From assembly GCA_028285595.1 (NCBI GenBank), contig JANQOW010000007.1:19036-83035 (forward strand): DNA of 64,000 nucleotides, given 5' to 3'. This document shows positions 1 through 64,000 of the stretch, in pieces. How positions within the stretch are numbered: position 1 is the stretch's first letter; each line of letters begins with the position of its first letter. The notes under the pieces are model-generated. The model saw nothing but the letters and a program-made list of their open reading frames with translations. It ran no database searches and had not been told where the DNA came from. The position numbers and the translations under genes were made by a program. The DNA is from Hyphomicrobiales bacterium (GTDB lineage Bacteria; Pseudomonadota; Alphaproteobacteria; Rhizobiales; CAJQND01).

Positions 1-530
1 TCGATCAGCGCATCGGTGAAAAGGTCTGGAGATGTGCTGCAGAAGATTGCCTCTTCCAGCGAAGGGGCAGGGCGGACCTTGATGGGCGTTTCGGTGCCGG
101 ACCGGTCGCGGTGCCACGCGCCGCGCGTATCGGCGTAAAAACGCTCGCCCGTATACGCCTGGCTGGCCACCCCGCCGCGGGCGCCGGTTTCATCGCACAG
201 GCCAATCAGGGTCATCCAGGTGGGCATCCCACAGATAAACGCACGCGTTCCATCGATGGGATCAAGGACCCAGGTCAGCCCTTCGGAATGGGTGGAGGCC
301 TTCGTGCCGAACTCTTCGCCCAATATGCCGTGGTCCGGATACCGGCTGGTGATCAGATCGCGCATAACCTTTTCCGACGCCTGATCTGCCGCCGTTACCG
401 GGTCAAAGCCGCTGACTTCTTTGTTTTCAACGTCGAGACCTGAGCGGAACATGGGCAGGATAGCTTTATCGGCCGCATCGGCAAGTTCATGAGCAAAGCT
501 CACCAGCGTGTCAGTCTGAGGGGTGGTCAT
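1..530 (-). CDS. inositol monophosphatase family protein (SuhB/HisN-like); C-terminal end lies beyond the window edge
   Basis: Absent from the ORF track because it runs off the window. Manual translation from the ATG at 530-528 (minus) gives MTTPQTDTLVSFAHELADAADKAILPMF... and later the IMPase motif WVLDPIDGTRAF. The 111..443 + ORF is its antisense shadow. Confidence 0.8.
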   Translation of the reverse strand, partial: MTTPQTDTLVSFAHELADAADKAILPMFRSGLDVENKEVSGFDPVTAADQASEKVMRDLITSRYPDHGILGEEFGTKASTHSEGLTWVLDPIDGTRAFICGMPTWMTLIGLCDETGARGGVASQAYTGERFYADTRGAWHRDRSGTETPIKVRPAPSLEEAIFCSTSPDLFTDALI

Positions 531-840
531 ATGAGTTGGGGTCCGGTCTGTGGCGCTTGAGGTCCTTTGTCCTATCCGAATGGGGCGGAAGGCTCAAGGC
601 AAGGCCTGTAGTTTCGGGCGCTTATGCGGTGCAACAATTTTTATTTTGCGGTGCGGCATGATGTCATTCTGTCTGAATTTGGTCTAAATTGACCCGTTTC
701 GTGAGATGTATTCTCATTTTTTGTCTTTAAAATCAATAACATGTGAGAATTGTCGGCAAATATGCAACAGATGCCGCCTGTTCATAGAAAATCCTTGTTG
801 GCCACTTGAAATCGTCATGTACGAGAGGCATATTGTGCAT

Positions 841-937
841 ATGCGAAGGAGACGCTTGTTTCTTTCGCCGCCCTTCTTGGGCGTTTCCTCCCTAGACTTG
901 GGCCGCTCCCGCAACCGCGCGAGCGGCTCATTTTTTT
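841..937 (+). ncRNA. mmgR: alpha-r8/MmgR (Rfam suhB family)-like small RNA; 5' end approximate
   Basis: Plus-strand unit between two minus-strand genes. Promoter-like CTTGAA (805-810), 17 nt, GCATAT (828-833). Hairpin 869-883. UUUCCUCCCU 10-mer at 884-893. GC hairpin 902-927 followed by T7 at 931-937. The synteny (IMPase-like / N-formylglutamate amidohydrolase / cpdR) matches what I recall for rhizobial mmgR. Confidence 0.55.
902..937 (+). terminator. rho-independent terminator of the sRNA
   Basis: GCCGCTC (902-908) pairs with GAGCGGC (921-927). An inner CGC/GCG extension and an AACC loop sit inside, followed by TCA-TTTTTTT (931-937). There is no U-run in the minus direction. Confidence 0.75.
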
Positions 938-939
938 GT

Positions 940-1848
940 CTATTCGGCTGCGATCCGGTTTGGTCTGAGAATGTCCGGCAAGCTCGCCAGCAACGAGCCT
1001 AAGATTTTGGTGAGATCTGAACGCAGAGCAATGAAGCCTTCGTGGGGCTGGAGGCTGTCTTCATCCATATAAAGCGCGCGGTTCACCTCAATCTGCACGG
1101 TATGGCGGCCATCGGCGCGTTTGCTGTAGGCCTGGGTAATGTGACCGCCAGCATAGGGTTTGTTGCGGGTGACGCTGTAGCCGGTGGAGCGAAAGGCGGC
1201 CTCGAGGAAGTAAACGGCGTCCGGATTGCAGGTTGAGCCGTAGCGGTCGCCCAACACAATATCCGGCCGGCTCTTGAGTTTCAGGCTGTCGTCGGCAAAG
1301 CCGGCCGATGGCATGGAGTGGCAGTCCACCAGCAAGACCACCCCGAAGGCATTGTGGATTTGATCTAAAAGCGTGCCCAGACACCGGTGATAGGGCAGAT
1401 AGAGGTCGCGGATGCGGTCTTCTGCCTGGGAAAAGCTAAGCCGGTGCGCATAGATTTCCTCCGTTTCGCTCACCACCCGGGGAATGGTGCCAAGGCCGCC
1501 CGCCACCCGCAATGATGTGCTGTTCACATAGTCTGGCAGCGTCTCGATAAACATGGATGGGTCAAGCTCGTAAGGCTCGCGGTTAACATCCAGATAGGCG
1601 CGCGGGAAATTGGCCTTGATCAGCGGCGCGCCAAGCCCCGTGACCGGCGAAAACAGTTCATCGATCAGGGCATCTTCCGATTTTCGCAGCGTTTTTGGAT
1701 CGAGCTTGGAGGCGGCCACGAAGGAGGCAGGGTATTGATTGCCGCTGTGCGGGGAGCTGAAAAGGACAGGTGCGGCGAGCGTTTCCGGCTGTATCACCTC
1801 AACGGGAGGGTCAAACAGATCTTCGGGCGATTTGGCGCTCGTCTGCAT
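940..1848 (-). CDS. N-formylglutamate amidohydrolase family protein
   Basis: 302-aa ORF with family-typical N-terminal VLFSSPHSG. Conserved neighbourhood with cpdR. Confidence 0.8.
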   Translation of the reverse strand: MQTSAKSPEDLFDPPVEVIQPETLAAPVLFSSPHSGNQYPASFVAASKLDPKTLRKSEDALIDELFSPVTGLGAPLIKANFPRAYLDVNREPYELDPSMFIETLPDYVNSTSLRVAGGLGTIPRVVSETEEIYAHRLSFSQAEDRIRDLYLPYHRCLGTLLDQIHNAFGVVLLVDCHSMPSAGFADDSLKLKSRPDIVLGDRYGSTCNPDAVYFLEAAFRSTGYSVTRNKPYAGGHITQAYSKRADGRHTVQIEVNRALYMDEDSLQPHEGFIALRSDLTKILGSLLASLPDILRPNRIAAE

Positions 1849-2034
1849 TTCTCACCTGAGCAAAAAAGATTTCTCTTCACCGGGCACGCCCAGCATGATT
1901 GAATGTAGCCAGCGGTCCGTGCGGTGTCCATGCCGGCCGTGCGCTTTGTGACCGGCTTTCACCGCCTATTTACCAGTTGGATTTACTCTCGCGTTGAATT
2001 GGGGACGAATAGAAACTTCGACGAAAAGACAACC

Positions 2035-2394
2035 ATGGCGAAAATACTGCTGGCGGAAGATGATGAAGACATGCGTGCGTTCCTGGAACGGGCGCTTGAG
2101 AAGGCCGGACATGATGTGACGTCCTTCGGCGAAGGCATGAGCGCGTTTGAGTGCGTTAAGGAAGTTTCGTTCGACCTTCTGTTGACCGATATCGTTATGC
2201 CGGAGATGGATGGTATTGAGCTGGCCCGCCGGGCAGCCGATCTGGATCCGGAGCTCAAGATCATGTTCATCACCGGATTCGCGGCGGTTGCGCTGAACCC
2301 TGACAATGAAGCGCCGAAGGATGCGAAGATCCTGTCCAAGCCGTTCCATTTGCGCGAGCTGGTGCAGGAAGTTGATCGCATGATGGCCGCTTAG
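2035..2394 (+). CDS. cpdR: single-domain response regulator CpdR
   Basis: MAKILLAEDDEDMRAFLERALEKAGH...TDIVMPEMDGIELARRA...KILSKPFHLRELV is near-collinear with Caulobacter/Sinorhizobium CpdR as I recall it. Start moved to the internal ATG at 2035; the track ORF begins at 1924. Confidence 0.9.
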   Translation: MAKILLAEDDEDMRAFLERALEKAGHDVTSFGEGMSAFECVKEVSFDLLLTDIVMPEMDGIELARRAADLDPELKIMFITGFAAVALNPDNEAPKDAKILSKPFHLRELVQEVDRMMAA

Positions 2395-2515
2395 GGCGGT
2401 AATTGCCGGTTGTCCGGCACATTGCTCCCTTGCGTCCAGGCAGCGGAGCCGATATATCCTCGACGTCTCGATAAGGGCAGCGCATGATCTGCCCAACCTG
2501 CACGGCAGGAAAAGT

Positions 2516-2590
2516 GGGCGTGTAGCTCAGCGGGAGAGCACTACGTTGACATCGTAGGGGTCACTGGTTCAATCCCAGTCACGCCCACCA
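2516..2590 (+). tRNA. tRNA-Val: tRNA-Val (anticodon GAC), CCA encoded
   Basis: Cloverleaf folded by hand. Acceptor GGGCGTG/CACGCCC, D stem GCTC/GAGC, anticodon stem CTACG/CGTAG with loop TTGACAT, T arm ACTGG-TTCAATC-CCAGT, 3' ACCA. Confidence 0.93.
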
Positions 2591-2760
2591 CTTTTCTTCT
2601 CCACTTTACGACAGTTCTCGGGCGTGTCCATATTGTCCCGTGATTTCAGAGTCTTGCAGAGAATCTATTCGAGTTCTTCTGGTCGGGAGACGGCCAGGTT
2701 GGCTTGAGTTGGCCAAAACTGCGCATCCGTCTCTGCACGCGCTTTGGGGAGCCAGAAGTT

Positions 2761-3196
2761 TCAAGATGATGGAGCGTTGCGAGAACGGGGTTGGTGCGTG
2801 AAGCCCAGCAATGCATGTTGTTTCTGCCAATCTAATGGGAGGTCTTGAAGCTTTTTCAGTTTCGTCGTCGTTAGATCTGCAGGTTGCCGCCCAGCCAATA
2901 TGGTTTCAACAATATCCGGGGCTAGAGTCGCGAGCTGGAGCGTTCGGCTCAGTTCTGACGGGTCGGTCGTTTCCTGTTTCGCCAAGTCAGCTGGAGACCG
3001 GGCCTTGCCGGTATGGATTGCCAACGTCGCCGGCGTCTTCTTCGTGTACTGACGGCGGTCCGATAAAAATGTCGATCTCGGCCATCTCAAAACCTGTGAC
3101 TTCCACTTCGAAGTCGGGCTCTAGTGCGATCAATTCGGTAAGTTCGATCGACAGGGCGTTTAGGTCCCAGCCGGCATTCTCGACATCGATAAACAC
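2761..3196 (-). pseudogene. ParB/KorB-like DNA-binding protein remnant (truncated and frameshifted), probably a relic of an integrated element
   Basis: Two overlapping minus ORFs in different frames (2987..3196 and 2761..3090). The first contains ...EVEVTGFEMAEIDIF..., a ParB-associated linker pattern. The second contains ...LSRTLQLATLAPDIVETILAGRQPADL..., a ParB-type HTH-like pattern. No N-terminal ParB domain is present. Confidence 0.4.
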
Positions 3197-3539
3197 TGTT
3201 TCTGGAAACCTGATTTCAAGATAGTGTTATCGGAAATTCAAGAGCCATATTTGATACTCAATTTGGTGGTGAGCAAAGACTTCCGAAAAACGAACGTTTT
3301 TGGGAGGGGTACACGGATATCCGTATGACGCCGTGAAAGGGAAGACGTGCTCCGAGGCTCAGAACGGCGACTAATGACCCAAAACAGTCTTTCATGAATT
3401 TGGCGACCTGGGTCAATGCATTCCAGAGCTTTTAAGCGAAAGTGTCAACCGCTGAGTGTCAATCAGAAGTCCCAAGAACAACATTGAATATGAACTTTCG
3501 CGCGCGGAGGTCGTGCGCTCTTTCGAGTGCTCTGATTGC

Positions 3540-4397
3540 CTAAGACCGATCTAGCAACCTCATCGTCTCCAGTGTCAGTTCGCGGCATGGGTCGGCCAGA
3601 TCAAGGACAATGTCAAAATGATTGCGATCGGCAATTTCGAGTGTTTTAACCTGTTGGCTTCGCGTTTTCAGCGCCAGTGCATAGTCCTGGCTTTGCCGTT
3701 TGAATTCATTTGTATCCGTGCCCGCCCAAACAATGAGCACAGGAAAGTCGCAGACAGCGACTTGCCGGATCGGGCTGTTTCGCCGGGCGGCATCGATGTC
3801 AAGTTTCAGCCAGGTATTGGGGAGGCAAAGCCGAACAGGCTCAAGATCGAACAGACCGCTGATCAAACAAGCCCCGGCGCTCTGCACCTCCTGCTTTAGC
3901 GCCCAGTCGCTGTTCAACACCATCGCTGCCAAATGGCCTCCTGCGGAGGTGGAGGTGCCGCACAAGATAATCCGGTCCTGCGCAATCCCAAGGTCTTCTG
4001 CTTCGGACCAAAGGTGAGCCACACAGCGGCGCACCTGATCGACGATCTGGTCGAGGTTAGCACCGGGGGCAAGAGAATAGTTGATGGCGGCTACCGAGAT
4101 GCCGGCGTCAACAAAGCACTTTGCCATAAACCCTGACTCATCCTTGCTTAGGGCCCGCCAGTAGCCGCCGTGTATGAAAATGAGGAGCGGTGTGTTTTGC
4201 CCTGCCGGAAACAGATCATAGGTTTCGTCCGGATGGTCCCCGTAGGCCAAGTCGGTGAACACACGGCACTCGCGGCGCGCAGCTTCGCTCAGTTGGGCAT
4301 AACGGTGAAGGTAGATGTCAACATCGGGCACCGTCCCGCGCGCATTGTACTGGCGCTCCAGCTCGTCCTGATCCATACCGCGATAGATGGCTGCCAT
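3540..4397 (-). CDS. alpha/beta hydrolase, AFMID/KFase-type arylformamidase-like
   Basis: 285 aa with HGGYW oxyanion motif (FIHGGYWRALSKDES), nucleophile elbow STSAGGH and N-terminal ELERQYNARG. All resemble alpha/beta-fold kynurenine formamidases. Last gene of the 3-HAO operon, 9 nt after the preceding stop. Confidence 0.65.
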   Translation of the reverse strand: MAAIYRGMDQDELERQYNARGTVPDVDIYLHRYAQLSEAARRECRVFTDLAYGDHPDETYDLFPAGQNTPLLIFIHGGYWRALSKDESGFMAKCFVDAGISVAAINYSLAPGANLDQIVDQVRRCVAHLWSEAEDLGIAQDRIILCGTSTSAGGHLAAMVLNSDWALKQEVQSAGACLISGLFDLEPVRLCLPNTWLKLDIDAARRNSPIRQVAVCDFPVLIVWAGTDTNEFKRQSQDYALALKTRSQQVKTLEIADRNHFDIVLDLADPCRELTLETMRLLDRS

Positions 4398-4406
4398 GCC
4401 CAGGCC

Positions 4407-5108
4407 TCACACGCCCAAGTATTGCTGGCGCAACTGCGGTGCAGCCTGAAATGCCCCATGGTCGCCCTGCCAGCACGTTTTCCCCTTTTCGATGATGACA
4501 TGTTCATCAGCAATGCGGGAGAGTTCTTCAACGTTCTTGTCGACGATCAATATGCTCTCACCATCCTGTTTCAGCCCTTCCAGACAATCATAGATCTCCT
4601 GGCGGATGATTGGCGCGAGGCCCTCAGTTGCCTCGTCTAGGATGAGCAGGCGCGGATTGGTCATCAAGGCCCGCCCAATCGCCAGCATCTGCTGCTCGCC
4701 GCCAGACAGCGAGCTGCCTAGCTGGCCGGTCCGCTGGCCCAACCTTGGAAACAGGGCGTAGATCCTGTCGATGGTCCACGGCGTCGAACGTCCGTGCCGG
4801 TTTGCGGAGGTTGCGATCAGGTTTTCGCGTACGGAGAGAGTTGGAAAAATCTGTCGCCCTTCCGGCACAAGAGCTATCCCAAGCCGGCCGATCTGGTGGG
4901 GCTTCAGTCCGTCAAGCGCTCGGCCATGAAACCTGATTTCGCCAGATCGCACACCCAACAGTCCCACAATGGTCTTGATGGTGGTTGTCTTGCCCATGCC
5001 GTTCCGGCCCAGAAGAGTGACCACCTTTCCGCCCGGCACAGACAAGTCGATCCCGAACAGTACCTGGCTGAGGCCATAGCCGGCCTGCAAGCCTCTCACC
5101 TCAAGCAT
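4407..5108 (-). CDS. ABC transporter ATP-binding protein (LivF-like)
   Basis: Walker A GRNGMGKTT and LSGGEQQ signature. Start set at MLEVRGL, where ATGCTTGA overlaps the upstream stop. Confidence 0.85.
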   Translation of the reverse strand: MLEVRGLQAGYGLSQVLFGIDLSVPGGKVVTLLGRNGMGKTTTIKTIVGLLGVRSGEIRFHGRALDGLKPHQIGRLGIALVPEGRQIFPTLSVRENLIATSANRHGRSTPWTIDRIYALFPRLGQRTGQLGSSLSGGEQQMLAIGRALMTNPRLLILDEATEGLAPIIRQEIYDCLEGLKQDGESILIVDKNVEELSRIADEHVIIEKGKTCWQGDHGAFQAAPQLRQQYLGV

Positions 5109-5865
5109 CGCCAACCTCGCTGGCGCCCAGATAGGCTTCCTTGACGCGCTCATCGTTGCGAATGACATCCGGATCGCCGCTGGCGATCACCTGACCGTAG
5201 ACCAAGACAGATATCCGATCGGCCAGCGCGAAAACCGCATCCATGTCATGCTCCACCAAAAGCATGGAAATCTTGCCCTTCAAGCCCTGAAGCAGCGCGA
5301 TCACATCGTTGGTCTCTTCGGCTCCCATGCCTGCCATGGGTTCATCGAGCACCAGCAGCTTGGGATGGCGCGCCAGGGCCATGGCAAGCTCAAGCCGCCT
5401 TTGCTGACCGTGGGACAGTGCGTTGGCTTCGGTGTCGGCCTGCGCCAACAAGCCCACTTGGTCCAGACAGGCGAGCGCCGGTTCGCGGAGCAGGGGGTCT
5501 CCTTGGGCCGAGGCAAAGAAGCGGAAGCTGTGTCCGGCCCCAAGCTGCACCGCCATGGAGACGTTCTCCAGAGCCGTATACTCCCGGAAAATGGAGGTGA
5601 TCTGAAACGAGCGTACGAGGCCAAGCCCAGGTCTCTTTTGTTGGGGAGTGTGGGTGATGTTGCGCCCGGCGAACGTGATCTTGCCTAAGTCAGAGGCGAG
5701 CTGGCCGCACACTTGCGCGATCATCGTGGTCTTCCCGGCACCGTTTGGACCGATGACCGCGTGGAGCTCGCCTTCGGTCACATCCAGGTTGAGATTGTCG
5801 GAGGCGCGGAGTGCGCCAAACGATTTTGAGAGCCCTTCAATGCTCAAAATGGGATCATCGGCCAT
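5101..5865 (-). CDS. ABC transporter ATP-binding protein (LivG-like)
   Basis: Walker A GPNGAGKTT, signature LSHGQQRRLE, Walker B LLVLDEP. Confidence 0.88.
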   Translation of the reverse strand: MADDPILSIEGLSKSFGALRASDNLNLDVTEGELHAVIGPNGAGKTTMIAQVCGQLASDLGKITFAGRNITHTPQQKRPGLGLVRSFQITSIFREYTALENVSMAVQLGAGHSFRFFASAQGDPLLREPALACLDQVGLLAQADTEANALSHGQQRRLELAMALARHPKLLVLDEPMAGMGAEETNDVIALLQGLKGKISMLLVEHDMDAVFALADRISVLVYGQVIASGDPDVIRNDERVKEAYLGASEVGDA

Positions 5866-6868
5866 TACTTTGCCCTCGAAACATCAGCCCGTGAATGCCG
5901 CCACGCGCAAACAGCACGACGATGATCAGCAGAGGCCCAAACACAATGCGCCAATGTTCCTTGTATTGTGCCAGCGCCATGGATTCCATGATCGCGGGCA
6001 AGAACTCTTCGAGCGCCAGAAACACGCCTGCACCGATCACGGGGCCTGGAATTGTGCCCATTCCCCCGAGCACTACCATGATCATGAGATCGCCCGATTT
6101 GGTCCAGTGCAGATAGTCGGGGCTGACAAACTCTGTCAGATTAGCGTTGAGGACCCCCGCCAGGCCAGCCACCGCACCGGCTATCACAAAGGCCACAAGC
6201 TTGTAGCGCCGAACGTCGCAGCCCAATGCAAGCATGCGGGCCTCGTTTTGCTTGCAGGCCTTCAGCACAGCGCCAAAGCGCGAGCGCACAACCGCGCTGA
6301 ACAGCGCCATGAAGAGGACCAGGACGACTAGGCAAACGAAGTAGAAGGTCAAATCATTTGAGAGGTCGAGACCCGGAACAAAGCTGCGCCCATTGTACAT
6401 GATCACGCCGTCATCTCCGCCGTAGCGCTCCATGGACACAAACAGGAAATAGAGCATCTGCGCAAATGCCAGGGTGATCATGATGAAGAAGACGCCGCTG
6501 GTGCGTAAAGACAGATAGCCCAGGACCAGGGCTGCCAAAGCCGAGACGACAACGGCCAGTGGCCAGGTGAACAAGGCCGCATCGCTGCCTGACAGTCCGA
6601 AGATTGTTGAGTTCTGGAAGGCATGGAACGACATGATGCCGACCACATAAGCGCCTACGCCGAAATAGGCGGCGTGGCCAAAGCTGACCATGCCTCCATA
6701 TCCTAAGATGAAGTTGAGGCTTAGCGCCGCCAGGCCATAGATCGCGATGCGCGTCAGAAGCCCGATCAAGTACTCCTGCCCAGCCGCGATTAGAACGAAC
6801 GGAAGGGCAATCGAGACGGCCAGCGCACTCAGCGCAAGCAAGTGATGTTTGCTCATCTTGGCGCTCAA
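5855..6868 (-). CDS. branched-chain-amino-acid-type ABC permease (LivM-like)
   Basis: 337-aa polytopic membrane ORF. Overlaps both neighbours. Confidence 0.85.
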   Translation of the reverse strand: MSAKMSKHHLLALSALAVSIALPFVLIAAGQEYLIGLLTRIAIYGLAALSLNFILGYGGMVSFGHAAYFGVGAYVVGIMSFHAFQNSTIFGLSGSDAALFTWPLAVVVSALAALVLGYLSLRTSGVFFIMITLAFAQMLYFLFVSMERYGGDDGVIMYNGRSFVPGLDLSNDLTFYFVCLVVLVLFMALFSAVVRSRFGAVLKACKQNEARMLALGCDVRRYKLVAFVIAGAVAGLAGVLNANLTEFVSPDYLHWTKSGDLMIMVVLGGMGTIPGPVIGAGVFLALEEFLPAIMESMALAQYKEHWRIVFGPLLIIVVLFARGGIHGLMFRGQSNGR

Positions 6869-7788
6869 TGCCTCTGTGCGGCAACGGGGAAGAGCCCGTT
6901 GGGTCTGGCGATCAGGATTGCCGCCATGAGAATGTAGATTGACATGGACGACAGGCCTGCACCGATACCATCAGCCGATGCGGTGTCCATGAAGAGTTTC
7001 AAGAAATCCGTCAGGAAGGCGCGCCCGAGCGTGTCCACAACGCCAACAAGGATCGCCCCCACAAGCGCCCCGCGCACCGATCCGATACCGCCGATCACCA
7101 CGACCACAAAGGCCAGTATGAGTTGTTGTTCGCCCATCCCCACTTCAACCGAAACCAAAGGCCCTGCCATGGCGCCGGCCAGACCAGCAAAGACAGCGCC
7201 CAGCCCAAAGAGCAATGTGAACATCAGCCCGATATCCACGCCCAGAACGGCTACCATGTCCCGGTTGGTGGATCCGGCACGGATGAGCATGCCGGCCCGG
7301 GTGCGGGTGATTACAAAATAAAGCAAAGCAGCCACTGCACAGCCGACCGCGATGATGGTGAGCCGGTAGACAGGATAGTCGATGCCTGGAAGAATCTCGG
7401 CCGAGCCATTGAGGAACGGCGGTACATCGAGAAACAACGGCGTGCGCCCGAAAATGATTGTCAGCAGCTCATTGGCAAATAAGATCAGCCCAAATGTTGC
7501 CAGCACCTGATCCAGATGATCTCGGTTGTAGAGCCGCCGCATGATCACCAGCTCCATGGCCATGCCGACAAGCCCGGCAACCACCACCGCACCCAGGATG
7601 CCGATCAGGAATGATCCAGACCATTGGGTGCTCACAGCAGCAGCATAGGCGCCGATCATGAACAGCGAGCCATGCGCCAGATTGATCACCCCCATGATGC
7701 CAAAGATGAGCGTCAATCCAGCGGCGATAAGGAACAGGAAGACCCCCAATTGCAGCCCGTTCAGAATCTGTTCCAGTAGCAAAAACAT
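6865..7788 (-). CDS. branched-chain-amino-acid-type ABC permease (LivH-like)
   Basis: 307-aa polytopic membrane ORF with a 4-nt overlap with the next gene. Confidence 0.85.
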   Translation of the reverse strand: MFLLLEQILNGLQLGVFLFLIAAGLTLIFGIMGVINLAHGSLFMIGAYAAAVSTQWSGSFLIGILGAVVVAGLVGMAMELVIMRRLYNRDHLDQVLATFGLILFANELLTIIFGRTPLFLDVPPFLNGSAEILPGIDYPVYRLTIIAVGCAVAALLYFVITRTRAGMLIRAGSTNRDMVAVLGVDIGLMFTLLFGLGAVFAGLAGAMAGPLVSVEVGMGEQQLILAFVVVVIGGIGSVRGALVGAILVGVVDTLGRAFLTDFLKLFMDTASADGIGAGLSSMSIYILMAAILIARPNGLFPVAAQRH

Positions 7789-7858
7789 TCAAGAGCCCAA
7801 GAAAATGGAGGCAACCGAGATTGCCTCCATCATACAGGTGTGGAAACGCAAGGTCGCT

Positions 7859-9040
7859 CTATTTCAGCGGGCACTGATCCGCATAAGCGTCCTTATGGGA
7901 CTCGGCCACCACTTTTACGATCTTGTTCACGATGGTGCCGTCGGCCTGCTTTTCGACCACCTGCCCCAGCCAGTCATTCATGGGATGGTTGTTGTTGGCC
8001 AGCCTGAACTCGCCGCGCACGGATTCAAAGTCTGCCTTTTTCAATGCGGCCCTAAAGCCATCTTTGTCCGCGCTCACTTTGCCGCCGGTGGCCTTCAGGG
8101 CGCTGGCGATCAATTTGGCCGTATCGTAGCCTTGCGAGGCATAGACCGTTGGCACGCGGTTGTAGGCCTTCTTGAACCCGTCAACGAACGTCTTGTTTGC
8201 TGCATTGTCGAGCCACACGCTCCAATGGGACGTGCTGCGCACACCAACGGCGGCATCTTTGACCGCACCCATGATCTTCTCATCCATAGATGCTGTGGAG
8301 ACCACGAGCGGGAATTTGTCCTTCAGCCCGGCCTGAGAATATTGCTTAAGGAAGTTGATGCCCATGCCGCCGGGCAGAAAATGGAACACCATGTCGGGAT
8401 TGGCATCGCGGATCTTGGCGATCTCGGCCGCATAGTCGGTCTGGCCCAGTTTGGTATAGGTTTCCCCGGCAATCTTGCCTTTAAAGAAACGCTTGAAGCC
8501 GGCGAGCGAGTCCTTGCCCGCCTGATAATTGGGCGCAAGGATGTATGCATTCTTGTAGCCCAACTCGTTGGCATAGATGCCGGCGCTCTCGTGCAGACTG
8601 TCATTCTGCCAAGAGGCCACGAAGTAGTTTTCGTTGCAGCCCTTCCCGGCAAAAATCGACGGGGCGGAGTTCGGTGAGACGTAGAATGCGCCGGCTTTGA
8701 TCGTCAACGGCACAACCACAGGCGTGATGTTGGAGAAGATCACGCCCGTCATGATCTCCACTTTGTCTTTCTTCAAAAACTTGTCCGCAATCTGTTTGCC
8801 GTTGCCCGGCTTGCGGCCGTCATCCTCAACGAGCACTTCAACCTCCGTGCCGCCAAGTTTTCCACCTTCCTCGGAAACGGCCAGCAGGAAGCCGTCGCGA
8901 ACGTCTTCGCCGAGATATCCTGCACCTGTCGACAGGGTGGTTATCATACCGATCTTCACAGGCTCGGCCCAGGCGACGGCGCTGATCAAGCTTAAGGACG
9001 TGGCCGCAACCGCCGTCATAAGTTTGGATTTTAGGGTCAT
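7859..9040 (-). CDS. ABC transporter periplasmic substrate-binding protein (LivJ/K-type, Peripla_BP_6-like)
   Basis: Signal peptide MTLKSKLMTAVAATSLSLISAVAWA. Start chosen at 9040 behind a GGAGGA RBS; the track ORF starts at 9073. Confidence 0.85.
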   Translation of the reverse strand: MTLKSKLMTAVAATSLSLISAVAWAEPVKIGMITTLSTGAGYLGEDVRDGFLLAVSEEGGKLGGTEVEVLVEDDGRKPGNGKQIADKFLKKDKVEIMTGVIFSNITPVVVPLTIKAGAFYVSPNSAPSIFAGKGCNENYFVASWQNDSLHESAGIYANELGYKNAYILAPNYQAGKDSLAGFKRFFKGKIAGETYTKLGQTDYAAEIAKIRDANPDMVFHFLPGGMGINFLKQYSQAGLKDKFPLVVSTASMDEKIMGAVKDAAVGVRSTSHWSVWLDNAANKTFVDGFKKAYNRVPTVYASQGYDTAKLIASALKATGGKVSADKDGFRAALKKADFESVRGEFRLANNNHPMNDWLGQVVEKQADGTIVNKIVKVVAESHKDAYADQCPLK

Positions 9041-9080
9041 ATCGACGTTCCTCCAGGGGGCTTTTGGTTTCATGGGATAA

Positions 9081-10319
9081 TTAGTGCCCGCTTTCTTCCA
9101 AAGTCCAAATCGCAGGAAGATGAACCGGGCCGCGAAACGAGATGTTGGGTGGAAACTCTAGAGCATGGTCCTGCTTGAGCTCCAAGGTCGCAAACCTGTC
9201 GAGCATGCTGTTCAGCATCGCATCGAGCTCGATTTTCGAAAGCGGACGTCCTAGACAAAGATGTATGCCCTGACCGAAGGAGAGGTGATCGCGCGCCCGT
9301 TCTCTGCCGGGATCAAAGCGATCTGGATCATCAAACTTCGCAGGGTCCCGATTGGCCGCGGCAAGGGAAATCATAACCTTGGCGCCTTTGGGCAGTCGAA
9401 CGCCCCCAAGTTCAGTTTCCTGGGTTGTGATCCGGCGCCAGGCCACAACAGAAGAATCATGCCGCAGGCTTTCTTCGATTACCCCGTCAATCAGGTCACG
9501 ATCTGTCTTAATGGTCGGCCATAGACCGTTTTCGAGCACCTGGCGAATGCAATTCGATGCCTGATTTGTGGTGGTTTCGTGCCCTGCGAAACTGAGCCCG
9601 AACAGGATGCTCGCTAACTCGCGGTCGGTGAGCGGGTCGCCGTCCCGATCATCGGCCATCAGATCGCACGTCATATTGTCGGCAGGGTTCGTACGGCGGT
9701 CGGTGACGTAGTCAACGCAATAGTCCCAAAATGCCACCATGGTTTGTGCCGCTCTGATCTGGTGGTCCTCGGTGGGCCGGCCCCAGTTCACAATCAGCTT
9801 GTCGGCACACCATTCCTTGATCTGATCGGCATCCTCTTCGGGAAAGCCAACCATTGAGAATATGGTCAGCGCGGGAAGCGGATAGCATAACCCCTTGGCC
9901 AGGTCGCCTTCGCCTTTGCCGGCAAACTCATCCAGCAAGCTTTCACAGCGCTGCTTGACGATGGGCGTGAGCACCTGAAGCCGGCGCGCTGAGAAAGCCC
10001 GGGCAAGCTTGCGCCGGATCCGCGTGTGCTCTGGTTGGTCCAGATTGGACATCACGGGCTGAATGTTGAACCGTCCCTTGAGGATGTTCATCGCCTCATC
10101 GCACAAGGGCAAAAGAGGCGCTTGCACGTTGCCCGCCGAATAGATCTGATGATTGCGGAACACGGTGTCCACGTCTTCCCAGCGCGTGACGATCCACATG
10201 TCCAAGTCGTCACAATAGACCACTGGCGCGGCCTCCCTCTGGCGCGCGAGAAGCCGATAGGGGTCAGCGAGAAAGTCCTGCGACAGCGGATCGATTGTGG
10301 CGCGCGGCGTCATCGGCAA
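9081..10319 (-). CDS. cytochrome P450
   Basis: 412 aa with heme loop FGQGIHLCLG, I-helix AGHETT and ESLR (ExxR). No ferredoxin or reductase is encoded adjacent. Confidence 0.92.
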   Translation of the reverse strand: MPMTPRATIDPLSQDFLADPYRLLARQREAAPVVYCDDLDMWIVTRWEDVDTVFRNHQIYSAGNVQAPLLPLCDEAMNILKGRFNIQPVMSNLDQPEHTRIRRKLARAFSARRLQVLTPIVKQRCESLLDEFAGKGEGDLAKGLCYPLPALTIFSMVGFPEEDADQIKEWCADKLIVNWGRPTEDHQIRAAQTMVAFWDYCVDYVTDRRTNPADNMTCDLMADDRDGDPLTDRELASILFGLSFAGHETTTNQASNCIRQVLENGLWPTIKTDRDLIDGVIEESLRHDSSVVAWRRITTQETELGGVRLPKGAKVMISLAAANRDPAKFDDPDRFDPGRERARDHLSFGQGIHLCLGRPLSKIELDAMLNSMLDRFATLELKQDHALEFPPNISFRGPVHLPAIWTLEESGH

Positions 10320-10361
10320 CGCCCTCCTGGTTCTGTTATGCGCGGTGCCTGATGCAAGAAA

Positions 10362-10919
10362 TCACCCCAGCTCGACCCACCCTTTGGGTGGCTCCTTACC
10401 TGGGTGCAATGTGCCGCACTTTTTGCAGGTTCGGTCCGCTTCGCTACCATAGAAAGCATTGAACAGCGGCGGCAGGTCTTTCACGATGTCCGTGACCTTG
10501 ACCTCGACTCGGTGAACCAGCGCACCACAGCTAAAACAGAACCATTCAAAGCCATCCTTGTCCTCTTCCCGGCGGGTGCCTTCAACCACAAGACCGATGG
10601 AGCCGGGCACTGGGCGCTGCGGCGAGTGGCGCGCGTGGGGCGGCAGCACAAACACATCGCCCTCGCGAATGGTCACATCGTAAATGTCGTCGTTCTCGGC
10701 GATCTTCAGCACCATGTCGCCCTTGAGCTGATAGAAGAACTCTTCCACCGGATCGTCATGAAAATCGACCCGAACATTCGGTCCGCCGACAATCATCACA
10801 ACCATGTCAGTTTTCTCATCGAACAGTTGTTTGTTCGCAACCGGCGGCTTCAGCTGATCCTTGTTCCGCTCGATCCAATCGGCGAAGTTGAACGGTTTGA
10901 ACTTCGGATGGGCAGGCAT
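10362..10919 (-). CDS. nbaC: 3-hydroxyanthranilate 3,4-dioxygenase
   Basis: Cupin with DFHDDPVEEFFYQLKG and PPHARHSPQR metal-ligand regions. C-terminal rubredoxin-like CFSCG...CKKCG. Start at MPAHPKF (10919) behind a GAGG RBS. Confidence 0.88.
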   Translation of the reverse strand: MPAHPKFKPFNFADWIERNKDQLKPPVANKQLFDEKTDMVVMIVGGPNVRVDFHDDPVEEFFYQLKGDMVLKIAENDDIYDVTIREGDVFVLPPHARHSPQRPVPGSIGLVVEGTRREEDKDGFEWFCFSCGALVHRVEVKVTDIVKDLPPLFNAFYGSEADRTCKKCGTLHPGKEPPKGWVELG

Positions 10920-10972
10920 TGTAAACCTCGCTCGCGGAAAGATGTTTCGCACACACCAATCAGAAGAATATC

Positions 10973-11035
10973 ATTGGAATTTGCTATTTCATTCAAATGA
11001 ATTTAAGTGAATTTGCTATTGAGAATTGGAATAGC
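10973..11035. promoter_or_regulatory. divergent nbaC/LysR control region with nested repeats (putative LysR operator)
   Basis: GAATTTGCTATT occurs twice (10977-10988 and 11009-11020). Palindrome ATTCAAATGAAT at 10991-11002. GCTATT-N9-AATAGC at 11015-11035. ATTGGAAT occurs twice. Confidence 0.6.
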
Positions 11036-11037
11036 CG

Positions 11038-12003
11038 ATGACCGACCGCAACCGCCACGTTAAGATCATTGAGCGCGTTTCCACACGTCTGAAACTCAAG
11101 CAATTGCGCTTGCTTGTAGCCATAGCGGAACATTCCAGCATTCTCCATGCCGCAGATGAGATCCACATCTCGCAGCCCGCTGCCACAAAGCTCCTGAAGG
11201 ATCTGGAGACCGACTTCAACGTGAAGCTGTTCGATCGCACCAATAGAGGCGTTGTTCCCACCGAGTTTGGCCGAGCGCTCGTGCGCCACGGCAAGCTCAT
11301 TTTGGCGCAGATCTCGCACGCCGCTCAGGAACTCGACGATCTCAACGAAGGCCTCGGGGGCAGGGTGGTGGTAGGCACGCTCCTGACCGCATCGGCACAG
11401 TTGCTGCCAAACGTTATTAAGGTGCTGCATGAGCAGCGGCCCAACATTTCCATCGTTGTGCGCGATGGCACCAACGACTTTCTGATGCCTTTGCTCCACT
11501 CTGGAGAGCTCGACATGGTGGTGGGCCGGCTGGCTGAATACCGTTACCGGGAAGAACTTACCCAGGAAGTCCTCTACCATGAGGAGGTCGTGATTGTTTG
11601 CCGCAGGCAGCACCCGCTCGCTAGGGCGGCGAGCGTGGCGTTCGACAAGCTGGCTCAGTGCGACTGGATCCTGCCGCCCAGGCAAACCACCCTGCGCCGG
11701 CAGATTGACAAGGAATTCTTCGACCGCGGCCTCCACTCGCCCTCCAATCCTGTTGAGTGCGTGTCATTCCTGACCAACCGGTCCCTGCTGCTTGCGACTG
11801 ACATGATCGGGGTGTTTCCGGTCCACGTTGTGCAGAACGAAATCGCCAACGGAGAGCTCGCGGTCATCAAGTGCAAGCTGAACATTTCAGAAAGCCCAGT
11901 GGGCATTTCCTATCGGCGCGAAGATGCCCTGTCGCCTGCGGCTACCGCCTTCCTTGCACAGCTTAGGATGCAGTCAGCCGAACTGGCGACCGGGCGCGCC
12001 TGA
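11038..12003 (+). CDS. LysR family transcriptional regulator
   Basis: 321 aa with an N-terminal wHTH (LKQLRLLVAIAEHSSILHAADEIHISQPAATKLLKDLE). Divergent from nbaC. Confidence 0.9.
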   Translation: MTDRNRHVKIIERVSTRLKLKQLRLLVAIAEHSSILHAADEIHISQPAATKLLKDLETDFNVKLFDRTNRGVVPTEFGRALVRHGKLILAQISHAAQELDDLNEGLGGRVVVGTLLTASAQLLPNVIKVLHEQRPNISIVVRDGTNDFLMPLLHSGELDMVVGRLAEYRYREELTQEVLYHEEVVIVCRRQHPLARAASVAFDKLAQCDWILPPRQTTLRRQIDKEFFDRGLHSPSNPVECVSFLTNRSLLLATDMIGVFPVHVVQNEIANGELAVIKCKLNISESPVGISYRREDALSPAATAFLAQLRMQSAELATGRA

Positions 12004-12007
12004 GGTG

Positions 12008-12814
12008 TCAGATGCCCACGCGCCGTGTCCGTCGCTTCAGCTCCGCCACGATGCTCATGGCGGCAAGGGCTGAAGATTTCGGATTGCCCGGCAGTGGATT
12101 GCCTTCCACCTTCACGTTCAATCGGCCAAAGGCGCCGGCGGCGTCAATCTCGTGGATGTTCTTGTCCACACCGGGATCTGCGATCAGCCGCACGCTCACC
12201 TGATCCAATCCAAGACTTGCCAGAGCGATTGTAGCGGCAACGTTGGCGTTCTTCGGATAAAGCCGTGCGGCTTCCCGGGCCGTACCGGCAAAATGCTCAA
12301 ACGGCTCTTGAAGGCTGGCTAGGTCGCACTTGCCGTCTGCCGGCGAGCCGGCCCAGCCTTGCGGAGGCTTTCGTCCCGTATAGACCACCTTCTCCAGCCC
12401 GCCCGCATGGGCTGACAGGAGGGCATCTATCCCGCCAACGGCGCCCGGCAAGAACCTGATTGAGGATGCTCCTTTTTCAGCGCTCGTGCTGAGCTCTTCC
12501 AAAAGCGCTTCGTGCGCAAGCGCACCGGTCGAGATGGAAATCACATCGATGCCGGCTTGCAAGGCTGACGGCGCATGGGCGGCAAGCCCGGAATGGCCGG
12601 CGCAATCCACCAGGAGGTCCGGCCTGTCGGACAACTCATCCACAGCCGCCAACACGCTAAACCGTCCATCGGCCAATTCTTCGGCCTTCGACCGGGACGC
12701 CTCCCGGCAAATCAAGGCGATTATCGCGATCTCTTCAAGAGGAGAGACTTGGTCCACCACATATCCGGCAATCGCGCCGTATCCAACCAGAGCAATCTTC
12801 AATTCATGTGCCAT
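12008..12814 (-). CDS. aspartate dehydrogenase domain-containing protein (NadX-like)
   Basis: 268 aa with N-terminal Rossmann IALVGYGAIAG. Overall family resemblance to L-aspartate dehydrogenase. Confidence 0.65.
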   Translation of the reverse strand: MAHELKIALVGYGAIAGYVVDQVSPLEEIAIIALICREASRSKAEELADGRFSVLAAVDELSDRPDLLVDCAGHSGLAAHAPSALQAGIDVISISTGALAHEALLEELSTSAEKGASSIRFLPGAVGGIDALLSAHAGGLEKVVYTGRKPPQGWAGSPADGKCDLASLQEPFEHFAGTAREAARLYPKNANVAATIALASLGLDQVSVRLIADPGVDKNIHEIDAAGAFGRLNVKVEGNPLPGNPKSSALAAMSIVAELKRRTRRVGI

Positions 12815-12970
12815 CGTCCTGACTTTCTTGGAGCACTGACATCAGGTAACACAGGTGCCAGAGATCACTGCTATTGATTTGGGTTATACCTGCTTTGTAT
12901 TTTTTCAGTTGAGGTTTGTTCCGAATTGTCTGAGCTTGCCGGCGGAGTGTAGCGGCTTGAAAGATCTTCG

Positions 12971-13924
12971 ATGAGATACAAAAAGAGCGAAGCCAAAGAG
13001 TATTCGCGCGAGCACATGAGAGGGATCTGGGCGGCCGCTCTGAACCCCATGACCGCGGATTTTCAGATTGACGAAGCTGGTCTGCGCCGCAACCTTAACC
13101 ACTGGATTGACGACCTGAAAATACAGGGCGTTTTTATCGCAGGAAAGCAAGGTGAATTCTTCTCCATGTCGGTGGAGGAGCGCAAGCGCAACTTTGAGCT
13201 TGCTGTTGAAGTCTGTGATGACCGGGCCGGAACCATCATGTCGTGCTCGGATCAGAATTTTGACACGGTTGTCGAGCTTGCCCGCCATGCGCAGAATGTG
13301 GGGGCGGACTACATCGTGGTTCATGCGCCAGTTCTGCATTTCATACACGATCGCGACGACACGATCTTCAACTACTACAAGGAGATATGCGACCGCGTCG
13401 ATATCGGCATTGCTATGTGGAGCCACCCGGATTCAGGCTATCTGATGAGCCCGGAACTGTGTGCCAGGGTTGCCGATCTGCCCAATATCATGGCGATCAA
13501 ATACTCCGTACCCCGCGAGATGTATACCGAACTTACGCGCCTGGCAGGCGACAAGATCCTCGTCAGCACCGCCTCAGAAGACGAATGGTTGGACAATATC
13601 CTGGAGCTCGGCTGGCAGCTCTATCTTTGCTCATCGCCGCCCTATCTCATGCAAACCAAGATCGATCTGAGAATGCATGAATACACCCAACTGGCGTTTG
13701 CAGGTGAGGCAGAGCGGGCCAGAGCCGTACGCGACAGTCTGGAGCCGGTGCGCCAGGCCTTGAAAGGCACCCGCCCTGGCGGCAAACCGCAGGCGCATCA
13801 GAAATACTGGCAGGAACTTCTGGGCCAGGCCGGCGGGCCCGCCAGGCCTCCACTGCTCCAACTCACCGACGATGAAAAAACCAGGACAAAGGCCGCCTTT
13901 GAGAGTTGCGGCCTGTCGCTTTGA
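12971..13924 (+). CDS. dihydrodipicolinate synthase family protein (class I aldolase/dehydratase)
   Basis: 317 aa, DapA-like, with a candidate Schiff-base Lys in NIMAIKYS. Confidence 0.75.
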   Translation: MRYKKSEAKEYSREHMRGIWAAALNPMTADFQIDEAGLRRNLNHWIDDLKIQGVFIAGKQGEFFSMSVEERKRNFELAVEVCDDRAGTIMSCSDQNFDTVVELARHAQNVGADYIVVHAPVLHFIHDRDDTIFNYYKEICDRVDIGIAMWSHPDSGYLMSPELCARVADLPNIMAIKYSVPREMYTELTRLAGDKILVSTASEDEWLDNILELGWQLYLCSSPPYLMQTKIDLRMHEYTQLAFAGEAERARAVRDSLEPVRQALKGTRPGGKPQAHQKYWQELLGQAGGPARPPLLQLTDDEKTRTKAAFESCGLSL

Positions 13925-13939
13925 GCGGCCGATGGGGCC

Positions 13940-15376
13940 TCAAACGATTGTCATGCTGTGGGAGACATTCTTGACCACCGTGTAGTGATGCAAGCCCTCA
14001 TCTCCCCCTTCGCGCCCATAGCCGCTGGATTTAACGCCACCGAACGGTGTTTCGGGCAAGGATGCCTCCAAGGTGTTGATGGAGAGATTTCCCGCCTCCA
14101 CGCCATCAACCAAGCGATCCACATTTGCGGCCGAATGGGTGAAAGCATAGGCGGCCAGCCCATAAGGCACGCTGTTCGCCTTTTCTATCCCTTCGTCCAG
14201 ACTTGAAATTGGGTTGAGAACGGCAACCGGACCGAACGGTTCTTCGCGCATAATCAGCGCATCGTCAGGCACGCCGCTGAGCACTGTGGGCTCAAAGAAA
14301 AATCCCTTGTTGGCCTTGCGCGAACCGCCGGTCAAAAGTTTGCCGCCGCGCTTCACCGCATCGTCAACGAAATTTTGCAAGGCCGCCAACCGGCCCTCAT
14401 GCGCAACCGGGCCCATATCGGTTTGCTCGTCCAGTCCATCGCCGACCTTGGTGGCCAATACCCGTTCAACAAAGCTCTCGGTGAACGGCTCATGGTGCTG
14501 TTCGTGAATGAAGAAGCGGGTCGGCGAGGTGCAGACCTGCCCGGAATTGCGCATCTTGCGGATGGCCGACGTCACACCGGCCACCGCCGGGTCCACGTCA
14601 TCGCACACAATCACTGGCGCATGGCCGCCGAGCTCCATGAGAACCGGTGTCATGTTTTCAGAGGCCAAGGTGGTCAGCTGCCGGCCCACGACGGTTGAGC
14701 CTGTGAACGCCACCAGACGGATTTCATCCCTGGGGATCAGATAGCTTGATATGTCCGCCGGCCGGCCGAACAGCACATTCAACACGCCCGGCGGCAAGCC
14801 TGCATCCACAAACGCCCGCACAATGTGCACCGCTCCTGCTGGCGTTTCTTCAGCCGGTTTGATGATCACAGAGCAGCCTGAGGCGAGCGCCCCGGCAATT
14901 TTCCGCGCCGGCTGGCTCATTGGGAAGTTCCACGGAGAAAACGCAGCTACATTCCCGATCGGTTGGCGCACCACCATATAGCGGATGCCCGGTGCGCTCG
15001 GGATAACCCGGCCATAAAGCCGTTGTCCTTCGGCAGCGTCCCATTCAAAAAACTCACAGCCACGGATAACCTCAAGCCGCGATTGCCGGATGGGCTTTCC
15101 CAGCTCCAGCGTGATGGAGCGGGCAATCTCCTCTTGGCGCTCGCGCATGAGTTGGGCGGCCTTCAGTATGACCCGCGCGCGCTCCATAGGTGATGTTTGG
15201 CTCCAGACTTTGAACCCTTCTTGAGCCGCTGCAAGCGCATCGTCCATGTGACTTTGCTCAGCCACCGGCAGACGGCCAATCTCCTCCTCAGTGGCAGGGT
15301 TCAAGATTGGCAATTTTTCGCTTGTTTGCACCCAATCCCCGCCCACATAGAGCTTGATTTCCGGATATTCGCTCAT
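13940..15376 (-). CDS. NAD(P)-dependent aldehyde dehydrogenase (semialdehyde dehydrogenase-like)
   Basis: 478 aa with catalytic MELGGHAP and GQVCTSPTR motifs. Confidence 0.88.
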   Translation of the reverse strand: MSEYPEIKLYVGGDWVQTSEKLPILNPATEEEIGRLPVAEQSHMDDALAAAQEGFKVWSQTSPMERARVILKAAQLMRERQEEIARSITLELGKPIRQSRLEVIRGCEFFEWDAAEGQRLYGRVIPSAPGIRYMVVRQPIGNVAAFSPWNFPMSQPARKIAGALASGCSVIIKPAEETPAGAVHIVRAFVDAGLPPGVLNVLFGRPADISSYLIPRDEIRLVAFTGSTVVGRQLTTLASENMTPVLMELGGHAPVIVCDDVDPAVAGVTSAIRKMRNSGQVCTSPTRFFIHEQHHEPFTESFVERVLATKVGDGLDEQTDMGPVAHEGRLAALQNFVDDAVKRGGKLLTGGSRKANKGFFFEPTVLSGVPDDALIMREEPFGPVAVLNPISSLDEGIEKANSVPYGLAAYAFTHSAANVDRLVDGVEAGNLSINTLEASLPETPFGGVKSSGYGREGGDEGLHHYTVVKNVSHSMTIV

Positions 15377-15443
15377 TTGCAGCCTCGTGATTGGGACCGT
15401 GCCAGGTTACACTCGCAGGCCCATTATTGTCGCGGATGTCCGA

Positions 15444-15479
15444 CAATCAAATGAATTGAATGAAGCTTGCTATCAAGAA
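15444..15479. promoter_or_regulatory. second copy of the nbaC-type upstream element (putative LysR site)
   Basis: 27 of 36 positions identical to 10990-11025. Same orientation and nearly the same distance from the start codon (68 nt versus 71 nt). Confidence 0.55.
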
Positions 15480-15871
15480 ACCGGATATCAATTAGGTCGT
15501 TAGATTCTGGAGAACAAGGGAGGACTTTCCGATCAGCACACGACAAAGAGTTTTTGAATTGGGGCGCATGATTCCTTGTGAGAGGATGAGGGTCTCTATC
15601 GACAGCACGTCAAATTTTGGGTGAAAGTCGGAACTCCAGAGTTCGAATGCCAATAGTATATCGAGCCGATTAAGGTGAAACTGATCTAGAGGGGCGGACA
15701 TCCCACTGGATAATATGGCGCTACCTACTGCTTCTTGTTTTGCACAGACAGGTGTGCATTTTCATCATTGATTTTGGAACTGAAGGGGGTGGCCGCGCTT
15801 CAAACGAAGTGGGCAAAAGGACGCTCAGCCTAAGACTGCGTGGCCAGGCGTCCGTCTCATCTTCGATCTCA

Positions 15872-16255
15872 TCATACGGCGGCCAGACCGTCGGAACGGG
15901 GATCAGACGCACCTTCGATCAACCCGTCAGGGTGCAAGACCAATGCCCCCGCGTGGCCCATAATTTCCTCGAACTCGCCGACCACATTGACGTCATGTCC
16001 AGCCCGACGAAGTGCATCGTAAAGAGCACCATCGAACCGACTTTCCATTCGCAGATTTGTCACATCGCTTCCCCAGGTGCGGCCTAGCAACCACCTAGGG
16101 CTGTTGAGCGCATGTTGTAACTCCTGACCGTGGAGAACGTGGCGAACGAATATCATCGCTTGAGTTTGGGGTTGCCCCCCGCCACCCATTGTGCCGTATC
16201 GGTGCAGAAACAGGTACCGAGAATCTGTGTGATGAGCCCGCACCCGATCTGACAG
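15872..16255 (-). pseudogene. gamma-glutamyltransferase family C-terminal remnant
   Basis: ...GTMGGGGQPQTQAMIFVRHVLHGQELQHALNSPRWLL...EGASDPRSDGLAAV matches only the last ~125 aa of a ~530-aa GGT family. The large subunit and catalytic Thr region are absent. Confidence 0.55.
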
Positions 16256-16430
16256 ATGCTCGCTGATTGGGACCGTTCTCCGCGACGAAACCGTCATTGG
16301 TGTGAACCCGGTGTGTCGACGAATGCCGATGATGCGGTTCACCCCTCCTCAGGTCCGCACGTCAGTCCTGCTGCTCCAGAAACCAATGGATGGGCCGTAA
16401 CCTTACAGGCCAGATCATTTTCGATTGATT

Positions 16431-16446
16431 TATACGTACGTATAAT
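16431..16446. promoter_or_regulatory. perfect 14-bp palindrome overlapping a TATAAT box (putative operator and -10)
   Basis: TATACGTACGTATA at 16431-16444 overlaps TATAAT at 16441-16446. It lies ~35 nt upstream of the SMP-30 gene start. Confidence 0.45.
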
Positions 16447-16480
16447 ATATTTATCCAGCGGCACGCCATGGGAGAAGTCA

Positions 16481-17401
16481 GTGGTGCAGAACTTTGCTAT
16501 CGAATGTGTTTTGGATTGTCAGAACCATCTTGGAGAAGGTCCGGTTTGGGATACTCAGACGGGGAATCTGTATTGGGTGGACAGCACCGGGGCGCGTGTT
16601 GGGCGGGATGCGATTTGGTCACTCGACCCCAGAACTGGTGACGTTAGATCCTGGTCGCTTGAAGCAGACGTCGGAGCTATGGCGTTGCGGCGAACCGGCG
16701 GCGCTGTGCTGGCCCTCAGTGACGGGTTCTACACTTTCGACTTCGAAACAGGTCAAACCGACCTGATCGTCAATGTTGATGATGACCCAGAGCGCGCCCG
16801 CCTCAATGACGGGAAGTGTGACAGAATGGGCCGGTTTTTCGCGGGTGGTATGGACGATCGTGAGGAGCTTGGGGTCTGTAGTCTCTGGCGGCTTGATCCT
16901 GACCACAGCCTCCACAAAGTTGACGAGGGCATTATCTGCTCGAATGGGCCGTGCTGGAGCCCAGATGACCGTACGTTCTATTTCGCTGATACATTCCAGA
17001 ACGAGATCTGGGCTTACGATTACGACATCGCAACGGGCACGCCCAGCAACAAGCGCGTGTTTGCATCCACGGCCGATGATAGCGGGTTTGCGGACGGTTC
17101 CACGGTCGATGAGGAGGGGTATCTTTGGAATGCCCAAGTGATCTCAGGGGATTTGATCCGCTACGCGCCCGACGGCAGCGTGGAACGAAAGATCTGCATG
17201 CCCGTTCGCAACATCACGTCGGTGATGTTTGGCGGGCCTGATCTGATGGATATCTACGTAACCTCAATGGCGCGCGTCAGTCATCCGGCGACGCACGACA
17301 ACTTCGAAAAACAAACCAAACCACAGTTCGCCGCGGGTGCGCTCTTTCGCATCCAAGGCCTTGGCATTCGGGGCGTACCCGAGCCGCAATTTGCCGGTTG
17401 A
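16481..17401 (+). CDS. SMP-30/gluconolactonase/LRE family protein
   Basis: VVQNFAIECVLDCQNHLGEGPVWD... beta-propeller lactonase pattern. GTG start behind GGGAGAAG; the track ORF's 75-aa N-terminal extension was rejected. Confidence 0.8.
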   Translation: MVQNFAIECVLDCQNHLGEGPVWDTQTGNLYWVDSTGARVGRDAIWSLDPRTGDVRSWSLEADVGAMALRRTGGAVLALSDGFYTFDFETGQTDLIVNVDDDPERARLNDGKCDRMGRFFAGGMDDREELGVCSLWRLDPDHSLHKVDEGIICSNGPCWSPDDRTFYFADTFQNEIWAYDYDIATGTPSNKRVFASTADDSGFADGSTVDEEGYLWNAQVISGDLIRYAPDGSVERKICMPVRNITSVMFGGPDLMDIYVTSMARVSHPATHDNFEKQTKPQFAAGALFRIQGLGIRGVPEPQFAG

Positions 17402-17423
17402 AGACCGGAGCTAGGGAGGAAAT

Positions 17424-18284
17424 ATGAAACCAGCAAAGTTCGAATACAGTCGGCCCGACGACTTGCCAACCGTGTTGGCACTGCTTGCCGATCAGGAGGA
17501 TGCGCGCATTCTCGCGGGTGGCCAAAGCCTTGTTCCAATGATGAACTTCCGGATCGCGCAACCGGCTGCTCTCATAGATATCAACCGCGTTCCAGGGCTC
17601 GACTATATCCGGATGGAAGGTGATGTCATCGCCATTGGCGCACTCGCCCGTCACGCTGACATACAGCGTTCCCCCGTCATCCAGTCCAACATACCGATCA
17701 TGACGGAGGCCTACGATTGGGTCGCCCACTCTGCCGTGCGCAATCGAGGCACGCTCTGCGGCAATCTCTGCCACGCTGACCCGGCCTCGGAGATGCCCGC
17801 GCTCATGCAGCTTTTGGAGGCACAGATGGTGGTGGCCAGTCACACCGGTCAACGCGAGGTGCCGGCCGCTGATTTCTTCACCGGAACCTACGAGACCGCC
17901 CTTGAGCCGGACGAAATGCTCACCGAGGTGCGCATCGCAAAGCCTGCTGCAGGAACCGGCTGGCGGTTCGAGGAGGTTTCAATGCGCAAAGGAGATTTTG
18001 CTTGGGCAGCATGCGCCGCGATGTTGCGACTTGAGGCCGGCCAGATCGCAATGCCACGGGTAGCGGTGGCCGGTGTGGGTGATGCGCCCATGCGTCTTGA
18101 CGCGGTCGAGGCGATCTTAACCGGTCAGGCGCCGTCGGAAGATCTTTTCCAGACTGCCGCGCAAACAGGTGCCGACGCGATAGATCCGCCCGAAACGCCA
18201 GCAGCGAGTGCCGCATACCGCAAAGACCTGGTGCGCACACTCCTTCCGCGCGTGCTGAGCACCGCGGCCGAGCGCGCCGAGTAA
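17424..18284 (+). CDS. xanthine dehydrogenase family FAD-binding (medium, CoxM-like) subunit
   Basis: 286 aa with ILAGGQSLVPMMNFR FAD-binding motif. Confidence 0.88.
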   Translation: MKPAKFEYSRPDDLPTVLALLADQEDARILAGGQSLVPMMNFRIAQPAALIDINRVPGLDYIRMEGDVIAIGALARHADIQRSPVIQSNIPIMTEAYDWVAHSAVRNRGTLCGNLCHADPASEMPALMQLLEAQMVVASHTGQREVPAADFFTGTYETALEPDEMLTEVRIAKPAAGTGWRFEEVSMRKGDFAWAACAAMLRLEAGQIAMPRVAVAGVGDAPMRLDAVEAILTGQAPSEDLFQTAAQTGADAIDPPETPAASAAYRKDLVRTLLPRVLSTAAERAE

Positions 18285-18296
18285 AGGGAGAACACC

Positions 18297-18785
18297 ATGG
18301 ACAAGATTGAAGTCTCACTGACCGTAAACGGCCGCACGCGCGCGGCGCTCGTATCGCCGCGTATGCTGCTTTCAGATTTTATCCGCCATGAACTGGCACT
18401 GCCTGGCACCCACGTTGGTTGTGAGCATGGCGTGTGTGGCTCCTGTAACGTGCTCGTGGACGGCAAGGCTGTGCGGTCCTGCCTTATGTTTGCGGTGCAG
18501 ACTGATGGTGCACAAATCACCACGATCGAGGGCTTCGGCGACGGAGATCTTGATCCAATCCAAACGGCGTTCTGGGAGGAACATGGGCTGCAATGCGGGT
18601 TCTGCACCCCTGGCATGCTGGCCTCGGCCAAAGAGCTCCTGGACCACAATCCTGATCCCTCGGATGAAGAGATTCGTGAGGCAATCTCAGGAAATCTGTG
18701 CCGCTGCACAGGCTATGAATACATCATCAACGCAATCCGCTCTGCCGCTGCGAAGCTGCGTGCAGCCGACCCTGCAGCAGCGTAA
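18297..18785 (+). CDS. (2Fe-2S)-binding small (CoxS-like) subunit
   Basis: 162 aa with CEHGVCGSCNV and CGFCTPGM...CRCTGY cluster motifs. Confidence 0.92.
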   Translation: MDKIEVSLTVNGRTRAALVSPRMLLSDFIRHELALPGTHVGCEHGVCGSCNVLVDGKAVRSCLMFAVQTDGAQITTIEGFGDGDLDPIQTAFWEEHGLQCGFCTPGMLASAKELLDHNPDPSDEEIREAISGNLCRCTGYEYIINAIRSAAAKLRAADPAAA

Positions 18786-18797
18786 GGGAGGTTAAAA

Positions 18798-21281
18798 ATG
18801 GCATCTCACCTTGACAGCAACGTCATTCCGCCCAGTCGCCAACGCGAAGTGCCGCGCCAAGGCATGACCTGGATCGGCCAAAGCATCAAGCGGGTGGAGG
18901 ATCCGCGCATTCTGTCCGGCAAGGGCGGCTACATCGATGACATCACTGTGCCCGGCATGGCGCATGCCGCTATGGTCCGGAGCCCGCATGCGCACGCACG
19001 GATCGTCAGCATCGACACATCAAAGGCCAAAGATCTGCCCGGCGTGATCGGCGTCTACACCGGCGAGGACCTCGCCACCGTCGTCGACCCGTGCCCCAGT
19101 TTTGCCTCTCCTCCTGTGCCGCAGCATGCCATGTCAATCGGCAAGGTGCGCCACGTGGGCGAAGTTGTCGCTGCCGTTGTCGCAGAGGATCGCTACATTG
19201 CGGAAGACGCCGCTGATCTCATCGAGGTTGAATGGGACGTTCTCCCCGCGAATGTTGATATTGAAGCATCGCTTGAGGCCACGGGAGATGCTGTCATTCA
19301 TCCCGATGATCGAGAAAGCAACAGCGCACTGGACCAAACGTTCGCCTTTGGCCCGGTGGAGCAGCACTTTGCCGAAGCGGACCACGTCATCAAGCGACGC
19401 CTAAGATGGAACCGTTCGTCCGCTCAAGCCATTGAGACGTGTGGTGTGGTCGCCGATTACGATGCCTTCAAGGGAGGCTACACAATCCATGCCAACACTA
19501 ATTTCTACAACTTCATACCCTTCGTGATCGGAGGGTCGCTTCGCGTGAGCCCGGGAGAGCTTCGTATCATCCCGGTCCTTGCAGGCGGCAGCTTCGGCTC
19601 GAAGGTCTTCATCCATAAGATCATCATATTGACGGCAGGTTTGGCGCGTCTCGCTGGCGTGCCGGTAAAGTACATCGAAGATCGGATGGAGCACTTTATG
19701 AACTCCGACAGTCATGGCTCCGACAGGCTCTATGACGCGGAACTCGCGGTGATGGAGGATGGCACGTTCCGGTCCCTCCGCTTCACAGTGCTCGACGACT
19801 ACGGCGCTTACCTGCAGTTCGGTGTCGGTACCCACGGCAATGCCATGGCGCAAGTCACCGGTCCGTACCAGATAGAGAGTGTTGGTATGCGCGTGATCGC
19901 TGTGCTGACCAACAAGTGCCAGCAGGGGCCGTATCGAGGTTTTGGCTCCGAAGTTACGAATTGGGTCATTGAGCGCATGGTTGATGCCACTGCCGAAGAG
20001 TTGGGCCGTGATGGGGTCGAATTGCGCGAGCAGAACATGGTCCAGCCTGACCAGTTTCCGTACATGATCCCCACCGGCAATATCTATGACAGCGGCAACT
20101 TCCAAGAGGTTCTGGCTCAAGCCAAGGGTTTGATCGACTACGATGCCTGGAAGGCGCGCGCAGCAGAGATGCGCACCGAGGGACGCTGTGTGGGTGTTGG
20201 GTTGGCAACCTGCATGGAGCGCAGTGTGTATGGGCCCACCGAGTGGTGGTCACTCAACGACAAAGAAGCGCCAGGCTTCACGCTCACCTCAACCCCTGAG
20301 GGGATCAGCGCGCGCATCGACCCGTCGGGCAAGATGTTTGTGACACTGAATTCGCCGATGGTCGGAAACTCGCCGGAGACGGTTGTCACACAGATCTTGG
20401 CGGAGCGACTGACCGTTGCGCCTGAGGATGTGGTGATCAACTACGCCGACAGCCAAACCGGCTTCAATGGCGTGGGCCCGCAAGGCAGCCGCTTTACGGC
20501 CATGATCGCCGGCGCGTGCGTCAGCGCCTCGATCAAGCTGGAGGAGCGGCTTCTGCGCTTTGCTGCGCATATGCTGCAGCGACGTCCCGATGACCTGGAG
20601 CTGCGGAACGGAGCTGTTGGCGTCAAAGGCCTGAAGGATCAGGAAAAAAGTTTTGGCGAGATCGCTCTGACCTCAAGCTTCTTCCGCCTCAGCTTCCCCG
20701 ATACCGAAGAGTTTGACAGCGGGCTAGAAACAACCGCCGTGTACGACCATCCTATTTCAAGCGACCCCCACCCTGACCGAGAGCATTTGGGCATTTTCTA
20801 CCCGATCGTCGGTCACATCTGTCACATTGTGGCGGTCGAGGTGGATCCTGGCACCGGGAAGGTTGACATTCTTGACTACGCCGCTGTGCATGACAACGGT
20901 ACCATTGTGAACCCCCGCACATTAGGCGGTCAGGTGTGGGGCGGAACGGCCAATGGGATTGGCTCAACGCTTTTTGAGCAGTTCATTTACGACGATGAGG
21001 GGCAGTTTACGAACCCCAACTTCGCGGAGTTCGCAATGCCCACTGCCAACGAAATGCCACGCAACTTCAAGCTGGGTCATGTGGAGACACCTTCACCATT
21101 CACCGAGTATGGCATTAAAGGCGGCGGGGAAGGTGGCCGGCTTGGTGCACCATCGGCGCTGACCACGGCGATAGAAGATGCGCTCAAGACCTACGGGGTG
21201 AAGATCAATTCTCTCCCCGTTACTCCGCCCACATTGCGCGGTTTGATCCGAGAGCGCGAACTGGCGATCACCGCCGAGTAG
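18798..21281 (+). CDS. molybdopterin-dependent hydroxylase large (CoxL-like) subunit, not CO-dehydrogenase type
   Basis: 827 aa with N-terminal GQSIKRVEDPRILSGKGGYIDD. The active-site loop region reads QQGPYRGFGSEV rather than the AYxCSFR (form I) or AYRGAGR (form II) CODH signatures. GGGAGG RBS. Confidence 0.85.
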   Translation: MASHLDSNVIPPSRQREVPRQGMTWIGQSIKRVEDPRILSGKGGYIDDITVPGMAHAAMVRSPHAHARIVSIDTSKAKDLPGVIGVYTGEDLATVVDPCPSFASPPVPQHAMSIGKVRHVGEVVAAVVAEDRYIAEDAADLIEVEWDVLPANVDIEASLEATGDAVIHPDDRESNSALDQTFAFGPVEQHFAEADHVIKRRLRWNRSSAQAIETCGVVADYDAFKGGYTIHANTNFYNFIPFVIGGSLRVSPGELRIIPVLAGGSFGSKVFIHKIIILTAGLARLAGVPVKYIEDRMEHFMNSDSHGSDRLYDAELAVMEDGTFRSLRFTVLDDYGAYLQFGVGTHGNAMAQVTGPYQIESVGMRVIAVLTNKCQQGPYRGFGSEVTNWVIERMVDATAEELGRDGVELREQNMVQPDQFPYMIPTGNIYDSGNFQEVLAQAKGLIDYDAWKARAAEMRTEGRCVGVGLATCMERSVYGPTEWWSLNDKEAPGFTLTSTPEGISARIDPSGKMFVTLNSPMVGNSPETVVTQILAERLTVAPEDVVINYADSQTGFNGVGPQGSRFTAMIAGACVSASIKLEERLLRFAAHMLQRRPDDLELRNGAVGVKGLKDQEKSFGEIALTSSFFRLSFPDTEEFDSGLETTAVYDHPISSDPHPDREHLGIFYPIVGHICHIVAVEVDPGTGKVDILDYAAVHDNGTIVNPRTLGGQVWGGTANGIGSTLFEQFIYDDEGQFTNPNFAEFAMPTANEMPRNFKLGHVETPSPFTEYGIKGGGEGGRLGAPSALTTAIEDALKTYGVKINSLPVTPPTLRGLIRERELAITAE

Positions 21282-21424
21282 GAGGCCTGTCATGGTGAGG
21301 CCGCTGAACCTAATGCTCAAAAGGTGAGGGCCGTGAAGAATATGCTAGAAGGTCTGGGCGTTCGCCTTGCGACACGAGGCGAAGCGCGTCAGATCCTCGG
21401 ACTCCACCCAATGCAAGCCGTCGC

Positions 21425-22156
21425 ATGATAAAAGACAACATCAAGCCCAATGAAGTCACGCTAAAGGGCACGCCGCCCGCGCCAAGCCGCAGTTCTCGCG
21501 GCAAACCCGGGCGACCCAAAGGTGGGCGTCCGGAAGAGACACGCGATCGAATTTTGGACGCGGCCGAAAGCCTCTTTGCGGACCGAGGTTATGACGGAAC
21601 CTCGATCCGGGACGTGGCCACCGCAGCGGATGTACAGATCAATGCTGTCGGCTACCACTTTGGACCGAAAGAAGCACTGTTTGATACGGTCGTCGCTCGC
21701 CGCGCGACGATCATGACAACTCTGCGCCTCAACGCGCTTGATGAGGCGCGTGCCCAAGCCGGCGCAAAGCCGATCCCGATTGAGACACTGATACGCGATT
21801 ATGTTCGCCCTTTTATCGATAGCGCCGACCACGGCGAGCCTGGCTGGCGGAACTATGCGGCCCTCATGGGCCGCCTGGCGAACTCGCCTCTGGGCACTGA
21901 GATTATCGCGCGCCATTACGACGACACGGCGCGCGCCTATCTGACAGAGTTCCGCCGCGCGCTCCCGGAAGTGGCGCAGGAGGAGCTTGTCGATGGCTTT
22001 TCCGCCGTGGTGGCAAGCATGCTGAGCATTTGCGCCAACACAGGGCGGCGTGAGCGCTTGGCGGATGCGAAGCATCCCCGCCCGGCCCAAGCCAGCATTG
22101 AACTGCTGGTGCGTTTCCACACCGCGGGTTTTCGCGAGCTTTCAAGTAATGATTAG
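21425..22156 (+). CDS. TetR/AcrR family transcriptional regulator
   Basis: TRDRILDAAESLFADRGYDGTSIRDVATAADV HTH, preceded by a basic Pro/Gly/Arg-rich N-terminal tail. Confidence 0.88.
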   Translation: MIKDNIKPNEVTLKGTPPAPSRSSRGKPGRPKGGRPEETRDRILDAAESLFADRGYDGTSIRDVATAADVQINAVGYHFGPKEALFDTVVARRATIMTTLRLNALDEARAQAGAKPIPIETLIRDYVRPFIDSADHGEPGWRNYAALMGRLANSPLGTEIIARHYDDTARAYLTEFRRALPEVAQEELVDGFSAVVASMLSICANTGRRERLADAKHPRPAQASIELLVRFHTAGFRELSSND

Positions 22157-22170
22157 AATTGATTGGCTTG

Positions 22171-23094
22171 TCAGAGGTCTGAACTCGGTGCGCCAACCGC
22201 TGCCGCCATGGTGCGGTTCTTCACGCCTAATGCACGCAAAATGGTCGAAACATGAAGCTTGACCGTTCCTTCGCGGATGCCAAGCTGCTCAGCGATCTCC
22301 CGGTTGGACGCACCGGATTGCAGGAGCTGCAAAACCTCGCGCTGGCGTCTTGTCAGGCGATCGACGGCTTTGGACTCAGAGTTCGCGGCTTCTTGCTTTT
22401 CAGGGCCGGCCAACATCGTTTCATCTTCAGGTAGTTTCCCTGCTCGGACCAAGTCTCGAGCCGCCTTGAACGATGCCGCGAACTCCTCAAACGCATCGAC
22501 CACTTCGCTCGTTAGGCGTGCCGTCGGTTTCGGTTTCCGCTTCAACGCCTCAACGGCCGTTCTCAGTCTTTCAAATGGAACTGCCACGTCCCGCGCGGCT
22601 ATTGCGGCAAACCGTTGTTCTGAGATCTCATCTCGCTTGGTTTGGGCCAGAGCGCGCTCAAGAGCTTCTTTTGCTTCCCGCCGGTCGGTGACATCAAGAG
22701 CCACACCGTCCCATATCACTGTGCCATCTGACAAACGGCGGGGGTGGCCAATTGACCTAACCCACTTGAAGCCGCCATCAGGCAGTTCAACCCTCACCTC
22801 TTCATCAAGCATTGAAAGCTTGCCTGCCGATTTTTCCAGCGCACGAACGAAACGGTCGCGGTCGTCCGGATGCAGCCATTCGTGGCGCACGCCATCCCCT
22901 TGCATCAGCGCCTCAGGATCAAGGCCGAACGTGCTGCGAACTTCAGGGCTCACATAGCTGTAAAGGTATTTGCCATCGGGAGTGCGCACACGCTGCATAG
23001 TGTGGCCGGGGAAGTGGCCCCCGAAGAGATCGGAAAATCCTTCGACACCACGCGAGACGCTGGGCGCTGTATCAGCTTGAGTCTTCTTGTTCAT
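22171..23094 (-). CDS. PAS domain-containing LuxR-family transcriptional regulator
   Basis: PAS region (FGLDPEALMQGDG...WVRSIGHPRRLSDGTVIWDGVALDVTDRREAKEAL) plus C-terminal LuxR HTH (LTRRQREVLQLLQSGASNREIAEQLGIREGTVKLHVSTIL). No receiver domain. The start codon is uncertain because no SD is present. Confidence 0.82.
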   Translation of the reverse strand: MNKKTQADTAPSVSRGVEGFSDLFGGHFPGHTMQRVRTPDGKYLYSYVSPEVRSTFGLDPEALMQGDGVRHEWLHPDDRDRFVRALEKSAGKLSMLDEEVRVELPDGGFKWVRSIGHPRRLSDGTVIWDGVALDVTDRREAKEALERALAQTKRDEISEQRFAAIAARDVAVPFERLRTAVEALKRKPKPTARLTSEVVDAFEEFAASFKAARDLVRAGKLPEDETMLAGPEKQEAANSESKAVDRLTRRQREVLQLLQSGASNREIAEQLGIREGTVKLHVSTILRALGVKNRTMAAAVGAPSSDL

Positions 23095-23230
23095 ATAACT
23101 TTAGTTATAAAATTCCGATGTTTTTGTCAATTTTAAAGCCATAAATCGCTGGAATTGAGTCTATTTTTCTGTTTGTATTGTACGAAAGATATATATCACC
23201 TTGTGTAGGTACCTATGGGAGGGAACCTTC

Positions 23231-24127
23231 ATGGACAAGATCATCATTGAGGCACGTGTCAACGAATTGGCACCACGTGATGAAAACAAGAACGTGCCCT
23301 TTCTACCATCTGAGATCGTAAGGGATGCTAAGGCGTGCTTCGACGAAGGCGCCTCCATTTTGCACTACCATGGGCGCTCTGCAGACGGCACCCCCGAACA
23401 CGCCGCGGAGTTTTATCTAGAGACCAACGCGGGGATCCGGGATCTTTGCCCGATCCTCATTCACCCCACACTTGGATACGTGGCTCATGATGCAGATGCT
23501 ATGGGGCGCTTCGCGGCTGTTGAGGAAATGATGAAGCACCCGTCCACGGCGCCAGATTTTGCGCCGATGGATGTGGGCAGTGTGAATGTGGATTGGTGGA
23601 ACCCTTCAGACAACTCGTACGATACCACCAACCTGATCTACAAGAACTCAACTGAGACTCTGATGCACTTTGCCGATCGTATAAAGCATCATGGACTCAA
23701 GCAGTATCTGGTGTCGTGGAACGTCAGCTTCACACGGCAGATAGAAGCATTCATGAAGATGGGTGTAATCCCTGAGCCAGCCTATGTTTGCTTCTGCTTG
23801 ACAGATGGCATCATGCTGGCCGGCCATCCCGGAACGCCAGAGGGTCTCGATGCCCACACAGTATTTCTGCCAAAGGATCGCAACATCATTTGGACCGTTG
23901 TGAACTACAAGGGCAACCTGCTGCTCTTAACGGAGAAGATCATCAAGCAGGGCGGACACATCTCCATTGGTCTCGGCGATTATCCCTACACTGAGTTTGG
24001 TGAGCCGACGAATGCGGAGATCATCGCGAAAGTCGTCGAACAGGCTCGGGCCCTCGGTCGCGAGCCGGCGACGGTAGAGGAAACCCGACAAATTCTTCAA
24101 ATGGGCGAAGTCCGCGTCGCGGCCTAA
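23231..24127 (+). CDS. BKACE (3-keto-5-aminohexanoate cleavage enzyme, DUF849) family protein
   Basis: MDKIIIEARVNE...ASILHYHGRSADG (HxH Zn ligands). Start behind GGGAGGG. Confidence 0.72.
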   Translation: MDKIIIEARVNELAPRDENKNVPFLPSEIVRDAKACFDEGASILHYHGRSADGTPEHAAEFYLETNAGIRDLCPILIHPTLGYVAHDADAMGRFAAVEEMMKHPSTAPDFAPMDVGSVNVDWWNPSDNSYDTTNLIYKNSTETLMHFADRIKHHGLKQYLVSWNVSFTRQIEAFMKMGVIPEPAYVCFCLTDGIMLAGHPGTPEGLDAHTVFLPKDRNIIWTVVNYKGNLLLLTEKIIKQGGHISIGLGDYPYTEFGEPTNAEIIAKVVEQARALGREPATVEETRQILQMGEVRVAA

Positions 24128-24170
24128 AGACCCACAAACACCTGCAAAGACCAAATGGGAGGAAGTCATT

Positions 24171-25184
24171 ATGTCTTTCAAGTCACTGCTGAGATGCACA
24201 ATCGTAGGCGCCGTTGCCTTAGGTGCGGCGACTACTGCGCAGGCGGAAGCTCTCAAGATGCAGACATTCCTTGGCGCCAAGGCCTCGACGACGAAGGCGT
24301 TCGAAGAGATGGCTGCCGCGCTCAAGGCGGATACTGGTGGCGCCGTTGACATAACGGTTCTGCCCGGCAAGGCCGTTGTGGGGGCAACGGAGACCATTGA
24401 CGCCATCAAAAACGGTCTGCTCGACGGTCAATACACAGCGCCAACATATTTTGCCGGCAAGGATCCAGCCATGGCGGTGCTTGGCGACACCCTATCTGCC
24501 TATCCGGACTCAGCGACGCGCGATCGCTGGTTTAGTGAAGGCGGCGGTCTCGAATTGGCGCGTGCGCTATATGCCAAGCATGGTTTGCACTTCGTCTGCC
24601 CGATCTATTGGCCCCCAGAGCAGATCCCGTCCACAAAGCCCATCAACTCGGTGGGCGATTTTAAGGGCCTAAAGATGCGCGCTCCGGGTGGCACTCCATC
24701 CGATCTCCTCAGCCGTGCCGGCGCCTCGCTGGTGAAAATGGGTGTGGGCGAGTCCGTGACCGCCATGGAGACCGGCGTGCTTGACGCGACGGACCTGGCC
24801 AATATCGGCCTCAATGTTGCACTCGGCATGCACAACAAGGCTAAGTATTCGATCCTCGCACGCCATTCGATGGCCGTGACCGAGATGTCGGTGTCCAAGG
24901 CCAAATGGGATGCACTGTCTGACGACCATAAGGCCAAGTTCGAAGCTGCTTGCAACTCCATGTCCGCAAAACTCAAGGAAACCCTCAGCGCCGAAGACGA
25001 GGCAGCGGCCATGAAGGCAAAGAACGAACTCGGCGTTACGTTCATTGAGTTTGGTGACAAAGATGCAGCCGCGTTTCGAAAAATGTTGACGGAGGTTTGG
25101 AAAGATTGGGCTGCCAAGAGTCCGGATGCCGCGGCGATCGTCCATAGTCACAAGGCGTTCATGACGAAGCTTGGATTGCTCTGA
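24171..25184 (+). CDS. TRAP transporter substrate-binding protein (DctP-type)
   Basis: 337 aa with signal peptide ...GAATTAQAEA, followed by DctQ and DctM genes. Confidence 0.85.
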   Translation: MSFKSLLRCTIVGAVALGAATTAQAEALKMQTFLGAKASTTKAFEEMAAALKADTGGAVDITVLPGKAVVGATETIDAIKNGLLDGQYTAPTYFAGKDPAMAVLGDTLSAYPDSATRDRWFSEGGGLELARALYAKHGLHFVCPIYWPPEQIPSTKPINSVGDFKGLKMRAPGGTPSDLLSRAGASLVKMGVGESVTAMETGVLDATDLANIGLNVALGMHNKAKYSILARHSMAVTEMSVSKAKWDALSDDHKAKFEAACNSMSAKLKETLSAEDEAAAMKAKNELGVTFIEFGDKDAAAFRKMLTEVWKDWAAKSPDAAAIVHSHKAFMTKLGLL

Positions 25185-25269
25185 ATTCGGGTCCTCCCCG
25201 GGGCGGGTCTAATTGCTGCACGACCGATTGGGCCCGCCTCCTCCCCCTTTGCTGAAGAGTATCTGCGCC

Positions 25270-25770
25270 ATGGGTTTTCTCGACAGATTTGCGCTCCGAC
25301 TGGGCAGTTTGATCGCATGGGGCTTTCTCGTAATCGTTGCGCTGATGGTATACGAAGTCGTCGCTCGGTATGGCTTCAACGCACCAACCATCTGGGCCCA
25401 TGAGATCGCGGGTGTCCTCGCTGCGGTGGCTTTTGTTTTTGGCGGCGCCTATTGCATGGCGGAGGACTCGCACATGCGGATCACCTCTTTCGTGGAATCG
25501 CGCGGTCGTAGCGTGCGGGCATTTTCGCATTACCTGAGTATTGCCGCAGGCACCCTCTATCTTGCCGGACTTGCCTATGCCGCATTTCGCATGGCCCGGG
25601 ATGCGTTGTTCCGCTTTTCAATTTCAGGCACCTGGGATCCTGAGCGTTCGGGAAGCACTTGGAACACTCCAGCGCCCTCCTACATCAAGCTGGCGCTGTG
25701 TGTTGGCGCTGCTTTGTTTCTCATCGTGCTTTTGCGCCGGCTGTTTACCGGGCACGGACCGGACAACTGA
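25270..25770 (+). CDS. TRAP transporter small permease (DctQ-type)
   Basis: 4-TM small membrane protein. Start set at MGFLDRF; the track ORF starts at 25213. Confidence 0.8.
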   Translation: MGFLDRFALRLGSLIAWGFLVIVALMVYEVVARYGFNAPTIWAHEIAGVLAAVAFVFGGAYCMAEDSHMRITSFVESRGRSVRAFSHYLSIAAGTLYLAGLAYAAFRMARDALFRFSISGTWDPERSGSTWNTPAPSYIKLALCVGAALFLIVLLRRLFTGHGPDN

Positions 25771-25773
25771 CAC

Positions 25774-27090
25774 ATGGACATTGCCACGATCTCGATCGTA
25801 ATCGTGGTTGCCATGGTCTTCCTCTTGGCGATGGGCGTGCCGCTGGCGTTTGTCTCCGGATCGATCGCCGTGGTTTTGGCCGTTACCAGTTTCGGTCCCA
25901 ATGCGCTCTTTATCGTCGGCAGCCGCACAGCCGAGTTCCTCAACTCCTTCGCGCTTGTCGCGGTGCCAATGTTTGTGCTGATGGCTTCAATTATGGAGCG
26001 ATCCGGGGTTGCCCGCGATCTCTACCGCGCCTTTCATGTTTGGGCCGGCGAACTGCGCGGAGGTGTTGGGATCATCACCACATTAGTGGCGGTTTTGCTT
26101 GGCGCGACAACCGGGATTATCGGCGGTGAGATCGTCTTGCTTGGTCTGATCGCCCTCCCGCAAATGCTCAAGCTTGGCTACGACAAGAAACTGGCGGTGG
26201 GCATCATCACGGCGGGTGGTTCCCTCGGCACCATGATCCCGCCAAGCATCATACTGATCTTCTACGGTATCACGGCCGAAGTCTCGATCTCTCATCTGTT
26301 CCTGGCCACCATTGTTCCCGGTCTCATGCTCGCGAGCCTCTACATCGCGTACATCGTCGTGCGTTGCAGGCTCAATCCAGCACTTGGCCCGCCGATTGAT
26401 GCCGCCGATCTCGCAATGCCGCTATCGGAGAAGCTTACTTTGCTTAAGGGCGTTGCATTACCGCTGCTGGTGGCAGGGTCTGTCCTCATTTCGATCTATG
26501 CCGGTCTAGCCTCTATCACCGAATCCGCCGCGGTCGGTGTCGCCGGTACGATACTTGCCGCCTGGGTCCGGCGAGAGCTCACCTGGGAAATGATCACCGG
26601 CGCCCTGCTGCAGGCGATGAAGACCTGTGGGATGGTGTTCTGGCTGGTGTTCGGCACCAATGCGCTGATTGGCGTCTATAATCTCCTGGGCGGTATCGCT
26701 TTCGCTCAGGGACTGCTGTCGGGCATCTCTTCGGAACCGGCCATCATTCTGGCAGTGATGATTGGTGTGTTCATCCTGCTCGGCTTCTTCATCGACTGGA
26801 TCGGCATCTTGTTTCTCACTATGCCAATCTTCCTGCCAACCCTACAAGCGCTCGGATATGACCCGATCTGGTTCGGCATTGTGTTCAATCTGTCAATGCA
26901 GATCGCCTATCTAACGCCGCCCTTTGGGCCAGCTTGTTTCTACCTCAAAGGGGCGGCGCCGCCTGAAGTCAGCTTGCAGGACATCTTTGCCGCCCAGTGG
27001 TCCTTCATCGCCCTGCAACTTCTCGGCCTGCTCATCATTGTTCTCTTCCCGCAGCTGTCCTTATGGCTGCCCCAACTGGTTTATGGATAA
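25774..27090 (+). CDS. TRAP transporter large permease (DctM-type)
   Basis: 438-aa polytopic membrane ORF, 3 nt after DctQ. Confidence 0.9.
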   Translation: MDIATISIVIVVAMVFLLAMGVPLAFVSGSIAVVLAVTSFGPNALFIVGSRTAEFLNSFALVAVPMFVLMASIMERSGVARDLYRAFHVWAGELRGGVGIITTLVAVLLGATTGIIGGEIVLLGLIALPQMLKLGYDKKLAVGIITAGGSLGTMIPPSIILIFYGITAEVSISHLFLATIVPGLMLASLYIAYIVVRCRLNPALGPPIDAADLAMPLSEKLTLLKGVALPLLVAGSVLISIYAGLASITESAAVGVAGTILAAWVRRELTWEMITGALLQAMKTCGMVFWLVFGTNALIGVYNLLGGIAFAQGLLSGISSEPAIILAVMIGVFILLGFFIDWIGILFLTMPIFLPTLQALGYDPIWFGIVFNLSMQIAYLTPPFGPACFYLKGAAPPEVSLQDIFAAQWSFIALQLLGLLIIVLFPQLSLWLPQLVYG

Positions 27091-27095
27091 GTACC

Positions 27096-29126
27096 ATGGC
27101 GTCGACCGATATCCTCAAGAAGACCGAAAGCGTTCAACCGTCGAACTTGCTCGCCAACGAAGACCTTGTGGAACTGTTGGCGATGATGACGCGGATCCGA
27201 CAGTTTGAGACACGGACAACCGAGCTGTTCGATGCCGGCAAGATCAAAGGGACCGCGCATTCGTCTGTGGGCCAGGAAGCCATTGCCGCAGGCGCTTGTA
27301 GAGCCCTGGAGCCGGAAGACTTTATCCTGACCCACCATCGCGGCCACGGCCACACCATCGCAAAGGGCGCGGACATGCGATTGATGATGGCTGAGCTGAT
27401 GGGTAAGGCTAACGGCTATTGTTTCGGTCTCGGCGGATCAATGCATATCGCTGACTTCGAGCGACGTATCCTCGGCGCCAACGGCATTGTTGGCGCAGGT
27501 ATGGGTCTGGGCACGGGTGCGGCGCTGGCTGAAACACTCAAAGGCACCGGTGCCATAGGCATTGCCTTCTTCGGCGATGGTGCGGCGAGTGAGGGCATCT
27601 TCCATGAAGCCATGAATCTCGCCGCGATCTGGAAACTGCCTCTCCTGTTCTTCTGTGAGAACAACCAGTACGGCCTGTCGACCCCAACGGCCGACGTCAT
27701 TGCGGGGGGCGGCATCGCGCGACGGGCCGATGCCTATGATCTTCCGGGGCATCTCATCGATGGCAATGACCCCGTGGCGGTTCATGACACTGTTCTGCGT
27801 GCGGCGATGAGGGCCCGGGATGGTGACGGGCCGAGCCTGATCGAGGCGATCACCTATCGTTGGGGCGACCACTCCATGCGGGCCAATCTTCCCAAATATC
27901 GCGGTGAGGACGAGGAGAACGAGTGGCGTGACAAAGACCCCGTCGCCCGCATGCTGGAGCGGCTGCAAGCGGCTGGCGCACTGGATGAAGCCGGTTACGG
28001 CACGCTGTTGGAAGATGCAGAAGTGGAGATCGAACAGGCTATTGAATGGGCCGATGCCTGCCCGGAGCCAGACATGAGCCAGGCCCTTTCCCTGGTTGCT
28101 TCGCCGCCCATAAGCAGCGCCAGCCGGGAGCCGGAGCCCGGCACGCGGCTTTGCACCTATGGCCGGGCGATCAACGAGGCCATCCGACAAGAGATGCACC
28201 GTGACGACACCGTCTTCGTTATCGGCGAAGATGTCGGGAGGATTGGCGGTATCTTTGGCATCACGCGCAATCTGCAGGATGAGTTCGGCGCTGCCCGGGT
28301 CCGCGACACGCCCATCGCCGAAGGAGCAATTGCCAATTGTGGTGTCGGCGCTGCCATGTCCGGTCTGCGGCCGATCGTCGAGATCCAGTTGTTCGATTTC
28401 GTGTCCTTGATGATGGATGCTATCGTCAATCAGGCTGCCAAGGCGCGCTTTATGATGGGGGGCAAGCCAAAGGTGCCGGTTGTCTTCCGTGGCCCGCAGG
28501 GCGCCGGCATCCGCCTCGCGGCCCAACACTGCCAGTCGCTTGAGGCTTGGTTTGCGCATGTCCCGGGGCTGGAGGTTTATGCGCCTTCAAATGCCTATGA
28601 TGCCAAGGGTCTAATGGCGGCGGCGATCCGCTCCGATAACCCGGTCGTTTTTCTTGAGCACAAACTGCTCTATCTGGGCGGTGAGGAGCCGGTCCCTGAA
28701 GAGCTCTACACGGTCCGGCCCGGCGAGGCGCGCATTGTTAGATCTGGCAACGACTGCACGGTCATCGCGTTGATGGCAATGGTCGAACGGGCAATGCAGG
28801 CTGCGATGCAGCTTGAGCGACAGGGGATCAATGTTGAGATTATTGATCCTCGCACAGTCAAACCGCTTGATGCCGAAACGATCATAAACAGCGTCAAAAA
28901 GACCAACCGTGCTGTCATTGTGCACGAGGCCGTTCGTTTCGGGGGTATCGGTGCTGAAATTGCAGCGACCATTACCGAACAGGCTTTCGATTGGCTCGAT
29001 GCACCGGTCGCTCGCATCGGGGCGCCCGAGATGCCGGTCCCTTACAACGACAAACTGGAGCGCGAATACATGCCCTCACCAAACATGATCGCTGAAGCCA
29101 TTAAGGAGGTTTGTTATGTCGACTGA
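27096..29126 (+). CDS. fused thiamine-diphosphate-dependent dehydrogenase E1 alpha-beta (acetoin/2-oxoacid dehydrogenase E1-like)
   Basis: 676 aa. The alpha part carries the TPP motif FFGDGAASEG...FFCENNQYG. A Pro/Ser-rich linker follows (LVASPPISSASREPEPG). The beta part reads VFVIGEDVGRIGGIFGITR...DTPIAEGAI. Start moved to MASTDIL (27096). Confidence 0.85.
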   Translation: MASTDILKKTESVQPSNLLANEDLVELLAMMTRIRQFETRTTELFDAGKIKGTAHSSVGQEAIAAGACRALEPEDFILTHHRGHGHTIAKGADMRLMMAELMGKANGYCFGLGGSMHIADFERRILGANGIVGAGMGLGTGAALAETLKGTGAIGIAFFGDGAASEGIFHEAMNLAAIWKLPLLFFCENNQYGLSTPTADVIAGGGIARRADAYDLPGHLIDGNDPVAVHDTVLRAAMRARDGDGPSLIEAITYRWGDHSMRANLPKYRGEDEENEWRDKDPVARMLERLQAAGALDEAGYGTLLEDAEVEIEQAIEWADACPEPDMSQALSLVASPPISSASREPEPGTRLCTYGRAINEAIRQEMHRDDTVFVIGEDVGRIGGIFGITRNLQDEFGAARVRDTPIAEGAIANCGVGAAMSGLRPIVEIQLFDFVSLMMDAIVNQAAKARFMMGGKPKVPVVFRGPQGAGIRLAAQHCQSLEAWFAHVPGLEVYAPSNAYDAKGLMAAAIRSDNPVVFLEHKLLYLGGEEPVPEELYTVRPGEARIVRSGNDCTVIALMAMVERAMQAAMQLERQGINVEIIDPRTVKPLDAETIINSVKKTNRAVIVHEAVRFGGIGAEIAATITEQAFDWLDAPVARIGAPEMPVPYNDKLEREYMPSPNMIAEAIKEVCYVD

Positions 29127-29526
29127 ACGAAAACTAATCGTCCCTCCCGGGCTGGAGAGCGTTTACGAGACGTTCCACTACGCGCCCGGCATTCAGGTTG
29201 GCGACACGCTCTTCATTTCCGGCCAGGTTGGCCGCGATGCAAATCTCAAAGTGCTTGATGGCGCAGAAAAACAGTTCGTTCAGGCTTTTGAGAACGTCAA
29301 AGCGGTTCTCGACGCGGCTGGTGCCACATTTGACGATGTCGTCGAAATGGAGACCTGGTTTGCTGACGATATGGCAGACCTGAAGCTGTTTATGACGGTC
29401 AAGGACCGCTACTTCAACAACCACTATCCGACCTGGACTGGCTTTGCTGTTAAGGGGTTTTCGATGCTGGGCATCCTGGTTGAGATCAAATGCACCGCTG
29501 TTGTGGGGACCAGACATGTCACATGA
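29116..29526 (+). CDS. RidA/YjgF family protein
   Basis: 136 aa with ...HYAPGIQVGDTLFISGQVGRD.... AAGGAGG RBS. Overlaps the E1 stop by 11 nt. Confidence 0.85.
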   Translation: MSTERKLIVPPGLESVYETFHYAPGIQVGDTLFISGQVGRDANLKVLDGAEKQFVQAFENVKAVLDAAGATFDDVVEMETWFADDMADLKLFMTVKDRYFNNHYPTWTGFAVKGFSMLGILVEIKCTAVVGTRHVT

Positions 29527-30301
29527 ACTTAAGGCGATTTTGGCCGACAACACCGTTAGCCTCGGCACTTGGACACAGATCGCTACACCGGAAATGGTCG
29601 ATCTTGTGGGGCTAAATGGCTTCCAATTCACGATTATCGATTGCGAGCATGGCCACTTTGGCATCGAAACGGCGGAGAACCTCTCGCGGGCCGCCGACGC
29701 GGTTGGCATTGCCTCGGCAGTACGCGTTTTGGTGAACGAGCCCACTGCAATTATGAAGGCGCTAGATGCCGGGATCCGCCATGTGGTCGTACCTAACCTG
29801 TCGAGTGCCGAGGAGGCCGCGCGCGCTGTGGCATCGACGAGATTTGGGCCGCACGGTCTGCGAGGTGCCTGTCCCTGCTGTCGCTCTGGAGGCCATTTCA
29901 TCCGCAACTGGCAAGATTATGTCGACGAGGAAGAGGCTCGAGTGGGTGCAATCGGTCTCGTGGAGACCCAAGCAGGCTATGAGAGTTTCGGTGAGATCTG
30001 TAAGAACAAGGACATGGCTGCTTTTATGTTCGGCGCATTCGATCTGTCGGTGTCGATGGGGCTTGAGGGCAACTGGCGCCACGAACGGGTCATCGGTGCT
30101 GTTCGCGACATGGTCGCTCGTGCGGTTGACACCGGTCACCATGTGATGATGCCGGTGTTTTCGCCTGACCCTTCAGAATGCGCAGACATGATCAGCGACT
30201 GGCGCTCCCGCGGGGTCAATACCTTCGTCATTGGTTCCGACAAGATCCTCGTTGCTGAAGCTTTCGCCACCTGGGCCGGCGCGTTGTCAAAGGGGTCATA
30301 G
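29516..30301 (+). CDS. HpcH/HpaI aldolase/citrate lyase family protein
   Basis: MSHELKAILADNTVSLGTWTQIATPEMVDLVGLNGFQFTIIDCEHG, typical class II 2-keto-3-deoxy-acid aldolase N-terminus. Overlaps the RidA stop by 11 nt. Confidence 0.85.
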   Translation: MSHELKAILADNTVSLGTWTQIATPEMVDLVGLNGFQFTIIDCEHGHFGIETAENLSRAADAVGIASAVRVLVNEPTAIMKALDAGIRHVVVPNLSSAEEAARAVASTRFGPHGLRGACPCCRSGGHFIRNWQDYVDEEEARVGAIGLVETQAGYESFGEICKNKDMAAFMFGAFDLSVSMGLEGNWRHERVIGAVRDMVARAVDTGHHVMMPVFSPDPSECADMISDWRSRGVNTFVIGSDKILVAEAFATWAGALSKGS

Positions 30302-30416
30302 TTGACCTGGCGGTCTCTTGCTCCAATCGGCTTCGGCCAAAAAGCCCATATCCAATAAGCGCCGCGCTTAGGCTGCACGGAAGATCAAACTAAAGTCAGA
30401 TTTGGTTTTGACCAGA

Positions 30417-31760
30417 TCAATTGTCTTCGGTCCTATTGGCAAACTCGACAGTGAACACTTCCCGCTCTCCTTCCAAACCGCGAAGTGCAAACTTGCCAAT
30501 GGAAATGGTCGTAAAGTCCGCATTGAGCGCTTGTTCAGTCGATGCATCGATGAGCAGGCGCGCGCCAAGCTGTTTGCCCTGGCTTTCAAGCCGAGATGCC
30601 AGATTGACGGTGTCACCATAAACCGTGAATGCCTGTCGTCGGGAGGATCCAATATTCCCGGCAGCGATATCGCCAGATGCGATGCCGATCCGTATGTCGA
30701 ACTCGCTGCGGTCCGCCATAGCCAATAGGTCCAAAGCAGCTCTCACGGACTTTGGTTCGGGAAGATCAGTTTCGATAGGCGCATTGAAGGTGGCCAAAAG
30801 GCCATCGCCCGTAAAAGTGATGACGATCCCCTCGTGCTTGCTCACGATATCACTTGCGTCCGCCAGGAATGAATCGTGTGAAACAATCACGTCGTGAGGA
30901 TGGCGATCTGCGGCAAACTGCGTAAAGTCTGCAATATCGAGCACCAGAACGGATCCATGCCGCACTTGTGGTGCCAACGCATCCGGTCCCTCAACCAACT
31001 TATGAACGATTGCCTCTGGCACGTAGCGCCCCAAAGTGTTGGTGACCCGTTCCCGAGCCAGTCGCTCTTCTTCCTGCCGGACTTCTGCGGCTATCTGGGC
31101 GAAGAACACCTTCCGCGCCCGATAGACAGCCAAGCCCAAGATCAGGGCACCGGCAAACAACAGGCCCGTCTCCTCGATGCGATTTCCCACTCCGATAAAC
31201 CGGGCGGACAGGAACACATTTTCATAGTCCTCTCGTGTGGCCAGTTGAGGAATGTCGCCCCACGAGTAAACATTGTCCATGCCGGCAACGATCCACAAGA
31301 AAGCCGCCCACCATCCAACAACGGCAACGCACCCAGCCCATACGACGAGCCGCCAGGACAAGGACAAACACGCCATAGCCACCAGCGGGAACAGGTAATA
31401 GATGCCATAGGCGCGAAACGCGATGATCTGTGGGACGTCGCCGGTTGAGCTGACCGGGATTATCACAAACATTGCACAAACGCCGGCGATGTCGGCGGCA
31501 TATATGGCAAATTTGATCCACGGTCTGTCCAAACGGGTGCCGATTACCGCAAGGTGCGAAATTCCAAAGGCCGTGAATGCCAGCAAGGAAAGAACGGCGA
31601 GCGCTCGCACCTCGAAATCAGGCGACACCACTGACGCCCCGAGGTACCATACCAGCCCCGCAGCCGTTGCCGCTGTGCGGCAAAAGATTGCCAAGCGCAG
31701 GCCATTCTGTTCGGCCTTAACAAGTCGCCCCAACGCTCGCTCGCGAATTCGTTCCGGCAC
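30417..31760 (-). CDS. membrane-anchored class III nucleotidyl cyclase
   Basis: About 6 N-terminal TM helices plus a cyclase domain (VLDIADFT...ITFTGDGLLATF...FTVYGDTVNLASRLES). Confidence 0.82.
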   Translation of the reverse strand: MPERIRERALGRLVKAEQNGLRLAIFCRTAATAAGLVWYLGASVVSPDFEVRALAVLSLLAFTAFGISHLAVIGTRLDRPWIKFAIYAADIAGVCAMFVIIPVSSTGDVPQIIAFRAYGIYYLFPLVAMACLSLSWRLVVWAGCVAVVGWWAAFLWIVAGMDNVYSWGDIPQLATREDYENVFLSARFIGVGNRIEETGLLFAGALILGLAVYRARKVFFAQIAAEVRQEEERLARERVTNTLGRYVPEAIVHKLVEGPDALAPQVRHGSVLVLDIADFTQFAADRHPHDVIVSHDSFLADASDIVSKHEGIVITFTGDGLLATFNAPIETDLPEPKSVRAALDLLAMADRSEFDIRIGIASGDIAAGNIGSSRRQAFTVYGDTVNLASRLESQGKQLGARLLIDASTEQALNADFTTISIGKFALRGLEGEREVFTVEFANRTEDN

Positions 31761-31857
31761 CGATCCACTTCCTTTGTGTTGATCCTATATTGTCATTCCG
31801 GCGCTGAATTCCATGAGTCCGGCTTGCTTGACTGATGCCTGAGAGGTATCAAAAGCA

Positions 31858-32736
31858 ATGGAACTCAGGCACCTAAGATACTTCTTGGCCGTCGCTGAAT
31901 CTGGAGGCGTTCGCATGGCGGCGAACAGATTGCACGTCGCACAACCTGCAATATCCAGACAAATCAGAGATTTGGAGAATGAGCTCGGGTTCTCTTTGTT
32001 CGAACGCGTGGGCAGAGGGATAATCTTGACGGATGCGGGAAAGCACTACCTGGAACACGTTCGGCGCGTTTTGAAGGATCTGGATGAGGCTCAACGTTCA
32101 GCCGCACGAATTGCAGAGGGCCGAGGCGGTGTCTTGAGGATCGGCCTGCTGGAGAACGCTTCTTGGGCCGGGCATGCGCCGAGCACATTAAAGCGTTTCG
32201 CACGCAATCATCCCGACATCTCGTTGGAGATCAAACCGATGTCGTCGGTTGCCCAGCTGGAGTTGATCGCTGCTGGCGGTCTTGATGGTGGGTTCCTGTA
32301 CCGACAAGACAGGATGGACAGATCACTTCATGAGGTGGTTCCACTCCGAACCGATGACGTCGTCTTCGCCGCTTCAAGTGATCTCGTGTTTGATCACGAA
32401 AACGATCTAACGCTTGAGGATATTGAGGGGCTTCCTCTGGTTGGATTTCCGCGCGATGTGGCTCCGTCCTATTTCGATAGACTGCACGCTGCTTTGGAGC
32501 ATATCGGGTTTGAGCCGCACTATGCTCAACTGGTGGAGAACGAGACAATTATTCTAAGCCTCGTCTCCGCAGGCGTTGGCTGCGCCTTCGTCAACTCCGC
32601 TAACGAGGCGCGGCCGCCGCGTAATGTTCAGTTCCGGCGGGTCGAGGGTTTGTCGGTGCCCATCGACTTTCTGTTTGTTCACCGTCGCCCACCGGGCACG
32701 ACGTTATCGAAGTTCTTGGCGACGATCACTGAATGA
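31858..32736 (+). CDS. LysR family transcriptional regulator
   Basis: MELRHLRYFLAVAESGGVRMAANRLHVAQPAISRQIRDLE wHTH, 292 aa. Confidence 0.9.
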   Translation: MELRHLRYFLAVAESGGVRMAANRLHVAQPAISRQIRDLENELGFSLFERVGRGIILTDAGKHYLEHVRRVLKDLDEAQRSAARIAEGRGGVLRIGLLENASWAGHAPSTLKRFARNHPDISLEIKPMSSVAQLELIAAGGLDGGFLYRQDRMDRSLHEVVPLRTDDVVFAASSDLVFDHENDLTLEDIEGLPLVGFPRDVAPSYFDRLHAALEHIGFEPHYAQLVENETIILSLVSAGVGCAFVNSANEARPPRNVQFRRVEGLSVPIDFLFVHRRPPGTTLSKFLATITE

Positions 32737-32852
32737 CGATCGTTTAAGATGCCGAAAAGCTATCAGAATGATCTTTTAACGGCATTTGAAGATATCAAAC
32801 AATTCCCGATCTTCTCCTCATCGCTTTTGCCCGCGAAACATGGAGACAAGAC

Positions 32853-33761
32853 ATGAGCACGGAAGATAGTGAACTGAGGATCAACGAAGGTCGCCGCAAC
32901 ATCGTCTTGGGTGCTGGAGCCGTCGGCGTGACACTTGCGGCCACAACTCAGGCTCGGGCGAACGCCCTTAAGCCTCGAGAAGCTTCTGAAGGCGATGCCC
33001 AGACAGATGGTCGATTTGCTGGGAAAGTCGTGGCGGTTACCGGTGGAAACTCAGGAATCGGCAAAGCCACAGCAGAGGCGTTCGCCATGCACGGCGCAAA
33101 GGTCATGATATGCGCACGGCGCGACGATCTCGGTAAGCAAGTCGAAGCTGCAATCCGATCGCGTGGCGGCAATGCGACCTGGATCAAAACGGACGTTCGC
33201 GATCCGGATCAGGTGAAGGCATTCCTCGGTGCAACCACACAACGACACGGCAGACTGGACATCCTGTTTAACAATGCGGGAATTTTCATGACACCCGCTC
33301 TGCTGCAGGACATTCCGCTCGACAACTACCGTGACATGATTGCGACCAATGTGGATGGCGTATTCTATGGAATGAAGTTTGCGCTTCCCATCATGACCTC
33401 TCAAGGCGGCGGCGTCATTGTCAACATGGCTTCCGTCGCAGCTCACGGAGGCTTTGCCAATACCGCTCACTACAACGCATCAAAGCATGCCGTCATTGGC
33501 CTAACCAAGGCGGCGGCCAAAGACAGTGCGAAACAGAATGTGCGCGTGGTCAGCATTTCACCGCTCGCTGTGGACACGCCGATGCTGCGAGAATCTTTCA
33601 AGTTTCAGGGCCTCACCTACGAACAGATGGCGCCCAACTTCACCACGCCAAGGATCATGACACCTCATGAAATGGCGGAAGCCGTGATGTTCTTAGCGTC
33701 AGACGCGGCAACTTCACTGAATGGAATGGACTTGGACGTAACCGGCGGACAACTCGCCTAG
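32853..33761 (+). CDS. SDR family oxidoreductase with a twin-arginine (Tat)-like signal peptide
   Basis: N-terminus NEGRRNIVLGAGAVGVTLAATTQARA-NA, then TGGNSGIG cofactor motif and YNASK catalytic motif. Confidence 0.8.
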   Translation: MSTEDSELRINEGRRNIVLGAGAVGVTLAATTQARANALKPREASEGDAQTDGRFAGKVVAVTGGNSGIGKATAEAFAMHGAKVMICARRDDLGKQVEAAIRSRGGNATWIKTDVRDPDQVKAFLGATTQRHGRLDILFNNAGIFMTPALLQDIPLDNYRDMIATNVDGVFYGMKFALPIMTSQGGGVIVNMASVAAHGGFANTAHYNASKHAVIGLTKAAAKDSAKQNVRVVSISPLAVDTPMLRESFKFQGLTYEQMAPNFTTPRIMTPHEMAEAVMFLASDAATSLNGMDLDVTGGQLA

Positions 33762-33787
33762 CCGGAAGCGGCGACTGGAGATACGAA

Positions 33788-34315
33788 ATGAAGACGTTTT
33801 TCTTTGCGCTCCTTGCCGCCAGCACGCTGTTAATAGGCTCGGCGCAAGCTGGAGGGCCTTTGAGCTCGGAAGACAGGCTGGCCATTAACAGAGTTGTCAC
33901 CGCCATTGCAGCGGGCGCTGACCGGCATGATTGGGACCGTGTGCGAGGTGCATTTGCGCAGACCGTAACCACTGACTACACGAGCCTGTTTGGCGGAGAG
34001 CCCGTAACCCAACCCGCTGATGCGCTTGTTGAGCAATGGTCGAAATTCCTTCCCGGCTTCGAGGCGACTCAACATCTGGTGACGAACATCTCGATCGATA
34101 AGATAAGCCCCGACAAAGCGCGCGCAGAAGCAGATTTTCAAGCAACTCATCGCATTGAGAGTGATCTCTGGGTGCTTGGAGGCCGGTACCAGTACGAGCT
34201 GACCCGCTTTGGCGTCGGCTGGCGCGTGACATCGCTCACCATGATCGCCTTATGGGAAACTGGTGATAGAGCAGGATTAATCGCTAGGGCCGGAAAACGA
34301 GCTGAAAAGCAATAA
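33788..34315 (+). CDS. secreted NTF2-like (SnoaL_4/DUF4440-like) protein
   Basis: Signal peptide MKTFFFALLAASTLLIGSAQA. NTF2-fold-like core by eye. Confidence 0.6.
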   Translation: MKTFFFALLAASTLLIGSAQAGGPLSSEDRLAINRVVTAIAAGADRHDWDRVRGAFAQTVTTDYTSLFGGEPVTQPADALVEQWSKFLPGFEATQHLVTNISIDKISPDKARAEADFQATHRIESDLWVLGGRYQYELTRFGVGWRVTSLTMIALWETGDRAGLIARAGKRAEKQ

Positions 34316-34525
34316 CTGCTCCTCAGTTGGTGGCGTGGCGCAGACTATGAGCTCCGATTGAGCACGGAAGGCGAGGAGGTTGCCTGGCAACACCCTCTAG
34401 CCAACATGCCGCCAACCTCCATTCTAGCTCGTGCAAGATCAGCCAAAGGCGCTACGAGGACATTGACGTGCCCTTCGTTCGAAGTCTGCGAAGTACCCAA
34501 AGGCAACATTCCTCGTGCCGCTTAC

Positions 34526-34564
34526 TGTCCGAAACTATCAAAAGGTTGTCCGTGATCGACATGT
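34526..34564 (+). promoter_or_regulatory. 27-bp element with TGTCCG direct repeat at 21-bp spacing, plus GACATGT (copy A)
   Basis: TGTCCGAAACTATCAAAAGGTTGTCCG at 34526-34552, then 5 nt, then GACATGT at 34558-34564. It lies 99 nt upstream of the ALDH start. Copy B at 40262-40300 differs at 1 of 27 positions. Confidence 0.55.
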
Positions 34565-34650
34565 AGGTTGGACCACGTTCCTGGCAAAACGGCATCATGA
34601 AAAGAGTTGAGAACGCTCTGCCATGAAGCTGCAGATTGAAGGAATGAACG

Positions 34651-36102
34651 ATGACCGCCTCCAACGTGATTGAGATCAACGATACAGCTAGAGAGTTGCG
34701 CACGTCCTTAGCCAAGAGTCGCCGTGCATTTCGATCGGATCCGGCACCATCGGAGAAAACCCGCATTGACCGTTTGAACCGGCTGCATACCGCCATCTTT
34801 GAGTACAAAGATCGCCTGATCGAAGCTGTAGATGATGACTTCGGCGGTCGCGCGAGCGCTGAAACACTCATGATTGAGATTTTGCCCATCCTTGAGGGCA
34901 TTCGTTACAACAAAAAAAATCTGCGCAAGTGGATGCGCAAGTCTAAGCGCCACACACCGCTTATGCTGCTCGGTGCCAAGACGACTGTCCACTATCAGCC
35001 GCTCGGTGTTGTCGGGATCGTGGTCCCGTGGAACTTCCCAATAATGCTTGGCCTGTCGCCGCTTGTGGGCGTACTCGCCGCCGGCAACCGCGCAATGATC
35101 AAAACTTCAGAGTTCACTCCGAAGACAGGAGCCTTGCTTGCGGAAATGATCGCCAAACACTTTGCGGACGACGAAGTTGTTATCGTGAAAGGCGGAGTGG
35201 GCGTTTCAACCGAGTTCACCAAGTTGCCGTTTGACCATCTCGTGTTTACCGGCTCGACCAGGGTTGGTCGTATCGTAATGCACGCCGCTGCAGACAATCT
35301 CACGCCGGTTACATTGGAGCTTGGGGGCAAATCACCAGCGATCATTCATGACAGCTTCCCCATCAAAGAAGCAGCTAATCGAATTGCCTTCGGTAAAGGA
35401 CTGAACGCGGGGCAGGCTTGTGTGGCGCCGGACTACATCCTGGCACCGCGCGCTAAAGTTGATGAGTTTGTGAGAGCGTTCGCTGACGCGTTCACCAAGC
35501 GCTATCCGGCACTTCAGGACAATCGGGACTACACATCTATCATCACCCAGAAGCAGCGTGATCGGCTGCTGGACAATGTGCGAGATGCCAAGGAGAAGCG
35601 CGCCAGCGTGTTCGAAATCAACCCAGCCAACGAGAGTTTTGAAGAGTCTCGCAAACTTCCGATGCACGTGGTGACTAACGTCTCAGACGACATGCTTGTG
35701 ATGCAGGAAGAGATCTTCGGGCCTGTTTTGCCAGTGGTTGCCTACGACACGCTCGAAGAAGCGATCTCTTATGTGAATGATCGCGACCGCCCGTTGGCCC
35801 TGTACTATTTTGACTGGGATAAGGGTCGGGCTGAAAGGGTCATCAACGAGACCCATTCCGGGGGCGCTTGTATCAATGAAGTTATGACCAATGTGGCGGT
35901 GGATGACTTGCCCTTCGGCGGTGTCGGTTCTTCCGGCATGGGTCATTATCACGGCAAAGAAGGGTTCCTCAGCTTCTCCAAAGCCAAGGGTATCGTTGAA
36001 AAAGGCCGTTTCGACGGGAACGCATTAATTGGTGCGCCCTGGGACAACAAGTACTTCAACTTCTTCGTGAACTTTCAGCTGCGCAGGTTCAGAAATCCCT
36101 GA
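34651..36102 (+). CDS. aldehyde dehydrogenase (coniferyl-aldehyde/ALDH3-like)
   Basis: 483 aa with LELGGKSP and GQACVAPDY catalytic motifs. Confidence 0.88.
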   Translation: MTASNVIEINDTARELRTSLAKSRRAFRSDPAPSEKTRIDRLNRLHTAIFEYKDRLIEAVDDDFGGRASAETLMIEILPILEGIRYNKKNLRKWMRKSKRHTPLMLLGAKTTVHYQPLGVVGIVVPWNFPIMLGLSPLVGVLAAGNRAMIKTSEFTPKTGALLAEMIAKHFADDEVVIVKGGVGVSTEFTKLPFDHLVFTGSTRVGRIVMHAAADNLTPVTLELGGKSPAIIHDSFPIKEAANRIAFGKGLNAGQACVAPDYILAPRAKVDEFVRAFADAFTKRYPALQDNRDYTSIITQKQRDRLLDNVRDAKEKRASVFEINPANESFEESRKLPMHVVTNVSDDMLVMQEEIFGPVLPVVAYDTLEEAISYVNDRDRPLALYYFDWDKGRAERVINETHSGGACINEVMTNVAVDDLPFGGVGSSGMGHYHGKEGFLSFSKAKGIVEKGRFDGNALIGAPWDNKYFNFFVNFQLRRFRNP

Positions 36103-36205
36103 AACGCGAGAAGCGGTCCGCGAGGTCGGCGGCGTGGCTAGCCCGACCTGCGACCACGCTCATCAGGACAAATCGCAACAAACTAGACCCCAAAGGGACA
36201 ATAGC

Positions 36206-37417
36206 ATGTTCAACACCATCACCACCCTGGCCCTTCGTGCCATGTCGACTTTCTACACCCCACAAAAGCCAATCGTTTTTTCTGGCGCGGGATCCACCCG
36301 GAAGCTTGCGGACTTGATGATCCGTGGCGGGCAAAAGCGACCGCTGCTCGTTGCAGATAGTTTTCTGATTAAGAATGGAATGCTCGATGAGCTGATCGCC
36401 TTCATGGAGAGCGAAGGCTGTTCGGTCACTATCTTCGACGGTATCATTCCCAACCCAACTTTCGCAGTGGTTGAAGCTGGGCTGAACGCCAGCAGACAAA
36501 ACAACTGCGACGCAGTGTTTGTCGTGGGCGGTGGCTCTGCGATTGACGCGGCGAAAGTCATGGCATCGGCCAGCACCAGCAAAAAGTCACTTGCCCAACT
36601 CACAGGATTCTTGAAGGTCGATAAACCGCTCCTGCCATTCTACGCCGTCCCGACGACATCGGGGACAGGGTCTGAGGTGACCACTGTGGCGGTGGTGTCG
36701 GACACAGAAACCGGCAAGAAAAAGTTCTTCATCGATCCCAAATACATTCCAATCGCCACGGCGCTCGACACCGATCTCCTCAAGTCCCTGCCAGCCCCCA
36801 TGACAGCGGCAACCGGCATGGATGCACTGACGCACGCTATTGAAGCTTACACATCTCGCGGCCGTCTAGCGGACACTGACCGTGACGCAGCAATGGCGAT
36901 AAAGCTGCTTTTTGAATTCTTGCCGGTGGCGTTCGAGAAGGGCGACGACCTGCACGCACGCGAGATGGTGGCTTTGGGATCATTTCTGGCCGGCTGCTCG
37001 TTCACGAAAGCGGGCCTCGGCTATGTGCACGCGATTTCGCACCAGATAAGCGCGCATTACGACACGCCGCACGGACTGGCAAATGCCGTTATCCTGCCGC
37101 GTGTCTTGCGCTTCAACAAGCCGGTCTGCGCTTCTCGGTTTGCGTCGCTTGAGCGAATGATGAGTGAAGATCAGTCCAAAGCAAGTGACGCAGTGTTGGC
37201 TGATAAATTCATCGCACGTGTCGATGCACTTGCTGAAGCCGTAAACATTCCTTTCAGGCTTTCAGATTTGCAGCCTTCCGATTTTGGGTCCATTGCGAAA
37301 GATGCTCTCTCGGAAGCGCGGTCATCTTATGCCGTCCCCCGCGTTATGAACCGGAATGATATTTATAGAATTCTGGACTCTGCCTGCTCCGGCGAACGCG
37401 ACGTCTCTTTCGCGTAG
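36206..37417 (+). CDS. iron-containing (group III) alcohol dehydrogenase
   Basis: GGGSAIDAAK, TTSGTGSEVT and metal-binding His region HAISHQISAHYDTPHG. Start set at MFNTITT (36206). Confidence 0.85.
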   Translation: MFNTITTLALRAMSTFYTPQKPIVFSGAGSTRKLADLMIRGGQKRPLLVADSFLIKNGMLDELIAFMESEGCSVTIFDGIIPNPTFAVVEAGLNASRQNNCDAVFVVGGGSAIDAAKVMASASTSKKSLAQLTGFLKVDKPLLPFYAVPTTSGTGSEVTTVAVVSDTETGKKKFFIDPKYIPIATALDTDLLKSLPAPMTAATGMDALTHAIEAYTSRGRLADTDRDAAMAIKLLFEFLPVAFEKGDDLHAREMVALGSFLAGCSFTKAGLGYVHAISHQISAHYDTPHGLANAVILPRVLRFNKPVCASRFASLERMMSEDQSKASDAVLADKFIARVDALAEAVNIPFRLSDLQPSDFGSIAKDALSEARSSYAVPRVMNRNDIYRILDSACSGERDVSFA

Positions 37418-37452
37418 CCAGGGTTTCAAGCCCACATTTTGAGGATAACCAG

Positions 37453-37767
37453 ATGATCCCGGTGATGTGTGTCGTTCAACAGGGGCAAATTTCTACCGAA
37501 ACTGAATCGGCCATGAAGGTTGAAATCTGCGAAATTGTGCAGAAAGCCCTGAACAGCATGGCAAAAATTGATTGGATTGAAGTGCCCAAAGGCAGCGGTT
37601 TCACGGCCGCCAAGCCGTCAAATGCGGTGATCACTTCGGTTTACGCAGATAGGCCATTGGCAGAAATCGAACGCAACAGGTTGCTCCAAGAGCTTCGCGA
37701 CACTTGTGCGAGTCGAACGGGAAAATCTCTTTCCGATGTGGTGGCATACGTGCGCGACCCGACATAA
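37453..37767 (+). CDS. tautomerase-superfamily-like small protein lacking N-terminal Pro-1 (Met-Ile-Pro)
   Basis: 104 aa. Paralogous by eye to the next ORF: MIPVMCVVQQGQISTETESAMKVEICEIVQ versus MPLYVCNSVQGTISEEAKEKIAAEITSIQ. Confidence 0.5.
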   Translation: MIPVMCVVQQGQISTETESAMKVEICEIVQKALNSMAKIDWIEVPKGSGFTAAKPSNAVITSVYADRPLAEIERNRLLQELRDTCASRTGKSLSDVVAYVRDPT

Positions 37768-37782
37768 CGGAGACTTATCAAA

Positions 37783-38136
37783 ATGCCCCTCTATGTTTGC
37801 AACTCCGTGCAGGGCACGATCTCTGAGGAAGCTAAGGAGAAAATTGCTGCGGAGATCACAAGTATCCAGTGTGAGGTCATCGGCTCACGGTCAGATCTGG
37901 TGCACATGTTCTTTTTCGAAGATGCGCCGCAGCGGCCACTCAATGGGATGCGGGTGCTTCTGTTCGGAAGTATCCGCGGTGAGCGGAGTGACGAGGAAAA
38001 GCATGCGCTGGCCGTGCAGATGAAACGGTCCATTCAGACACACGCTGATGTTGCGTTGAACGAAATCATCGTCGATGTGTCTGATGTTCCATCCGGTTGG
38101 GTTCTGGAGGGTAGTGGTACCTTGCTCCAACCCTGA
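37783..38136 (+). CDS. tautomerase family protein (4-OT superfamily, long form) with Pro-1
   Basis: 117 aa starting MPLYVC.... Beta-alpha-beta-like repeat pattern. Confidence 0.6.
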   Translation: MPLYVCNSVQGTISEEAKEKIAAEITSIQCEVIGSRSDLVHMFFFEDAPQRPLNGMRVLLFGSIRGERSDEEKHALAVQMKRSIQTHADVALNEIIVDVSDVPSGWVLEGSGTLLQP

Positions 38137-38233
38137 GATGTACGGGCGCACCGGGAAAAACGAACCTGTCGAAGCTCCGAACTTCAGAGCTAGTTTCCTA
38201 AAGCTTCATATCGCTCGGCAGGATGGCGTCGTT

Positions 38234-39268
38234 CTATGCGTTGATTTTGCTTGAGTCTTTTCTTCGAACTTCGCCAGGTGTCGTGCCAAACTTCTTGGAG
38301 AATGCCCGCACGAAGCTTGCGGTTTCTGAGTAACCTACACGCCAGGCAACGGTCTCGACATTAAGGCCGGCGCTTTCGAGAAGCTCATTGGCAAGCATCA
38401 TCCGGACATCAGTGTAAAGGTGGCGAAAGCTGGTGCCTTCTTCGGTTAGCCGGCGGCGGAGCGTCCTCTCCGTCACGGCCAGCCGCTCGGCAATATCCTC
38501 AATCTTTTGCTCCATCCCGATCCCGTCAACGACCGCATCTCGCACTTTTTGCGACCATGGAGGAAGCGTGCCGCCAATTTGCTCTAGCAGCATTTTGCAC
38601 TGATCAAGACAATAGTTCAGTGTGACCGGGTCAGATTTTGGGAGCGTGGTGCTGAGGGACTCTGCTGGAAATGCGAGGGCATTCCTTGTGCTGGAACTCA
38701 TCACGGGAATCTGCATTACAGCCGAAAGCTCTCGAGCATAAGATGTGTCCGCGTCTGTGGTCCACAACTCGAAACCTTCGAATTCTGGATCCTGCAACAA
38801 TTCGCTAATGAATGTCATGCCGACTGTCGAGTGGCGTTCTAGGATAAATCTGTGAATCGTCTCCGGCAGGCCCGACATACCGAATTCCAGAAATGCCAAG
38901 CCATCGTTTTCATCCATTGCCAAGTCTGAGAGGATTGATGAGAGCTTCGCATACTCGACCGCAGTCTCAACAGCGGCCCTAAGCGTTGGGCTGGTCAGGA
39001 TCGCAAAACCCCAAATGCCGAACGCGTGGACATGCATTCTGCGAGCGAACTTAGTTCCTAATCCGGCATCTTTGGGCGCCAGCCGAACGAAGTTTTCGAT
39101 TGCTTGAACTTCCTGCTCTGCCGCGAACAAAGCAGATGGCTCAGTTAAGTTTGAAGGGTCCACCCCGGTGTTTTCAAGACAGGCTGCCGTACCTATGCCC
39201 ATCTCTTCTGCAATCTCGCAGAGCAATCTTAAGGTCGTAGCTGTACGGGTGTTACTTTGTACAATCAT
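38234..39268 (-). CDS. AraC family transcriptional regulator (AraC_binding_2-type N-terminal domain)
   Basis: 344 aa with a C-terminal double HTH (...IEDIAERLAVTERTLRRRLTEEGTSFRHLYTDVRMMLANELL...VGYSETASFVRAFSKKFGTTPGEVR). Confidence 0.9.
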   Translation of the reverse strand: MIVQSNTRTATTLRLLCEIAEEMGIGTAACLENTGVDPSNLTEPSALFAAEQEVQAIENFVRLAPKDAGLGTKFARRMHVHAFGIWGFAILTSPTLRAAVETAVEYAKLSSILSDLAMDENDGLAFLEFGMSGLPETIHRFILERHSTVGMTFISELLQDPEFEGFELWTTDADTSYARELSAVMQIPVMSSSTRNALAFPAESLSTTLPKSDPVTLNYCLDQCKMLLEQIGGTLPPWSQKVRDAVVDGIGMEQKIEDIAERLAVTERTLRRRLTEEGTSFRHLYTDVRMMLANELLESAGLNVETVAWRVGYSETASFVRAFSKKFGTTPGEVRRKDSSKINA

Positions 39269-39505
39269 TGGCCGAACCTAACTTCCTCGGTCCAACATAT
39301 CAAACATAGAATTAGATTGCTAAGTTGTTGCTTTGACACCCAGAAGCAAACTTTCTGCAGGCTGTCCAGTTCCCAATGTCTGGGCCATCAACAGCAAAGA
39401 GCTTGCGAGCCGCTCACTTGCGGTCTTGCGATCAAGTGCAAGCATCCAGTCTCGGGTGCATGAATTGTCACGTGAATTCCTCTCAAGAATGTTTGCTATT
39501 GCGTT

Positions 39506-39946
39506 TTAGCCGGCATCTTGAACCTTTTCATCGCCGATGCGACGAAGCACTTCGAACAAAAAGGCAGTCTCCAGCCCAAACAAAATGAACCCTCCGGTCG
39601 CGATGAATCCCGAGAACATCCCCCACTTGATCGGAAGGGTTATGTCCCCAAATCCCAAAGTGGTGAACGCAATCATAGTAAAATATAGTGACGTGTATAG
39701 GTCATCGAACAGCCCAAAGAGGCAAAGCAGGATTGCCCAAAGCAGCATCACGACGAACATTCCGAGAGAGAGCCAAAAGGCCATAAATGTCAGCGTAGCC
39801 ACTTGATTGGCCAAAGAGAAAGTGCCCGCAATCCTGATCGCAATGGCTTCAAGGAGTTTCTTGCCTATAATTATCATGAATGAGATGGTCGCAATGCTGA
39901 TTGCCAACATGACGGCACCAACGGCGGCTTGAATGACTACGTTCAT
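39506..39946 (-). CDS. small potassium-channel-like protein (Ion_trans_2)
   Basis: 146 aa with selectivity-filter-like TTLGFGD between hydrophobic helices. AGGAGAA RBS. Confidence 0.75.
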   Translation of the reverse strand: MNVVIQAAVGAVMLAISIATISFMIIIGKKLLEAIAIRIAGTFSLANQVATLTFMAFWLSLGMFVVMLLWAILLCLFGLFDDLYTSLYFTMIAFTTLGFGDITLPIKWGMFSGFIATGGFILFGLETAFLFEVLRRIGDEKVQDAG

Positions 39947-40261
39947 TTCCGTTCTCCTGCGGAAGCCTCACCGGCCATAAGCCGCTTGGTATGTTGGTCG
40001 GTGAAATCAACAAACCACACGATTTCCGCTCGCCCTTCTTCGGTGTAGAGCAGCACATCATTGGTTCGGCTGTGAGCGGGCTGAAGGCGTTGTGACATTT
40101 GACGAAGCCTGTGGTTCGAACTCTAAGCTCTATCGTCACAAAGGAATTGGTGAGTTCCCATGTCTTTTGCGGACAGTTGTTTGACAATTCCAGCCATCGC
40201 GTTGGCGATTGTCTCGGGCCCTATCGGCGTGGAGGTCGGCTGAGATCCAACACGGCCGCCG

Positions 40262-40300
40262 TGTCCGAAACTATCAAAAGTTTGTCCGGCGCTGACATGT
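40262..40300 (+). promoter_or_regulatory. 27-bp element with TGTCCG direct repeat at 21-bp spacing, plus GACATGT (copy B)
   Basis: TGTCCGAAACTATCAAAAGTTTGTCCG at 40262-40288, then 5 nt, then GACATGT at 40294-40300. It lies 137 nt upstream of the RND adaptor start, in the divergent K-channel/RND intergenic region. Confidence 0.55.
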
Positions 40301-40424
40301 TGGCCGAACTCCCACTTAGCGATGATGCATCCACGTACTGATCGCGCTGTGTGGCCGGACCGGAGCCGTTGAAACGGAAAGCGCGTGACAATGAAGTGCC
40401 CAACCTTTGACGGGAGCAAGAGCT

Positions 40425-41540
40425 ATGAAGGCATCCACAATTCTTACACCAGCGATCGCGGCTCTATCTTTGTTTGTGCTCGCCGCGTGCGATTCAGAAG
40501 AACCTGCCACCAAACCAACCCCGGTTCGTCCGGTGCTATCGATGGTCGTGGCGGACGTGGAAGCAATTCGGCTGTCTACATATCCCGGCCGCGCAAAAGC
40601 AGTTCACGAGGTCAACGTTGGATTTGAGGTGCCTGGCAAGATGCTGAGCCGGCCGGTCAAGGTCGGCTCAAAAGTGAAGGCCGGGGACGTTTTGGGTATT
40701 CTCGATACTGCTCCCTACAAAGCGCGAGTTCGCGCATTGGAAGGACAAAGAGCATCGCTCTTGGCCAATCTCAAGAACGCCAGACTGGAACTCAAGCGCC
40801 GGGAAGATCTGGCCCAGAAGGGTTTTGTCGCCCAGGCGCGCGTGGATGATCAAGTTGCGGTCGTCAACTCCACACTCGCAAACATTGAAGCAACAGAGGG
40901 TTCGTTGGATGAAGCACGGCTCAATCTGAGATACACGAGCCTTGTTGCGCCATTCGATGGCACGGTCTCCGAAACCTTCATCGACAACTTTCAGAACGTC
41001 AACGCGCGACAGCCCGTAGTTCGATTGCTCGACACGTCGAAAATTGAGATGGAGATTGCCGTTCCGGAAAACCTGATTGGTCTGGAACCTTATGTTGAAA
41101 GCGTCGAGGTCGTGTTCTCCAGCCTGAAGGACGTCACAATTCCCGCGAAGATCGCGCGCATTGGCAACGAAGCATCGACCACAACCCGCACCTATCCTGT
41201 CACCCTGATTATGGAGCAGCCGAAAGCCGGTACAATTCAGCCAGGTATGGCCGGCCAGGCAACAGCAAAGATCCGGTTGCCTGAAGATTGGCAAAAGACC
41301 GGCATTAAGGTCCCGGCCAGCGCGGTGTTTTCCCCAGACGCGAACAAGCCTTCCGAGACGTTCGTTTGGATCATCGAATCTCAACCCATGAAAGTTGTGA
41401 CCAAGCGCGTCACCATCAAGTCATTCACTGAGCGCGGCCTGCTTGTAACCGGACTCAATGCCGGCGACCGGATCGTTACGGCTGGTGTCAACACGCTGAC
41501 CGACGGCCAGGTGGTCAGACTTCTTAAAGATGTGGAGTAG
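40425..41540 (+). CDS. efflux RND transporter periplasmic adaptor (MFP) lipoprotein
   Basis: Lipobox LFVLAAC. HlyD-like coiled-coil and beta-barrel pattern. Start at MKASTIL. Confidence 0.88.
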   Translation: MKASTILTPAIAALSLFVLAACDSEEPATKPTPVRPVLSMVVADVEAIRLSTYPGRAKAVHEVNVGFEVPGKMLSRPVKVGSKVKAGDVLGILDTAPYKARVRALEGQRASLLANLKNARLELKRREDLAQKGFVAQARVDDQVAVVNSTLANIEATEGSLDEARLNLRYTSLVAPFDGTVSETFIDNFQNVNARQPVVRLLDTSKIEMEIAVPENLIGLEPYVESVEVVFSSLKDVTIPAKIARIGNEASTTTRTYPVTLIMEQPKAGTIQPGMAGQATAKIRLPEDWQKTGIKVPASAVFSPDANKPSETFVWIIESQPMKVVTKRVTIKSFTERGLLVTGLNAGDRIVTAGVNTLTDGQVVRLLKDVE

Positions 41541-41544
41541 TTCA

Positions 41545-44500
41545 ATGTCTCTTCCTGCCTTCGCCATAAAGAACCGGGCCGTAACCTATTTCTCATTGTT
41601 CCTGCTCCTCGTGATTGGAGCATTTGCGTACCTTCAGCTAGGACAATTGGAAGAACCGGAGTTCACCGTAAAGACCGCTTTGGTCGTCACGCAGTACCCC
41701 GGCGCGAGTCCAAAAGAAGTCGAACTTGAGGTAACCGACAAGATTGAAACTGCAATCCAGGAACTGCCGGAGCTCGAATTCCTCACGTCGTTCTCTCATG
41801 CCGGGTTGTCCATTGTTCAAGTCGAGATCAAGCAGGAGTTCTGGAGCGATCGACTTCCCCAGGTTTGGGACAAGTTGCGTCACAAGGTCAATGACACCAG
41901 AGCGCAACTGCCGCCAGGCGTTGGAGCGCCGAATGTTGTTGATGACTTCAGCTTCGTCTATGGCTTCGTCCTTGCCGTGACGGGAGATGGTTTCAAGTAT
42001 GAAGAGCTTGAAAAACACGTCAAAGACATTCGCAAAGAGCTAAGCCTGGTGAATGGCGTTGCGCGGGTGGAAACGTGGGGTCTCCAACCTAAAGCGATCT
42101 ACCTGGATGTGTCTGAGCAAAAACTGGTTGACCTCGGAATATCTACGCTGGACTTCGTGAACACGCTGAACGTGCAGAATCAGGTCGTGGACTCAGGTTC
42201 GCTCGAAATCAATGAACGGCGCATGAGGGTTGCGCAAACTGGACAATTCAAAGCGCCGGAGGATATTGGAAACCTGCGTTTGAGGCCCACCTTTCGGGAC
42301 CGCATTGCAGACGCCCTTCAGGCATTGCCAGCCACCAGGCCTTTGGTGACGGAACGAAGCTCTGATGTCGTTCGCGTTCGCGACATCGCTAAAGTCCATC
42401 AAGGTTACATCGAACCACGGCTGACGGAGATGCGATTTAACGGTCAACTCGCCATTGGGCTTTCAATCGCCAACGTGGCCGGAGGAAACATCGTCGACAC
42501 CGGCAAGAACCTGTCTGCTGCCTTGGAGGAGATTACGTCCAGACTGCCGGTTGGGATTGAGATCCATAAAGTGAGTTGGCAGAGCGATCTCGTCTCTGAA
42601 TCGATCGACTCATTCACGATCAGTCTGCTCGAAGCGGTCCTCATCGTTCTTGTGGTGATCTCTCTGTTCATGGGATGGCGCATGGGATTGATCATCGGCA
42701 GTGCTCTGCTGCTGACGATCCTTGCAACCTTCATCGTCATGGTGGTTCTGAAGATCGATCTGCATCGGGTATCGCTGGGTGCTCTGGTCATTGCACTCGG
42801 TATGATGGTCGACAACGCCATTGTTGTCGCAGATGGAATGGCGACCAGACTCAAGAAAGGAATGGGGAGACTGGAGGCTGCGATCGAATCCGCCTCACGG
42901 CCCAGTATCGCGCTTTTAGGGGCGACTATTGTTGCGGCTATGGCGTTCTTCCCAATCTATGCATCAAGTTCGGATGTGGGTGAGTACGCTGGATCGCTCT
43001 TTGTGGTCGTTGCTGTTTCATTGGTGCTCAGTTGGGTCATCGCCATGACCATAACTCCCCTGATGTGTTTGGACATGGTCAAGCTGCCCGAGACCCCTGG
43101 AGGACAAAGGGAAAGCATTCTGCTTGGGCTGTTCCGTCGGATTTTGACGCTTTGTCTTAGGTTTAGAGTGGTTACAACGCTCGTCATGATCGGATTGCTC
43201 GGCATTTCAATCGCCGGATTCGGCTATGTGGAGCGGGTGTTCTTCACTGACGCAACACGCCAACAGTTCATGATGGATATTTGGGCCGAACAGGGCACAA
43301 CCATCGCACAAACGTCGCAACTTGCGAGGCGTGTTGAGAAAAAATTGAGAGATGATCCGCGTGTCGAGAGTGTTACGACTTTCATTGGATCTGGTGGGCC
43401 GCGCTTCTATCTGCCGGTTGATCCGGAGTTTCCTAATGCAAGCTATGCTCAGCTCGTGGTGAATACGTCTACACTTGAAGGGGTCAATCCTCTGGTTGAT
43501 TCACTCAAGGCTTGGGCGAAAGAGGCTATGCCAGAAGCGCTTGTGCGCTTGCGGAAGTACTCTGTGGGGCCGGGCAACACCTGGCCGTTCGAAGCGCGGT
43601 TCAGCGGCCCTGCCAACGCGGATCCACAGGTTCTCAGAACGCTTGCCGAGCAGGGCAAAGCGATCCTTCGCGCAACACCGCACGCTAAAGACATCCGCAG
43701 CGACATGCGAAACCGAGCACCCAAGATCGTGGCCGAATATGATCAATTGACGGGCGTGTGGACGGGTGTTTCTCGCCGCGACATTGCGAACGCATTCCGC
43801 ATCGGGTTCGACGGCTTGCCTGTCGGTGTTTACCGGGAGAAGGACGATCTGATGCGGATTGTGTTGCGTCGGAACAAGCAGGAACGGGACGTGGTGGCAC
43901 GAGACGTGGAGAAGATACAGATCTCACCACCGCTCAGCACGAAAAGTGTTCCGCTGTCCGCAGTCACAAGTGGCACCAATGTGGAGTTGGAGGATCCCAC
44001 CATCGTTCGCTGGAACCGGCGCCGCTCGGTGGCCGTGCAAGCCAGTCCTGATGGAGTAACCTTGCCCAGTCTGGTTGAAGAGGTTAGAGCGGAGTTTGAA
44101 GCCATCAAACTCCCCCCTGGATACAAGCTGGAATGGCGGGGTGAAACCTACAGCACGGCTGATGCTCAGGATTCGTTGAAGCCGGGCGCTGCACCCGCCT
44201 TGGTGATCATGGTGTTCCTGGTGGTGGCACTGTTCAACGCGTTCCGTCCCACGATCGTTATCTTTGCCGTCGTTCCATTCGCCTTGATCGGTATCACAGG
44301 TGGCCTGCTGCTGTTCAATCAACCCTTCTCCTTCATGGCGCTGCTTGGGGCAATGAGTTTGGTGGGATTGATGATCAAGAATGCCATCGTTCTTTTGGAA
44401 GAAGTGAATGTCAATTTAGAGAAGGGCATGGAACGATACGATGCCCTCACGGAGGCCGCCGTTTCCCGTTTCAGTCCAGTCCTTTTGGGTGCTGGAACGA

Positions 44501-44676
44501 CGATCTTTGGTGTGCTCCCGCTCCTGCAGGACATTTTCTGGGTCGCGATGGCAACCACAATTGCCGCCGGCCTGACCTTCGGCACCATTGTGACGATGAT
44601 CCTTGTGCCGGTGTTCTACGCCCTGTTCCACGGCATTACCGAGAACACCCAAGCTAAGGATCTCACCGCTGCTTAG
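41545..44676 (+). CDS. efflux RND transporter permease (AcrB/HAE1-like)
   Basis: About 1043 aa, 12-TM AcrB architecture. Start MSLPAFAIKNRAV lies 4 nt after the adaptor stop. Confidence 0.92.
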   Translation: MSLPAFAIKNRAVTYFSLFLLLVIGAFAYLQLGQLEEPEFTVKTALVVTQYPGASPKEVELEVTDKIETAIQELPELEFLTSFSHAGLSIVQVEIKQEFWSDRLPQVWDKLRHKVNDTRAQLPPGVGAPNVVDDFSFVYGFVLAVTGDGFKYEELEKHVKDIRKELSLVNGVARVETWGLQPKAIYLDVSEQKLVDLGISTLDFVNTLNVQNQVVDSGSLEINERRMRVAQTGQFKAPEDIGNLRLRPTFRDRIADALQALPATRPLVTERSSDVVRVRDIAKVHQGYIEPRLTEMRFNGQLAIGLSIANVAGGNIVDTGKNLSAALEEITSRLPVGIEIHKVSWQSDLVSESIDSFTISLLEAVLIVLVVISLFMGWRMGLIIGSALLLTILATFIVMVVLKIDLHRVSLGALVIALGMMVDNAIVVADGMATRLKKGMGRLEAAIESASRPSIALLGATIVAAMAFFPIYASSSDVGEYAGSLFVVVAVSLVLSWVIAMTITPLMCLDMVKLPETPGGQRESILLGLFRRILTLCLRFRVVTTLVMIGLLGISIAGFGYVERVFFTDATRQQFMMDIWAEQGTTIAQTSQLARRVEKKLRDDPRVESVTTFIGSGGPRFYLPVDPEFPNASYAQLVVNTSTLEGVNPLVDSLKAWAKEAMPEALVRLRKYSVGPGNTWPFEARFSGPANADPQVLRTLAEQGKAILRATPHAKDIRSDMRNRAPKIVAEYDQLTGVWTGVSRRDIANAFRIGFDGLPVGVYREKDDLMRIVLRRNKQERDVVARDVEKIQISPPLSTKSVPLSAVTSGTNVELEDPTIVRWNRRRSVAVQASPDGVTLPSLVEEVRAEFEAIKLPPGYKLEWRGETYSTADAQDSLKPGAAPALVIMVFLVVALFNAFRPTIVIFAVVPFALIGITGGLLLFNQPFSFMALLGAMSLVGLMIKNAIVLLEEVNVNLEKGMERYDALTEAAVSRFSPVLLGAGTTIFGVLPLLQDIFWVAMATTIAAGLTFGTIVTMILVPVFYALFHGITENTQAKDLTAA

Positions 44677-44886
44677 GTTGGTCAGATAGAAGGCCTCCAG
44701 GTAAGTGCCGTACCCCTACTGCTCACAGGAACTGCTGAAGCGCAGCTCACTGCGGACTGATCGGACGAACTGCTGACGGTCAGCATCCAAGCACCGCCGA
44801 ATAGCTCACCTGGGAGTGAGTTGGTGTGGCCGCCTGTTTGGACGAGTGCTCGATGAAGAGGTGAGTTTAGAAGGACCTGTCAGGCG

Positions 44887-45489
44887 ATGAGATTGCCAAT
44901 CCAGACGAGACTGCGTAACGGCACAAACGTGCTCATCAGGCCTCTTGTACCTGACGACGCTCAGTTCTTGATTGATGGATTTGAGCGGTTGTCATCTCAA
45001 TCAAGGTTTCAGCGGTTCTTCCGACCGGTTTCAAGGCTGAGCGGCGCTCTGCTTGAGCAACTGGCCGATGTTGGTCATGCAGGACACGAGGCGGTTTCTG
45101 CATTCGCGTTTGCAGATGGGCGAATGGTGCCGCTCGGAGTTGCGAGGTACGTCCGATCCCCTTCCAATGCGAGTACGGCTGAAGTTGCGATAACTGTTGT
45201 CGATGAGCACCAGCGAACGGGACTTGGTTCGTTGCTACTCCGCTGCCTGGCTTATCGCGCCAAGGTGAACAAAATCTCGGAGTTCACGGCTCATGTGCTT
45301 CAAGATAACGCCGGCATGATTGCGATCTTCAGGCAGCTGGGCAGTACGATCGTCCCAACTGATGATGGCACGTTCAAAGTTCGCTTTACAATTCCAGAAG
45401 GCATCACGGCGCTATCAGATGATGCCAGTCCCAAGGACCTTTTCAGGCGAGTCTCTGAAGACCAACTGGAGACAAGAAGCCGGGCATGA
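44887..45489 (+). CDS. GNAT family N-acetyltransferase (Pat-type GNAT domain, stand-alone)
   Basis: IRPLVPDDAQFLIDGFERLSSQSRFQRFF...VVDEHQRTGLGSLLL resembles the acetyltransferase domain of protein lysine acetyltransferases. Confidence 0.75.
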   Translation: MRLPIQTRLRNGTNVLIRPLVPDDAQFLIDGFERLSSQSRFQRFFRPVSRLSGALLEQLADVGHAGHEAVSAFAFADGRMVPLGVARYVRSPSNASTAEVAITVVDEHQRTGLGSLLLRCLAYRAKVNKISEFTAHVLQDNAGMIAIFRQLGSTIVPTDDGTFKVRFTIPEGITALSDDASPKDLFRRVSEDQLETRSRA

Positions 45490-45571
45490 TCCGGTCCGCA
45501 AGGAAGACCGGGCGTGACTATTGCCGATTTGACAAACAGCCTCACGCTCATTCACCAGTTGGGCGCTTTCG

Positions 45572-46015
45572 TCAGTTTTGCGAGTTTGAATCCCATACCT
45601 GAGCGAGCGGAAACACCGCGAACAGAAGCTGACCATAGAACTTGAGCTGGCCAAACGGGGAAGCTTGGAGCTCAAGTTGGTCCGCCACACTTTCAGACAG
45701 TATGATTGAAGAAACTGCCACGTCGGCGATCAGCCAGAGAATCAGCGCAGAAAGTCCCATCACCGCGCGCGCTCCCAACTGACTGGGAACATCAAACCGT
45801 TCGATGAGGGATCGACATAAGATCCAAGCCGCGATGAATAGAACGGGGATCTCGATCGCCAGGATGACCACGTCAGGCAGGGCACCCGTCAAAATCATCT
45901 CACGAACTAAGCTCACTACCCCAGCGATCGCGAACATCGCCGCGAAATAGGTTAGTCCAGCTTTTAGAGAGGGTTTCATAATCGTAGCTCCCGAAAAAAG
46001 AAGAAAGACCGCCAA
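45572..46015 (-). CDS. hypothetical membrane protein (about 4 TM)
   Basis: Hydrophobic 147-aa ORF with no recognisable family. An alternative start exists at MKPSLKAG (45979). Confidence 0.5.
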   Translation of the reverse strand: MAVFLLFSGATIMKPSLKAGLTYFAAMFAIAGVVSLVREMILTGALPDVVILAIEIPVLFIAAWILCRSLIERFDVPSQLGARAVMGLSALILWLIADVAVSSIILSESVADQLELQASPFGQLKFYGQLLFAVFPLAQVWDSNSQN

Positions 46016-46030
46016 ATTTTTCTACTGCGA

Positions 46031-46423
46031 CTAAAGCCTGACCGAGCGCCGGACTCGCGCCTCTACTTTCCTGGCGCTTTGATCATATGTCCGCATTTGC
46101 TTGGCATTCAGTATCCGCGACAGCTGAGAGCGGGTTCTGCGTCCAATAGCTCTGAGTTCCCGGGATGCGCGGAAGAGTTTCAAGCCATCCGGTTCTCTGT
46201 CAAAAGGATCGACCCCAACCTTGCGCAGCGCCTTGAACAAGGAGCGCTCGGCGCGTTTCAGGATTTGTCTTACTTTCGGCTTTTGCTTGGCCGTCAGAGT
46301 GACGCGCCGCTCAAAATCCCCGGTCCAAATCGAGTTTGCAGCATCGCTGGGGGTCCCTGAGAACCCAATGGCAACGGACACTACAAAAAGTAATGTGAAC
46401 GCTCCTCGCCAGAACTTGCCCAT
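46031..46423 (-). CDS. hypothetical exported protein, Spy/CpxP-like LTxxQ pattern
   Basis: Signal peptide ...FSGTPSDAA. LTAKQKPKVRQIL and LNAKQMRTY repeats in a basic helical protein. Confidence 0.45.
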   Translation of the reverse strand: MGKFWRGAFTLLFVVSVAIGFSGTPSDAANSIWTGDFERRVTLTAKQKPKVRQILKRAERSLFKALRKVGVDPFDREPDGLKLFRASRELRAIGRRTRSQLSRILNAKQMRTYDQSARKVEARVRRSVRL

Positions 46424-46499
46424 TCTAGTGTTCCTTTATCAATTTGCTTTCCGGCTCTTTTGGCATCGTGAAAACTGCGGTTCTCTGAAACTTGTGTGC

Positions 46500-47153
46500 T
46501 CAGAACGATGCCAGGCTATCGAAGGTGTGAACTCGAACACCCTTATGTTTTGACGAGGCGATCAAATTCATCGCTCTGGCCACTTGCTCACCCTTAATGG
46601 GGCGGTACTTTCGTAATGGACCAATCAAGATGACACTGAGGAGGGGTGCAAGGAATCGCCCCAAATCTTCCAGGGGCCGACTTTCGTCTCGATCTCCAAG
46701 GAGCAGAGAAGGCCGCAAAATGTCGAGCGTCTCGAAACCGATGGCTGCCAGATCTCGTTCCGTTTCACCCTTCACGTGAGCGTAGAAACTTGCTGAGCCA
46801 ACCTTCGCTCCCACCGATGAGATAAAGACAAAGCGCTTTGCGCCTTGCTGGTGGGTGATCTCTGCGCACCGAACAACGTAATCGTGGTCGATTTTCCGAA
46901 AGTTATCTTGACTCCCGGCCTTGGCTTGCGTTGTGCCGAGGCAACAAAAAATCGTGTGAGCCTTTAACTTTGCGGCGGACGCTTCAATTGTGTCTGAGTC
47001 GCCGATCACTTCGACGATCTTGGTGTCGTTCAGGCCGAGATGCCGACGGGTTAGGACAATGATGCGATTCCACTTCGGATCGTGAACCAGCTGATCCAGC
47101 AGGTGCCGACCGATTAGTCCGCTTGAGCCTAGAATTAGGGCGGTGTTAGACAT
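46500..47153 (-). CDS. NAD(P)H-binding atypical SDR (HTATIP2/semialdehyde dehydrogenase-like)
   Basis: MSNTALILGSSGLIGRHLLDQL Rossmann motif, 217 aa. Confidence 0.75.
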   Translation of the reverse strand: MSNTALILGSSGLIGRHLLDQLVHDPKWNRIIVLTRRHLGLNDTKIVEVIGDSDTIEASAAKLKAHTIFCCLGTTQAKAGSQDNFRKIDHDYVVRCAEITHQQGAKRFVFISSVGAKVGSASFYAHVKGETERDLAAIGFETLDILRPSLLLGDRDESRPLEDLGRFLAPLLSVILIGPLRKYRPIKGEQVARAMNLIASSKHKGVRVHTFDSLASF

Positions 47154-47397
47154 GGTGCCTCCGACAGCGCTTGCTGTTTGCGATGGGATAACAGTAGAGC
47201 TTCGTCCGCCGATTTACCTCGTTCTGATCGGACAGACTCTTGATAGTTCAGGACAAAAAGACTGAGTAATCGCCGCGCTCGGAAGCCTTTGCCTTGCGAC
47301 ATTGCAGCAAGACTTTCAGGTTGGCTCGATTTTCCGGGCGGCGCAGGATCTCGGCTCATCGCGCCCCCTTGAAACCCAATGACGGCTTCGAAGACAC

Positions 47398-47428
47398 AAA
47401 AAAGCGCTCCCTGCTCGGAGCGCTTTTT
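47398..47428 (-). terminator. rho-independent (bidirectional-looking) terminator downstream of the Fe-ADH gene
   Basis: AGCGCTCC (47403-47410) pairs with GGAGCGCT (47417-47424) around a 6-nt loop. It is flanked by an A-run (47398-47403) and a T-run (47424-47428). Confidence 0.75.
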
Positions 47429-47505
47429 CAGTTCTGGATGCAGTCTTTGAGCGCTATGAAATCAGCTTGGCTGATGAGTTCCCACCGGTCATCTTGGTCA
47501 AAATC

Positions 47506-48687
47506 TCACATCGAAGCCTTAAAGATCGACATGAGGCCCTCTGGCGTTGGGGGGCGAGGGTTAAAGGAGCAGCATGGATCCTTCATGGCGTTATCGACGA
47601 GCGCCGGCAGGTCTTCCTCTTTAACGCCAAGCTCTGCCAATCCGGATGGAATGCCAACTCGCTCAGACAACTCATTAATGGCCTCTAGTGCCTTGTCCGC
47701 AGCTTCTCGAGTTGAAAGCCCTTCAACATCTTTGCCCATGTATTTGGCAATCCCGGCAAGCCGCTCTGCGACGGATTCTTCTTCGGCATTGTAGGCTTCA
47801 ACACGAGGAAGCAAGACGGCGTTGCAAATACCATGGGGCAGATCATAGAAGCCCCCAAGTTGGTGCGCCATGCCGTGAACGAAGCCCAACCCAGCCGAGT
47901 TGAACGCGCATGCGGCCAGGAACTGCGCATAGGTCATTGCTGTTCGTGCTTCTCTATCGTTGCCGTTCTCGACAGCGGTGGGCAAGCTCTTGAAGATCAT
48001 GTTGATTGCCTGGAACGCAGTGCAGTCGCTGATCGGGTTTGCCATCTTCGACACCACAGCCTCGATGGCATGTGTCAAAGCATCCATCCCGGTCGCCGCG
48101 GTGAGTTCCGGAGGCATATACTCCATAAGCTCAGGGTCATTTATGGACACAGCCGGTGTCGCGCGGTGGTCAACGATGACCATCTTTGTGCGCCGATCAG
48201 GATCGGTGATGATGCTGAACTGAGTGGCTTCGGCGCCCGTTCCCGACGTTGTGTTTATGGAGACGATCGGAAGGATGCCTTTTTCGCATTTGTTGATGCC
48301 CTCATAGTCCTTGATCGATCCGCCACCGGCACCAACGGCACCGATGCCTTTTGCGCAATCGTGGTTGGAGCCACCACCAAATGAGACAATGAAGTCACAA
48401 CCTGCTTCTTCGTAGGCGATGTGACCTTGATCAACGTTTTCGATTGTCGGGTTAGGTTGAACACCGTCGAAGATGGCATGATCAATCCCGATCCCGTCGA
48501 GCATCTCAATGATACGTTTGGTCAGTCCAAGCTCGCCGTGAAGTGTTTTCCCGGTGACGATGAGCGCTTTCTTGTAACCCAGTCGTTGGATGTGGCTGGC
48601 TCCTTCTTCCAGAGCCCCTTCGCCGATGATGTTGATTGTTGGTATGAAGTAACTGCACGCCATGTGCTTGTATGCGTTTGTAGCCAT
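47506..48687 (-). CDS. iron-containing (group III) alcohol dehydrogenase (methanol/lactaldehyde reductase-like)
   Basis: GGGSNHDCAKG, NTTSGTGAEAT and HGMAHQLGGFYDLPHG motifs, 393 aa. Confidence 0.88.
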   Translation of the reverse strand: MATNAYKHMACSYFIPTINIIGEGALEEGASHIQRLGYKKALIVTGKTLHGELGLTKRIIEMLDGIGIDHAIFDGVQPNPTIENVDQGHIAYEEAGCDFIVSFGGGSNHDCAKGIGAVGAGGGSIKDYEGINKCEKGILPIVSINTTSGTGAEATQFSIITDPDRRTKMVIVDHRATPAVSINDPELMEYMPPELTAATGMDALTHAIEAVVSKMANPISDCTAFQAINMIFKSLPTAVENGNDREARTAMTYAQFLAACAFNSAGLGFVHGMAHQLGGFYDLPHGICNAVLLPRVEAYNAEEESVAERLAGIAKYMGKDVEGLSTREAADKALEAINELSERVGIPSGLAELGVKEEDLPALVDNAMKDPCCSFNPRPPTPEGLMSIFKASM

Positions 48688-48959
48688 CTTCTCGTGTTCC
48701 TTTTGCTGTACGATTCAACAGAATTGGATCTGGGCAGAGCAAACGCATTCGAAGAGCCTGCATTGGAGCTCTTTGGGCGATATGCGCCTAACCCTATTCT
48801 GTGCGGAGGCCATTGACGGTGTGCTGAGCGGGAGCGCGCATCACGCGTCACCCGTTGTTCAGCTCCCGGAACATTGGCCTAGAGTTTGTTTGAAGAACAC
48901 GTGGAGGAACTTGTGATTTCCCCCACGTGTTATGTCTTCTCGATCGCTTATGAACGAAC

Positions 48960-49523
48960 TCATGAATTACCTTCGAAGTCGAAGCGCAAACCAGAATGGT
49001 CATCACGCTCGAGTACGAAGACGTAAGGTACAGGGATACCTTTCCAGTCCATCAGGCCGAAGATGCGGTTCTCGTCGATTTTGGAGAAGTAATCCAAAAC
49101 CGGGGTTGCGTCATAGCACATGGTGGTGCAAACGCGGCCACGGTACTCGATGTTTCTCAGGCGAGCTGAGCTTGTTTTTGCCTGAAGTACAGGGCGTGCG
49201 GCTGCGAACAGAGGCTGCAGGTACTCGCCTTTGGGCATTTGGAAACCGAGCGGAACATTAGCCGGATCGACGGGCCAGATTTCGCCTTCTTCGCCGTTAT
49301 ACACCAGAGGGTGAACTTCTTCTTCGCTTGTGAAGATCTTGCCGTACCAACCGGAGTTGGGAAGCAGTTCGTCCCACGGATTGCCAGAGTAGATCTCGGT
49401 ACCTTTCCAGCGACCTTTCATGAACTCGTAGTCGGTTACAGGTTCCAGGCTATCGAACAGCTCATATGCTTCTGCGACGGTTGCTTTCTTTTCAGTCAAG
49501 ATTTTGTTGAGGAGGTCAGACAT
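48960..49523 (-). CDS. GXWXG domain / DUF4334 domain protein (function unknown)
   Basis: MSDLLNKILTEKKATVAEAYELFDSLEPV...MKGRWKG (GxWxG). Start moved to 49523 behind AAGGA; the track ORF extends to 49745. Confidence 0.7.
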   Translation of the reverse strand: MSDLLNKILTEKKATVAEAYELFDSLEPVTDYEFMKGRWKGTEIYSGNPWDELLPNSGWYGKIFTSEEEVHPLVYNGEEGEIWPVDPANVPLGFQMPKGEYLQPLFAAARPVLQAKTSSARLRNIEYRGRVCTTMCYDATPVLDYFSKIDENRIFGLMDWKGIPVPYVFVLERDDHSGLRFDFEGNS

Positions 49524-49974
49524 TTTGTTCTCATCCTTCGTTAGGTGTTGGTCCTTGCCAGGAGCGATCTGCTTTGTGTTTGTCGCGCTGACAGGGATTT
49601 TTTTAAGATGAATAGACCGAACCAACGATGTTCTCCGCGGACAAAAGATTGTCGAATTAGGACAACCAAAACGTTTGCCTCGATGAGTATTATTTCGTGA
49701 ACCTTCCCGCCGCAGCGGCAGTGCCGCTATGACTGATGGATTCACGTTTTTTCAATTTTATCAGTAGGTTAAAGACTTAAGTCGGAGCTTGGCGACAGAT
49801 CACAATTTGATTTCTGTCTCATCAGAAAATATAGAATTGCACTGGTCATTCGGGACACTGTGCAACTTGCAAGAAATCAGGTGCGCCGATCGTGGAAATT
49901 TTATTGGGGTAGGCGTCTCAAAAGAAATGCTCGTCAGGTGAAAAAGGAATTCCGATCTTTGGCGCTGGGCCGGA

Positions 49975-50679
49975 TCAGCGGACAGAGGCTGCTGGCAGCG
50001 TAATGCTATCCACTTTGTCGTGCCATTCGGCCAACCTGTTGAAGCGAGGAAGTAAGGCTGCAGGTTCCTCAGCGCATTTCAAGACGGTGATCATTGAAGC
50101 GATTGAAATATCTGCCACTGAGATTTGGTTTCCAACCAACCATTCCCCACGTTCCAGAAAGGTCTCCAACGCGACGAAATGATCTTCGATCGAGCGCATC
50201 AGTGTCGCTCCAGTTTTGCGCCCGAGACCTTGGGAGTTGACGGATTTTCGGATCATGCCAGGCAGCAGCCGGTTCATGATGACCCGTGTTATGCCCGTCT
50301 CGTATCTCGCGAAGTCATCGACAAAACGAGCCATGTTGTTCGGCTTGCTCCTGATGGACATATCATAGAAGTAGAGACTCTCGTCCGACCAATCCTCAAG
50401 AACATGCGCCTGTGCTCTGTGGAGCGGATCGCTGGGAATCAACATTGGGCTTGGCGCGAGCACATCCAACTTCCGAACGATCTCCGAGCTGTCGATCGTA
50501 ATCTCACCATCAATATCGATTGCTGGGAGTTTCCTGGTCGGAGCGATTTTTTTGAACTTTCCAAGCTGACTAGGAAGAACCTCGACGGTTTCAAAACCTA
50601 AGTTCTTGATGTTGAGAGCACGGCGCACCTTGTCCGCGAACGGGGATATCTCGAACTGATATAGTACAATCTTGGGCAT
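49975..50679 (-). CDS. glutathione S-transferase family protein
   Basis: MPKIVLYQFEISPFADKVRRAL thioredoxin-like N-domain. Start moved to 50679. Confidence 0.8.
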   Translation of the reverse strand: MPKIVLYQFEISPFADKVRRALNIKNLGFETVEVLPSQLGKFKKIAPTRKLPAIDIDGEITIDSSEIVRKLDVLAPSPMLIPSDPLHRAQAHVLEDWSDESLYFYDMSIRSKPNNMARFVDDFARYETGITRVIMNRLLPGMIRKSVNSQGLGRKTGATLMRSIEDHFVALETFLERGEWLVGNQISVADISIASMITVLKCAEEPAALLPRFNRLAEWHDKVDSITLPAASVR

Positions 50680-50890
50680 GGCTTGCTCGTCTTTCGGGTT
50701 CAATGCGGGGCTAGAAGTGCCAAAGACAACCCGTTGCAAACATGTTTCAAGCGGACAAAAAGTTGAGAGTTTCGGACATGGGCCAATCCAGTGCCGACGA
50801 AGATTGACGTCCAAGCTGCAATTCCCAGTTTTGTCTGGGAGGCTCACTTAAGCTTCCATGCAAGTCGGTGTGTCGCGGACACACCAACCA

Positions 50891-51730
50891 TTATGTGATC
50901 CCCTTGGATAGGGTGGCTTCCGGCAGGCCGCACATCCCACAGCTCACCTCCCACAATCGCGCGGCTGTCTTATCATCCAACGCAAGATCTGAAAGCGATT
51001 GCCACTTCCCATTAGCAGAGTAAAGGCTCGCGGCCTTCGCTTGTTGGGCTTCCTGAATTGCTTGATGAATTCCCGAAGCTGCCCACTCCGGAGACTTCCT
51101 AAGAGGACGACTCAGGCGCCACATTATGCGCCAGAAGCTGGGCAAACCATCGCCGAAACCCGTTTCTATCGCACCTGGATGAATTGCAAAGGTCTTGATG
51201 TGAGTACCTTGGAGGCGTTGTGCCAACTCGATGGTGAATAAGACATTCGCAAGCTTCGACTGACAGTAGGCTCGGTTCATGCCGTAATTGCGCGAACCCA
51301 TCAGATCTTCAAAGTTGATCGTGCCCGCCCTGTAGTGGCTGGATGAAACGTTCACAATGAGCGCATGCCTCGCGGTCGACAGGGCGTCCAAAAGCCTCAA
51401 CGTCATCGCAAAGTATGAGAGATGGTTCAGCGCAAATGTCTTTTCGAAACCATCCTCTGTTTCGATCCTCTCGGGAAATATCGCCCCCACGTTGTTGATT
51501 AGAATATCGAGGGAGGTGGAGGCGCTCTTGAAGGCATCCACGGCCTCGATAACTCCAGCTTGCGACGACAAATCTGCACTAATCTTGTGTGTGTTCGGTG
51601 GCGCGGGACAACTGGGCAAATCTACCACCCAAACCTCGCATCCGTTTGCTGACAGCCGTTCAGCCAGAGCTCTTCCGATCCCAGAAGCACCCCCAGAGAT
51701 CAAGATCGTTGGTTTGTTGAGCCGCGTCAT
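50891..51730 (-). CDS. SDR family oxidoreductase
   Basis: ISGGASGIGRALA cofactor motif and YCQSK catalytic motif, 279 aa. Confidence 0.88.
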   Translation of the reverse strand: MTRLNKPTILISGGASGIGRALAERLSANGCEVWVVDLPSCPAPPNTHKISADLSSQAGVIEAVDAFKSASTSLDILINNVGAIFPERIETEDGFEKTFALNHLSYFAMTLRLLDALSTARHALIVNVSSSHYRAGTINFEDLMGSRNYGMNRAYCQSKLANVLFTIELAQRLQGTHIKTFAIHPGAIETGFGDGLPSFWRIMWRLSRPLRKSPEWAASGIHQAIQEAQQAKAASLYSANGKWQSLSDLALDDKTAARLWEVSCGMCGLPEATLSKGIT

Positions 51731-51902
51731 CGGATAACTCTACACAAGAGTTGGCTCCGATCCACTCCAATTGGCGCTCCGAAAACTGGACTTCGTACCC
51801 TTACCATCTGCTAGACTTTACCGCCGGAAGAAAAGGAAACTGAGAAGAAGACGAGTTCATGGCGCTTTTCGCCTGATTGAGCTGGTCTTGGGGCGATGAC
51901 TC

Positions 51903-53912
51903 ATGTCTGACTGGTTTGCGTCTTACTTTGCGCTTGGCAATCTCCAACTTGAACAAGCGCTAGATGCGCAACATGACCCTTTGCTCGTGATCGCCTCATT
52001 GATCATTTCAGGCCTGGGAGCATACGCTGCTTTGCGCATTGCCGCGTGCGTCCGACTGACAGAGGCCCGTTTTCATAGACTTGCATGGTTCGCGGCGGGT
52101 GCCATCACAATGGGCGTCAGTGTTTGGGCCATGCACTTCATTGGCATGCTTGCCTTCCAACTTCCCATACCAGTTAGCTATGACCTGTGGTTGACCCTCC
52201 TCTCAGTGTGTCCGGCCATTTTGGCGGGTGCGCTGATGCTGCAGATCGCGACGAAGCCCAATGCGTCCCTTGCAAGGATCGCGATAGGCGGTACAGCCAT
52301 GGGTCTGGGTGTTGTGGTGATGCACTATTCGGGCATGGCCGCAATGCGCCTTGAGGGTGTGGTTCTCTACAATCCTCTCATATTTGCGTTGTCGGTCGTT
52401 GTCTCAATCGCACTTGCGATTGCAGCGCTCTTCGCCAATTTGCGTATTGAAAGCGCGCCGAAAATCGTGCCGGCCGGGATACTTGGAGCGGCCGTTTCCG
52501 GCATGCACTACACCGCAATGTCGGCAACGCTCTGCTTTGCCAGCGGCAACTCACCTGCAGAGGTGGGCGGCATTGGCACAAACCTTCTGAGTGCACTCAT
52601 AATCATTGCCGTACTCGCACTCATTGGGCTTGCGATCTTCGTGACGTATATCGACCAACGTCTCAATGTGGCGGCGGCGAACGTGCTGCTTAACCGAAAC
52701 CGACTGTTGGATGCGATCGAAAGCACTTCGGACGGCTTCGCGTTCTTCGATGCAGACGACTTGCTCGAAATCTGCAACCAGAAATTCCATCATTTGGTTT
52801 TCGGTTCAAGCGAAGGTCGCGTTGAGCTTGGCACACCCTTTGAGAGCATCATCCGGAAGGCCGCTGAACTGGGGCACATCAAGCATGATGGCGACATCGA
52901 GGCTGTGGTTCGAGAGCGTGTGGAGCGTCATCGGTCTCCAGGTGAGCCGTTGCTGCAGCTTCGCGGTGACGGTCGCTGGTTGTTAATCAGCGAGAGGCGG
53001 GCGTCTGATGGCGGCGTCGTGGCCGTATATTCAGATGTCACTCAACTCAAGGCGAACGAGATCGAGTTAGCGAACAAGACCCGTTCGCTTGAACATCTCT
53101 CCAATCAGCTTGCAAAGTACCTTTCACCTCAGGTTTACAGCTCAATCTTTAGCGGCGAGCAAGACGTGAAGGTCGACAGCAAACGCAAGAAGCTCACGGT
53201 GTTCTTTTCAGATTTGGTTGACTTCACTGAGACGACGGAACGCCTTGCGTCTGAGGAACTGACCAAACTGCTGAATCACTACTTCACTGAGATGTCGCAG
53301 ATCGCGCTTGACCATGGAGCGACGGTCGACAAGTTCATAGGGGATGCGCTGATGGTGTTCTTTGGTGATCCCGGCACCAGGGGCGTGAAGCAGGATGCAC
53401 TGGCGTGCGTTAAGATGGCGATTGCCATGCGGGACAGGCTGGAGGAATTGGCGCATGATTGGAAGGATATCGGCATTGAGAAGCCGTTCCGTGCGCGATT
53501 TGGCATACACACAGACTATTGCACCGTTGGCAACTTCGGTAGCGAAAGCCGCGTGGACTACACTGTCATTGGCGCGGGTGTCAATCTTGCAGCACGTGTT
53601 GAATCTGCCGCTGCACCCGGAGAGATTCTGATCTCGTTTGAAACCTACTCGCACGTGAAGGACCAGGTTGAGTGCAGCGAAAGCAAGCAGATTTCCGTGA
53701 AGGGGGTGTCCCATCCCGTGAACGTGTACTCTGTCATTGGTGAGAGGCACCAGCAGACTTCGCCGTCCGGCGAGCAAAACCTTGCAACTGAACACCTGAG
53801 CCTCAGGCTTGACATTGACAGTATGAATGACAGTGAGAAACTGGAAGCGAGGGGTCTGCTAAATAAAGCGCTTGGCCTGCTGGGGGCGCCTTCAAAAACC
53901 CGGCGAGACTAG
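51903..53912 (+). CDS. MHYT-domain / PAS / class III adenylate cyclase membrane sensor
   Basis: Three MHYT-type motifs (AMHFIGMLAF, VMHYSGMAAM, GMHYTAMSA) in TM helices. A PAS-like region follows (LLDAIESTSDGFAFFD...). Cyclase domain FFSDLVDFT...DKFIGDALMVFF...YTVIGAGVNLAARVES. Confidence 0.85.
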   Translation: MSDWFASYFALGNLQLEQALDAQHDPLLVIASLIISGLGAYAALRIAACVRLTEARFHRLAWFAAGAITMGVSVWAMHFIGMLAFQLPIPVSYDLWLTLLSVCPAILAGALMLQIATKPNASLARIAIGGTAMGLGVVVMHYSGMAAMRLEGVVLYNPLIFALSVVVSIALAIAALFANLRIESAPKIVPAGILGAAVSGMHYTAMSATLCFASGNSPAEVGGIGTNLLSALIIIAVLALIGLAIFVTYIDQRLNVAAANVLLNRNRLLDAIESTSDGFAFFDADDLLEICNQKFHHLVFGSSEGRVELGTPFESIIRKAAELGHIKHDGDIEAVVRERVERHRSPGEPLLQLRGDGRWLLISERRASDGGVVAVYSDVTQLKANEIELANKTRSLEHLSNQLAKYLSPQVYSSIFSGEQDVKVDSKRKKLTVFFSDLVDFTETTERLASEELTKLLNHYFTEMSQIALDHGATVDKFIGDALMVFFGDPGTRGVKQDALACVKMAIAMRDRLEELAHDWKDIGIEKPFRARFGIHTDYCTVGNFGSESRVDYTVIGAGVNLAARVESAAAPGEILISFETYSHVKDQVECSESKQISVKGVSHPVNVYSVIGERHQQTSPSGEQNLATEHLSLRLDIDSMNDSEKLEARGLLNKALGLLGAPSKTRRD

Positions 53913-54035
53913 AGCTCCTTTAGTTCTCGCCTCTGGCGAAACACTGCCGGGGGATAAGCAGCTCATCTGAAATACAACCACAGCATTGCGGCGATAAAGG
54001 CAAAAGTTGTGATGTTCATGATGGTGTTGTCGAGG

Positions 54036-55532
54036 TCACCGGTGAGCATCGGGTTCCTCCTTTAGGGCGCGCATAAAACACACCACCATCAATACGGTTA
54101 TAAAGACAAATGGCAACGCACCCAGGGCGATGAAACCGCGTACCGCTGATATTGAACCAGAGACGATCATCGCACCTCCCAGCACACCCAACATGATGCC
54201 CCACATTGCCCGCACGCGAACTGCTGGATTGGGATCACCACCGCTCGAAAACGTGCCCAGAACAAAAGCTGCGCTGACGACACTCGTCACGATGAAGAGA
54301 AAAGCCGCGAGCACCGTGGCCGTTGTCGTCAGCCAAGCGAGTGGCAATCTGGCCAACAGCTCAAATGTAACGCGCTCGACATTTGATCTGGTCACTTCGA
54401 CCAACACCGCGTTCCCCTTGAGAACGTCAAAGATGCCGATGCCACCGAACGCACCGAACCAGATCATGGAAAAGACGGTCGGTACCACCAGAACACCCAA
54501 CACGAACTCGCGAATGGTTCGGCCTCTGGAAATGCGGGCGATGAAGACGCCAACGAATGGTCCCCAAGCGATCCACCAGACCATGTAAGTCAATGTCCAT
54601 TCTCTGAACCACTTTGCCACCTCATCGTCGAAAAACGTGAACGTTTGAAATCCCCTCGGCACGACCTGGCTCAGGTAACTGCCAAAGCTGTTGAGGATCG
54701 TGTTCATCAGGAACTGGGTGGGGCCGAACAGGACGACGAAGAGGAGCAGGAATCCCGCCAGCAGCATGGCGGCGTTCGAAAGGCGCGACATGCCCTGTCC
54801 CAGGTCCACAAACAAAGGTGGCATGTAGCAGGCAAACATTACGACAAATACAGCGGCGATCAGCCCGGTGCCCGCGAGGTCCGCCGGAATGAGTATGTCG
54901 ACCCCGTCGGCCACTTGGAAAACTCCCATCGCGATGGATCCAGCGACGCCAATTGCGATAGCCGCAATTGCAAAAAAATCGGCAATCCAACCGGTAATCG
55001 AGGCCCAGCGCTCTTCAGGAAACAAGGATGTAACCGGTGCGCTCACAAGCATGGGCGTGCCGCGCCTGTATGAGAAATAGGCGATGACCATAGCGATCGC
55101 CGCATAGATTGCCCACGCATGGAGACCCCAATGAAACAGTGTTGTGGTCAATGCCTCGCTTGCCGCTCTTGGGCGAGGTAGTCGCTCCTGTGCAAACGAA
55201 AAATGCGTCATCGGTTCAGCTACGGCCCAGAACAAGAGGCCAACGCCCATCCCCGCAGAAAAGAGCATCGCGAGCCAGGCAATGGTTGAGAATTCCGGCA
55301 CTTCATCATCCGCACCTAGCCGAACGCGCCCAAATCGCGACAATGCTAACCAGACGCAGAACAGCAAAAGTGCCGTGACGGTCGCCATAATGAACCATCC
55401 GCGACCTTCGAACGCTCGTGCGACAACCGCTTGCGAGAAACTGACTGCACTGGCTGAGTCAACGAGTGCCCATATTCCCAAAGCGCCAACGAGAGTCAGC
55501 GAACATGAAAGCAGAGTCCAGTTCGGTTTCAT
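54036..55532 (-). CDS. BCCT family (betaine/carnitine/choline) transporter
   Basis: 498-aa polytopic ORF with BCCT Trp-rich signature region (WTLTYMVWWIAWGPFVGVFIARISRGRTIREF). Confidence 0.9.
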   Translation of the reverse strand: MKPNWTLLSCSLTLVGALGIWALVDSASAVSFSQAVVARAFEGRGWFIMATVTALLLFCVWLALSRFGRVRLGADDEVPEFSTIAWLAMLFSAGMGVGLLFWAVAEPMTHFSFAQERLPRPRAASEALTTTLFHWGLHAWAIYAAIAMVIAYFSYRRGTPMLVSAPVTSLFPEERWASITGWIADFFAIAAIAIGVAGSIAMGVFQVADGVDILIPADLAGTGLIAAVFVVMFACYMPPLFVDLGQGMSRLSNAAMLLAGFLLLFVVLFGPTQFLMNTILNSFGSYLSQVVPRGFQTFTFFDDEVAKWFREWTLTYMVWWIAWGPFVGVFIARISRGRTIREFVLGVLVVPTVFSMIWFGAFGGIGIFDVLKGNAVLVEVTRSNVERVTFELLARLPLAWLTTTATVLAAFLFIVTSVVSAAFVLGTFSSGGDPNPAVRVRAMWGIMLGVLGGAMIVSGSISAVRGFIALGALPFVFITVLMVVCFMRALKEEPDAHR

Positions 55533-55591
55533 TCAATGCCTCTCACATGGTCCCAAACAGCACTAGCTCCGATCTGAACGTCCATTGCTGT

Positions 55592-56041
55592 TTAGTCTCC
55601 CTCATTCGGTTCGCTGTTCCTTCCGACCGCCAGAGCTCTAGAAAAGACACCGACAAGGAATGCTGTTGTCAGCCCGAACATCAGTATGCCTGTCACCGAC
55701 GCCATTGCACCGAATATTCTGAATTCCGGCGCCAGAATGACGTCGCCGTATCCGAGTGTGGTGTAGGTTACCAGTCCGAAATAGATCGGCGCCTCGTATC
55801 CTGGCAGTGCGCCCACTCCCCAGATGGCAAACGCCCAAAGGTAAACATGAACAGTGTGTGATGTCAGAAAGGCGCCGAAGATACATGCCGTCACGATGGC
55901 GAAGCGGAGTGTGCTCGGCGAACCATCCAGCGGACGTCGTCGGGTCAAGTATCTGATGGTCACGGCGGCAAGCGAGATGTGCAGCAATCCGCAGATGATC
56001 AGTATCGTGCTACCCAGAATGATTTGTGAGATGACAGCCAA
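55592..56041 (-). CDS. small potassium-channel-like protein (Ion_trans_2), paralogue of 39506..39946
   Basis: 149 aa with TTLGYGD filter. Apparent TTG start behind AGGGA, with an in-frame TGA 12 nt upstream. Confidence 0.7.
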   Translation of the reverse strand: MAVISQIILGSTILIICGLLHISLAAVTIRYLTRRRPLDGSPSTLRFAIVTACIFGAFLTSHTVHVYLWAFAIWGVGALPGYEAPIYFGLVTYTTLGYGDVILAPEFRIFGAMASVTGILMFGLTTAFLVGVFSRALAVGRNSEPNEGD

Positions 56042-56244
56042 TTGTTCCCTGCTTCATGCCCGCGTAAATCATAAAGCCTCAGAGTAGCCCAGAGGCGGAG
56101 AGAACAAAACCAACTTACAAAAGACAGTTCCGCAGCGAGCAATCAGATGGACTTTCAAAGCTTCCCGTAAGGGGCCATGAGATATGGCTCATGTCGGCAT
56201 CGCACCCAGCGCTTACCTCAGAGCTAAAGGCGGTAGATGATCCA

Positions 56245-57420
56245 CTAATCTTCGCGCAATGCCTCGATCGACAGCGCTGCAAGCGCGGTTTCCAATGACG
56301 AGACGAGATCTGAGCTGTCATCGACGCTGCCAACGTCACTGTTGATCTGAAACGCGATGGTGATCCCGTGGTCCGCATAGTGCCGCAAACTTGATACATA
56401 TCCGGGCAACCATCCGCCGTGCCCATAAACTCTACCGAACTTGGTCTCTGAGTAGATAGCTATGCCACTGCCGTAGCGGACAGATGGAGTATCCGGATCG
56501 ACAGATACAGAGTCGAGCAGGCGGTCTAGATACGGCTGCTTTAGCGCTCTGCCGGAAAACAGCGCATCGCCCCAGCGCGCGAGATCGTGGGACGTAGAGA
56601 TCAGTCCGCCGCCGGTCCACTCAATTGCTGGGTTCCAAAGCAAGGTGCCCTTCCGATCCACCGTCCGGCGAGGGAGTGATAGAATGTTAGTCGGGGTTGT
56701 GTATCCCACGGCTAAGCCCGGCAGAGCAGGCACGTTAGAGGAACTGGTTTGCGCAAAACCAAGCGGCTTCAGAAATCGAGTCGCAATTAGGTTTTCATAG
56801 GTTTGGCCGCTCGCCTCTTCGATTACGAGACCAAGCAACATGTATCCGGTGTCGGTGTAGGACCATCCGTTGCCCGCCGCGAACAGAGGTGATTTATCGA
56901 GAACGAATGCAATGGCGTTCTCGGGCTGAAAATGCCTCGTTCCCAACTGCTCCATCAGCGCCCGCGCAGCCCCGGCCATGTGCACGTGGTCTGGCAGCCC
57001 GGCACTGTGTGTCAGCAAGTGTCTGATTGTAATCTTTGGCGCATTTGGCAGGCGGTCAAACCAAGTTCTGTTGCCGAGAAAATTGGAAATGAGATCCGAC
57101 CGACTAAGGGTACCTTCGCTTTCCAATGCCAGGACGAGGGCGCCAACCATGGTTTTGCCAACGCTTGCCGCCAGCATTCGGGTGTCCGGGGTCATCTCGG
57201 TCTTGGCCTCGATGTCTGCCAACCCGATTGCAGCACTTCCAACCGTGCCATCCGGCAACACGTACGCAGCCGTCGCACCCGGGAAACCGTGCTGAGATTG
57301 GAAAGCGGCCAGCAAAGCCTCGATGCTTCGGGTCAAGTCAGCGTGCTCGGCTGCAACGGGACCCGCGGGCCAACTGAGCATCGACCAGATCAGCGATGCG
57401 ACAACCAGAAGCGGTTTCAT
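56245..57420 (-). CDS. serine hydrolase (beta-lactamase / D-Ala-D-Ala carboxypeptidase class C-like), exported
   Basis: Signal peptide, SVGKTM (SxxK) motif, 391 aa. 4-nt overlap with the upstream CPBP gene. Confidence 0.85.
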   Translation of the reverse strand: MKPLLVVASLIWSMLSWPAGPVAAEHADLTRSIEALLAAFQSQHGFPGATAAYVLPDGTVGSAAIGLADIEAKTEMTPDTRMLAASVGKTMVGALVLALESEGTLSRSDLISNFLGNRTWFDRLPNAPKITIRHLLTHSAGLPDHVHMAGAARALMEQLGTRHFQPENAIAFVLDKSPLFAAGNGWSYTDTGYMLLGLVIEEASGQTYENLIATRFLKPLGFAQTSSSNVPALPGLAVGYTTPTNILSLPRRTVDRKGTLLWNPAIEWTGGGLISTSHDLARWGDALFSGRALKQPYLDRLLDSVSVDPDTPSVRYGSGIAIYSETKFGRVYGHGGWLPGYVSSLRHYADHGITIAFQINSDVGSVDDSSDLVSSLETALAALSIEALRED

Positions 57421-58259
57421 CGCTGCGTTTGGCCTTCTCCTGGTATGACCTCCGTCACTGCACCATCGCGGCGGAACATCTTAGCGCGGTGCCACCAGAC
57501 CACGACGATAGCAATGGCGACCAGAATCCAGGTGTCATACGGTTGTGCATCAGGCCAAACCGGGTTGATCAACTGCCAATGGAACACCATCGGCCAGAGC
57601 AGGCTGCCCCGCGTTTCATTGAAAATCGGGGTCACCAGAACGGCGAGGGTGACATTGCCTACGAAGAATGGGAAGAAGGCCCAGCCTGCGAACACGGTGC
57701 CAGACAGGAAGAATGCCGGGATATGCCAGACGCCCCAGATCACGCCTATGATCATCCCGGCCCAGATTGGAGCGACGTGCCGTTGCAGGATGGGCTGCGC
57801 GACGCCGCGCCAGCCGAACTCCTCGATTGGGCCTAGAAACAGCATCATGAACAGAACCGAAACCACCGTACCCACTCCGTCGGGAGGAAGCGGGGAGAAG
57901 ATTGGGCCAGCCTTGATGAGCGATCCGGCGGCGTAGACCACTGGAATGATGACGAGGATGAAGGCGATCCAGCCAATCGAACAGCGCCAGAGAAGTAGGC
58001 GCCCCAGAAATGCTGTCACACCTGTAGGGCCTGCACAGTAGAAGATCAGAACGAATGCCGAAATTGCCGGCGCCCAAGTCGCTATGAAGAAGAATGGATG
58101 CGACCCACCCATCTCTCCAAAGATGGCGGAGGCCCATCCAGGCCAAAAAATGTAAACGCCGATCATACTCCACGTGACTGAAAAAGTGAGTGCCAGGAAG
58201 GCAACCATCGCCCTAGACGGTATCTTCCAGCGGTGGATCGGTGCGGCGGTATTGGCCAT
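57417..58259 (-). CDS. CPBP family intramembrane glutamic endopeptidase (CAAX protease-like)
   Basis: Polytopic ORF with EEFGWRG (EExxxR) and a downstream VWGVWHIPAFF His motif. Confidence 0.82.
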   Translation of the reverse strand: MANTAAPIHRWKIPSRAMVAFLALTFSVTWSMIGVYIFWPGWASAIFGEMGGSHPFFFIATWAPAISAFVLIFYCAGPTGVTAFLGRLLLWRCSIGWIAFILVIIPVVYAAGSLIKAGPIFSPLPPDGVGTVVSVLFMMLFLGPIEEFGWRGVAQPILQRHVAPIWAGMIIGVIWGVWHIPAFFLSGTVFAGWAFFPFFVGNVTLAVLVTPIFNETRGSLLWPMVFHWQLINPVWPDAQPYDTWILVAIAIVVVWWHRAKMFRRDGAVTEVIPGEGQTQR

Positions 58260-58403
58260 GGATTTCTCTTAGGTGTCGACCAAGAGAAGCCACTAATTGG
58301 TCTCGGGTGTTGTCGATATGATTTAGGTCAATTTAGTTCACCAAACTTTTGAGGCGCCGCTTCGTGCACCCTTCCCAAACAATAAACTTGCCGACTTTGG
58401 GCG

Positions 58404-58637
58404 TCAGTATGCGACAACCGGGTCACTGTCGATTGGATGCGTGGCGCTTTCTCTGGCAATGCTGTGCTCAAGGCCACGGACAATCTGAGGTGAGGTGTCT
58501 TCGAAAGACAGCAGGGCAAAGTCTGCGTTGATGAGTTGGGCTTTAACGCGTTCTTCTTTGTGCCGCCGGCGATGGTCGCTAATGAGAAATAGTCCGCCTG
58601 GCTTCAGAACTCGCCGGACCTCCCGGAGAAACTGCAT
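58404..58637 (-). pseudogene. class I SAM-dependent methyltransferase C-terminal fragment
   Basis: The 77-aa ORF starts at the post-II/III region (FLREVRRVLKPGGLFLISD). The N-terminal SAM-binding GxGxG motif is missing. It begins 12 nt after the upstream stop. Confidence 0.55.
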
Positions 58638-58649
58638 TTAATGCGAGGA

Positions 58650-59453
58650 TCATTTATCGGCTCCCTCCATCATACGGTTCGCGCGCTGCACGGCAGCCTC
58701 GAACTTGTCTTCAAAAGAGGACAGGTTGCGCTTTGGCTCTTTGTAGTAGGCGGTCAGCTTCAACAACCTGATGAACGTGCGATTGACCACCGTTCCCCAA
58801 AACCGCATCGGGCGCTCAAAATCCAAAATCAGAACAACGCGCTCCTGAGGCGTATCGTTCATGACCTCGTGCTCGTACGTATCATCGAATACCAGGAGCT
58901 CGCCCTCGCGCCAGAAGCACTTATCTTGGTCAACGCGCATCCAACAATTTGCTGTATCGTCAGGCACGATGAGTCCGAGGTGACACCGCACAATGCCTTT
59001 GGTCACCCCTCTGTGAGGCGGGATGTGGTAGCCGGGTTCCAGGATGGAAAACCACGCCGTTTGAAGTCTTGGAACGTTCTCAAGTAATTGGGTTGTTCTT
59101 GGCGCAAACGAACAGTTCCTGTCTGATTTTTCGGCGAAGCCAAACAGAAAAAACGTCCGCCATTGCCGCCCTTTGGCAATCCTTTTCTGGTCACTCGACA
59201 CATCTTCGAAGGCGGGAATGGCGTCCTTGTGCTTCAGGATGCTGTCCAACTCATCACGTATGTCTAGCCAGTTTTCGGAAAAAGCATCAAGGAATGAAAA
59301 CTGTTTCTCGTCCAGAACCGGAGCGTTGCTGACAAGTGATTGATTTGCAAGAAAATTGCGGAGATTGCGAATGGCCTTCTTTCCAATTTGCTTAACCAGC
59401 TTTCGACGCTTAGTCTTGAGCCCCGTCCCTTCTGAACCCACCCGCTCGATCAT
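58650..59453 (-). CDS. aspartyl/asparaginyl beta-hydroxylase family protein (LpxO/OlsC-like)
   Basis: ...GYHIPPHRGVTKGIVRCHLGLIVP... Fe(II)/2OG hydroxylase core, 267 aa. Confidence 0.82.
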   Translation of the reverse strand: MIERVGSEGTGLKTKRRKLVKQIGKKAIRNLRNFLANQSLVSNAPVLDEKQFSFLDAFSENWLDIRDELDSILKHKDAIPAFEDVSSDQKRIAKGRQWRTFFLFGFAEKSDRNCSFAPRTTQLLENVPRLQTAWFSILEPGYHIPPHRGVTKGIVRCHLGLIVPDDTANCWMRVDQDKCFWREGELLVFDDTYEHEVMNDTPQERVVLILDFERPMRFWGTVVNRTFIRLLKLTAYYKEPKRNLSSFEDKFEAAVQRANRMMEGADK

Positions 59454-60679
59454 TTGTTTTCCTCCGTTGCTGGCAGCCCTTTGCGCGCATACTGCTTGGC
59501 AGTATTGGCCAATCGTTGCAGATCACTGTCTGGAAGCGTTGAGTAGCAAGGCACGATGACAAGCCTCGCGAGGAGGTCGGTGGCATTGTGAGGCGCCAGC
59601 TCAGGGCGATCCTCTGGTGCGGCAACCGGCTGCGAGCGTGGAAGGTTGGCGGCATCGAAACCATGCTTGCGCATATGTGCTATGAATTCGCCAACTGAAT
59701 CGACGAGTACGCCGAACTGCCAGTAGTCTAAATACGGCGTGTCGGTCGCCGGCAACTCCAATGCACCATCCAGAAGCTCGGCAAGCCGGCGCCCCTTTTT
59801 CATTCGCTGCGCCGAGGTCGCCGCGTTGAACCGCTCCAACCGCCTCCACAAAAGAGCGAGCAGCGCTGTCGATGGTTTGAAACGCAGGTTATTGGTCTTC
59901 TTTAAAACAGCCACATTGCGAACCTTCTCGACAAGTTTGTCTTCGAACTCACCGCCGAACAGCGCATGAATCCGGTGAGCCGCTCCGTAGACTGTCGGCA
60001 ATGTGACGAGCTTTAGCAGTGCGAACTGAGCGATCCGTTTGACTTGCTTTGCGGTTGGTTGCACCGCGTATGCGTTCTGGATTTCCCGCATGCGGGCCCG
60101 TAGTGCGGCGTCGCGAACGTTTATCAGGGCGCCCCCCAGCGCCGTGGAAGTTTTCAGCGGCCCGAAGGAAAACATCGCAACGTCGGCTTTGGGATGGCCT
60201 GCGTACTCTTTCCCGCAAAACGCCTGTGCGCTATCCTCGACGACGAGCAGTCCCGCTGCATGAGCTGCGTCTATCAACTTATCCAGATCCAATCTGCTGC
60301 CGAACAGAGGTGCTACGATTAGGACTTTCGCCTTTGCAGTGACGGCCTTCTTAAAGGTCTCCACCGTGGGGGTCAGCGTAGCGGTCTCAAAGTCCAACGG
60401 AACTGGAACAAGTTCGGCACGCCGCGCGACATTGACCATCCCCTTGATGTTGAGCGCAGAGAACAGAACTTCATCGCCCGGCTTCAAATCCATTGCCTGA
60501 ATGAGTAAATCCAGACCGCTCCTGACCGAGAAGCAAGCAATTGCCTCTTCATTCGGCCAGTAGCTCTCGACTTTTGTTAGAAGCTTGGTTCGATCACCAC
60601 CAATGGCGCACGCCATCGCACCGGCCGCCAGGTCGGTCCAGCCGATATTCAGGATAGTCCGTGGCCAAAGTCTCAACAT
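59450..60679 (-). CDS. DegT/DnrJ/EryC1/StrS family PLP-dependent aminotransferase
   Basis: ...VVEDSAQAF... and FSFGPLKTSTALGG (PLP Lys). ATG at 60679 behind GGGAGA is preferred over the GTG at 60703. 4-nt overlap with the next gene. Confidence 0.8.
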   Translation of the reverse strand: MLRLWPRTILNIGWTDLAAGAMACAIGGDRTKLLTKVESYWPNEEAIACFSVRSGLDLLIQAMDLKPGDEVLFSALNIKGMVNVARRAELVPVPLDFETATLTPTVETFKKAVTAKAKVLIVAPLFGSRLDLDKLIDAAHAAGLLVVEDSAQAFCGKEYAGHPKADVAMFSFGPLKTSTALGGALINVRDAALRARMREIQNAYAVQPTAKQVKRIAQFALLKLVTLPTVYGAAHRIHALFGGEFEDKLVEKVRNVAVLKKTNNLRFKPSTALLALLWRRLERFNAATSAQRMKKGRRLAELLDGALELPATDTPYLDYWQFGVLVDSVGEFIAHMRKHGFDAANLPRSQPVAAPEDRPELAPHNATDLLARLVIVPCYSTLPDSDLQRLANTAKQYARKGLPATEENK

Positions 60680-60953
60680 TTTCGTCTCCCACGCCCCTCG
60701 CACTAGAGTGAACTTGAGTGTGCGAGGATCAGCCTCAGGGTGCCTTAGAGAGTTGTGCGCCGGGAGTGAGTCACTGTTAGTTACTGGCTGAACAACCGTA
60801 GCTGGCTTAGGATCGGCCGCTCCTTTAACGGAGCCGTTCGATCTCAGCGGTGTTCTCCAGCGTCTTCAGAGCTCTGTTCCCGCGAGCTTCCATCGGGCGC
60901 ACCAAACGGCGCACTTGCAATGGGTTCGAATGCGAACAGGATGTAGCTCAAAC

Positions 60954-61976
60954 TCAAGCTGCATCCGACATCAGCACCGATCCCATAACGCTCAATTTGT
61001 CTGGGGTTAGCGTGAAGCCTTTAATCCCATTTTGCTTGTGCCGGGAGGAGCGGCTGGCTTCGTAGACCAGCTTGCGACAGCGTTGCACGCTGCCGAGCGG
61101 CTGGTGTTCGGGGAGGCAGTGCCAGGGATCCCAGGCCAGATTCTCACCGAGCAAACGTTGAGCATCTGAGTTGAATTCCTGCGGTGGAATCGTAAGAGTT
61201 GCAACTTTGAAGACCGGGGAAGCCCAGGGCACGGTGCTGTCCTCTACAGGCATGGTCGCAGCATCGGTCTGCAGCTGTATGCAGAAATCGTAGACGGCGG
61301 GGCGCCGCTTGTCCGTCAACTGATCGATCAACGCATCGAGCAGCCCATTTGGCGTCGAAGCCTTCGGTAATCCAGAGAGATTGCTGATGTGGGGTGCGAA
61401 AGTGAAGCGAATGGCTTGATCGCCCAGCGCAATTGGCGTCTGTCCCCAATACTGTTGCTCCAGGTGGTAGCTGATCACCTTGAAATGGGCTGGCTGATGA
61501 TGGGCAAATTCCGGGTGCTTGCTCCAAAACTTGGGTGTTGTGGGGTCCTGCTGAGATTCCGTGAACAATTCGGCATATTGCTCAGCCGTTTGAATGAAAA
61601 AGTGCGGGTATGCAAGCGTGATGAAATCCTGGCACTTTATTTCACCAGAGCCAGCAGCGCCGTCCGCATTTAGGACCTTGACCGCCATGGCATGGGTATT
61701 GGGTTCGTGGTCATTGGGATTGAGCCCTGTGGATAAGCGAACGAGGGCATCGAACTTGCGCGCGCCGCCGAGCAAACCGATTTGAAGAGCCGGAGGCAGG
61801 TCTTTTTCCACTTCGAATGTGGCTTGAACAAGCGCCATCGCCTTTGAGTGTTGCCCGCGTTTGCGAGGATCCTGCTTGGCGTGGATAATTTTCATCTGAA
61901 GTTCGGCGACCTTCTGGATCGCCTCCATTTCCCCCTCAGGAATGGTTTCAGTGGGGTGGGGTTCGAATTCGATCAT
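60954..61976 (-). CDS. small catalase-related heme protein (catalase core-only family)
   Basis: 340 aa with a distal His region RKRGQHSKAMA...A(L)VRLS and C-terminal RKLVYEASRSSR (proximal Tyr pattern). Confidence 0.7.
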   Translation of the reverse strand: MIEFEPHPTETIPEGEMEAIQKVAELQMKIIHAKQDPRKRGQHSKAMALVQATFEVEKDLPPALQIGLLGGARKFDALVRLSTGLNPNDHEPNTHAMAVKVLNADGAAGSGEIKCQDFITLAYPHFFIQTAEQYAELFTESQQDPTTPKFWSKHPEFAHHQPAHFKVISYHLEQQYWGQTPIALGDQAIRFTFAPHISNLSGLPKASTPNGLLDALIDQLTDKRRPAVYDFCIQLQTDAATMPVEDSTVPWASPVFKVATLTIPPQEFNSDAQRLLGENLAWDPWHCLPEHQPLGSVQRCRKLVYEASRSSRHKQNGIKGFTLTPDKLSVMGSVLMSDAA

Positions 61977-61999
61977 GGGTCTATCCTTTTCGCGTGATG

Positions 62000-63412
62000 T
62001 CAGTATTTTTGCGCCGCAATGCCCTTCAGCGCGGTGAGGCTGGGCATGAAGAAGTACTCACCGCAGCGGGTGGTGATGAAGCGCTTGAAGTCGAACAGAA
62101 AGGGCATTGGCTCGCCGGGCAGTGTCATCTGCCCCTCGGCCGACGCGGGCCCAATGATCGGATCCTGCTCACCCATGGGCAAACCAGCAAAATCACCCTT
62201 GTTCACCCACTCCTGCCAAACAAACTCGAACTGGTCCTTGATGTTTGCGCAGACGAGATAAGAGGCAATGCCACGGTCGCGGCCATCGTCTTCCAAAACG
62301 CCATCTGGAAGCTTGGGGCCATATTCCAACCCGCGGCGGATAAGCCTGTGGCGGCGTACAACGGTGGCCGTACCGTCGAGAGCGTCCCTGGGGTTCATCC
62401 GTCGAATGTGCGCGCCGCGGGGGCAGATCATGCCGTCAGGATCGTCGGAATATCCAAAGTTGTTACACTTGTCCGGATCGTCGGCCAGTTCCGGCCGGTC
62501 CTCATCGGGAGCGTGCATCAGTGGACAGCCTGAGCGCCAACGACCCATGAATTTCGCGGCCATGCGCTCCTGATCATCCTCGTTGCTTGAGCCGTAGACG
62601 CATTCGGCGGCTTGAGCCAAGAAGCGGCGAAATGCTGCCACGTCCTGGTAGATTTTGCGGTACACGATGAATGTGCCATTTACCGCCAACTCGCGCGGCT
62701 CTGGAGCGGGAGGCTCGCTGCCGGATTCGTTCTCATAGCCGAGCAGAAACTCACCCGGTTTGAGCGGCGCCCACGTTCCATCAGGCTGGCGGGTGCCGGC
62801 ACCTGGAGTTTGGGGATAGATTTCCTCCGTGCCTTCGATCGGAACGTCGGTAAGGCCGTCACGATAACCGAAATGTTCAACGCCGTCCTCGAAGCCACGC
62901 CCGTCATGCGCTGCCATTTCGGTAACGCCCCCGACGCGTTCTGCAGCCTCGCGTAACCAGTCCGACTCAGCATCAATGAGCGCCACATCGTCTGAGAACA
63001 CGAACACCGCCACATGAATGCCTTCGCTGCCAAATCCGTCTTGCCAAGTGTCCGGTGACCGCTCGCCCACATCACCGTTTCGTTCGGCCCGGCCAACAGC
63101 GCCAGCCTGAAAAACGCCCGGGAAACCGCTAAGCGCATCGGCGGAAAGCTCCAGCGCGCGCAGGCCGAAAAAGCTTATGCCGACGTTCATGGCTGATTGA
63201 GGACGTTTAGCATCGGGCCACGGGGTTGCAGGGGTCACCCTCGCGCTGACATGGTCAAGCCATTGGCGCCCTGCGGCCCCGTTGTCGATCCGGAAAAACA
63301 ATCCACGCTGCTGCGCATAAGTGTATGGCTTGATGATATTGCCTTGGATCTCGTCAAGATTGCCGACTATGTCTTCGCCGGTAAGCGTGCGGTCAGTGAC
63401 GCTGGCGTCCAT
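62000..63412 (-). CDS. Dyp-type peroxidase
   Basis: 470 aa with N-terminal IQGNIIKPY, HFGYRDGLTD (GxxDG) and AHIRRMNPRD (proximal His/Arg region). Confidence 0.85.
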   Translation of the reverse strand: MDASVTDRTLTGEDIVGNLDEIQGNIIKPYTYAQQRGLFFRIDNGAAGRQWLDHVSARVTPATPWPDAKRPQSAMNVGISFFGLRALELSADALSGFPGVFQAGAVGRAERNGDVGERSPDTWQDGFGSEGIHVAVFVFSDDVALIDAESDWLREAAERVGGVTEMAAHDGRGFEDGVEHFGYRDGLTDVPIEGTEEIYPQTPGAGTRQPDGTWAPLKPGEFLLGYENESGSEPPAPEPRELAVNGTFIVYRKIYQDVAAFRRFLAQAAECVYGSSNEDDQERMAAKFMGRWRSGCPLMHAPDEDRPELADDPDKCNNFGYSDDPDGMICPRGAHIRRMNPRDALDGTATVVRRHRLIRRGLEYGPKLPDGVLEDDGRDRGIASYLVCANIKDQFEFVWQEWVNKGDFAGLPMGEQDPIIGPASAEGQMTLPGEPMPFLFDFKRFITTRCGEYFFMPSLTALKGIAAQKY

Positions 63413-63493
63413 CGTTCTTCCCTCCGTCGGGCGTAGTGTGAGCTAAGATGTGCGGGCGGGACTGATCGCCCCGCCCTTCGGTTAGGCGCTCGA

Positions 63494-64000
63494 TTAGGCA
63501 GCCCGTTGCTTGGAGCTTTCCTCCAGCGTGCGGGAGGGCGTCGGCCGCGCAAGTTCGCGCTGGAAGTCGCGGGTCTTCTTCTCCCAGTCAAGCGCACGCC
63601 AGACCTGCTTCACGGTCGCGTCGGGGTACGCAGCAAAGAATGCTTGGCAAGGAACGTACCCAGAGACGATAAACTCCATGAAACCCTTGAAGTCGCGTGC
63701 CCCACCCTCAGGGTACCCCTCGCATCGGCCCCAAACTTGATCCAGAAATTCCGGCGAATGCACTAAGAAGTCGGCCAGATAAGTATCCGGCGTTCCGTCG
63801 AAGTTGGAGCAGAATAGAAACTGCGTGTCGTTGTTGATTGTGCAGGCCCGCAGGAAATGGATTTCCTCAGAGCCCCACAATGACAGTTCCCAGTCCGTGT
63901 TGATGACCGCCTCCAGCCATTCGCGTTGTTCTGCGCCTTTGCCTTCTTTGATGTTGTGCAGAAGTGTCACCTCGCTGGCGCCGGCACCGCGGGTTTTGAA
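63494..64000 (-). CDS. hypothetical protein, N-terminus beyond window edge
   Basis: The reading frame stays open from the listed GTG (63970) to position 64000 (FKTRGAGASEVTLLHN...). No family recognised. It lies 81 nt upstream of the DyP gene on the same strand. Confidence 0.55.
   Translation of the reverse strand, partial: FKTRGAGASEVTLLHNIKEGKGAEQREWLEAVINTDWELSLWGSEEIHFLRACTINNDTQFLFCSNFDGTPDTYLADFLVHSPEFLDQVWGRCEGYPEGGARDFKGFMEFIVSGYVPCQAFFAAYPDATVKQVWRALDWEKKTRDFQRELARPTPSRTLEESSKQRAA

What the first reader, a model, noticed from the sequence alone, without database searches (positions are those of the whole stretch)
3540..10919. 8-gene operon: 3-HAO, P450, Liv-type ABC importer and AFMID-type formamidase, without TDO/KMO/kynureninase/ACMSD
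Seen: eight co-directional minus-strand genes are separated by at most 70 nt or overlap (ATGCTTGA and ATGA-type junctions). They are nbaC-like 3-hydroxyanthranilate dioxygenase (cupin ligands plus a C-terminal Cys4 site) and a P450 (FGQGIHLCLG, AGHETT). Next come a binding protein, two permeases and two ATPases, then an alpha/beta hydrolase with HGGYW resembling eukaryote-type kynurenine formamidase. Known: the aerobic kynurenine route to 3-hydroxyanthranilate needs TDO, formamidase, flavin KMO and kynureninase. Catabolism beyond 3-HAO normally needs ACMS decarboxylase. None of these is in the window. Known anthranilate 3-hydroxylases are flavin enzymes. Inference: an imported N-formyl or N-acyl arylamine (for example N-formylanthranilate or formylkynurenine) is deacylated. 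The P450 then hydroxylates it to 3-hydroxyanthranilate, which is ring-cleaved. This would be a P450-dependent shortcut not described to my knowledge. No P450 redox partner is encoded nearby.
Basis: partly seen in the sequence, partly recalled or inferred. Interest (0 to 1): 0.6.

Follow-up and report, generated by a model that had tools for sequence, protein, structure and literature searches.

The report
P450-linked 3-hydroxyanthranilate breakdown gene cluster
An alphaproteobacterial gene cluster pairs a previously unstudied cytochrome P450 with the ring-opening enzyme for 3-hydroxyanthranilate, and next to it lie three genes that probably finish the breakdown by a route not yet described in bacteria.

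Summary
The eight minus-strand genes are real and tightly packed (gaps of -11 to 70 nt). They are a bona fide 3-hydroxyanthranilate 3,4-dioxygenase (3-HAO), a class I P450, a five-part Liv-type ABC importer and a serine hydrolase carrying the kynurenine-formamidase motifs. No TDO, KMO, kynureninase, ACMSD or ferredoxin gene turned up in the ORFs I scanned.

Two things change the picture. First, the P450-3-HAO link is conserved: 13 of 21 loci with a P450 of this clade (55-100% identity) have 3-HAO within 10 kb, in at least five gene orders. These include clusters with and without ACMSD. So the P450 most likely makes the 3-HAO substrate. It is still an add-on, because cultured Chelatococcus and Paroceanicella carry the same operon without it.

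These are an AspDH-like gene, a DHDPS-family gene and an aldehyde dehydrogenase (12008-15376). The DHDPS-family orthologue lies within 13 kb of 3-HAO on 42 of 42 checkable alphaproteobacterial plasmids. It is absent from classical ACMSD-type clusters.

The substrate and the chemistry are inferred, not shown.

The parts
3540..4397 (-). Serine hydrolase (285 aa) of the HGGYW / kynurenine-formamidase-like branch of Abhydrolase_3. It is the last gene of the operon.
   Evidence: Pfam BD-FAE 3.6e-18 and Abhydrolase_3 1.9e-15. PDB hits: 9n8r 'Lipase 1' 6.8e-37, 2pbl 6.7e-21, Drosophila kynurenine formamidase 4e11 3.4e-12. HGGYW, the SAGGHL nucleophile elbow, the Asp of D-x-x-F-x-x-QS and the HFDI(I/V) His all align. 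Orthologues at 51-58% identity sit in the related P450 loci; those at 37-39% sit in Chelatococcus, Paroceanicella and Ensifer.
4407..5108 (-). ABC ATPase, LivF/UrtE-like (233 aa from the ATG that overlaps the upstream stop codon).
   Evidence: PF00005; UrtE and LivF models are the best hits, both below cut-off; ATGCTTGA overlap.
5101..5865 (-). ABC ATPase, LivG/UrtD-like.
   Evidence: PF00005 plus PF12399 BCA_ABC_TP_C.
5855..6856 (-). ABC permease, LivM/UrtC-like.
   Evidence: PF02653 1.6e-42; called as 333 aa in the identical metagenome contig L001.
6865..7788 (-). ABC permease, LivH/UrtB-like.
   Evidence: PF02653 9.5e-33.
7859..9040 (-). Periplasmic substrate-binding protein (Peripla_BP_6). 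Its nearest solved relatives are binding proteins for benzoate derivatives.
   Evidence: PF13458 2.5e-73. PDB hits: 4evq 2.6e-44, 4ey3 1.2e-40, 4evs, 4f06. That these entries are the Rhodopseudomonas palustris proteins is from memory. That RPA0668 and RPA0985 bind benzoate and 4-hydroxybenzoate is stated in PMC6079105. Identity is 53-59% to the SBPs of the P450-less Chelatococcus and Paroceanicella operons and 71-89% to those in P450 loci.
9081..10313 (-). Class I cytochrome P450 (410 aa) from an alphaproteobacterial clade with no characterised member. It lies between 3-HAO and the transporter genes.
   Evidence: PF00067; FGQGIHLCLG, AGHETT and EESLR motifs; an AGGAGG sequence lies upstream of the ATG. 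Best solved homologue is 5gwe, 1e-81 and 36% identity. Orthologues at 55-89% identity are all in alphaproteobacterial MAGs or metagenomes. 3-HAO lies within 10 kb in 13 of 21 loci.
10362..10919 (-). 3-hydroxyanthranilate 3,4-dioxygenase (NbaC/HAAO). It is the first gene of the operon.
   Evidence: NCBIfam NF009763 259 bits (cut-off 220) and TIGR03037 232 bits (cut-off 146). 1yfu 2.6e-60, with all catalytic and Cys4 residues aligned.
10920..11037 (.). Divergent control region between 3-HAO and LysR. It holds a 12-bp direct repeat, GAATTTGCTATT, at 10977-10988 and 11009-11020.
   Evidence: 2 copies found; 0.19 expected by chance. Both copies are kept in the same intergenic region of the closest relative, L002. 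Function as an operator is inferred.
11038..12003 (+). LysR-type regulator (PcaQ-like), divergent from the operon.
   Evidence: PF00126 plus PF03466; TIGR02424 PcaQ 235 bits, below the cut-off of 304. It is conserved next to 3-HAO in L002, L005, L010-L016 (65-96% identity) and Phaeobacter (51%). Only 25-29% LysR matches were found in the Chelatococcus, Paroceanicella, Rhizobium and Sinorhizobium loci.
12008..12814 (-). Aspartate-dehydrogenase-family protein. It is a candidate imine/enamine reductase of the lower pathway.
   Evidence: PF01958 plus PF03447; NF009828 310 bits (cut-off 177). The catalytic His lies in NIHEI, aligned with the A. fulgidus and T. maritima AspDH enzymes. A homologue lies beside 3-HAO in Rhizobium, Sinorhizobium, Phaeobacter, Chelatococcus, Paroceanicella, L002, L005 and L016, and beside the P450 in L012. 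Human ASPDH has been shown to be a 2-aminomuconate reductase (bioRxiv 10.64898/2026.06.05.730449).
12971..13924 (+). DHDPS/N-acetylneuraminate-lyase-family protein of an uncharacterised subfamily. It is a candidate Schiff-base lyase or decarboxylase replacing ACMSD.
   Evidence: PF00701 1.3e-29. No NCBIfam model reaches its cut-off, and the best solved relative scores only 1.8e-18. The sequence has the GxxGE and AIKYS (Lys) motifs. There are 47 plasmid orthologues at 65-73% identity. The 42 that could be checked all lie within 12.8 kb of 3-HAO, and 19 lie within 1.6 kb.
13940..15376 (-). NAD(P)-dependent aldehyde dehydrogenase (SSADH-like). It is a candidate ACMS (semialdehyde) dehydrogenase.
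   Evidence: PF00171; every NCBIfam ALDH model is below cut-off. Orthologues at 63-69% identity lie beside 3-HAO in Rhizobium, Sinorhizobium, Phaeobacter and Ensifer. In Chelatococcus, Paroceanicella, Hoeflea, L007 and L016 a molybdenum subunit takes its place. That subunit is most similar to glyceraldehyde dehydrogenase alpha.

Best explanation
The eight genes form one LysR-controlled operon in an alphaproteobacterium. This operon is the uptake and 'upper' half of a 3-hydroxyanthranilate (3-HAA) catabolic regulon. The 'lower' half lies across the divergent regulator gene (AspDH-like, DHDPS-family, ALDH; 12008-15376).

Proposed flow:
1. An aromatic carboxylate of the anthranilate type, probably N-acylated or esterified, is imported by the Liv-type ABC system. 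Its binding protein resembles binders of benzoate derivatives.
2. The kynurenine-formamidase-like serine hydrolase removes the acyl or formyl group.
3. The P450, using a ferredoxin and reductase encoded elsewhere, turns the freed arylamine into 3-HAA. The simplest version is 3-hydroxylation of anthranilate.
4. 3-HAO opens the ring to 2-amino-3-carboxymuconate semialdehyde (ACMS).
5. Instead of decarboxylation by ACMSD, the aldehyde is oxidised by the ALDH (in other lineages by a molybdenum enzyme). The product is a 3-substituted dehydro- or imino-aspartate.
6. The AspDH-type enzyme and the DHDPS-family Schiff-base enzyme process that product. They may reduce the imine and cleave or decarboxylate at C3-C4.

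What is shown: gene identities, operon structure and the conserved gene linkages. What is inferred: the substrate, the P450 reaction, the order of steps and all the lower-pathway chemistry.
For: - Operon structure and families.
- 3-HAO is genuine: it scores above the equivalog cut-off and keeps all catalytic residues.
- P450-3-HAO linkage: 13 of 21 loci with a P450 of this clade have 3-HAO within 10 kb. There are at least five architectures:
  - HAO-P450-SBP in the window and L001-L005.
  - P450 convergent on the hydrolase end in five Hoeflea/Rhizobiaceae MAGs.
  - P450 convergent on the ATPase in L016.
  - LysR | P450-GST-HAO-Mo subunit in L007.
  - LysR | HAO-ACMSD-Abhydrolase_6-P450 in L095.

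- The HAO-linked P450s sit on several deep branches of the clade. The link holds with both ACMSD-type and DHDPS/AspDH-type lower pathways. This points to a role upstream of 3-HAO.
- Other 3-HAO clusters carry a different upper module at the same place: kynureninase in Phaeobacter, and DUF4863 plus flavin reductase in Rhizobium and Sinorhizobium. A flavin reductase also follows 3-HAO in Cupriavidus.
- An anthranilate -> 3-HAA -> meta-cleavage route with an FAD hydroxylase is known in Geobacillus (PMC4539516).
- The SBP's nearest solved relatives are benzoate-type binders.
- The hydrolase keeps the HGGYW motif and the Ser-Asp-His triad aligned with Drosophila kynurenine formamidase.
- Lower module: the DHDPS-family orthologue lies within 12.8 kb of 3-HAO on 42 of 42 checkable plasmids. 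It is absent from all 24 listed non-alphaproteobacterial 3-HAO plasmids. Two of those, when opened, show the classical RidA-HAO-ACMSD-dmp set.
- ALDH and the Mo subunit replace one another.
- A metazoan ASPDH acts on 2-aminomuconate.
Against: - No experiment bears on any step.
- The same HAO-SBP-permease-ATPase-hydrolase operon works without a P450 in Chelatococcus and Paroceanicella. So the imported compound there must give 3-HAA without it.
- 8 of 21 P450 orthologues are not near 3-HAO. No residue positions separate them from the linked ones.
- The closest solved P450s are 36% identical and act on unrelated aromatics (their substrates are from memory).
- No redox partner is encoded nearby.
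- The hydrolase is nearer to an unannotated 'Lipase 1' and a putative esterase than to formamidase.
- The AspDH-like protein has the ordinary AspDH histidine position, not the shifted one of the human reductase. It scores above the NCBIfam AspDH cut-off, so it may simply be an aspartate dehydrogenase.
- ALDH plus a DHDPS-family dehydratase plus a lactonase-like SGL gene (16256-17401) is also the pattern of sugar-acid pathways.
Confidence: 0.5

Rival explanations
1. The P450 still feeds 3-HAO but is a dealkylase or acts on the conjugate. For example, it could O-demethylate 3-methoxyanthranilate, N-demethylate, or hydroxylate the still-acylated or esterified compound, with the hydrolase acting afterwards. 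On this view P450-less operons take up the already hydroxylated compound, and the P450 widens the substrate range.
For: - P450-less orthologous operons exist.
- The nearest solved relatives include CYP116B-type enzymes (6kbh, 6ro8, 6gii), which are known for O-dealkylation (from memory).
- In seven loci the P450 travels with a 243-aa Abhydrolase_6. After the uncharacterised 6tj2, its named solved relatives are ester hydrolases (pyrethroid hydrolase, SABP2). This fits an esterified aromatic acid.
Against: There is no methyl-handling gene in the window and no direct evidence on the substrate. Simple hydroxylation needs fewer assumptions.
Confidence: 0.2
2. The P450 is a passenger. It has an unrelated job, such as detoxification, and sits beside the 3-HAO cluster through shared ancestry or as part of a catabolic island. 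The operon's real substrate is a 3-HAA conjugate that needs only the hydrolase.
For: - Orthologous operons without the P450 exist.
- 8 of 21 P450 orthologues stand alone in unrelated contexts.
- No specificity positions separate linked from unlinked P450s.
- No redox partner lies nearby.
Against: The linkage survives at least five different rearrangements and spans P450 identities of 55-100%. It includes a compact LysR | P450-GST-HAO unit and an HAO-ACMSD-Abhydrolase_6-P450 unit that lacks the transporter. 3-HAO is rare, found on 78 of 72,556 plasmids, so chance adjacency is very unlikely.
Confidence: 0.12
3. Kynurenine route. The hydrolase is an N-formylkynurenine formamidase and the P450 replaces the flavin KMO as a kynurenine 3-hydroxylase. 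TDO and kynureninase are encoded elsewhere in the genome.
For: The hydrolase carries formamidase motifs. Phaeobacter places kynureninase in its 3-HAO cluster.
Against: - No kynureninase or TDO appears in the window or in any of the 13 P450-HAO loci.
- The binding protein resembles benzoate binders, not amino-acid binders.
- Two essential steps would have to be unlinked while an accessory step is linked.
Confidence: 0.08
4. NAD supply rather than catabolism. 3-HAO makes ACMS, which cyclises spontaneously to quinolinate. The neighbouring AspDH is an ordinary NadX that makes iminoaspartate for the other quinolinate route. On this view the cluster scavenges an NAD precursor.
For: - There is no ACMSD.
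- The AspDH-like protein scores above the NCBIfam AspDH cut-off and has the AspDH-type His.
- Spontaneous ACMS -> quinolinate conversion is established chemistry.
Against: - No nadA or nadC lies nearby.
- An ATP-driven importer, a LysR activator, an ALDH and a DHDPS-family enzyme strictly linked to 3-HAO fit carbon and nitrogen catabolism better than vitamin-scale flux.
- The ALDH-to-Mo-enzyme replacement implies that an aldehyde is oxidised, which would compete with quinolinate formation.
Confidence: 0.08

Closest known systems
Anthranilate -> 3-hydroxyanthranilate -> meta-cleavage pathway of Geobacillus thermodenitrificans NG80-2 (Liu et al. 2010, as reviewed in PMC4539516)
   Same: Both have a hydroxylase clustered with 3-HAO so that anthranilate enters catabolism through 3-HAA. 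A separate upper oxygenase module sits next to the ring-cleavage gene.
   Different: The Geobacillus hydroxylase is FAD-dependent and has its own FAD reductase. Here the candidate is a heme-thiolate P450 with no partner nearby. This cluster also has an ABC importer and a hydrolase, and its lower pathway lacks ACMSD.
Classical nba/kynurenine lower pathway (NbaC-NbaD/ACMSD-NbaE-NbaF/RidA-dmp genes), seen here in Cupriavidus pauculus and Vibrio nigripulchritudo plasmids
   Same: The ring-cleavage enzyme is the same (56-59% identity), and LysR control is shared.
   Different: The window and the related alphaproteobacterial clusters lack the ACMSD amidohydrolase, the RidA deaminase and the dmpEGH genes. 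In their place are an AspDH-like gene, a DHDPS-family gene and an SSADH-like ALDH (or a Mo subunit).
Metazoan ASPDH = 2-aminomuconate reductase (bioRxiv 10.64898/2026.06.05.730449)
   Same: An aspartate-dehydrogenase-family protein is tied to the steps after 3-HAO. The substrate is a 2-amino-dienedioate that resembles dehydro-aspartate.
   Different: The metazoan enzyme works after ACMSD and AMSDH and has its catalytic His shifted two residues. The bacterial protein keeps the AspDH-type His and sits in clusters without ACMSD. If it acts in the pathway, its substrate would be the 3-carboxylated compound or iminoaspartate itself. That preprint treats prokaryotic homologues as true AspDH.
Solved P450s 5gwe/5xjn (CreJ of Corynebacterium glutamicum, from memory) and the CYP116B group (6kbh, 6ro8, 6gii, 6laa)
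   Same: Same class I bacterial P450 fold. These are the closest solved sequences (1e-81 to 1e-68). Their substrates are small aromatics.
   Different: Identity is only 36%, below the usual 40% line for a CYP family. There is no fused reductase domain. Their known substrates (phosphorylated p-cresol, alkoxy-aromatics, thiocarbamates; from memory) are unrelated to anthranilate.
Eukaryote-type kynurenine formamidase (AFMID; Drosophila KFase 4e11)
   Same: HGGYW oxyanion motif, S-A-G nucleophile elbow, and the Asp and His of the triad in the same aligned places.
   Different: Similarity is weak overall (3.4e-12). There is a two-residue insertion before the nucleophile. The protein is closer to uncharacterised bacterial proteins (9n8r, 2pbl). 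Activity is untested.
HAAT-family (Liv/Urt-type) ABC importers with benzoate-derivative binding proteins of Rhodopseudomonas palustris
   Same: Five-component layout. The binding protein is most similar to the benzoate and 4-hydroxybenzoate binders.
   Different: The ligand is unknown, and the match is 2.6e-44 rather than orthology. Here the importer is embedded in a 3-HAO operon.

Membership tests
3-hydroxyanthranilate 3,4-dioxygenase (NbaC/HAAO) | Scores above the curated equivalog threshold | tested here: met
   NF009763 259.3 bits (cut-off 220); TIGR03037 231.9 bits (cut-off 145.95).
3-hydroxyanthranilate 3,4-dioxygenase (NbaC/HAAO) | Cupin His/Glu/His iron ligands, substrate Arg/Arg/Glu residues, and the C-terminal rubredoxin-like Cys4 of bacterial enzymes | tested here: met
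   The alignment to 1yfu (2.6e-60) keeps the H..E (vdfHddpvEe), H..R (rHspqRp), E (vvEg), CfsC and CkkC positions. The residue roles are from memory of the 1yfu literature.
3-hydroxyanthranilate 3,4-dioxygenase (NbaC/HAAO) | Cleaves 3-HAA to ACMS | not testable with these tools
   This needs an enzyme assay.
Cytochrome P450 (class I bacterial) | Cys-ligand loop FxxGxHxCxG, ExxR, and the I-helix AGxxT | tested here: met
   FGQGIHLCLG, EESLR and AGHETT are all present. PF00067 3.8e-29. They are invariant in the 20-sequence orthologue alignment A1.
CYP116 / CreJ-type P450 family | At least 40% identity to a named member (CYP nomenclature convention) | tested here: not met
   36% identity over 393 residues to 5gwe. 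34-37% to Rhodococcus plasmid P450s, including P450/oxidoreductase fusions.
Anthranilate 3-hydroxylase (function) | Converts anthranilate to 3-HAA | not testable with these tools
   Only gene context is available: 13 of 21 loci have 3-HAO within 10 kb.
Kynurenine/aryl formamidase, AFMID type | HGGYW oxyanion motif and a Ser-Asp-His triad at the positions of Drosophila KFase | tested here: met
   Alignment to 4e11: HGGYW = HGGYW; SAGGHL ~ SAGAHL; TDtneFkrQS ~ HDsttFieQS; NHFDIV ~ DHFDII.
Kynurenine/aryl formamidase, AFMID type | Closest characterised relatives are formamidases, or a curated model is passed | tested here: inconclusive
   No NCBIfam model reaches its cut-off; the best is HaHSL_fam at 145 bits against 320. 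The PDB order is 'Lipase 1' 6.8e-37, putative esterase 6.7e-21, then KFase 3.4e-12.
HAAT (Liv-type) ABC importer | A Peripla_BP_6 binding protein, two BPD_transp_2 permeases, and LivG- and LivF-like ATPases in one operon | tested here: met
L-aspartate dehydrogenase (NadX) | Curated model passed; catalytic His in the N-I-H motif | tested here: met
   NF009828 310 bits (cut-off 177). NIHEI aligns with NIHEI in 2dc1 and NIHIV in 1h2h.
L-aspartate dehydrogenase (NadX) | Genomic link to NAD synthesis (nadA/nadC) | tested here: not met
   No nadA or nadC is in the window. The gene is instead linked to 3-HAO in 9 or more loci from different genera.
2-aminomuconate reductase (metazoan ASPDH/AMR) | Catalytic His shifted two residues upstream of the AspDH position | tested here: not met
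   The His is at the AspDH position (criterion).
Classical ACMSD-dependent 3-HAA lower pathway | Amidohydro_2 ACMSD, AMS dehydrogenase, RidA-type deaminase, and 4-oxalocrotonate branch genes near 3-HAO | tested here: not met
   None is in the window. They are present in the Cupriavidus, Vibrio and L095 comparators.
DHDPS / N-acetylneuraminate lyase superfamily | Pfam DHDPS domain with the Schiff-base Lys motif | tested here: met
   PF00701 1.3e-29 over the full length. GKQGE and AIKYS motifs are present. No subfamily model is passed, and the best solved relative scores 1.8e-18.

The most novel reading that the evidence does not exclude
Many Alphaproteobacteria degrade 3-hydroxyanthranilate by a route that needs no ACMSD. 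In it the ring-cleavage aldehyde is oxidised, either by an SSADH-like ALDH or by a molybdenum enzyme that can take its place. The resulting 2-amino-3-carboxymuconate is then handled as a substituted imino-aspartate by an AspDH-type enzyme and a new DHDPS-family lyase. In some lineages a new P450 family is the first heme-thiolate enzyme that makes 3-HAA from anthranilate. This would extend the ASPDH-kynurenine link, just reported for animals, to bacteria.
Probability: 0.3. Interest if true: 0.8.

Novelty: new variant of a known kind. Interest (0 to 1): 0.65.

Why it matters
3-HAA sits at the branch between NAD synthesis and full oxidation of tryptophan and anthranilate. Every textbook route beyond it passes through ACMSD.

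A conserved bacterial gene set that replaces ACMSD with an AspDH-type enzyme and a DHDPS-family enzyme would be a new catabolic branch. It would also change how the many proteobacterial genes annotated 'aspartate dehydrogenase' and 'dihydrodipicolinate synthase family' are read. It would give a bacterial counterpart to the 2026 report that animal ASPDH acts in tryptophan catabolism.

A P450 that makes 3-HAA would add a third enzyme class to the known flavin and pterin anthranilate 3-hydroxylases. It would also give a function to a P450 clade known so far only from uncultured Alphaproteobacteria.

Cultured strains that carry the lower module (Phaeobacter, Ensifer, Rhizobium, Chelatococcus, Paroceanicella) make that part directly testable.

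Tried and rejected
- Exact-sequence look-ups found the window's P450 and ALDH only on two short Logan metagenome contigs, so no annotated parent genome was available. Searches found nothing.
- No redox partner was found beside the P450 in the window or in related loci. One stand-alone orthologue (L093) has Fer2 and Pyr_redox_2 genes 7-8 kb away.
- I considered a quinaldine/4-quinolone-type route, with a Mo hydroxylase, a Hod-like cofactor-free dioxygenase and an N-acylanthranilate amidase. I dropped it. The 243-aa Abhydrolase_6 of related loci shows no match to Hod/Qdo structures at E<1e-5, and the window lacks that gene.
- I considered that ALDH, the DHDPS-family gene and the SGL gene are merely a sugar-acid pathway next door. 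That reading does not explain the strict DHDPS-3-HAO linkage.
- A search for residues that separate HAO-linked from stand-alone P450s found none.
- Promoter and terminator scans were no better than shuffled sequence.
- Literature searches for the PDB codes 6TJ2, 9N8R and 4EVQ, and a broad organism search, gave nothing useful. The CreJ paper could not be fetched.
- I found no paper in the held library that links bacterial AspDH or DHDPS-family genes to 3-HAA. This is not proof that none exists.

Full report
**1.

ORF listing and translation show eight co-directional minus-strand genes between 3540 and 10919. With the most plausible start codons the gaps are 48, 40, 70, 8, -11, -8 and 9 nt.

Pfam and NCBIfam give these assignments:
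- 3-HAO at 10362-10919. It passes two curated equivalog thresholds.
- A P450 at 9081-10313.
- A Peripla_BP_6 binding protein, two BPD_transp_2 permeases, and LivG- and LivF-like ATPases.
- An Abhydrolase_3/BD-FAE hydrolase at 3540-4397.

The 3-HAO aligns with the Cupriavidus enzyme 1yfu at 2.6e-60. The iron ligands, the substrate-binding Arg/Glu residues and all four C-terminal cysteines are in place.

Pfam and NCBIfam scans of the other sizeable ORFs found no TDO, KMO, kynureninase, ACMSD, nadA or nadC. A tblastn with an ACMSD from a related locus found nothing in the window. No ferredoxin or ferredoxin reductase was seen other than the 2Fe-2S subunit of a CoxMSL-type enzyme. Promoter and terminator pattern scans were uninformative.

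**2. What the individual proteins resemble**

*P450.* Its best solved relatives are 5gwe/5xjn (1e-81) and the CYP116B group. From memory, 5gwe/5xjn is CreJ, which acts on phosphorylated p-cresol. Identity to 5gwe is 36%, below the customary line for a CYP family. So nothing characterised tells us the substrate.

*Binding protein.* The nearest solved relatives are 4evq, 4ey3, 4evs and 4f06. I recall these as the Rhodopseudomonas palustris binders of benzoate derivatives. PMC6079105 confirms that RPA0668 and RPA0985 bind benzoate and 4-hydroxybenzoate. An aromatic carboxylate ligand is therefore plausible.

*Hydrolase.* It aligns with Drosophila kynurenine formamidase at HGGYW, at the S-A-G nucleophile elbow, and at the Asp and His of the triad. 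It is nevertheless closer to an uncharacterised 'Lipase 1' (9n8r) and a putative esterase (2pbl). No curated model is passed.

**3. The P450-3-HAO pairing is conserved, but the P450 is an accessory**

A protein search found a clade at 55-100% identity, followed by a drop to 52% or less, mostly actinobacterial P450s. I scanned species-representative genomes with an alignment of the clade. I then ran tblastn with the window's proteins and called ORFs on the returned loci.

3-HAO lies next to the P450 in five arrangements:
- L002-L005 have the window's order.
- Five Hoeflea/Rhizobiaceae MAGs (L010, L011, L013-L015) have the P450 convergent on an Abhydrolase_6-HAO-SBP-permease-permease-ATPase-ATPase-hydrolase operon.
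- L016 (Sneathiellaceae) has the same arrangement but no formamidase-like hydrolase.
- L007 has LysR | P450-GST-HAO-Mo subunit.
- A 55% orthologue on a metagenome contig (L095) sits in LysR | HAO-Amidohydro_2(ACMSD)-Abhydrolase_6-P450-CoA ligase-GST.

In all, 13 of 21 loci have 3-HAO within 10 kb. The eight without it are L006, L008, L009, L012, L083, L084, L093 and L094.

In a neighbour-joining tree the linked P450s occupy several deep branches, and the unlinked ones are nested among them. No alignment column cleanly separates the two groups. The actinobacterial relatives at 42-49% identity show no link to 3-HAO.

3-HAO is a rare gene, found on 78 of 72,556 plasmids. The link also survives changes of gene order, of transporter and of lower pathway. 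Chance or mere inheritance is therefore a poor explanation. The products of 3-HAO are unstable open-chain acids, so a P450 tied to 3-HAO most plausibly acts before it.

Against a core role, cultured Chelatococcus sp. CO-6 and Paroceanicella profunda carry orthologous HAO-SBP-permease-permease-ATPase-ATPase(-hydrolase) operons with no P450. There the SBP is 53-59% identical, the permeases and ATPases 52-66%, and the hydrolase 39%. No plasmid of a cultured organism has a P450 above 37% identity.

**4.

Across the divergent LysR gene (11038-12003) lie three more genes: an AspDH-family gene (12008-12814), a DHDPS-family gene (12971-13924) and an SSADH-like ALDH (13940-15376).

I searched plasmids of cultured bacteria with the 3-HAO and opened the annotated regions. 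The same genes turned up beside 3-HAO:
- Rhizobium bangladeshense and Sinorhizobium mexicanum: LysR | DHDPS-HAO-AspDH-ALDH-Liv-type ABC.
- Phaeobacter inhibens: DHDPS | AspDH-LysR ... kynU | regulator-ALDH-HAO.
- Ensifer adhaerens: ALDH-DHDPS-HAO.
- Chelatococcus and Paroceanicella: Mo subunit-DHDPS-HAO-ABC-(hydrolase)-AspDH.

Identities to the window proteins are 68-72% for DHDPS, 63-69% for ALDH, 60-65% for HAO and 33-47% for AspDH.

The DHDPS-family protein has 47 plasmid matches at E<=1e-60. All are 65-73% identical, and their genus distribution mirrors that of the alphaproteobacterial 3-HAO hits. Of these, 42 are among the 66 3-HAO plasmids that I could list. In all 42 the two genes are within 12.8 kb, counting one pair across a plasmid origin, and in 19 they are within 1.6 kb.

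The 24 listed 3-HAO plasmids without this orthologue are from Beta- and Gammaproteobacteria, Actinobacteria or Bacillus. The two that I opened (Cupriavidus pauculus, Vibrio nigripulchritudo) show the classical RidA-HAO, ACMSD-type amidohydrolase, semialdehyde dehydrogenase and dmp genes.

So Alphaproteobacteria carry a distinct set of 3-HAO companions with no ACMSD.

**5. A replacement pattern points to one of the steps**

Clusters with the SSADH-like ALDH have no neighbouring orthologue of the Mo subunit. These are the window, Rhizobium, Sinorhizobium, Phaeobacter and Ensifer.

Clusters with a ~760-aa xanthine-dehydrogenase-family Mo subunit show no ALDH in the DNA held. These are Chelatococcus, Paroceanicella, the Hoeflea MAGs, L007 and L016, and their subunits are 47-64% identical to one another.

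The best NCBIfam match of that subunit is glyceraldehyde dehydrogenase alpha (605 bits, below cut-off). I read this as two alternative ways of oxidising the aldehyde of ACMS. This is inference. The window's own CoxMSL genes (17424-21281) are only 27-29% identical to that subunit, and I do not count them in.

**6. Proposed chemistry (inferred)**

Oxidising ACMS gives 2-amino-3-carboxymuconate. Its C1-C3 part is a dehydro- or imino-aspartate carrying a carboxyvinyl group.

A June 2026 preprint shows that human ASPDH is an NAD(P)H-dependent 2-aminomuconate reductase. It notes the likeness of that substrate to dehydro-aspartate.

The window's AspDH-like protein keeps the ordinary AspDH histidine (NIHEI), not the shifted one of the human enzyme. 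This would suit proton transfer at C3 of a 3-substituted imino-aspartate, or reduction of iminoaspartate itself.

The DHDPS-family protein keeps the Schiff-base lysine motif but is far from every solved member (1.8e-18) and passes no subfamily model. Enzymes of this superfamily cleave C3-C4 of 4-hydroxy-2-oxo acids, or decarboxylate and dehydrate through a Schiff base. Either reaction could replace ACMSD here. The possible products are iminoaspartate or oxaloacetate plus a C3 acid-aldehyde, or a decarboxylated 2-oxo-hexenedioate. I cannot choose between these.

**7. The upper part**

Other 3-HAO clusters carry different genes at the equivalent place. Phaeobacter has kynureninase, and Rhizobium and Sinorhizobium have DUF4863 plus flavin reductase. 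Cupriavidus has a flavin reductase directly after 3-HAO.

A flavin-dependent anthranilate 3-hydroxylase clustered with 3-HAO is known from Geobacillus thermodenitrificans (PMC4539516).

The P450 fits the same slot, so anthranilate 3-hydroxylation is the simplest proposal. O-demethylation of a 3-methoxy analogue, or action on a still-conjugated precursor, fits equally well with the P450-less operons.

The formamidase-like hydrolase travels with this particular ABC system (window lineage, Hoeflea, Chelatococcus, Paroceanicella; nearby in Ensifer). It is absent from the Rhizobium and Phaeobacter clusters. It therefore most likely unmasks the imported compound and is not part of the lower pathway.

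In seven P450 loci a 243-aa Abhydrolase_6 is present as well. Its top solved match is the uncharacterised 6tj2 (4.6e-61), and its named solved relatives are ester hydrolases. This hints at esterified substrates in those lineages.

**8. Comparison with what is known, and novelty**

By every sequence test the 3-HAO is an ordinary member of its family. The ABC system is an ordinary HAAT-type importer.

The P450 is not a member of the CYP116/CreJ families by the 40% convention. The hydrolase has the formamidase motifs but is not shown to be a formamidase.

The cluster as a whole resembles the Geobacillus anthranilate-via-3-HAA route in logic. It differs in the hydroxylase class, in having an importer and a hydrolase, and in the lower pathway.

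In the held literature I found no paper that links bacterial AspDH-family or DHDPS-family genes to 3-HAA, and none on a P450 clustered with 3-HAO. That library is incomplete. I rate the finding a new variant of a known kind.

**9. Verdict**

The idea that the P450 feeds 3-HAO survives a real test, although the enzyme is accessory and its reaction is unknown. The more general result is the conserved AspDH/DHDPS/ALDH (or Mo-enzyme) companion set of alphaproteobacterial 3-HAO, and it can be tested in cultured strains.

Confidence in the composite explanation is about 0.5, and interest is 0.65.

Noticed in passing
window 2400-3540: There is no convincing gene between the response-regulator gene (ends 2394) and the hydrolase stop. 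One 109-aa ORF (2761-3090, minus strand) contains '...LATLAPDIVETILAGRQP...', which looks like a fragment of a recombinase or ParB-like protein. It may be a remnant of a mobile element at the 3' edge of the operon.
   Followed up: no
window 10977-10988 and 11009-11020: The 12-bp direct repeat GAATTTGCTATT occurs twice in the 3-HAO/LysR intergenic region, flanked by ATTGGAA motifs. By chance 0.19 copies would be expected in the window. Both copies are kept in the same place in the closest relative, L002. It is a candidate LysR operator.
   Followed up: partly
window 15872-17401 and 17424-21281: The called gene at L082 2876-3193, which maps to about window 15872-16189, is a 105-aa gamma-glutamyltranspeptidase fragment and a likely pseudogene. 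It lies within the window ORF 15872-16342 listed. Next to it are an SGL (SMP-30/gluconolactonase) gene and a complete CoxM/CoxS/CoxL-type molybdenum enzyme. Paroceanicella has a full gamma-glutamyltransferase gene a few kb from its 3-HAO cluster. Whether any of these belong to the pathway is unknown.
   Followed up: partly
L010 17474-18205, L016 16519-17250, L095 9277-10008: A 243-aa Abhydrolase_6 accompanies the P450 and 3-HAO in the Hoeflea, Sneathiellaceae and L095 loci (51-88% identical to each other). It is absent from the window and from the P450-less operons. Its best solved match is the uncharacterised 6tj2 (4.6e-61), followed by pyrethroid hydrolase and SABP2-type esterases.
   Followed up: partly
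L007 7098-7931; L095 12973-13617: A GST-family gene sits between the P450 and 3-HAO in L007 and just downstream of the P450 in L095. The L007 gene's N-terminal half resembles maleylacetoacetate isomerase. In both loci a CoA-ligase-like gene is also nearby. The two GSTs are only 23% identical.
   Followed up: no
L085 8027-9774; L089 7952-9709: Rhizobium and Sinorhizobium 3-HAO clusters carry DUF4863, an FMN-reductase-like domain and a flavin reductase, all divergent from the LysR gene. This is a possible flavin-dependent counterpart of the P450 module.
   Followed up: no
L093 1830-3497: A 2Fe-2S ferredoxin (Fer2, 106 aa) and a Pyr_redox_2 gene lie 7-8 kb upstream of a stand-alone P450 orthologue (65% identity). 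They are candidate redox partners for this P450 clade.
   Followed up: no
window 34651-39268: A separate small cluster holds an ALDH, an iron-type alcohol dehydrogenase, two small proteins (one with a weak tautomerase-family match) and a divergent AraC regulator.
   Followed up: no
window 23201-30301: This stretch holds a beta-keto acid cleavage enzyme (BKACE), TRAP transporter genes, a 709-aa fused E1 alpha-beta 2-oxoacid dehydrogenase component and an HpcH/HpaI-type aldolase. It is an unusual combination, and I did not examine it.
   Followed up: no
window 58650-63412: This stretch holds an Asp/Asn beta-hydroxylase-family gene, a DegT-type aminotransferase, a 340-aa protein with no family match and a DyP-like N-terminal-domain protein. 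It may be a small modification or biosynthetic cluster.
   Followed up: no

Follow-up and report, generated by a model that had tools for sequence, protein, structure and literature searches.

The region contains an eight-gene unit, in which a PAS-LuxR regulator gene on the minus strand is divergent from a tightly packed operon of seven genes on the plus strand (23231-30301). The operon order is DUF849 enzyme, TRAP transporter subunits P, Q and M, fused ThDP-dependent E1 alpha-beta, Rid protein and HpcH aldolase. The features are listed below; positions refer to the window, the whole stretch of 64,000 nucleotides that was analyzed.

22171-23094, minus strand: regulator of 307 aa, PAS_3 and LuxR/GerE type (Pfam PAS_3 3e-12, GerE 4e-17)
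23095-23108, no strand assigned: operator-like perfect palindrome ATAACTTTAGTTAT, read directly, abutting the regulator start codon
23185-23196, no strand assigned: half-site-like element AAAGATATATAT, read directly, approximately 35 nt upstream of the DUF849 start
23231-24127, plus strand: DUF849/PF05853 metalloenzyme, CESH[D]-like 'non-BKACE' clade, Cys-189 type (PF05853 8e-58)
24171-25184, plus strand: TRAP solute-binding protein, DctP family, with signal peptide (PF03480 4e-39)
25270-25770, plus strand: TRAP small membrane subunit DctQ, 166 aa (PF04290 7e-20; alternative start TTG 25213)
25774-27090, plus strand: TRAP large membrane subunit DctM (PF06808 1e-68; TIGR00786 286 bits, above cut-off)
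27096-29126, plus strand: fused ThDP-dependent E1 alpha-beta, 676 aa (E1_dh 1e-80, Transket_pyr 1e-40, Transketolase_C 9e-42)
29116-29526, plus strand: Rid-family protein, YjgH-like (Rid7) type, overlapping E1 by 11 nt (PF01042 8e-24)
29516-30301, plus strand: HpcH/HpaI class II (metal-dependent) pyruvate aldolase-like protein, overlapping the Rid gene by 11 nt (PF03328 3e-20)

The open reading frames, the Pfam domains and the 11-nt overlaps (E1/Rid and Rid/HpcH) agreed with the seven plus-strand genes and families of the first-pass annotation, and its AT-rich divergent region of 136 bp was borne out by a GC content of 0.32, compared with 0.56 for the window. Other gaps in the operon were 43, 3 and 5 nt. 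The earlier statement that gaps are at most 43 nt holds only when DctQ starts at TTG 25213, 28 nt after DctP; with ATG 25270, the start in an independent gene call, this gap is 85 nt. A strong GGGAGGG sequence lies 8 nt upstream of the DUF849 gene, the first of the operon. No dehydrogenase, kinase, reductase, PLP enzyme, amine oxidase, thiolase or CoA-handling gene was found among the operon genes. With no dehydrogenase, kinase or reductase, the products of the operon must already be central metabolites.

Conservation was analyzed in 62 species-level genomes with sufficient flanking DNA. All seven structural genes were kept in 54 of these 62 loci, which rules out the chance juxtaposition that had been considered at first, and their order was unchanged in 52; in 53 complete modules the regulator was also present, divergent from the DUF849 gene. 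The block is a real conserved unit. Its carriers are Alphaproteobacteria of marine and, in some cases, soil origin (Hyphomicrobiales, Kiloniellales, Rhodospirillales and Rhodobacterales). In Jannaschia sp. CCS1 the gene order of the module equals that of the window; Bosea and a JGI genome have the same eight genes around a 58%-identical DUF849, with Rid before E1. The flanks were not conserved, and no further gene family recurred just outside the module in 80 loci, discarding the other early suggestion that the remaining genes of a known pathway lie just beyond the operon. The genome-neighbourhood comparison thus upholds a genuine, conserved and self-contained operon adjoining its regulator. 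In Hyphomicrobiaceae, DUF849 and E1 occur as a bare pair, with neither transporter nor aldolase. The two enzymes are the core of the module, since they persist in this form.

The regulator start codon reads CAT on the plus strand (23092-23094). The palindrome described earlier as abutting it, ATAACT-TT-AGTTAT, was confirmed as the sole site with no mismatch in the window, and the same 14-mer, with up to 3 mismatches, was found directly after the regulator CAT in 55 of 66 loci, including Jannaschia sp. CCS1. The lack of a Shine-Dalgarno sequence for the regulator, also noted at first, follows from this arrangement: none is possible, because the palindrome occupies the place directly before the start codon. 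The Bosea intergenic region contains the related TATATCTTTAGATATA. Elements of the AAAGATATA type occur at the same relative position as the half-site-like element in Hyphomicrobiales/Kiloniellales-type loci (L001-L009, L018, L021 and L050); the Rhodobacterales and Hoeflea loci have instead a second full palindrome, 42-43 bp from the first. Regulator orthologs in complete modules are 39-66% identical, and orthologs are also present in Bosea and Jannaschia.

Both features of a LuxR-type system were present: a GerE helix-turn-helix at the C-terminus of the protein and, in the target promoter region, an inverted repeat that is conserved. Judged by its sequence and recurrence, the palindrome is a conserved candidate operator for the LuxR-type regulator, and the element at 23185-23196 is a putative binding site. 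The PAS-LuxR protein would bind ATAACT-nn-AGTTAT operators in the 136-bp region; the site on its own translation start would result in autoregulation, and the further operator elements would lie upstream of the operon.

The PF05853 match of the DUF849 protein spans its full length. The best solved relative was CESH[D] of Bordetella sp. BK-52 (5zmu; 3e-83, approximately 50% identity), far ahead of Kce (1e-16). The CESH metal ligands H47, H49 and E14 are kept as H45, H47 and E12, and the base D115, the proton donor R11 and D251 as D114, R9 and D250, all of them invariant in 120 relatives; the roles of the metal and acid/base residues come from work on CESH[D] (PMC6429283). The second catalytic residue of CESH, E190, is replaced by C189 (Cys in 102, Val in 14 and Ala in 4 of the 120 relatives, never Glu). 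CESH[D] (PDB 5zmu/5zmy) is also a DUF849 TIM-barrel metalloenzyme with metal ligands, base, proton donor and D251 in common with the window enzyme. True CESH[D] orthologs, however, have a regulator and a TctC binding protein as their partners, whereas the window enzyme is found with TRAP, E1, Rid and HpcH genes. Public records call the DUF849 orthologs '3-keto-5-aminohexanoate cleavage protein'.

The first-pass annotation had proposed amino- or keto-acid degradation, in which a BKACE enzyme cleaves a beta-keto acid with acetyl-CoA and RidA quenches an enamine or imine, a reading with which the Pfam families PF05853 and PF01042 and this public name agree. Kce, the carnitine enzyme and the other BKACE of groups G1-G6 share with the window protein PF05853, the TIM-barrel fold and two His metal ligands. 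The residues aligned to Kce Glu143 and Arg226, which Bellinzoni in 2011 is said to have found catalytic in acetyl-CoA Claisen chemistry, are however V161 and S245, both invariant. All NCBIfam BKACE equivalogs scored far under their cut-offs, the best being NF052387 with 121 bits against 382 bits. The Zn triad of BKACE is His-His-Glu, the Glu being E230 in Kce and E247 in BsfD (PMC6429283; bioRxiv 10.64898/2026.01.15.699783); here both His are present, but the place of the third ligand is taken by Gly (G249), as it is in all 24 orthologs compared. Canonical BKACE identity was rejected on the basis of this Gly, the scores under cut-off and the far closer match to CESH[D]. Lacking the third Zn ligand and the Kce catalytic residues, the protein resembles the G7 'non-BKACE' members, which were inactive on all keto acids tested (bioRxiv 10.1101/2023.02.15.528638; PMC4922564).

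The second enzyme of that proposal was also reassigned. The best solved relative of the Rid protein was E. coli YjgH (1pf5, 2e-18); RidA-type proteins matched at 1e-13 or worse. Imine/enamine deamination by RidA requires Arg105, which binds the substrate carboxylate (PMC4433059). The aligned segment, YPTWTGF, has no Arg at that position, and W107 ('PTW') is invariant in 58 orthologs. Rid4 and Rid7 proteins have Trp in place of Arg105, and Rid7 is devoid of imine hydrolase activity (PMC4433059). RidA identity, and with it the hydrolysis of enamines or imines, was rejected. The protein is of the Rid7 type, closest to YjgH and with the same Trp; it differs from known Rid7 proteins in its translational coupling to a ThDP E1 and an aldolase. 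Since both the BKACE and the RidA functions fail, nothing supports an amino- or keto-acid as the substrate, and the missing CoA ligase and thiolase are no longer a puzzle. The residue tests have largely refuted the original proposal. The PLP, amine oxidase, thiolase and CoA-handling genes that are absent from the module also speak against it, and we consider that pathway highly improbable.

The E1 protein scored 390 bits with the PDH E1-beta subfamily model (cut-off 321), and PDH E1 structures were its top matches. Its match to alphaproteobacterial PdhB begins at model position 137, past the PdhB lipoyl domain; E1 is without this domain. The GDG...NN ThDP motif and the YRW(D/G)DHSM loop were invariant in 67 orthologs. 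By its sequence the protein resembles pyruvate or acetoin dehydrogenase E1 (alpha2beta2), with which, and with the closest plasmid homologue (pRsa of Fuscovulum blasticum, 62% identity), it has the three domains, the ThDP motif and the active-site loop in common. Unlike in the alpha2beta2 enzymes, alpha and beta are here in one chain, with no lipoyl domain. The pRsa gene directly precedes an E2 acyltransferase gene, which indicates that the E1 clade can work with E2. The pRsa cluster is a fused E1-E2-SDR arrangement, whereas the window E1 is coupled to the DUF849 enzyme with no E2/E3. No E2, E3 or lipoyl protein was found in the operon or elsewhere in the 64-kb window, and none was recurrent in the 80 loci.

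The absence of E2 would be explained if E1 turned a 3-substituted pyruvate into acetyl-ThDP and released its substituent. PDH E1 acting on 3-fluoropyruvate eliminates the leaving group after decarboxylation. In such an organosulfur route the module would serve the breakdown of a hydroxy- or oxo-acid that carries a sulfonate or sulfate group (sulfolactate- or sulfopyruvate-like), with DUF849 or E1 expelling sulfite or sulfate. DUF849 orthologs 72-85% identical to the window protein also occur without E1, beside TauD-type dioxygenases, sulfatases and sulfonate-type ABC transporters: TauD/AtsK-type dioxygenases adjoin such orthologs in 7 loci and sulfatases in 2, accompanied by a sulfonate/sulfate-ester-type ABC system and luciferase-like monooxygenases. 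The NetSyn preprint ties G7 DUF849 proteins to taurine dioxygenases, and a TauE/SafE sulfite exporter lies 3.7 kb from the closest plasmid E1 homologue. Against this, only 1 of the 80 loci has a sulfite exporter close to the module, neither sulfite oxidase nor Xsc/Pta was recurrent, and a literature search revealed no link between DUF849 and sulfonates. The TauD contexts are without E1, Rid and HpcH, so that the enzyme may be used differently there. An organosulfur substrate is, on balance, rather unlikely.

The best family and structure matches of the aldolase were the acid-sugar aldolases GarL and YfaU. Equivalog models for GarL, HpaI and RhmA gave 63-109 bits (approximately 100-109 bits for GarL and HpaI), far under the cut-offs of 369-441 bits, and membership was not reached. 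Residues H45, R70, E150 and D176 align to GarL H50, R75, E153 and D179, which we take to be the catalytic His, the catalytic Arg and two metal-binding carboxylates, and are invariant in 57-58 orthologs. An additional motif, C43, C119-P-C121 and H127, is invariant among orthologs and absent from GarL, a hint that the protein may not be a standard aldolase. The family, the catalytic set and the operon-terminal position are common to GarL, HpaI and YfaU, of glucarate/galactarate, homoprotocatechuate and rhamnonate catabolism, respectively; the window protein differs by its approximately 30% identity, by the extra Cys/His motif and by the absence of the dehydratases, hydratases and reductases of those pathways.

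The TRAP transporter has all its P, Q and M components. The nearest solved relatives of DctP were 4pe3, the Ca-lactate binder TTHA0766 and TakP-type 2-oxo-acid binders. The motif GLKMRAP was seen in its translation, presumably at the position of the conserved carboxylate-binding Arg of SiaP. The carboxylate-binding role of that Arg in SiaP has been described (PMC4646407). The conservation of this motif favours a TRAP-imported carboxylate as the likely substrate, as first proposed. The DctP/Q/M architecture and the Arg motif are common to the TakP and TTHA0766 systems (2-oxo acids and lactate), to which the window binding protein is similar only at the E 1e-40 level.

These matches are compatible with an acid-sugar or aldarate route. 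DUF849 would be a dehydratase, isomerase or decarboxylase whose substrate is an acid of the alpha,beta-dihydroxy or alpha-hydroxy-beta-oxo type (for instance tartrate-like, a tetronate, an aldarate or derived from ascorbate), the GarL-like aldolase would yield pyruvate and tartronate semialdehyde or a similar aldehyde, and E1 would remove the hydroxypyruvate-type 2-oxo acid that results. Besides the GarL and YfaU matches and the place of the binding protein in a 2-hydroxy/2-oxo-acid clade, the product of CESH[D] is D-tartrate, held on the metal by three oxygens (PMC6429283). Genes for broader CESH-like DUF849 proteins also directly follow those of DUF1537 four-carbon acid-sugar kinases, in D-apionate-type clusters with OiaX, but such contexts belong to the Glu190 type and not to the Cys189 type. 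The module is devoid of the dehydrogenase, kinase and reductase used by every known acid-sugar route, and the Hyphomicrobiaceae pair is without the aldolase. This specific version of the pathway is possible, with a probability well under even.

Lactate and pyruvate binders being closest to the binding protein, a role in C2/C3 assimilation (for example glycolate, glyoxylate or lactate handling), in place of the breakdown of a larger acid, was also considered. Here E1 would be a carboligase using glyoxylate- or pyruvate-derived units, DUF849 would convert the alpha-hydroxy-beta-oxo acid, and the aldolase would condense or cleave pyruvate adducts. E1-family enzymes can form 2-hydroxy-3-oxo acids, as does Kgd of M. 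tuberculosis, and the transporter-free pair of Hyphomicrobiaceae is consistent with such a role. However, the module lacks a reductase or kinase that could feed the products into central metabolism, known routes are matched but not bettered in net stoichiometry, and the proposal is purely inferential; we regard it as quite improbable.

The explanation that we prefer, with roughly even confidence, is that the region is a self-contained regulon, inducible, through which a small oxygenated carboxylate is taken up and degraded by chemistry independent of CoA. This carboxylate is probably acid-sugar-like, of roughly C3-C6, with an alpha-hydroxy or alpha-oxo group. Several observations argue against the regulon so described: E1 and the aldolase would both act on 2-oxo acids and look redundant in a simple linear route; the E2 or lipoyl protein is missing from the window and from the surroundings of the module; dehydrogenase, kinase and reductase genes are absent from the operon; the additional Cys/His residues of the aldolase leave its standard activity in doubt; and the DUF849 orthologs near TauD, sulfatase and sulfonate ABC genes point to a different, possibly organosulfur, substrate class. 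A full-text literature search found no characterized pathway matching the module and no paper describing it, in agreement with the first-pass annotation, which knew of no pathway combining these enzymes. Since no natural role is known for the families of the two mislabelled enzymes, the pathway has yet to be described.

From the gene content, conservation, residue patterns and operator footprint observed here, we infer which types of reaction make up this carboxylate pathway, in what order, and on which class of substrate, as follows. The acid would be imported by the TRAP transporter, whose binding protein belongs to the lactate/2-oxo-acid-binding clade. DUF849, as a CESH[D]-type metal enzyme with a His-His-Glu14 metal site, Asp115 as base and Arg11 as acid, would perform CoA-independent C-O (or C-X) chemistry on the metal-chelated hydroxy-acid, giving a 2-oxo acid or acyloin by ring opening, beta-elimination or ketol isomerisation. 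The fused E1 would decarboxylate or cleave this product through ThDP, and the acyl group may be passed to a lipoyl-E2/E3 encoded elsewhere or released as an aldehyde. The HpcH enzyme would convert a 4-hydroxy-2-oxo acid to pyruvate and an aldehyde, and the Rid7 protein would have an accessory role other than that of an imine deaminase.

The ORF map and family scans of the window reproduced the layout read in the first-pass annotation, in which seven plus-strand genes diverge from a PAS-LuxR regulator. We call these eight genes the module:

22171-23094, minus strand: regulator of 307 aa with PAS_3 and GerE domains
23231-24127, plus strand: PF05853 (DUF849) protein
24171-25184, plus strand: DctP
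ending at 25770, plus strand: DctQ
25774-27090, plus strand: DctM
27096-29126, plus strand: E1_dh/Transket_pyr/Transketolase_C fusion of 676 aa (the E1)
29116-29526, plus strand: Ribonuc_L-PSP protein (the Rid protein)
29516-30301, plus strand: HpcH_HpaI protein (the aldolase)

The 136-bp divergent spacer is AT-rich, as had been noted: 32% GC against 56% for the window. The tight spacing ascribed to the operon was borne out by two 11-nt overlaps and by gaps of 43, 3 and 5 nt, but the DctP-DctQ gap depends on the start chosen: it is 85 nt from the ATG used by an independent gene call, and 28 nt only from an upstream TTG.

The GTDB, taken at one genome per species, was scanned with an alignment of DUF849 relatives, yielding 80 loci with 10-kb flanks, and the gene content of each was determined by tblastn with the window proteins; enough downstream DNA for judgement was available in 62 loci. 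All seven structural genes were found in 54 of the 62, in identical order in 52 and with the Rid and HpcH genes swapped in two, and the divergent regulator was also present in 53 of these 54. Three of the remaining eight loci (Hyphomicrobiaceae) carried only the DUF849 and E1 pair, the minimal conserved unit, and five had another context. Carriers occur in the Hyphomicrobiales (Anderseniella, Hoeflea, Devosia, Cohaesibacter, Roseibium), in many Rhodobacterales (Roseobacter, Tateyamaria, Roseovarius, Litoreibacter, Roseicyclus), and in the Kiloniellales and Rhodospirillales. In Jannaschia sp. CCS1, a model roseobacter, the module's gene order is that of the window; in Bosea sp. R86505 and a JGI genome the same eight genes are grouped around a DUF849 gene of 58% identity, with Rid before E1.

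All-against-all clustering of the flank ORFs of the 80 loci gave no further recurrent family above about 11 loci, and the families at that level were artefacts or variant contexts. The window's own neighbours were matched elsewhere only by scattered weak SDR hits, one weak molybdenum-enzyme match, and a cyclase and LysR pair in Tateyamaria omphalii. Since no other flank family recurs and the window's neighbours are not kept elsewhere, the module is self-contained. Two readings that would have refuted the first-pass annotation are thereby ruled out: chance juxtaposition of the genes, by the strong conservation in the 80-locus comparison, and a known pathway with its missing genes just outside the operon, by the flank clustering.

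Immediately upstream of the module in the window lie genes for the large subunit of a xanthine-dehydrogenase-family molybdenum enzyme (18798-21281, plus strand) and a TetR regulator (21425-22156, plus strand); the window census also lists a single FAD_binding_5 and a single Fer2_2 protein, which are likely the partner subunits of the molybdenum enzyme. Apart from the weak match (36%, locus L015), these genes were not found beside the module in other loci. Downstream of the operon are a class III adenylate/guanylate cyclase (30417-31760, minus strand) and a LysR regulator (31858-32736, plus strand), whose homologues in T. omphalii (L028; 56-58% identity) lie a few kb upstream of the module and are absent at the other loci.

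The DUF849 protein had been annotated as a BKACE, cleaving beta-keto acids with acetyl-CoA. Compared with solved structures, it is far closer to CESH[D], the cis-epoxysuccinate hydrolase of Bordetella sp. BK-52 (3e-83, about 50% identity), than to Kce, the founding BKACE (1e-16), and it came near the cut-off of none of the NCBIfam BKACE equivalog models. The third zinc ligand of Kce, E230, is Gly in the window protein, and positions E143 and R226, which we take to be catalytic in Kce, are Val and Ser. Canonical family members hold zinc in a His-His-Glu site (bioRxiv 10.64898/2026.01.15.699783), and the group G7 of Bastard, the "non-BKACE" group of DUF849, which includes proteins without an active-site residue, was inactive with every keto acid tried (bioRxiv 10.1101/2023.02.15.528638; PMC4922564). 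Of the three metal ligands of Kce, CESH[D] has two, and Glu14 takes the place of the third; its ring opening uses Asp115 and Glu190, with a proton from Arg11, which is placed by Asp251 (PMC6429283).

The window protein and its 120 close relatives all have the CESH residues R11, E14, H47, H49, D115 and D251. At CESH position 190 these relatives have Cys (102), Val (14) or Ala (4), and in no case Glu; of the 120 proteins nearest to CESH[D] itself, no more than 47 keep Glu190. The residue tests reject the canonical BKACE function. The window protein thus falls into a Cys-189 branch of a broader CESH-like clade that has the metal, base and acid core in common. A copy of the module on plasmids of model rhizobia, which would have opened the use of transportome data, was rejected: no Cys-type DUF849 was found among the plasmids of PLSDB, where the best match (48% identity) came from acid-sugar clusters.

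Three CESH[D]-type (Glu190) relatives were checked and none is part of this module: two adjoin a TctC binding protein and a regulator, and the third, from Sinorhizobium glycinis (L084), is flanked by GntR regulators and adjoins a DUF1537 kinase cluster. In Bordetella tumulicola and Cupriavidus pinatubonensis (L081-L083) true CESH[D] orthologs form a two-gene unit with TctC, beside an AraC or GntR regulator, followed in Cupriavidus by Ldh_2, pyruvate kinase, aldehyde dehydrogenase and PEP carboxylase. Such units offer a lead toward the natural role of the industrial enzyme; after decades of D-tartrate production, we know of no physiological substrate for a CESH[D]-like DUF849 protein.

The Rid protein, first taken for a RidA hydrolysing enamines or imines, has E. 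coli YjgH as its best solved relative (2e-18), bona fide RidA proteins scoring 1e-13 or worse. In an alignment to E. coli RidA, the stretch at the essential Arg105 reads YPTWTGF, without Arg, and P-T-W is invariant across 58 Rid orthologs. Trp in place of Arg105 is found in Rid4 and in the YjgH-like Rid7, imine hydrolase activity is absent from Salmonella Rid7, and the subfamilies Rid4-7, without assigned functions, were termed 'mysterious' in a 2015 family survey (PMC4433059). The residue tests thus reject the canonical RidA function too, and the original model, in which a BKACE and a RidA both act canonically, is scarcely credible. The database names '3-keto-5-aminohexanoate cleavage protein' and 'RidA family protein' misdirect pathway inference across the whole clade.

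In the E1, the GDG...NN ThDP motif and a YRW(D/G)DHSM loop, which resembles the active-site loop of PDH E1-alpha, are invariant. The protein clears the cut-off of the PDH E1-beta subfamily, with a match starting past the lipoyl domain of alphaproteobacterial PdhB. Among the other 45 ORFs of the window, a census showed no E2 or lipoyl protein, and none is recurrent near the module. The closest plasmid homologue of the E1 (62% identity) is on pRsa of Fuscovulum blasticum (L089, NZ_CP020471.1, 219-7830), where the gene order is LysR regulator, E1 alpha-beta, E2 acyltransferase, SDR and VOC protein; as this homologue directly precedes an E2, the E1 lineage is E2-competent. The pRsa E2, used as tblastn query, had matches at only three unrelated loci. 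The E1-E2-SDR-VOC set is another uncharacterised cleavage system; a TauE/SafE sulfite exporter is encoded 3.7 kb downstream of it, and a Liv-type ABC transporter and a formylglycine-generating enzyme lie across the record origin.

Identity of the aldolase to GarL or HpaI is only some 30%, and its scores are below every equivalog cut-off. The residues aligned to GarL H50, R75, E153 and D179, which we take to be the catalytic ones, are conserved and are invariant among orthologs, so that a class II pyruvate-aldolase mechanism is plausible. Unlike GarL and HpaI, the aldolase has a further invariant motif, C43 beside the catalytic His and RGA-C119-P-C121-[C/V]-R-S-G-G-H127 (29642-29650 and 29870-29896), which could form a second metal site or serve a redox/thiol function. 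A signal peptide and the conserved Arg motif for carboxylate binding are present in the binding protein, and among solved proteins it is most closely related to TTHA0766, a Ca-lactate binder, and to 2-oxo-acid binders of the TakP type.

No route to new enzyme functions is more productive than catabolic operons linked to a transporter, and this one is unusually clean, its eight genes travelling together in at least 54 species. The module is ordinary in kind, a regulator with a TRAP-linked catabolic operon, and unmatched in its enzyme combination, for which a full-text literature search found no describing paper; two of its components, the CESH[D]-type DUF849 and Rid7, belong to families for which no physiological role is known. 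We propose that it serves the inducible uptake and catabolism of a small oxygenated carboxylate; the reaction types, their order and the substrate are our reading of an observed gene set, its conservation, its residue patterns and its operator. The DUF849 protein would perform CoA-independent, metal-assisted C-O or C-X chemistry, and the ThDP E1 would take up the product, a 2-oxo acid or acyloin, borrowing a housekeeping E2/E3 or acting as decarboxylase or lyase; the aldolase would release pyruvate and an aldehyde, and Rid7 would have an accessory role. With these steps, we consider the proposal about evenly balanced between right and wrong. With confidence just short of even, we suggest that the CESH[D]-type DUF849, Rid7, E2-less fused E1 and Cys-rich HpcH protein degrade a widespread natural acid, possibly ascorbate-, aldarate- or organosulfur-derived, by an undescribed pathway. 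A scheme of C2/C3 carboligation is very unlikely to apply. Solving the undescribed pathway, if it holds, would give a first natural role both to the family of the D-tartrate-making industrial enzyme and to Rid7; the payoff lies in niche enzymology and marine carbon cycling rather than in a new biological principle. The target is well defined and experimentally tractable, with culturable carriers in Jannaschia sp. CCS1, T. omphalii, Roseobacter spp. and Bosea sp.

The leads to the substrate form two sets, neither of them decisive: one favours acid-sugar-like alpha-hydroxy-beta-oxo acids, the other sulfonated or sulfated acids. Glu190-type CESH-like genes directly follow DUF1537 four-carbon acid-sugar kinases on Rhizobium etli pRetIE4771a (L091, 5656-7879) and in S. 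glycinis (L084, 10756-12985), where the clusters also encode SDRs, sugar ABC transporters and OiaX, the RuBisCO-like protein of the D-apionate pathway; an acid sugar as the imported substrate is, on this basis, an unlikely but arguable version of our proposal. Same-type (Cys-189) DUF849 orthologs of 70-85% identity also occur without E1, Rid and HpcH (L010, L008, L019, L020, L023, L036, L041, L045). These E1-less genes adjoin one to four TauD/RdpA/AtsK-type dioxygenases (7 loci), and have as other neighbours choline-sulfatase-like sulfatases, an AtsR/SsuA-type ABC system, luciferase-like monooxygenases, an enolase-superfamily protein and a class II aldolase; G7 proteins are tied to taurine dioxygenases in the NetSyn preprint too. 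An organosulfur substrate, favoured by this company and by the pRsa exporter near an E1 homologue, is nevertheless quite unlikely: TauE stands beside the module in only 1 of the 80 loci, and we rejected the sulfite exporter as support for a sulfonate.

The perfect palindrome ATAACTTTAGTTAT (23095-23108), immediately after the regulator's start codon, was confirmed. In the upstream-region comparison, a 14-mer matching ATAACTnnAGTTAT with at most 3 mismatches abuts the regulator's CAT, with no spacer, in 55 of 66 loci. From this phylogenetic footprint the palindrome is likely the binding site of the LuxR-type regulator, and its conserved contact with the start codon hints that the regulator controls its own gene and that the regulator mRNA is leaderless or lacks an SD. 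DUF849, the first gene of the operon, has, unlike the regulator, a strong, conserved GGGAGG. Rhodobacterales and Hoeflea loci have a second site 42-43 bp further on, Jannaschia carrying both; Hyphomicrobiales-type loci, including the window (23185-23196), have instead, some 30-40 nt ahead of the start of DUF849, a AAAGATATA element. A consensus scan found no sigma-70-like promoter in the region, terminator matches were at background level, and no second good operator site, which would mark additional regulon members, was present in the window.

The Bosea spacer contains TATATCTTTAGATATA, away from the regulator's ATG. In the JGI genome with the permuted module (L087, 8925-8955) the spacer has another kind of inverted repeat, CATATGCCT and AGGCATAT separated by a 10-nt gap; the similar half-sites with a long spacer suggest operator divergence. 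In the window, a 10-nt inverted repeat, TCTTGTTCAT (23085-23094) and ATGGACAAGA (23231-23240), spans both divergent start codons. Both proteins start M-(N/D)-K-(K/I), and this repeat is probably an incidental by-product of similar N-terminal codons.

Follow-up and report, generated by a model that had tools for sequence, protein, structure and literature searches.

Six predicted operator sites for an AraC-family regulator in an island of aldehyde/alcohol oxidation, detoxification and efflux genes

Introduction

The operator pair of XylS at the Pm promoter of the TOL plasmid (Pseudomonas putida) reportedly spans roughly -70 to -35, a placement credited to Gonzalez-Perez et al. Like the module predicted here, it comprises two homologous direct-repeat units, in each of which the A box lies 5' of the B box, some half a helical turn away, with one AraC-type domain per unit and the proximal unit reaching the -35. 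The two systems differ in their boxes, which are TGCA-N6-GGTA in the A and B box layout of XylS (PMC5481539) and TGTCCG / RWCAW here, in the N-terminal domain of the regulator, which is PF12625 here and not the XylS effector domain, and in extent, with one promoter for XylS and six in one island here, where the system is known from sequence alone.

Closer in domain composition are GliR, QhpR and CypR, PF12625-type AraC activators of adjoining catabolic operons. GliR (PA3027) activates a divergent operon, one of its motifs overlapping the -35 and the other lying upstream (PMC8151288), but these motifs, YYGGCGHTDTYSGMC and GGAYAWCGCCG, have other spacing. In Pseudomonas aeruginosa, CdpR (PA2588) also carries the PF12625 N-terminal domain, and VqsM (PA2227) has the ChIP-seq and footprint motif GG[AT]N5[TC]CGGCCA, or TGGCCG-N6-WCC on the other strand. 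A CdpR motif given in PMC8151288 reads TGGCCGNWNNNRWCY on the other strand; the CdpR motif is unsettled, because footprinting in the 2016 CdpR paper gave another sequence, CTGCGCCTGGATGAT. The motifs of VqsM and CdpR were reported as single 15-bp sites, often intragenic, in quorum-sensing and virulence networks, whereas the sites described here occur strictly as tandem pairs, tied to the promoters of genes for catabolism and detoxification.

CmrA of P. aeruginosa is an AraC-type regulator that links electrophile stress to the RND pump MexEF-OprN. In Escherichia coli, YqhC is an AraC-family activator beside the Fe-ADH-type aldehyde reductase YqhD (PMC8262776). Both regulators respond to reactive aldehydes or electrophiles, and their likeness to the present regulator would be one of functional analogy, the common part being the generic HTH domain.

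Results and Discussion

Two elements and the wider set of sites

A first-pass annotation of the 64-kb window analysed here (the whole stretch of 64,000 nucleotides from a Hyphomicrobiales bacterium) had proposed that two near-identical 27-bp elements place the operons downstream of them under an AraC regulator encoded in between. Both elements lie exactly where it had put them, TGTCCGAAACTATCAAAAGGTTGTCCG at 34526-34552 and TGTCCGAAACTATCAAAAGTTTGTCCG at 40262-40288, on the plus strand, identical at 26 of 27 positions and followed after 5 variable nt by GACATGT (34558-34564 and 40294-40300); comparison of their flanks revealed neither similarity nor terminal repeats. The gene assignments hold as well, with an AraC-family gene on the minus strand between an ALDH / Fe-ADH / tautomerase-like operon and genes for an RND membrane-fusion protein and pump. 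When up to 3 mismatches were allowed, the 27-mer had only these 2 matches in the whole window, against 0.00 expected (100 shuffles).

The elements are real, but they are not a pair: the window contains six copies of one 39-nt module, all intergenic and each facing its downstream gene (table 1), with the consensus TGKCCGRAAnTRTCAA-N5-TGTCCG-N5-RACATGk. The six score 39.5-47.5 bits, and the next-best position in the 64 kb, at 16.6 bits, is the reverse strand of one of them. For a single unit, the pattern TGKCCG-N5-RWCA has 11 occurrences where 1.5 would be expected, 7 of them inside the six sites. Because 22 of the 27 positions are informative motif positions, the near-identity of the two elements comes mostly from both being near-consensus sites; of the 5 uninformative positions, sites A and B share 4, slightly more than expected (p about 0.02, an estimate). 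All six sites lie within 12 kb of the AraC gene, the sole AraC-type gene of the window, and the two elements are in all likelihood two of six promoter-linked binding sites predicted for this neighbouring regulator. Four observations underlie this reading, namely the sequence architecture, conservation across phyla, association with an AraC orthogroup and a -10 element at fixed distance.

Table 1. Candidate operator modules and associated genes in the window
Feature	Position	Strand	Bits	Putative -10	Putative start	Remarks
Site A, candidate operator module	34526-34564	+	47.0	CAAAAC 34585-34590; TG before it at 34582-34583	~34597	Upstream of ALDH operon
Site A, distal unit	34526-34542	+
Site A, proximal unit	34547-34563	+
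Core operon	34651-38136	+				Downstream of site A
ALDH	34651-36102	+
Fe-ADH	36134-37417	+
cis-CaaD-like paralog without Pro-1	37453-37767	+
cis-CaaD-family protein with Pro-1	37783-38136	+
AraC/XylS-family regulator, 344 aa	38234-39268	-				Proposed binder of the six sites
Region between site F and AraC gene	39506-40098	-				Two ORFs
Small K+-channel-like protein	39946-39506	-				With TTLGFGD
51-aa ORF	40098-39943	-
Site F, candidate operator module	40158-40196	-	40.6	GACGAT 40137-40132	~40125	Back to back with site B; faces 51-aa ORF, channel-like gene, AraC gene
Site B, candidate operator module	40262-40300	+	47.5	GATGAT 40321-40326	~40333	Upstream of RND membrane-fusion and pump genes
RND efflux genes	40407-44676	+				Downstream of site B
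RND membrane-fusion protein	40426-41540	+				Likely start ATG 40426
AcrB-type pump	41530-44676	+
Site C downstream genes	45572-47153	-
Two ORFs without family match	46423-46031, 46015-45572	-				After NAD(P)-binding gene
NAD(P)-binding/epimerase-like protein	47153-46500	-				First gene after site C
Site C, candidate operator module	47217-47255	-	41.6	TACTGT 47196-47191	~47184	Upstream of 217-aa NAD(P)-binding protein
Site E downstream genes	47506-49523	-
Second Fe-ADH	48687-47506	-				272-nt gap after GXWXG/DUF4334 gene
GXWXG/DUF4334 protein	49523-48960	-
Site E, candidate operator module	49626-49664	-	39.5	TAAAAA 49605-49600	~49593	Upstream of GXWXG/DUF4334 gene
Glutathione S-transferase, 234 aa	49975-50679	-				ATG 50679; downstream of site D
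Site D, candidate operator module	50740-50778	-	46.0	CACTTC 50719-50714	~50707	Upstream of glutathione S-transferase gene

Architecture of the module

The information profile of 57 sites resolves the module into two direct-repeat units with a 21-bp period. A boxes occupy positions 1-6 (TGKCCG, distal) and 22-27 (TGTCCG, proximal) and B boxes (RWCAW) positions 12-16 and 33-37, A and B boxes lying one helical turn apart with a 5-nt gap between them within the unit, and each unit includes an imperfect dyad, TGTC-N7-RWCA. Uninformative positions fall in blocks of 4-5 nt (17-20 and 28-32) plus the single position 10, and 3-nt periodicity is absent. Downstream, at positions outside the search matrix, A is found at +61 in 50 of the 57 sites, T at +65 in 48 and a purine at +72 in 48, and the columns neighbouring these carry almost no information. 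The conserved nAnnnT at positions 60-65 and purine at 72 would represent a -10 hexamer, fixed 22 nt downstream of the module, and a start site; in sites A and D the final position of the hexamer is not T.

This profile and the fixed -10 distance bear out the original description of promoter-adjoining direct repeats 21 bp apart. Because of the -10 element, the module can be placed at about -71 to -35 and the -35 (aTGTcg) at positions 36-42; by this computed placement the proximal unit reaches the -35, its B box overlapping it by only 1-2 nt. GACATGT had been taken as overlapping a -35-like hexamer, an assignment that we revise, as GACAT is better explained as the B box of the promoter-proximal unit than as the -35 hexamer.

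It is highly improbable that the copies are a dispersed repeat (REP- or MITE-like) or the relic of a coding fragment, devoid of regulatory role. Such an origin would suit the agreement of sites A and B at uninformative positions and the open minus-strand frame, which at site B lies in frame within a 98-aa ORF; the minus-frame peptide GQ(P/T)FDSFG had been read correctly in both elements. However, only six are present in the window, each in a promoter region and reading towards the gene that follows, and their flanks are dissimilar and lack terminal repeats; on these grounds we rejected a dispersed intergenic repeat, and a degenerate pattern of the module finds only 12 matches in a metagenome collection. 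We likewise discard the coding relic, against which the first-pass annotation had itself argued: variable positions come in 4-5-nt blocks and not at every third base, the module is conserved across phyla with its -10 at fixed distance, and the minus-strand ORF that overlaps site A is read in a frame other than that of the peptide.

The regulator and its probable mode of action

The AraC protein combines a PF12625 ('Arabinose_bd') N-terminal domain (E 9.2e-28, residues 24-208, full model length) with a C-terminal HTH_18 double-HTH domain (E 1.6e-20, residues 259-336). Its nearest database relatives, at 64% identity, carry no given names. The PDB matches are the DNA-binding domains of CdpR, GadX and Rns, with CdpR (5CHH) the best among solved structures (E 2e-12); the two proteins are ~45% identical across the 80-residue HTH region and have exactly the same recognition helix, VTERTLRRRL. 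The best full-length NCBIfam matches are QhpR (150 bits), GliR (110) and CypR (102), and we rejected orthology with any of these since the scores are far below the equivalog cut-offs of 250, 570 and 500.

We infer that this protein binds the six sites, that it does so as a dimer and that it is autoregulatory; in at least 8 other loci a module precedes the AraC gene on the same strand. In favor of an AraC-family binder, one repeat unit corresponds to the experimentally determined motif of VqsM: the lasI site footprinted with that regulator, TGATCTTTTCGGACG (CGTCCGAAAAGATCA on the other strand), shares 12 of the 15 nt at positions 1-15 of site A. Each element would be the operator half of an activator-dependent sigma-70-type promoter. 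The layout of a unit fits one AraC-type DNA-binding domain with its two HTH motifs in adjacent major grooves, and two subunits may occupy the two units, probably dimerizing via the PF12625 domain. Given the overlap of the proximal B box with a weak -35, the bound protein could act like a class II activator, by recruiting RNA polymerase or making contact with it. No consensus sigma-70 promoter was found in any of the six intergenic regions searched, as expected for activator-dependent promoters. The mechanism would be that of an ordinary bacterial gene switch, only this regulator, motif and gene set being new.

A protein that binds but mainly represses, or a dual regulator looping DNA between sites, is an unlikely alternative that finds some footing in sites B and F, which are divergent with distal ends 65 bp apart, and in loci of Actinomycetota and Tateyamaria, where the module is 30-70 bp from the AraC start codon and would overlap the regulator's own promoter. 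CdpR was reported to repress its own gene, and E. coli AraC represses by looping (PMC8151288). In the window, however, the -10 and start site lie outside the module, which is entirely on the upstream side of the -35, the -35 hexamers are poor and a consensus promoter is absent, as is typical of activator-dependent promoters, and AraC/XylS members of like geometry mostly activate transcription. The effect at the six promoters is thus probably activation, the regulator probably switching on clustered genes for aldehyde/alcohol oxidation, detoxification and efflux.

The regulon in the window consists of six promoters in a 17-kb island. Beyond the two noted previously, serving ALDH / Fe-ADH / two cis-CaaD-like proteins and the RND pump, there are four, serving the glutathione S-transferase, the GXWXG/DUF4334 protein, the NAD(P)-binding protein, and the channel-like gene followed by the AraC gene; a single regulator would co-induce all six transcription units. 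The 51-aa ORF and channel-like gene may be co-transcribed with the AraC gene, and perhaps the second Fe-ADH belongs to the GXWXG/DUF4334 unit, although this co-transcription is uncertain. No outer-membrane factor gene follows the AcrB-type pump gene. As a guess held with low confidence, the inducer could be an alcohol or aldehyde that serves as substrate, or else a reactive or hydrophobic compound related to it.

Conservation in other genomes

Scanning 44 loci that encode AraC orthologs (43-65% identity) with a matrix built from the six sites of the window gave 51 sites scoring 23 bits or more, spread over 38 of these loci, so that the element is conserved in relatives, a point raised by the first-pass annotation. 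In every case there, too, the module faces a gene downstream. The loci with both ortholog and module belong to Alpha- and Gammaproteobacteria and Actinomycetota; Actinomycetota, Arenicellales, Woeseiaceae, Photobacterium and Kordiimonas are included in the sample. The module was absent from all 20 control loci (373 kb) encoding AraC paralogs 28-34% identical (best 17.5 bits) and from 20 shuffles (best 20.8 bits); ortholog and paralog loci differ at Fisher p 1e-11, the loci being phylogenetically related. No site is present in L003 and L017, two ortholog loci whose flanks are complete. L007 and L067 have modules beside AraC paralogs of only 24% identity.

No gene family other than AraC was found to be common to all groups, AraC itself being present by construction because the loci were retrieved via its gene. 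The 12 metagenome matches offer a low-power test in the reverse direction, as their flanks are short: 7 of them adjoin ALDH, Fe-ADH, hyp104 or AraC homologs, and within those flanks an AraC ortholog is visible at one and a distant paralog at another.

We consider it decidedly unlikely that the module is the operator of a different regulator, either the LysR-type protein encoded at 31858-32736 or an AraC paralog outside the window. The LysR gene is 1.8 kb upstream of site A, each unit holds an imperfect dyad, and a LysR-type protein would likewise be compatible with the partial dyad TGTC-N7-GACA and with a placement at -71 to -35; yet the two units are direct repeats and not a dyad, and this LysR protein has no ortholog in the motif loci, with weak hits in only 4 of 77 (identity no higher than 34% across the 126 N-terminal residues, leaving aside one 60-residue HTH-only match). 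A paralog elsewhere in the genome could recognise the six sites, because modules adjoin the 24% identical paralogs. The motif type is, moreover, common to VqsM and reportedly CdpR: TGGCCG-N5/6-WC, as in VqsM and the quoted CdpR motif, fits site A, whereas the 2016 CdpR footprint differs. Against a paralog, there is only one AraC gene in the window, and its orthogroup accompanies the motif in otherwise unrelated gene contexts. These points favor the neighbouring AraC protein as the binder.

Predicted core and lineage-specific targets

The predicted core target kept across phyla is ALDH / Fe-ADH / two cis-CaaD-like tautomerase-superfamily proteins; RND efflux, glutathione S-transferase and the other targets are lineage-specific. 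The earlier proposal of one AraC regulon joining aldehyde/alcohol oxidation to efflux is supported comparatively, with the correction that the ALDH operon is the conserved core and that the RND efflux link was seen in this genome only among those compared. The pump may export the same or a related toxic compound, as that proposal had it.

A broader and rather unlikely interpretation is that the AraC protein and its operator form an ancient cross-phylum sensor-regulon module with Fe-ADH, ALDH and a cis-CaaD-family pair, one predicted member with Pro-1 and one without, as its invariant core. Should the core be a natural pathway that converts an unsaturated, acetylenic or halogenated C3-type alcohol via aldehyde and acid to malonate semialdehyde, it would be the natural counterpart of the 1,3-dichloropropene route, and cis-CaaD homologs would gain a role in cell physiology as well as an inducible reporter with which to search for their substrate.

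The genes downstream of the sites vary by lineage, comprising the ALDH operon, alpha/beta-hydrolase with flavoprotein, DoxX with OYE-type reductase, or porin with DcuC. Most pairs of motif and AraC gene come from marine metagenome-assembled genomes of Alpha-/Gammaproteobacteria and Acidimicrobiia-type Actinomycetota.

Six Copies of One Module in the Window

The two 27-bp elements that the first-pass annotation placed upstream of the ALDH and RND efflux operons lie where it located them, are identical at 26 of 27 positions, and are each followed, after five variable bases, by GACATGT. A search of the 64-kb window allowing up to three mismatches returned only these two places, with a chance expectation of none. 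The surroundings are likewise as first described: the gene between the elements encodes an AraC-family protein of 344 residues whose N-terminal part is a PF12625 domain and whose C-terminal part is a double helix-turn-helix; the gene is flanked by an ALDH/Fe-ADH/tautomerase-like cluster on one side and genes for an RND membrane-fusion protein and pump on the other. The element is not, however, restricted to the two copies originally counted. Allowing up to two mismatches, we found 19 pairs of the TGTCCG hexamer at 21 bp in the window (6.9 expected); four of the 19 also have the inner sequence and a downstream GACAT-like box, making six copies of a 39-nt module (sites A–F). All six are intergenic and oriented toward the downstream gene. 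With a weight matrix over the 39 nt they score 39.5–47.5 bits, and the next-best position in the window, on the reverse strand of one site, reaches 16.6 bits. No second AraC-type gene was found in the window.

Positions of the six modules, with their predicted transcription starts, and of other features in the window
Feature	Position	Strand	Sequence or description	Faces	Predicted start
Site A	34526	+	TGTCCGAAACTATCAAAAGGTTGTCCG-tgatc-GACATGT	ALDH operon	~34597
Site B	40262	+	TGTCCGAAACTATCAAAAGTTTGTCCG-gcgct-GACATGT	RND genes	~40333
Site C	47255	-	TGTCCTGAACTATCAAGAGTCTGTCCG-atcag-AACGAGG	217-aa NAD(P)-binding protein and two unassigned ORFs	~47184
Site D	50778	-	TGTCCGAAACTCTCAACTTTTTGTCCG-cttga-AACATGT	Glutathione S-transferase, true start ATG 50679	~50707
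Site E	49664	-	TGTCCTAATTCGACAATCTTTTGTCCG-cggag-AACATCG	GXWXG/DUF4334 protein; second Fe-ADH after a gap	~49593
Site F	40196	-	TGGCTGGAATTGTCAAACAACTGTCCG-caaaa-GACATGG	Back to back with B; 51-aa ORF, K+-channel-like protein, then AraC gene	~40125
Cyclase-domain gene	30417-31760	-	Adenylate/guanylate-cyclase domain		
LysR gene	31858-32736	-			
Site-bearing island	34000-52000		17 kb, all six sites		
ALDH operon	34651-38136	+			
104-aa protein	37453-37767	+	cis-CaaD family		
117-aa protein	37783-38136	+	cis-CaaD family		
AraC gene	38234-39268	-	344 aa		
K+-channel-like gene	39506-39946	-	Small, two TM segments		
51-aa ORF	39943-40098	-			
Site C unit ORF	45572-46015	-			
Site C unit ORF	46031-46423	-			
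Cyclase-domain gene	51903-53912	+	Adenylate/guanylate-cyclase domain; MHYT-PAS-cyclase architecture		

The site-bearing island has a G+C content of 51–55%, compared with 56–59% around it, and may have been acquired; the two cyclase-domain genes bracket it. The K+-channel-like protein encoded between site F and the AraC gene carries a TTLGFGD filter-like motif, and its gene is preceded and overlapped by the 51-aa ORF. Such a protein is unexpected in a detoxification regulon. The two smaller ORFs of the site C transcription unit gave no Pfam or NCBIfam family match.

Module Architecture and Predicted Promoter Geometry

The architecture profile was built from 57 sites aligned together with their flanks. 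Information is concentrated at positions 1–9 (TGKCCGRAA), 11–16 (TRTCAA), 21–27 (yTGTCCG), and 33–37 (RACAT), is weaker at 38–39, and is almost absent from position 10 and the blocks 17–20 and 28–32. Overlaying positions 1–17 on 22–38 gives TGTCCG-N5-R-W-C-A-W in both, so that the module consists of two units repeated directly at a 21-bp period, each having an A box (TGTCCG) and a B box (RWCAW) one helical turn apart; the GACATGT originally listed beside the element largely coincides with the proximal B box. The window contains 11 matches to the single-unit pattern where 1.5 would be expected. As seven of the 11 fall inside the six modules, units are found essentially only as tandem pairs. The variable positions form blocks rather than recurring at every third base, which speaks against a coding origin and thus against the duplicated coding fragment that had been offered as an alternative.

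Flank columns past position 39 were excluded from the search matrix. Among them three are strongly conserved, 61 as A (50/57 sites), 65 as T (48/57), and 66 as G (35/57); 48 of 57 sites have a purine at position 72, and the remaining columns carry no more than ~0.4 bits. We take nAnnnT at 60–65 as the probable −10 hexamer, with TG at 57–58 (extended −10) in many ALDH promoters, and position 72 as the predicted start. Counted from that start the module would span −71 to −35, and the −35 hexamer would fall at 36–41 or 37–42 (aTGTcg), overlapping the B box by 1–2 nt and matching TTGACA poorly. The −35 first proposed, nnGACA, has to be rejected, the 23 nt between it and the conserved −10 being too long a spacing for sigma-70. 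A generic sigma-70 and terminator scan of the six site regions found a consensus promoter in none, as expected if the promoters depend on an activator, and the scan adds nothing further. Leaders from the predicted starts are 27–93 nt, the short one at site F holding only if the 51-aa ORF annotated in the public assembly is a genuine gene. The TGGCA-like strings that follow sites A and D were considered as sigma-54 elements, a reading discarded on inspection, the GG-to-GC spacing being wrong.

These features point to a tandem-repeat operator of the AraC/XylS type, located at class II promoters, the functional steps being predicted from sequence; the proposed mechanism shows no departure from textbook AraC/XylS regulation. 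In the XylS-regulated promoter Pm the repeats lie at −70/−56 and −49/−35. The geometry of the module matches that of Pm, where two homologous 15-bp direct repeats, in each of which 6 bp separate the A box (TGCA) from the B box (GGTA), are bound by two XylS monomers in succession (PMC5481539). Such a geometry implies activation, but the regulator may in addition repress or loop DNA, given that sites B and F stand back to back and that the Actinomycetota copies of the module overlap the promoter region of the regulator gene itself.

Conservation of the Regulator and the Module

The closest relatives of the AraC protein share 64% identity with it, and its relatives include those of the marine Alphaproteobacteria Shimia, Hoeflea, Silicimonas, and Cohaesibacter. 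Starting from a 31-homolog alignment, we retrieved 64 loci from one-genome-per-species contigs. The conservation in relatives that the first-pass annotation had named as a check was found: at a threshold of 23 bits the six-site matrix identified 51 sites, distributed over 38 of the 44 loci with an AraC protein 43–65% identical to that of the window. These ortholog loci include Photobacterium, Bacterioplanoides, and Kordiimonas as well as MAGs assigned to Actinomycetota, Arenicellales, and Woeseiaceae. In the 20 loci with a more distant AraC homolog (28–34% identical) the best score was 17.5 bits, and when the ortholog loci were shuffled 20 times it was 20.8 bits, so that neither set had a site of 23 bits. 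The difference between ortholog and distant-homolog loci gives a Fisher p of 1e-11, calculated on loci that are not phylogenetically independent. The module cannot be a dispersed repeat or a coding-sequence relic, given its copy number, orientation, and dissimilar flanks, its cross-phylum conservation with a fixed −10, and its block-wise variation. A partial dyad, TGTC-N7-GACA, could point instead to a LysR-type operator, there being a LysR gene in the window, but the LysR protein has no ortholog in the motif-bearing loci, and we dismissed this reading in favor of an AraC operator.

No site was found in six ortholog loci. Two of them are short contigs, and in two others a site scores just under the threshold (22.0 and 20.4 bits); the last two, L003 and L017, have full flanks and look rearranged. 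In L003 (11000–13800) an AraC protein among the closest to that of the window (64% identity) is encoded beside Fe-ADH and both tautomerase-like genes, with no ALDH and no module, and another ORF abuts the truncated Fe-ADH start; this could reflect rearrangement or a chimeric MAG assembly. A metagenome scan with the degenerate pattern returned 12 matches, about four of which look like chance matches inside genes. The pattern is rare, and the scan is weak as a reverse test of AraC adjacency.

Next to AraC paralogs only 24% identical to the protein of the window, two loci carry operator-like modules in which the proximal B box is a variant, GGTCAT: L007 (6510–6548 and 8287–8325, both minus strand) and L067 (3606–3644, minus strand); those in L007 precede a di-haem cytochrome c peroxidase/MauG-like gene. 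The motif type is therefore wider than this orthogroup and seems to be used by a wider clade of AraC regulators. An AraC paralog elsewhere in the genome could thus share the six sites.

Genes Downstream of the Module in Other Genomes

Most proteobacterial loci have the site in front of genes for ALDH, Fe-ADH, the 104-aa protein, and the tautomerase-like protein. The AraC gene either faces this operon convergently, as in the window, or forms its last gene. Two modules per operon, before ALDH and before Fe-ADH, are present in L013 (2611/4302, plus) and L014 (6181/7829, plus), and two modules ~557 bp apart lie upstream of ALDH in L015 (14908/15466, minus) and L016 (14904/15461, minus). In Actinomycetota the module is predicted to drive genes for an alpha/beta-hydrolase and a pyridine-nucleotide-disulphide oxidoreductase, divergent from the AraC gene. 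The operator is kept in MAGs of this phylum whose AraC protein is 46–49% identical (L028–L035, L041, and L043), just 30–70 bp from the AraC start codon. Many of the related MAGs have similar isolate-name prefixes (PL25a, IP29b, P01_*), which suggests few source studies or environments.

Other downstream genes are those for DoxX and an Old-Yellow-Enzyme-type reductase, an FMO-like protein, or a lipocalin-like protein in Kordiimonas and relatives, a porin and a DcuC carrier in Tateyamaria, and an acyl-CoA-synthetase-like protein, a GMC oxidoreductase, and a di-haem peroxidase elsewhere. Apart from the AraC gene, no gene family common to all these groups was found, nor were orthologs of the GST, GXWXG, NAD-binding, or RND genes found directly downstream of sites in other loci. 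Of the regulon proposed to couple aldehyde/alcohol oxidation to efflux, the ALDH/Fe-ADH part is conserved; the RND link was not found within 10 kb in other loci and so appears specific to this genome. Overall the original interpretation is supported, with corrections to the number of sites, the role of GACAT, the conserved core, and the efflux link, which is lineage-specific.

Relation to Characterized AraC Regulators

Among solved structures the best match to the AraC protein is CdpR of P. aeruginosa (5CHH), with ~45% identity over 80 residues of the HTH domain and an identical VTERTLRRRL helix; CdpR shares the PF12625 N-terminal domain (PMC4847859). In NCBIfam the protein is nearest QhpR, GliR, and CypR, and because it scores far below their equivalog cut-offs we consider it an uncharacterised member of the subfamily. 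VqsM, a related Pseudomonas AraC regulator, has the ChIP-seq motif GG[AT]N5[TC]CGGCCA and a footprinted lasI site, TGATCTTTTCGGACG (PMC4176358). On the other strand this site reads CGTCCGAAAAGATCA and is identical to positions 1–15 of site A at 12 of 15 bases, two of the three differences falling at position 10, the least conserved in the motif, and position 11, among the less conserved. In the passage of the GliR paper that quotes it, the CdpR motif is given as RGWYNNNWNCGGCCA (PMC8151288), and the other strand of this quoted form, TGGCCG-N5-RWCY, fits a module unit, whereas the original CdpR paper footprinted another sequence (PMC4847859). Agreement with VqsM and with the quoted CdpR motif indicates that one repeat unit is a known type of monomer site for such regulators; what is new here is the strict tandem arrangement fixed to the promoter, the regulon, and the taxa. 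Literature searches for the hexamer with AraC returned only irrelevant primer matches, those for QhpR and Ps01740 nothing useful, and an Acinetobacter almA/AraC paper no comparable binding site.

An uncharacterised AraC orthogroup, conserved from Proteobacteria to Actinomycetota and mostly in uncultured marine bacteria, thereby gains a predicted operator motif, promoter geometry, and regulon, a prediction directly testable with one regulator and six promoters.

The Core Operon and Its cis-CaaD-Like Proteins

The conserved core comprises Fe-ADH, an ALDH of the benzaldehyde/coniferyl-aldehyde-dehydrogenase type, and two cis-CaaD-family proteins. The 1,3-dichloropropene route leads from an allylic alcohol through the aldehyde and 3-haloacrylate to malonate semialdehyde. 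The enzyme types of the core mirror this route, a parallel that we infer rather than report as a result. A survey of the tautomerase superfamily states that Cg10062, a cis-CaaD homolog, and most members have unknown biological roles (PMC5818174). An inducible promoter/regulator pair tied to cis-CaaD-like genes would enable a practical screen for the natural substrate, with the side benefit of bearing on the natural function of these homologs.

The two cis-CaaD-family paralogs are adjacent in the window. The 117-aa protein starts Met-Pro (MPLY...), giving the catalytic Pro-1, and its family profile matches Ps01740 (2e-27), Cg10062 (2e-24), and cis-3-chloroacrylic acid dehalogenase (1e-19). The 104-aa protein, with the conserved N-terminus MIPVMC, lacks Pro-1. 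Its relatedness to the tautomerases is based on a profile-versus-PDB match of its family to Ps01740 (5UIF, 5e-8) and on the shared N-terminal pattern, not on the profile–profile comparison with the tautomerase family, which was weak (hhalign probability 7.5%, E 0.005). The absence of Pro-1 suggests that this paralog may be a heteromeric or noncatalytic partner. In the Pro-1 protein of the window, Gln replaces the His of the DIHC motif found in most orthologs.
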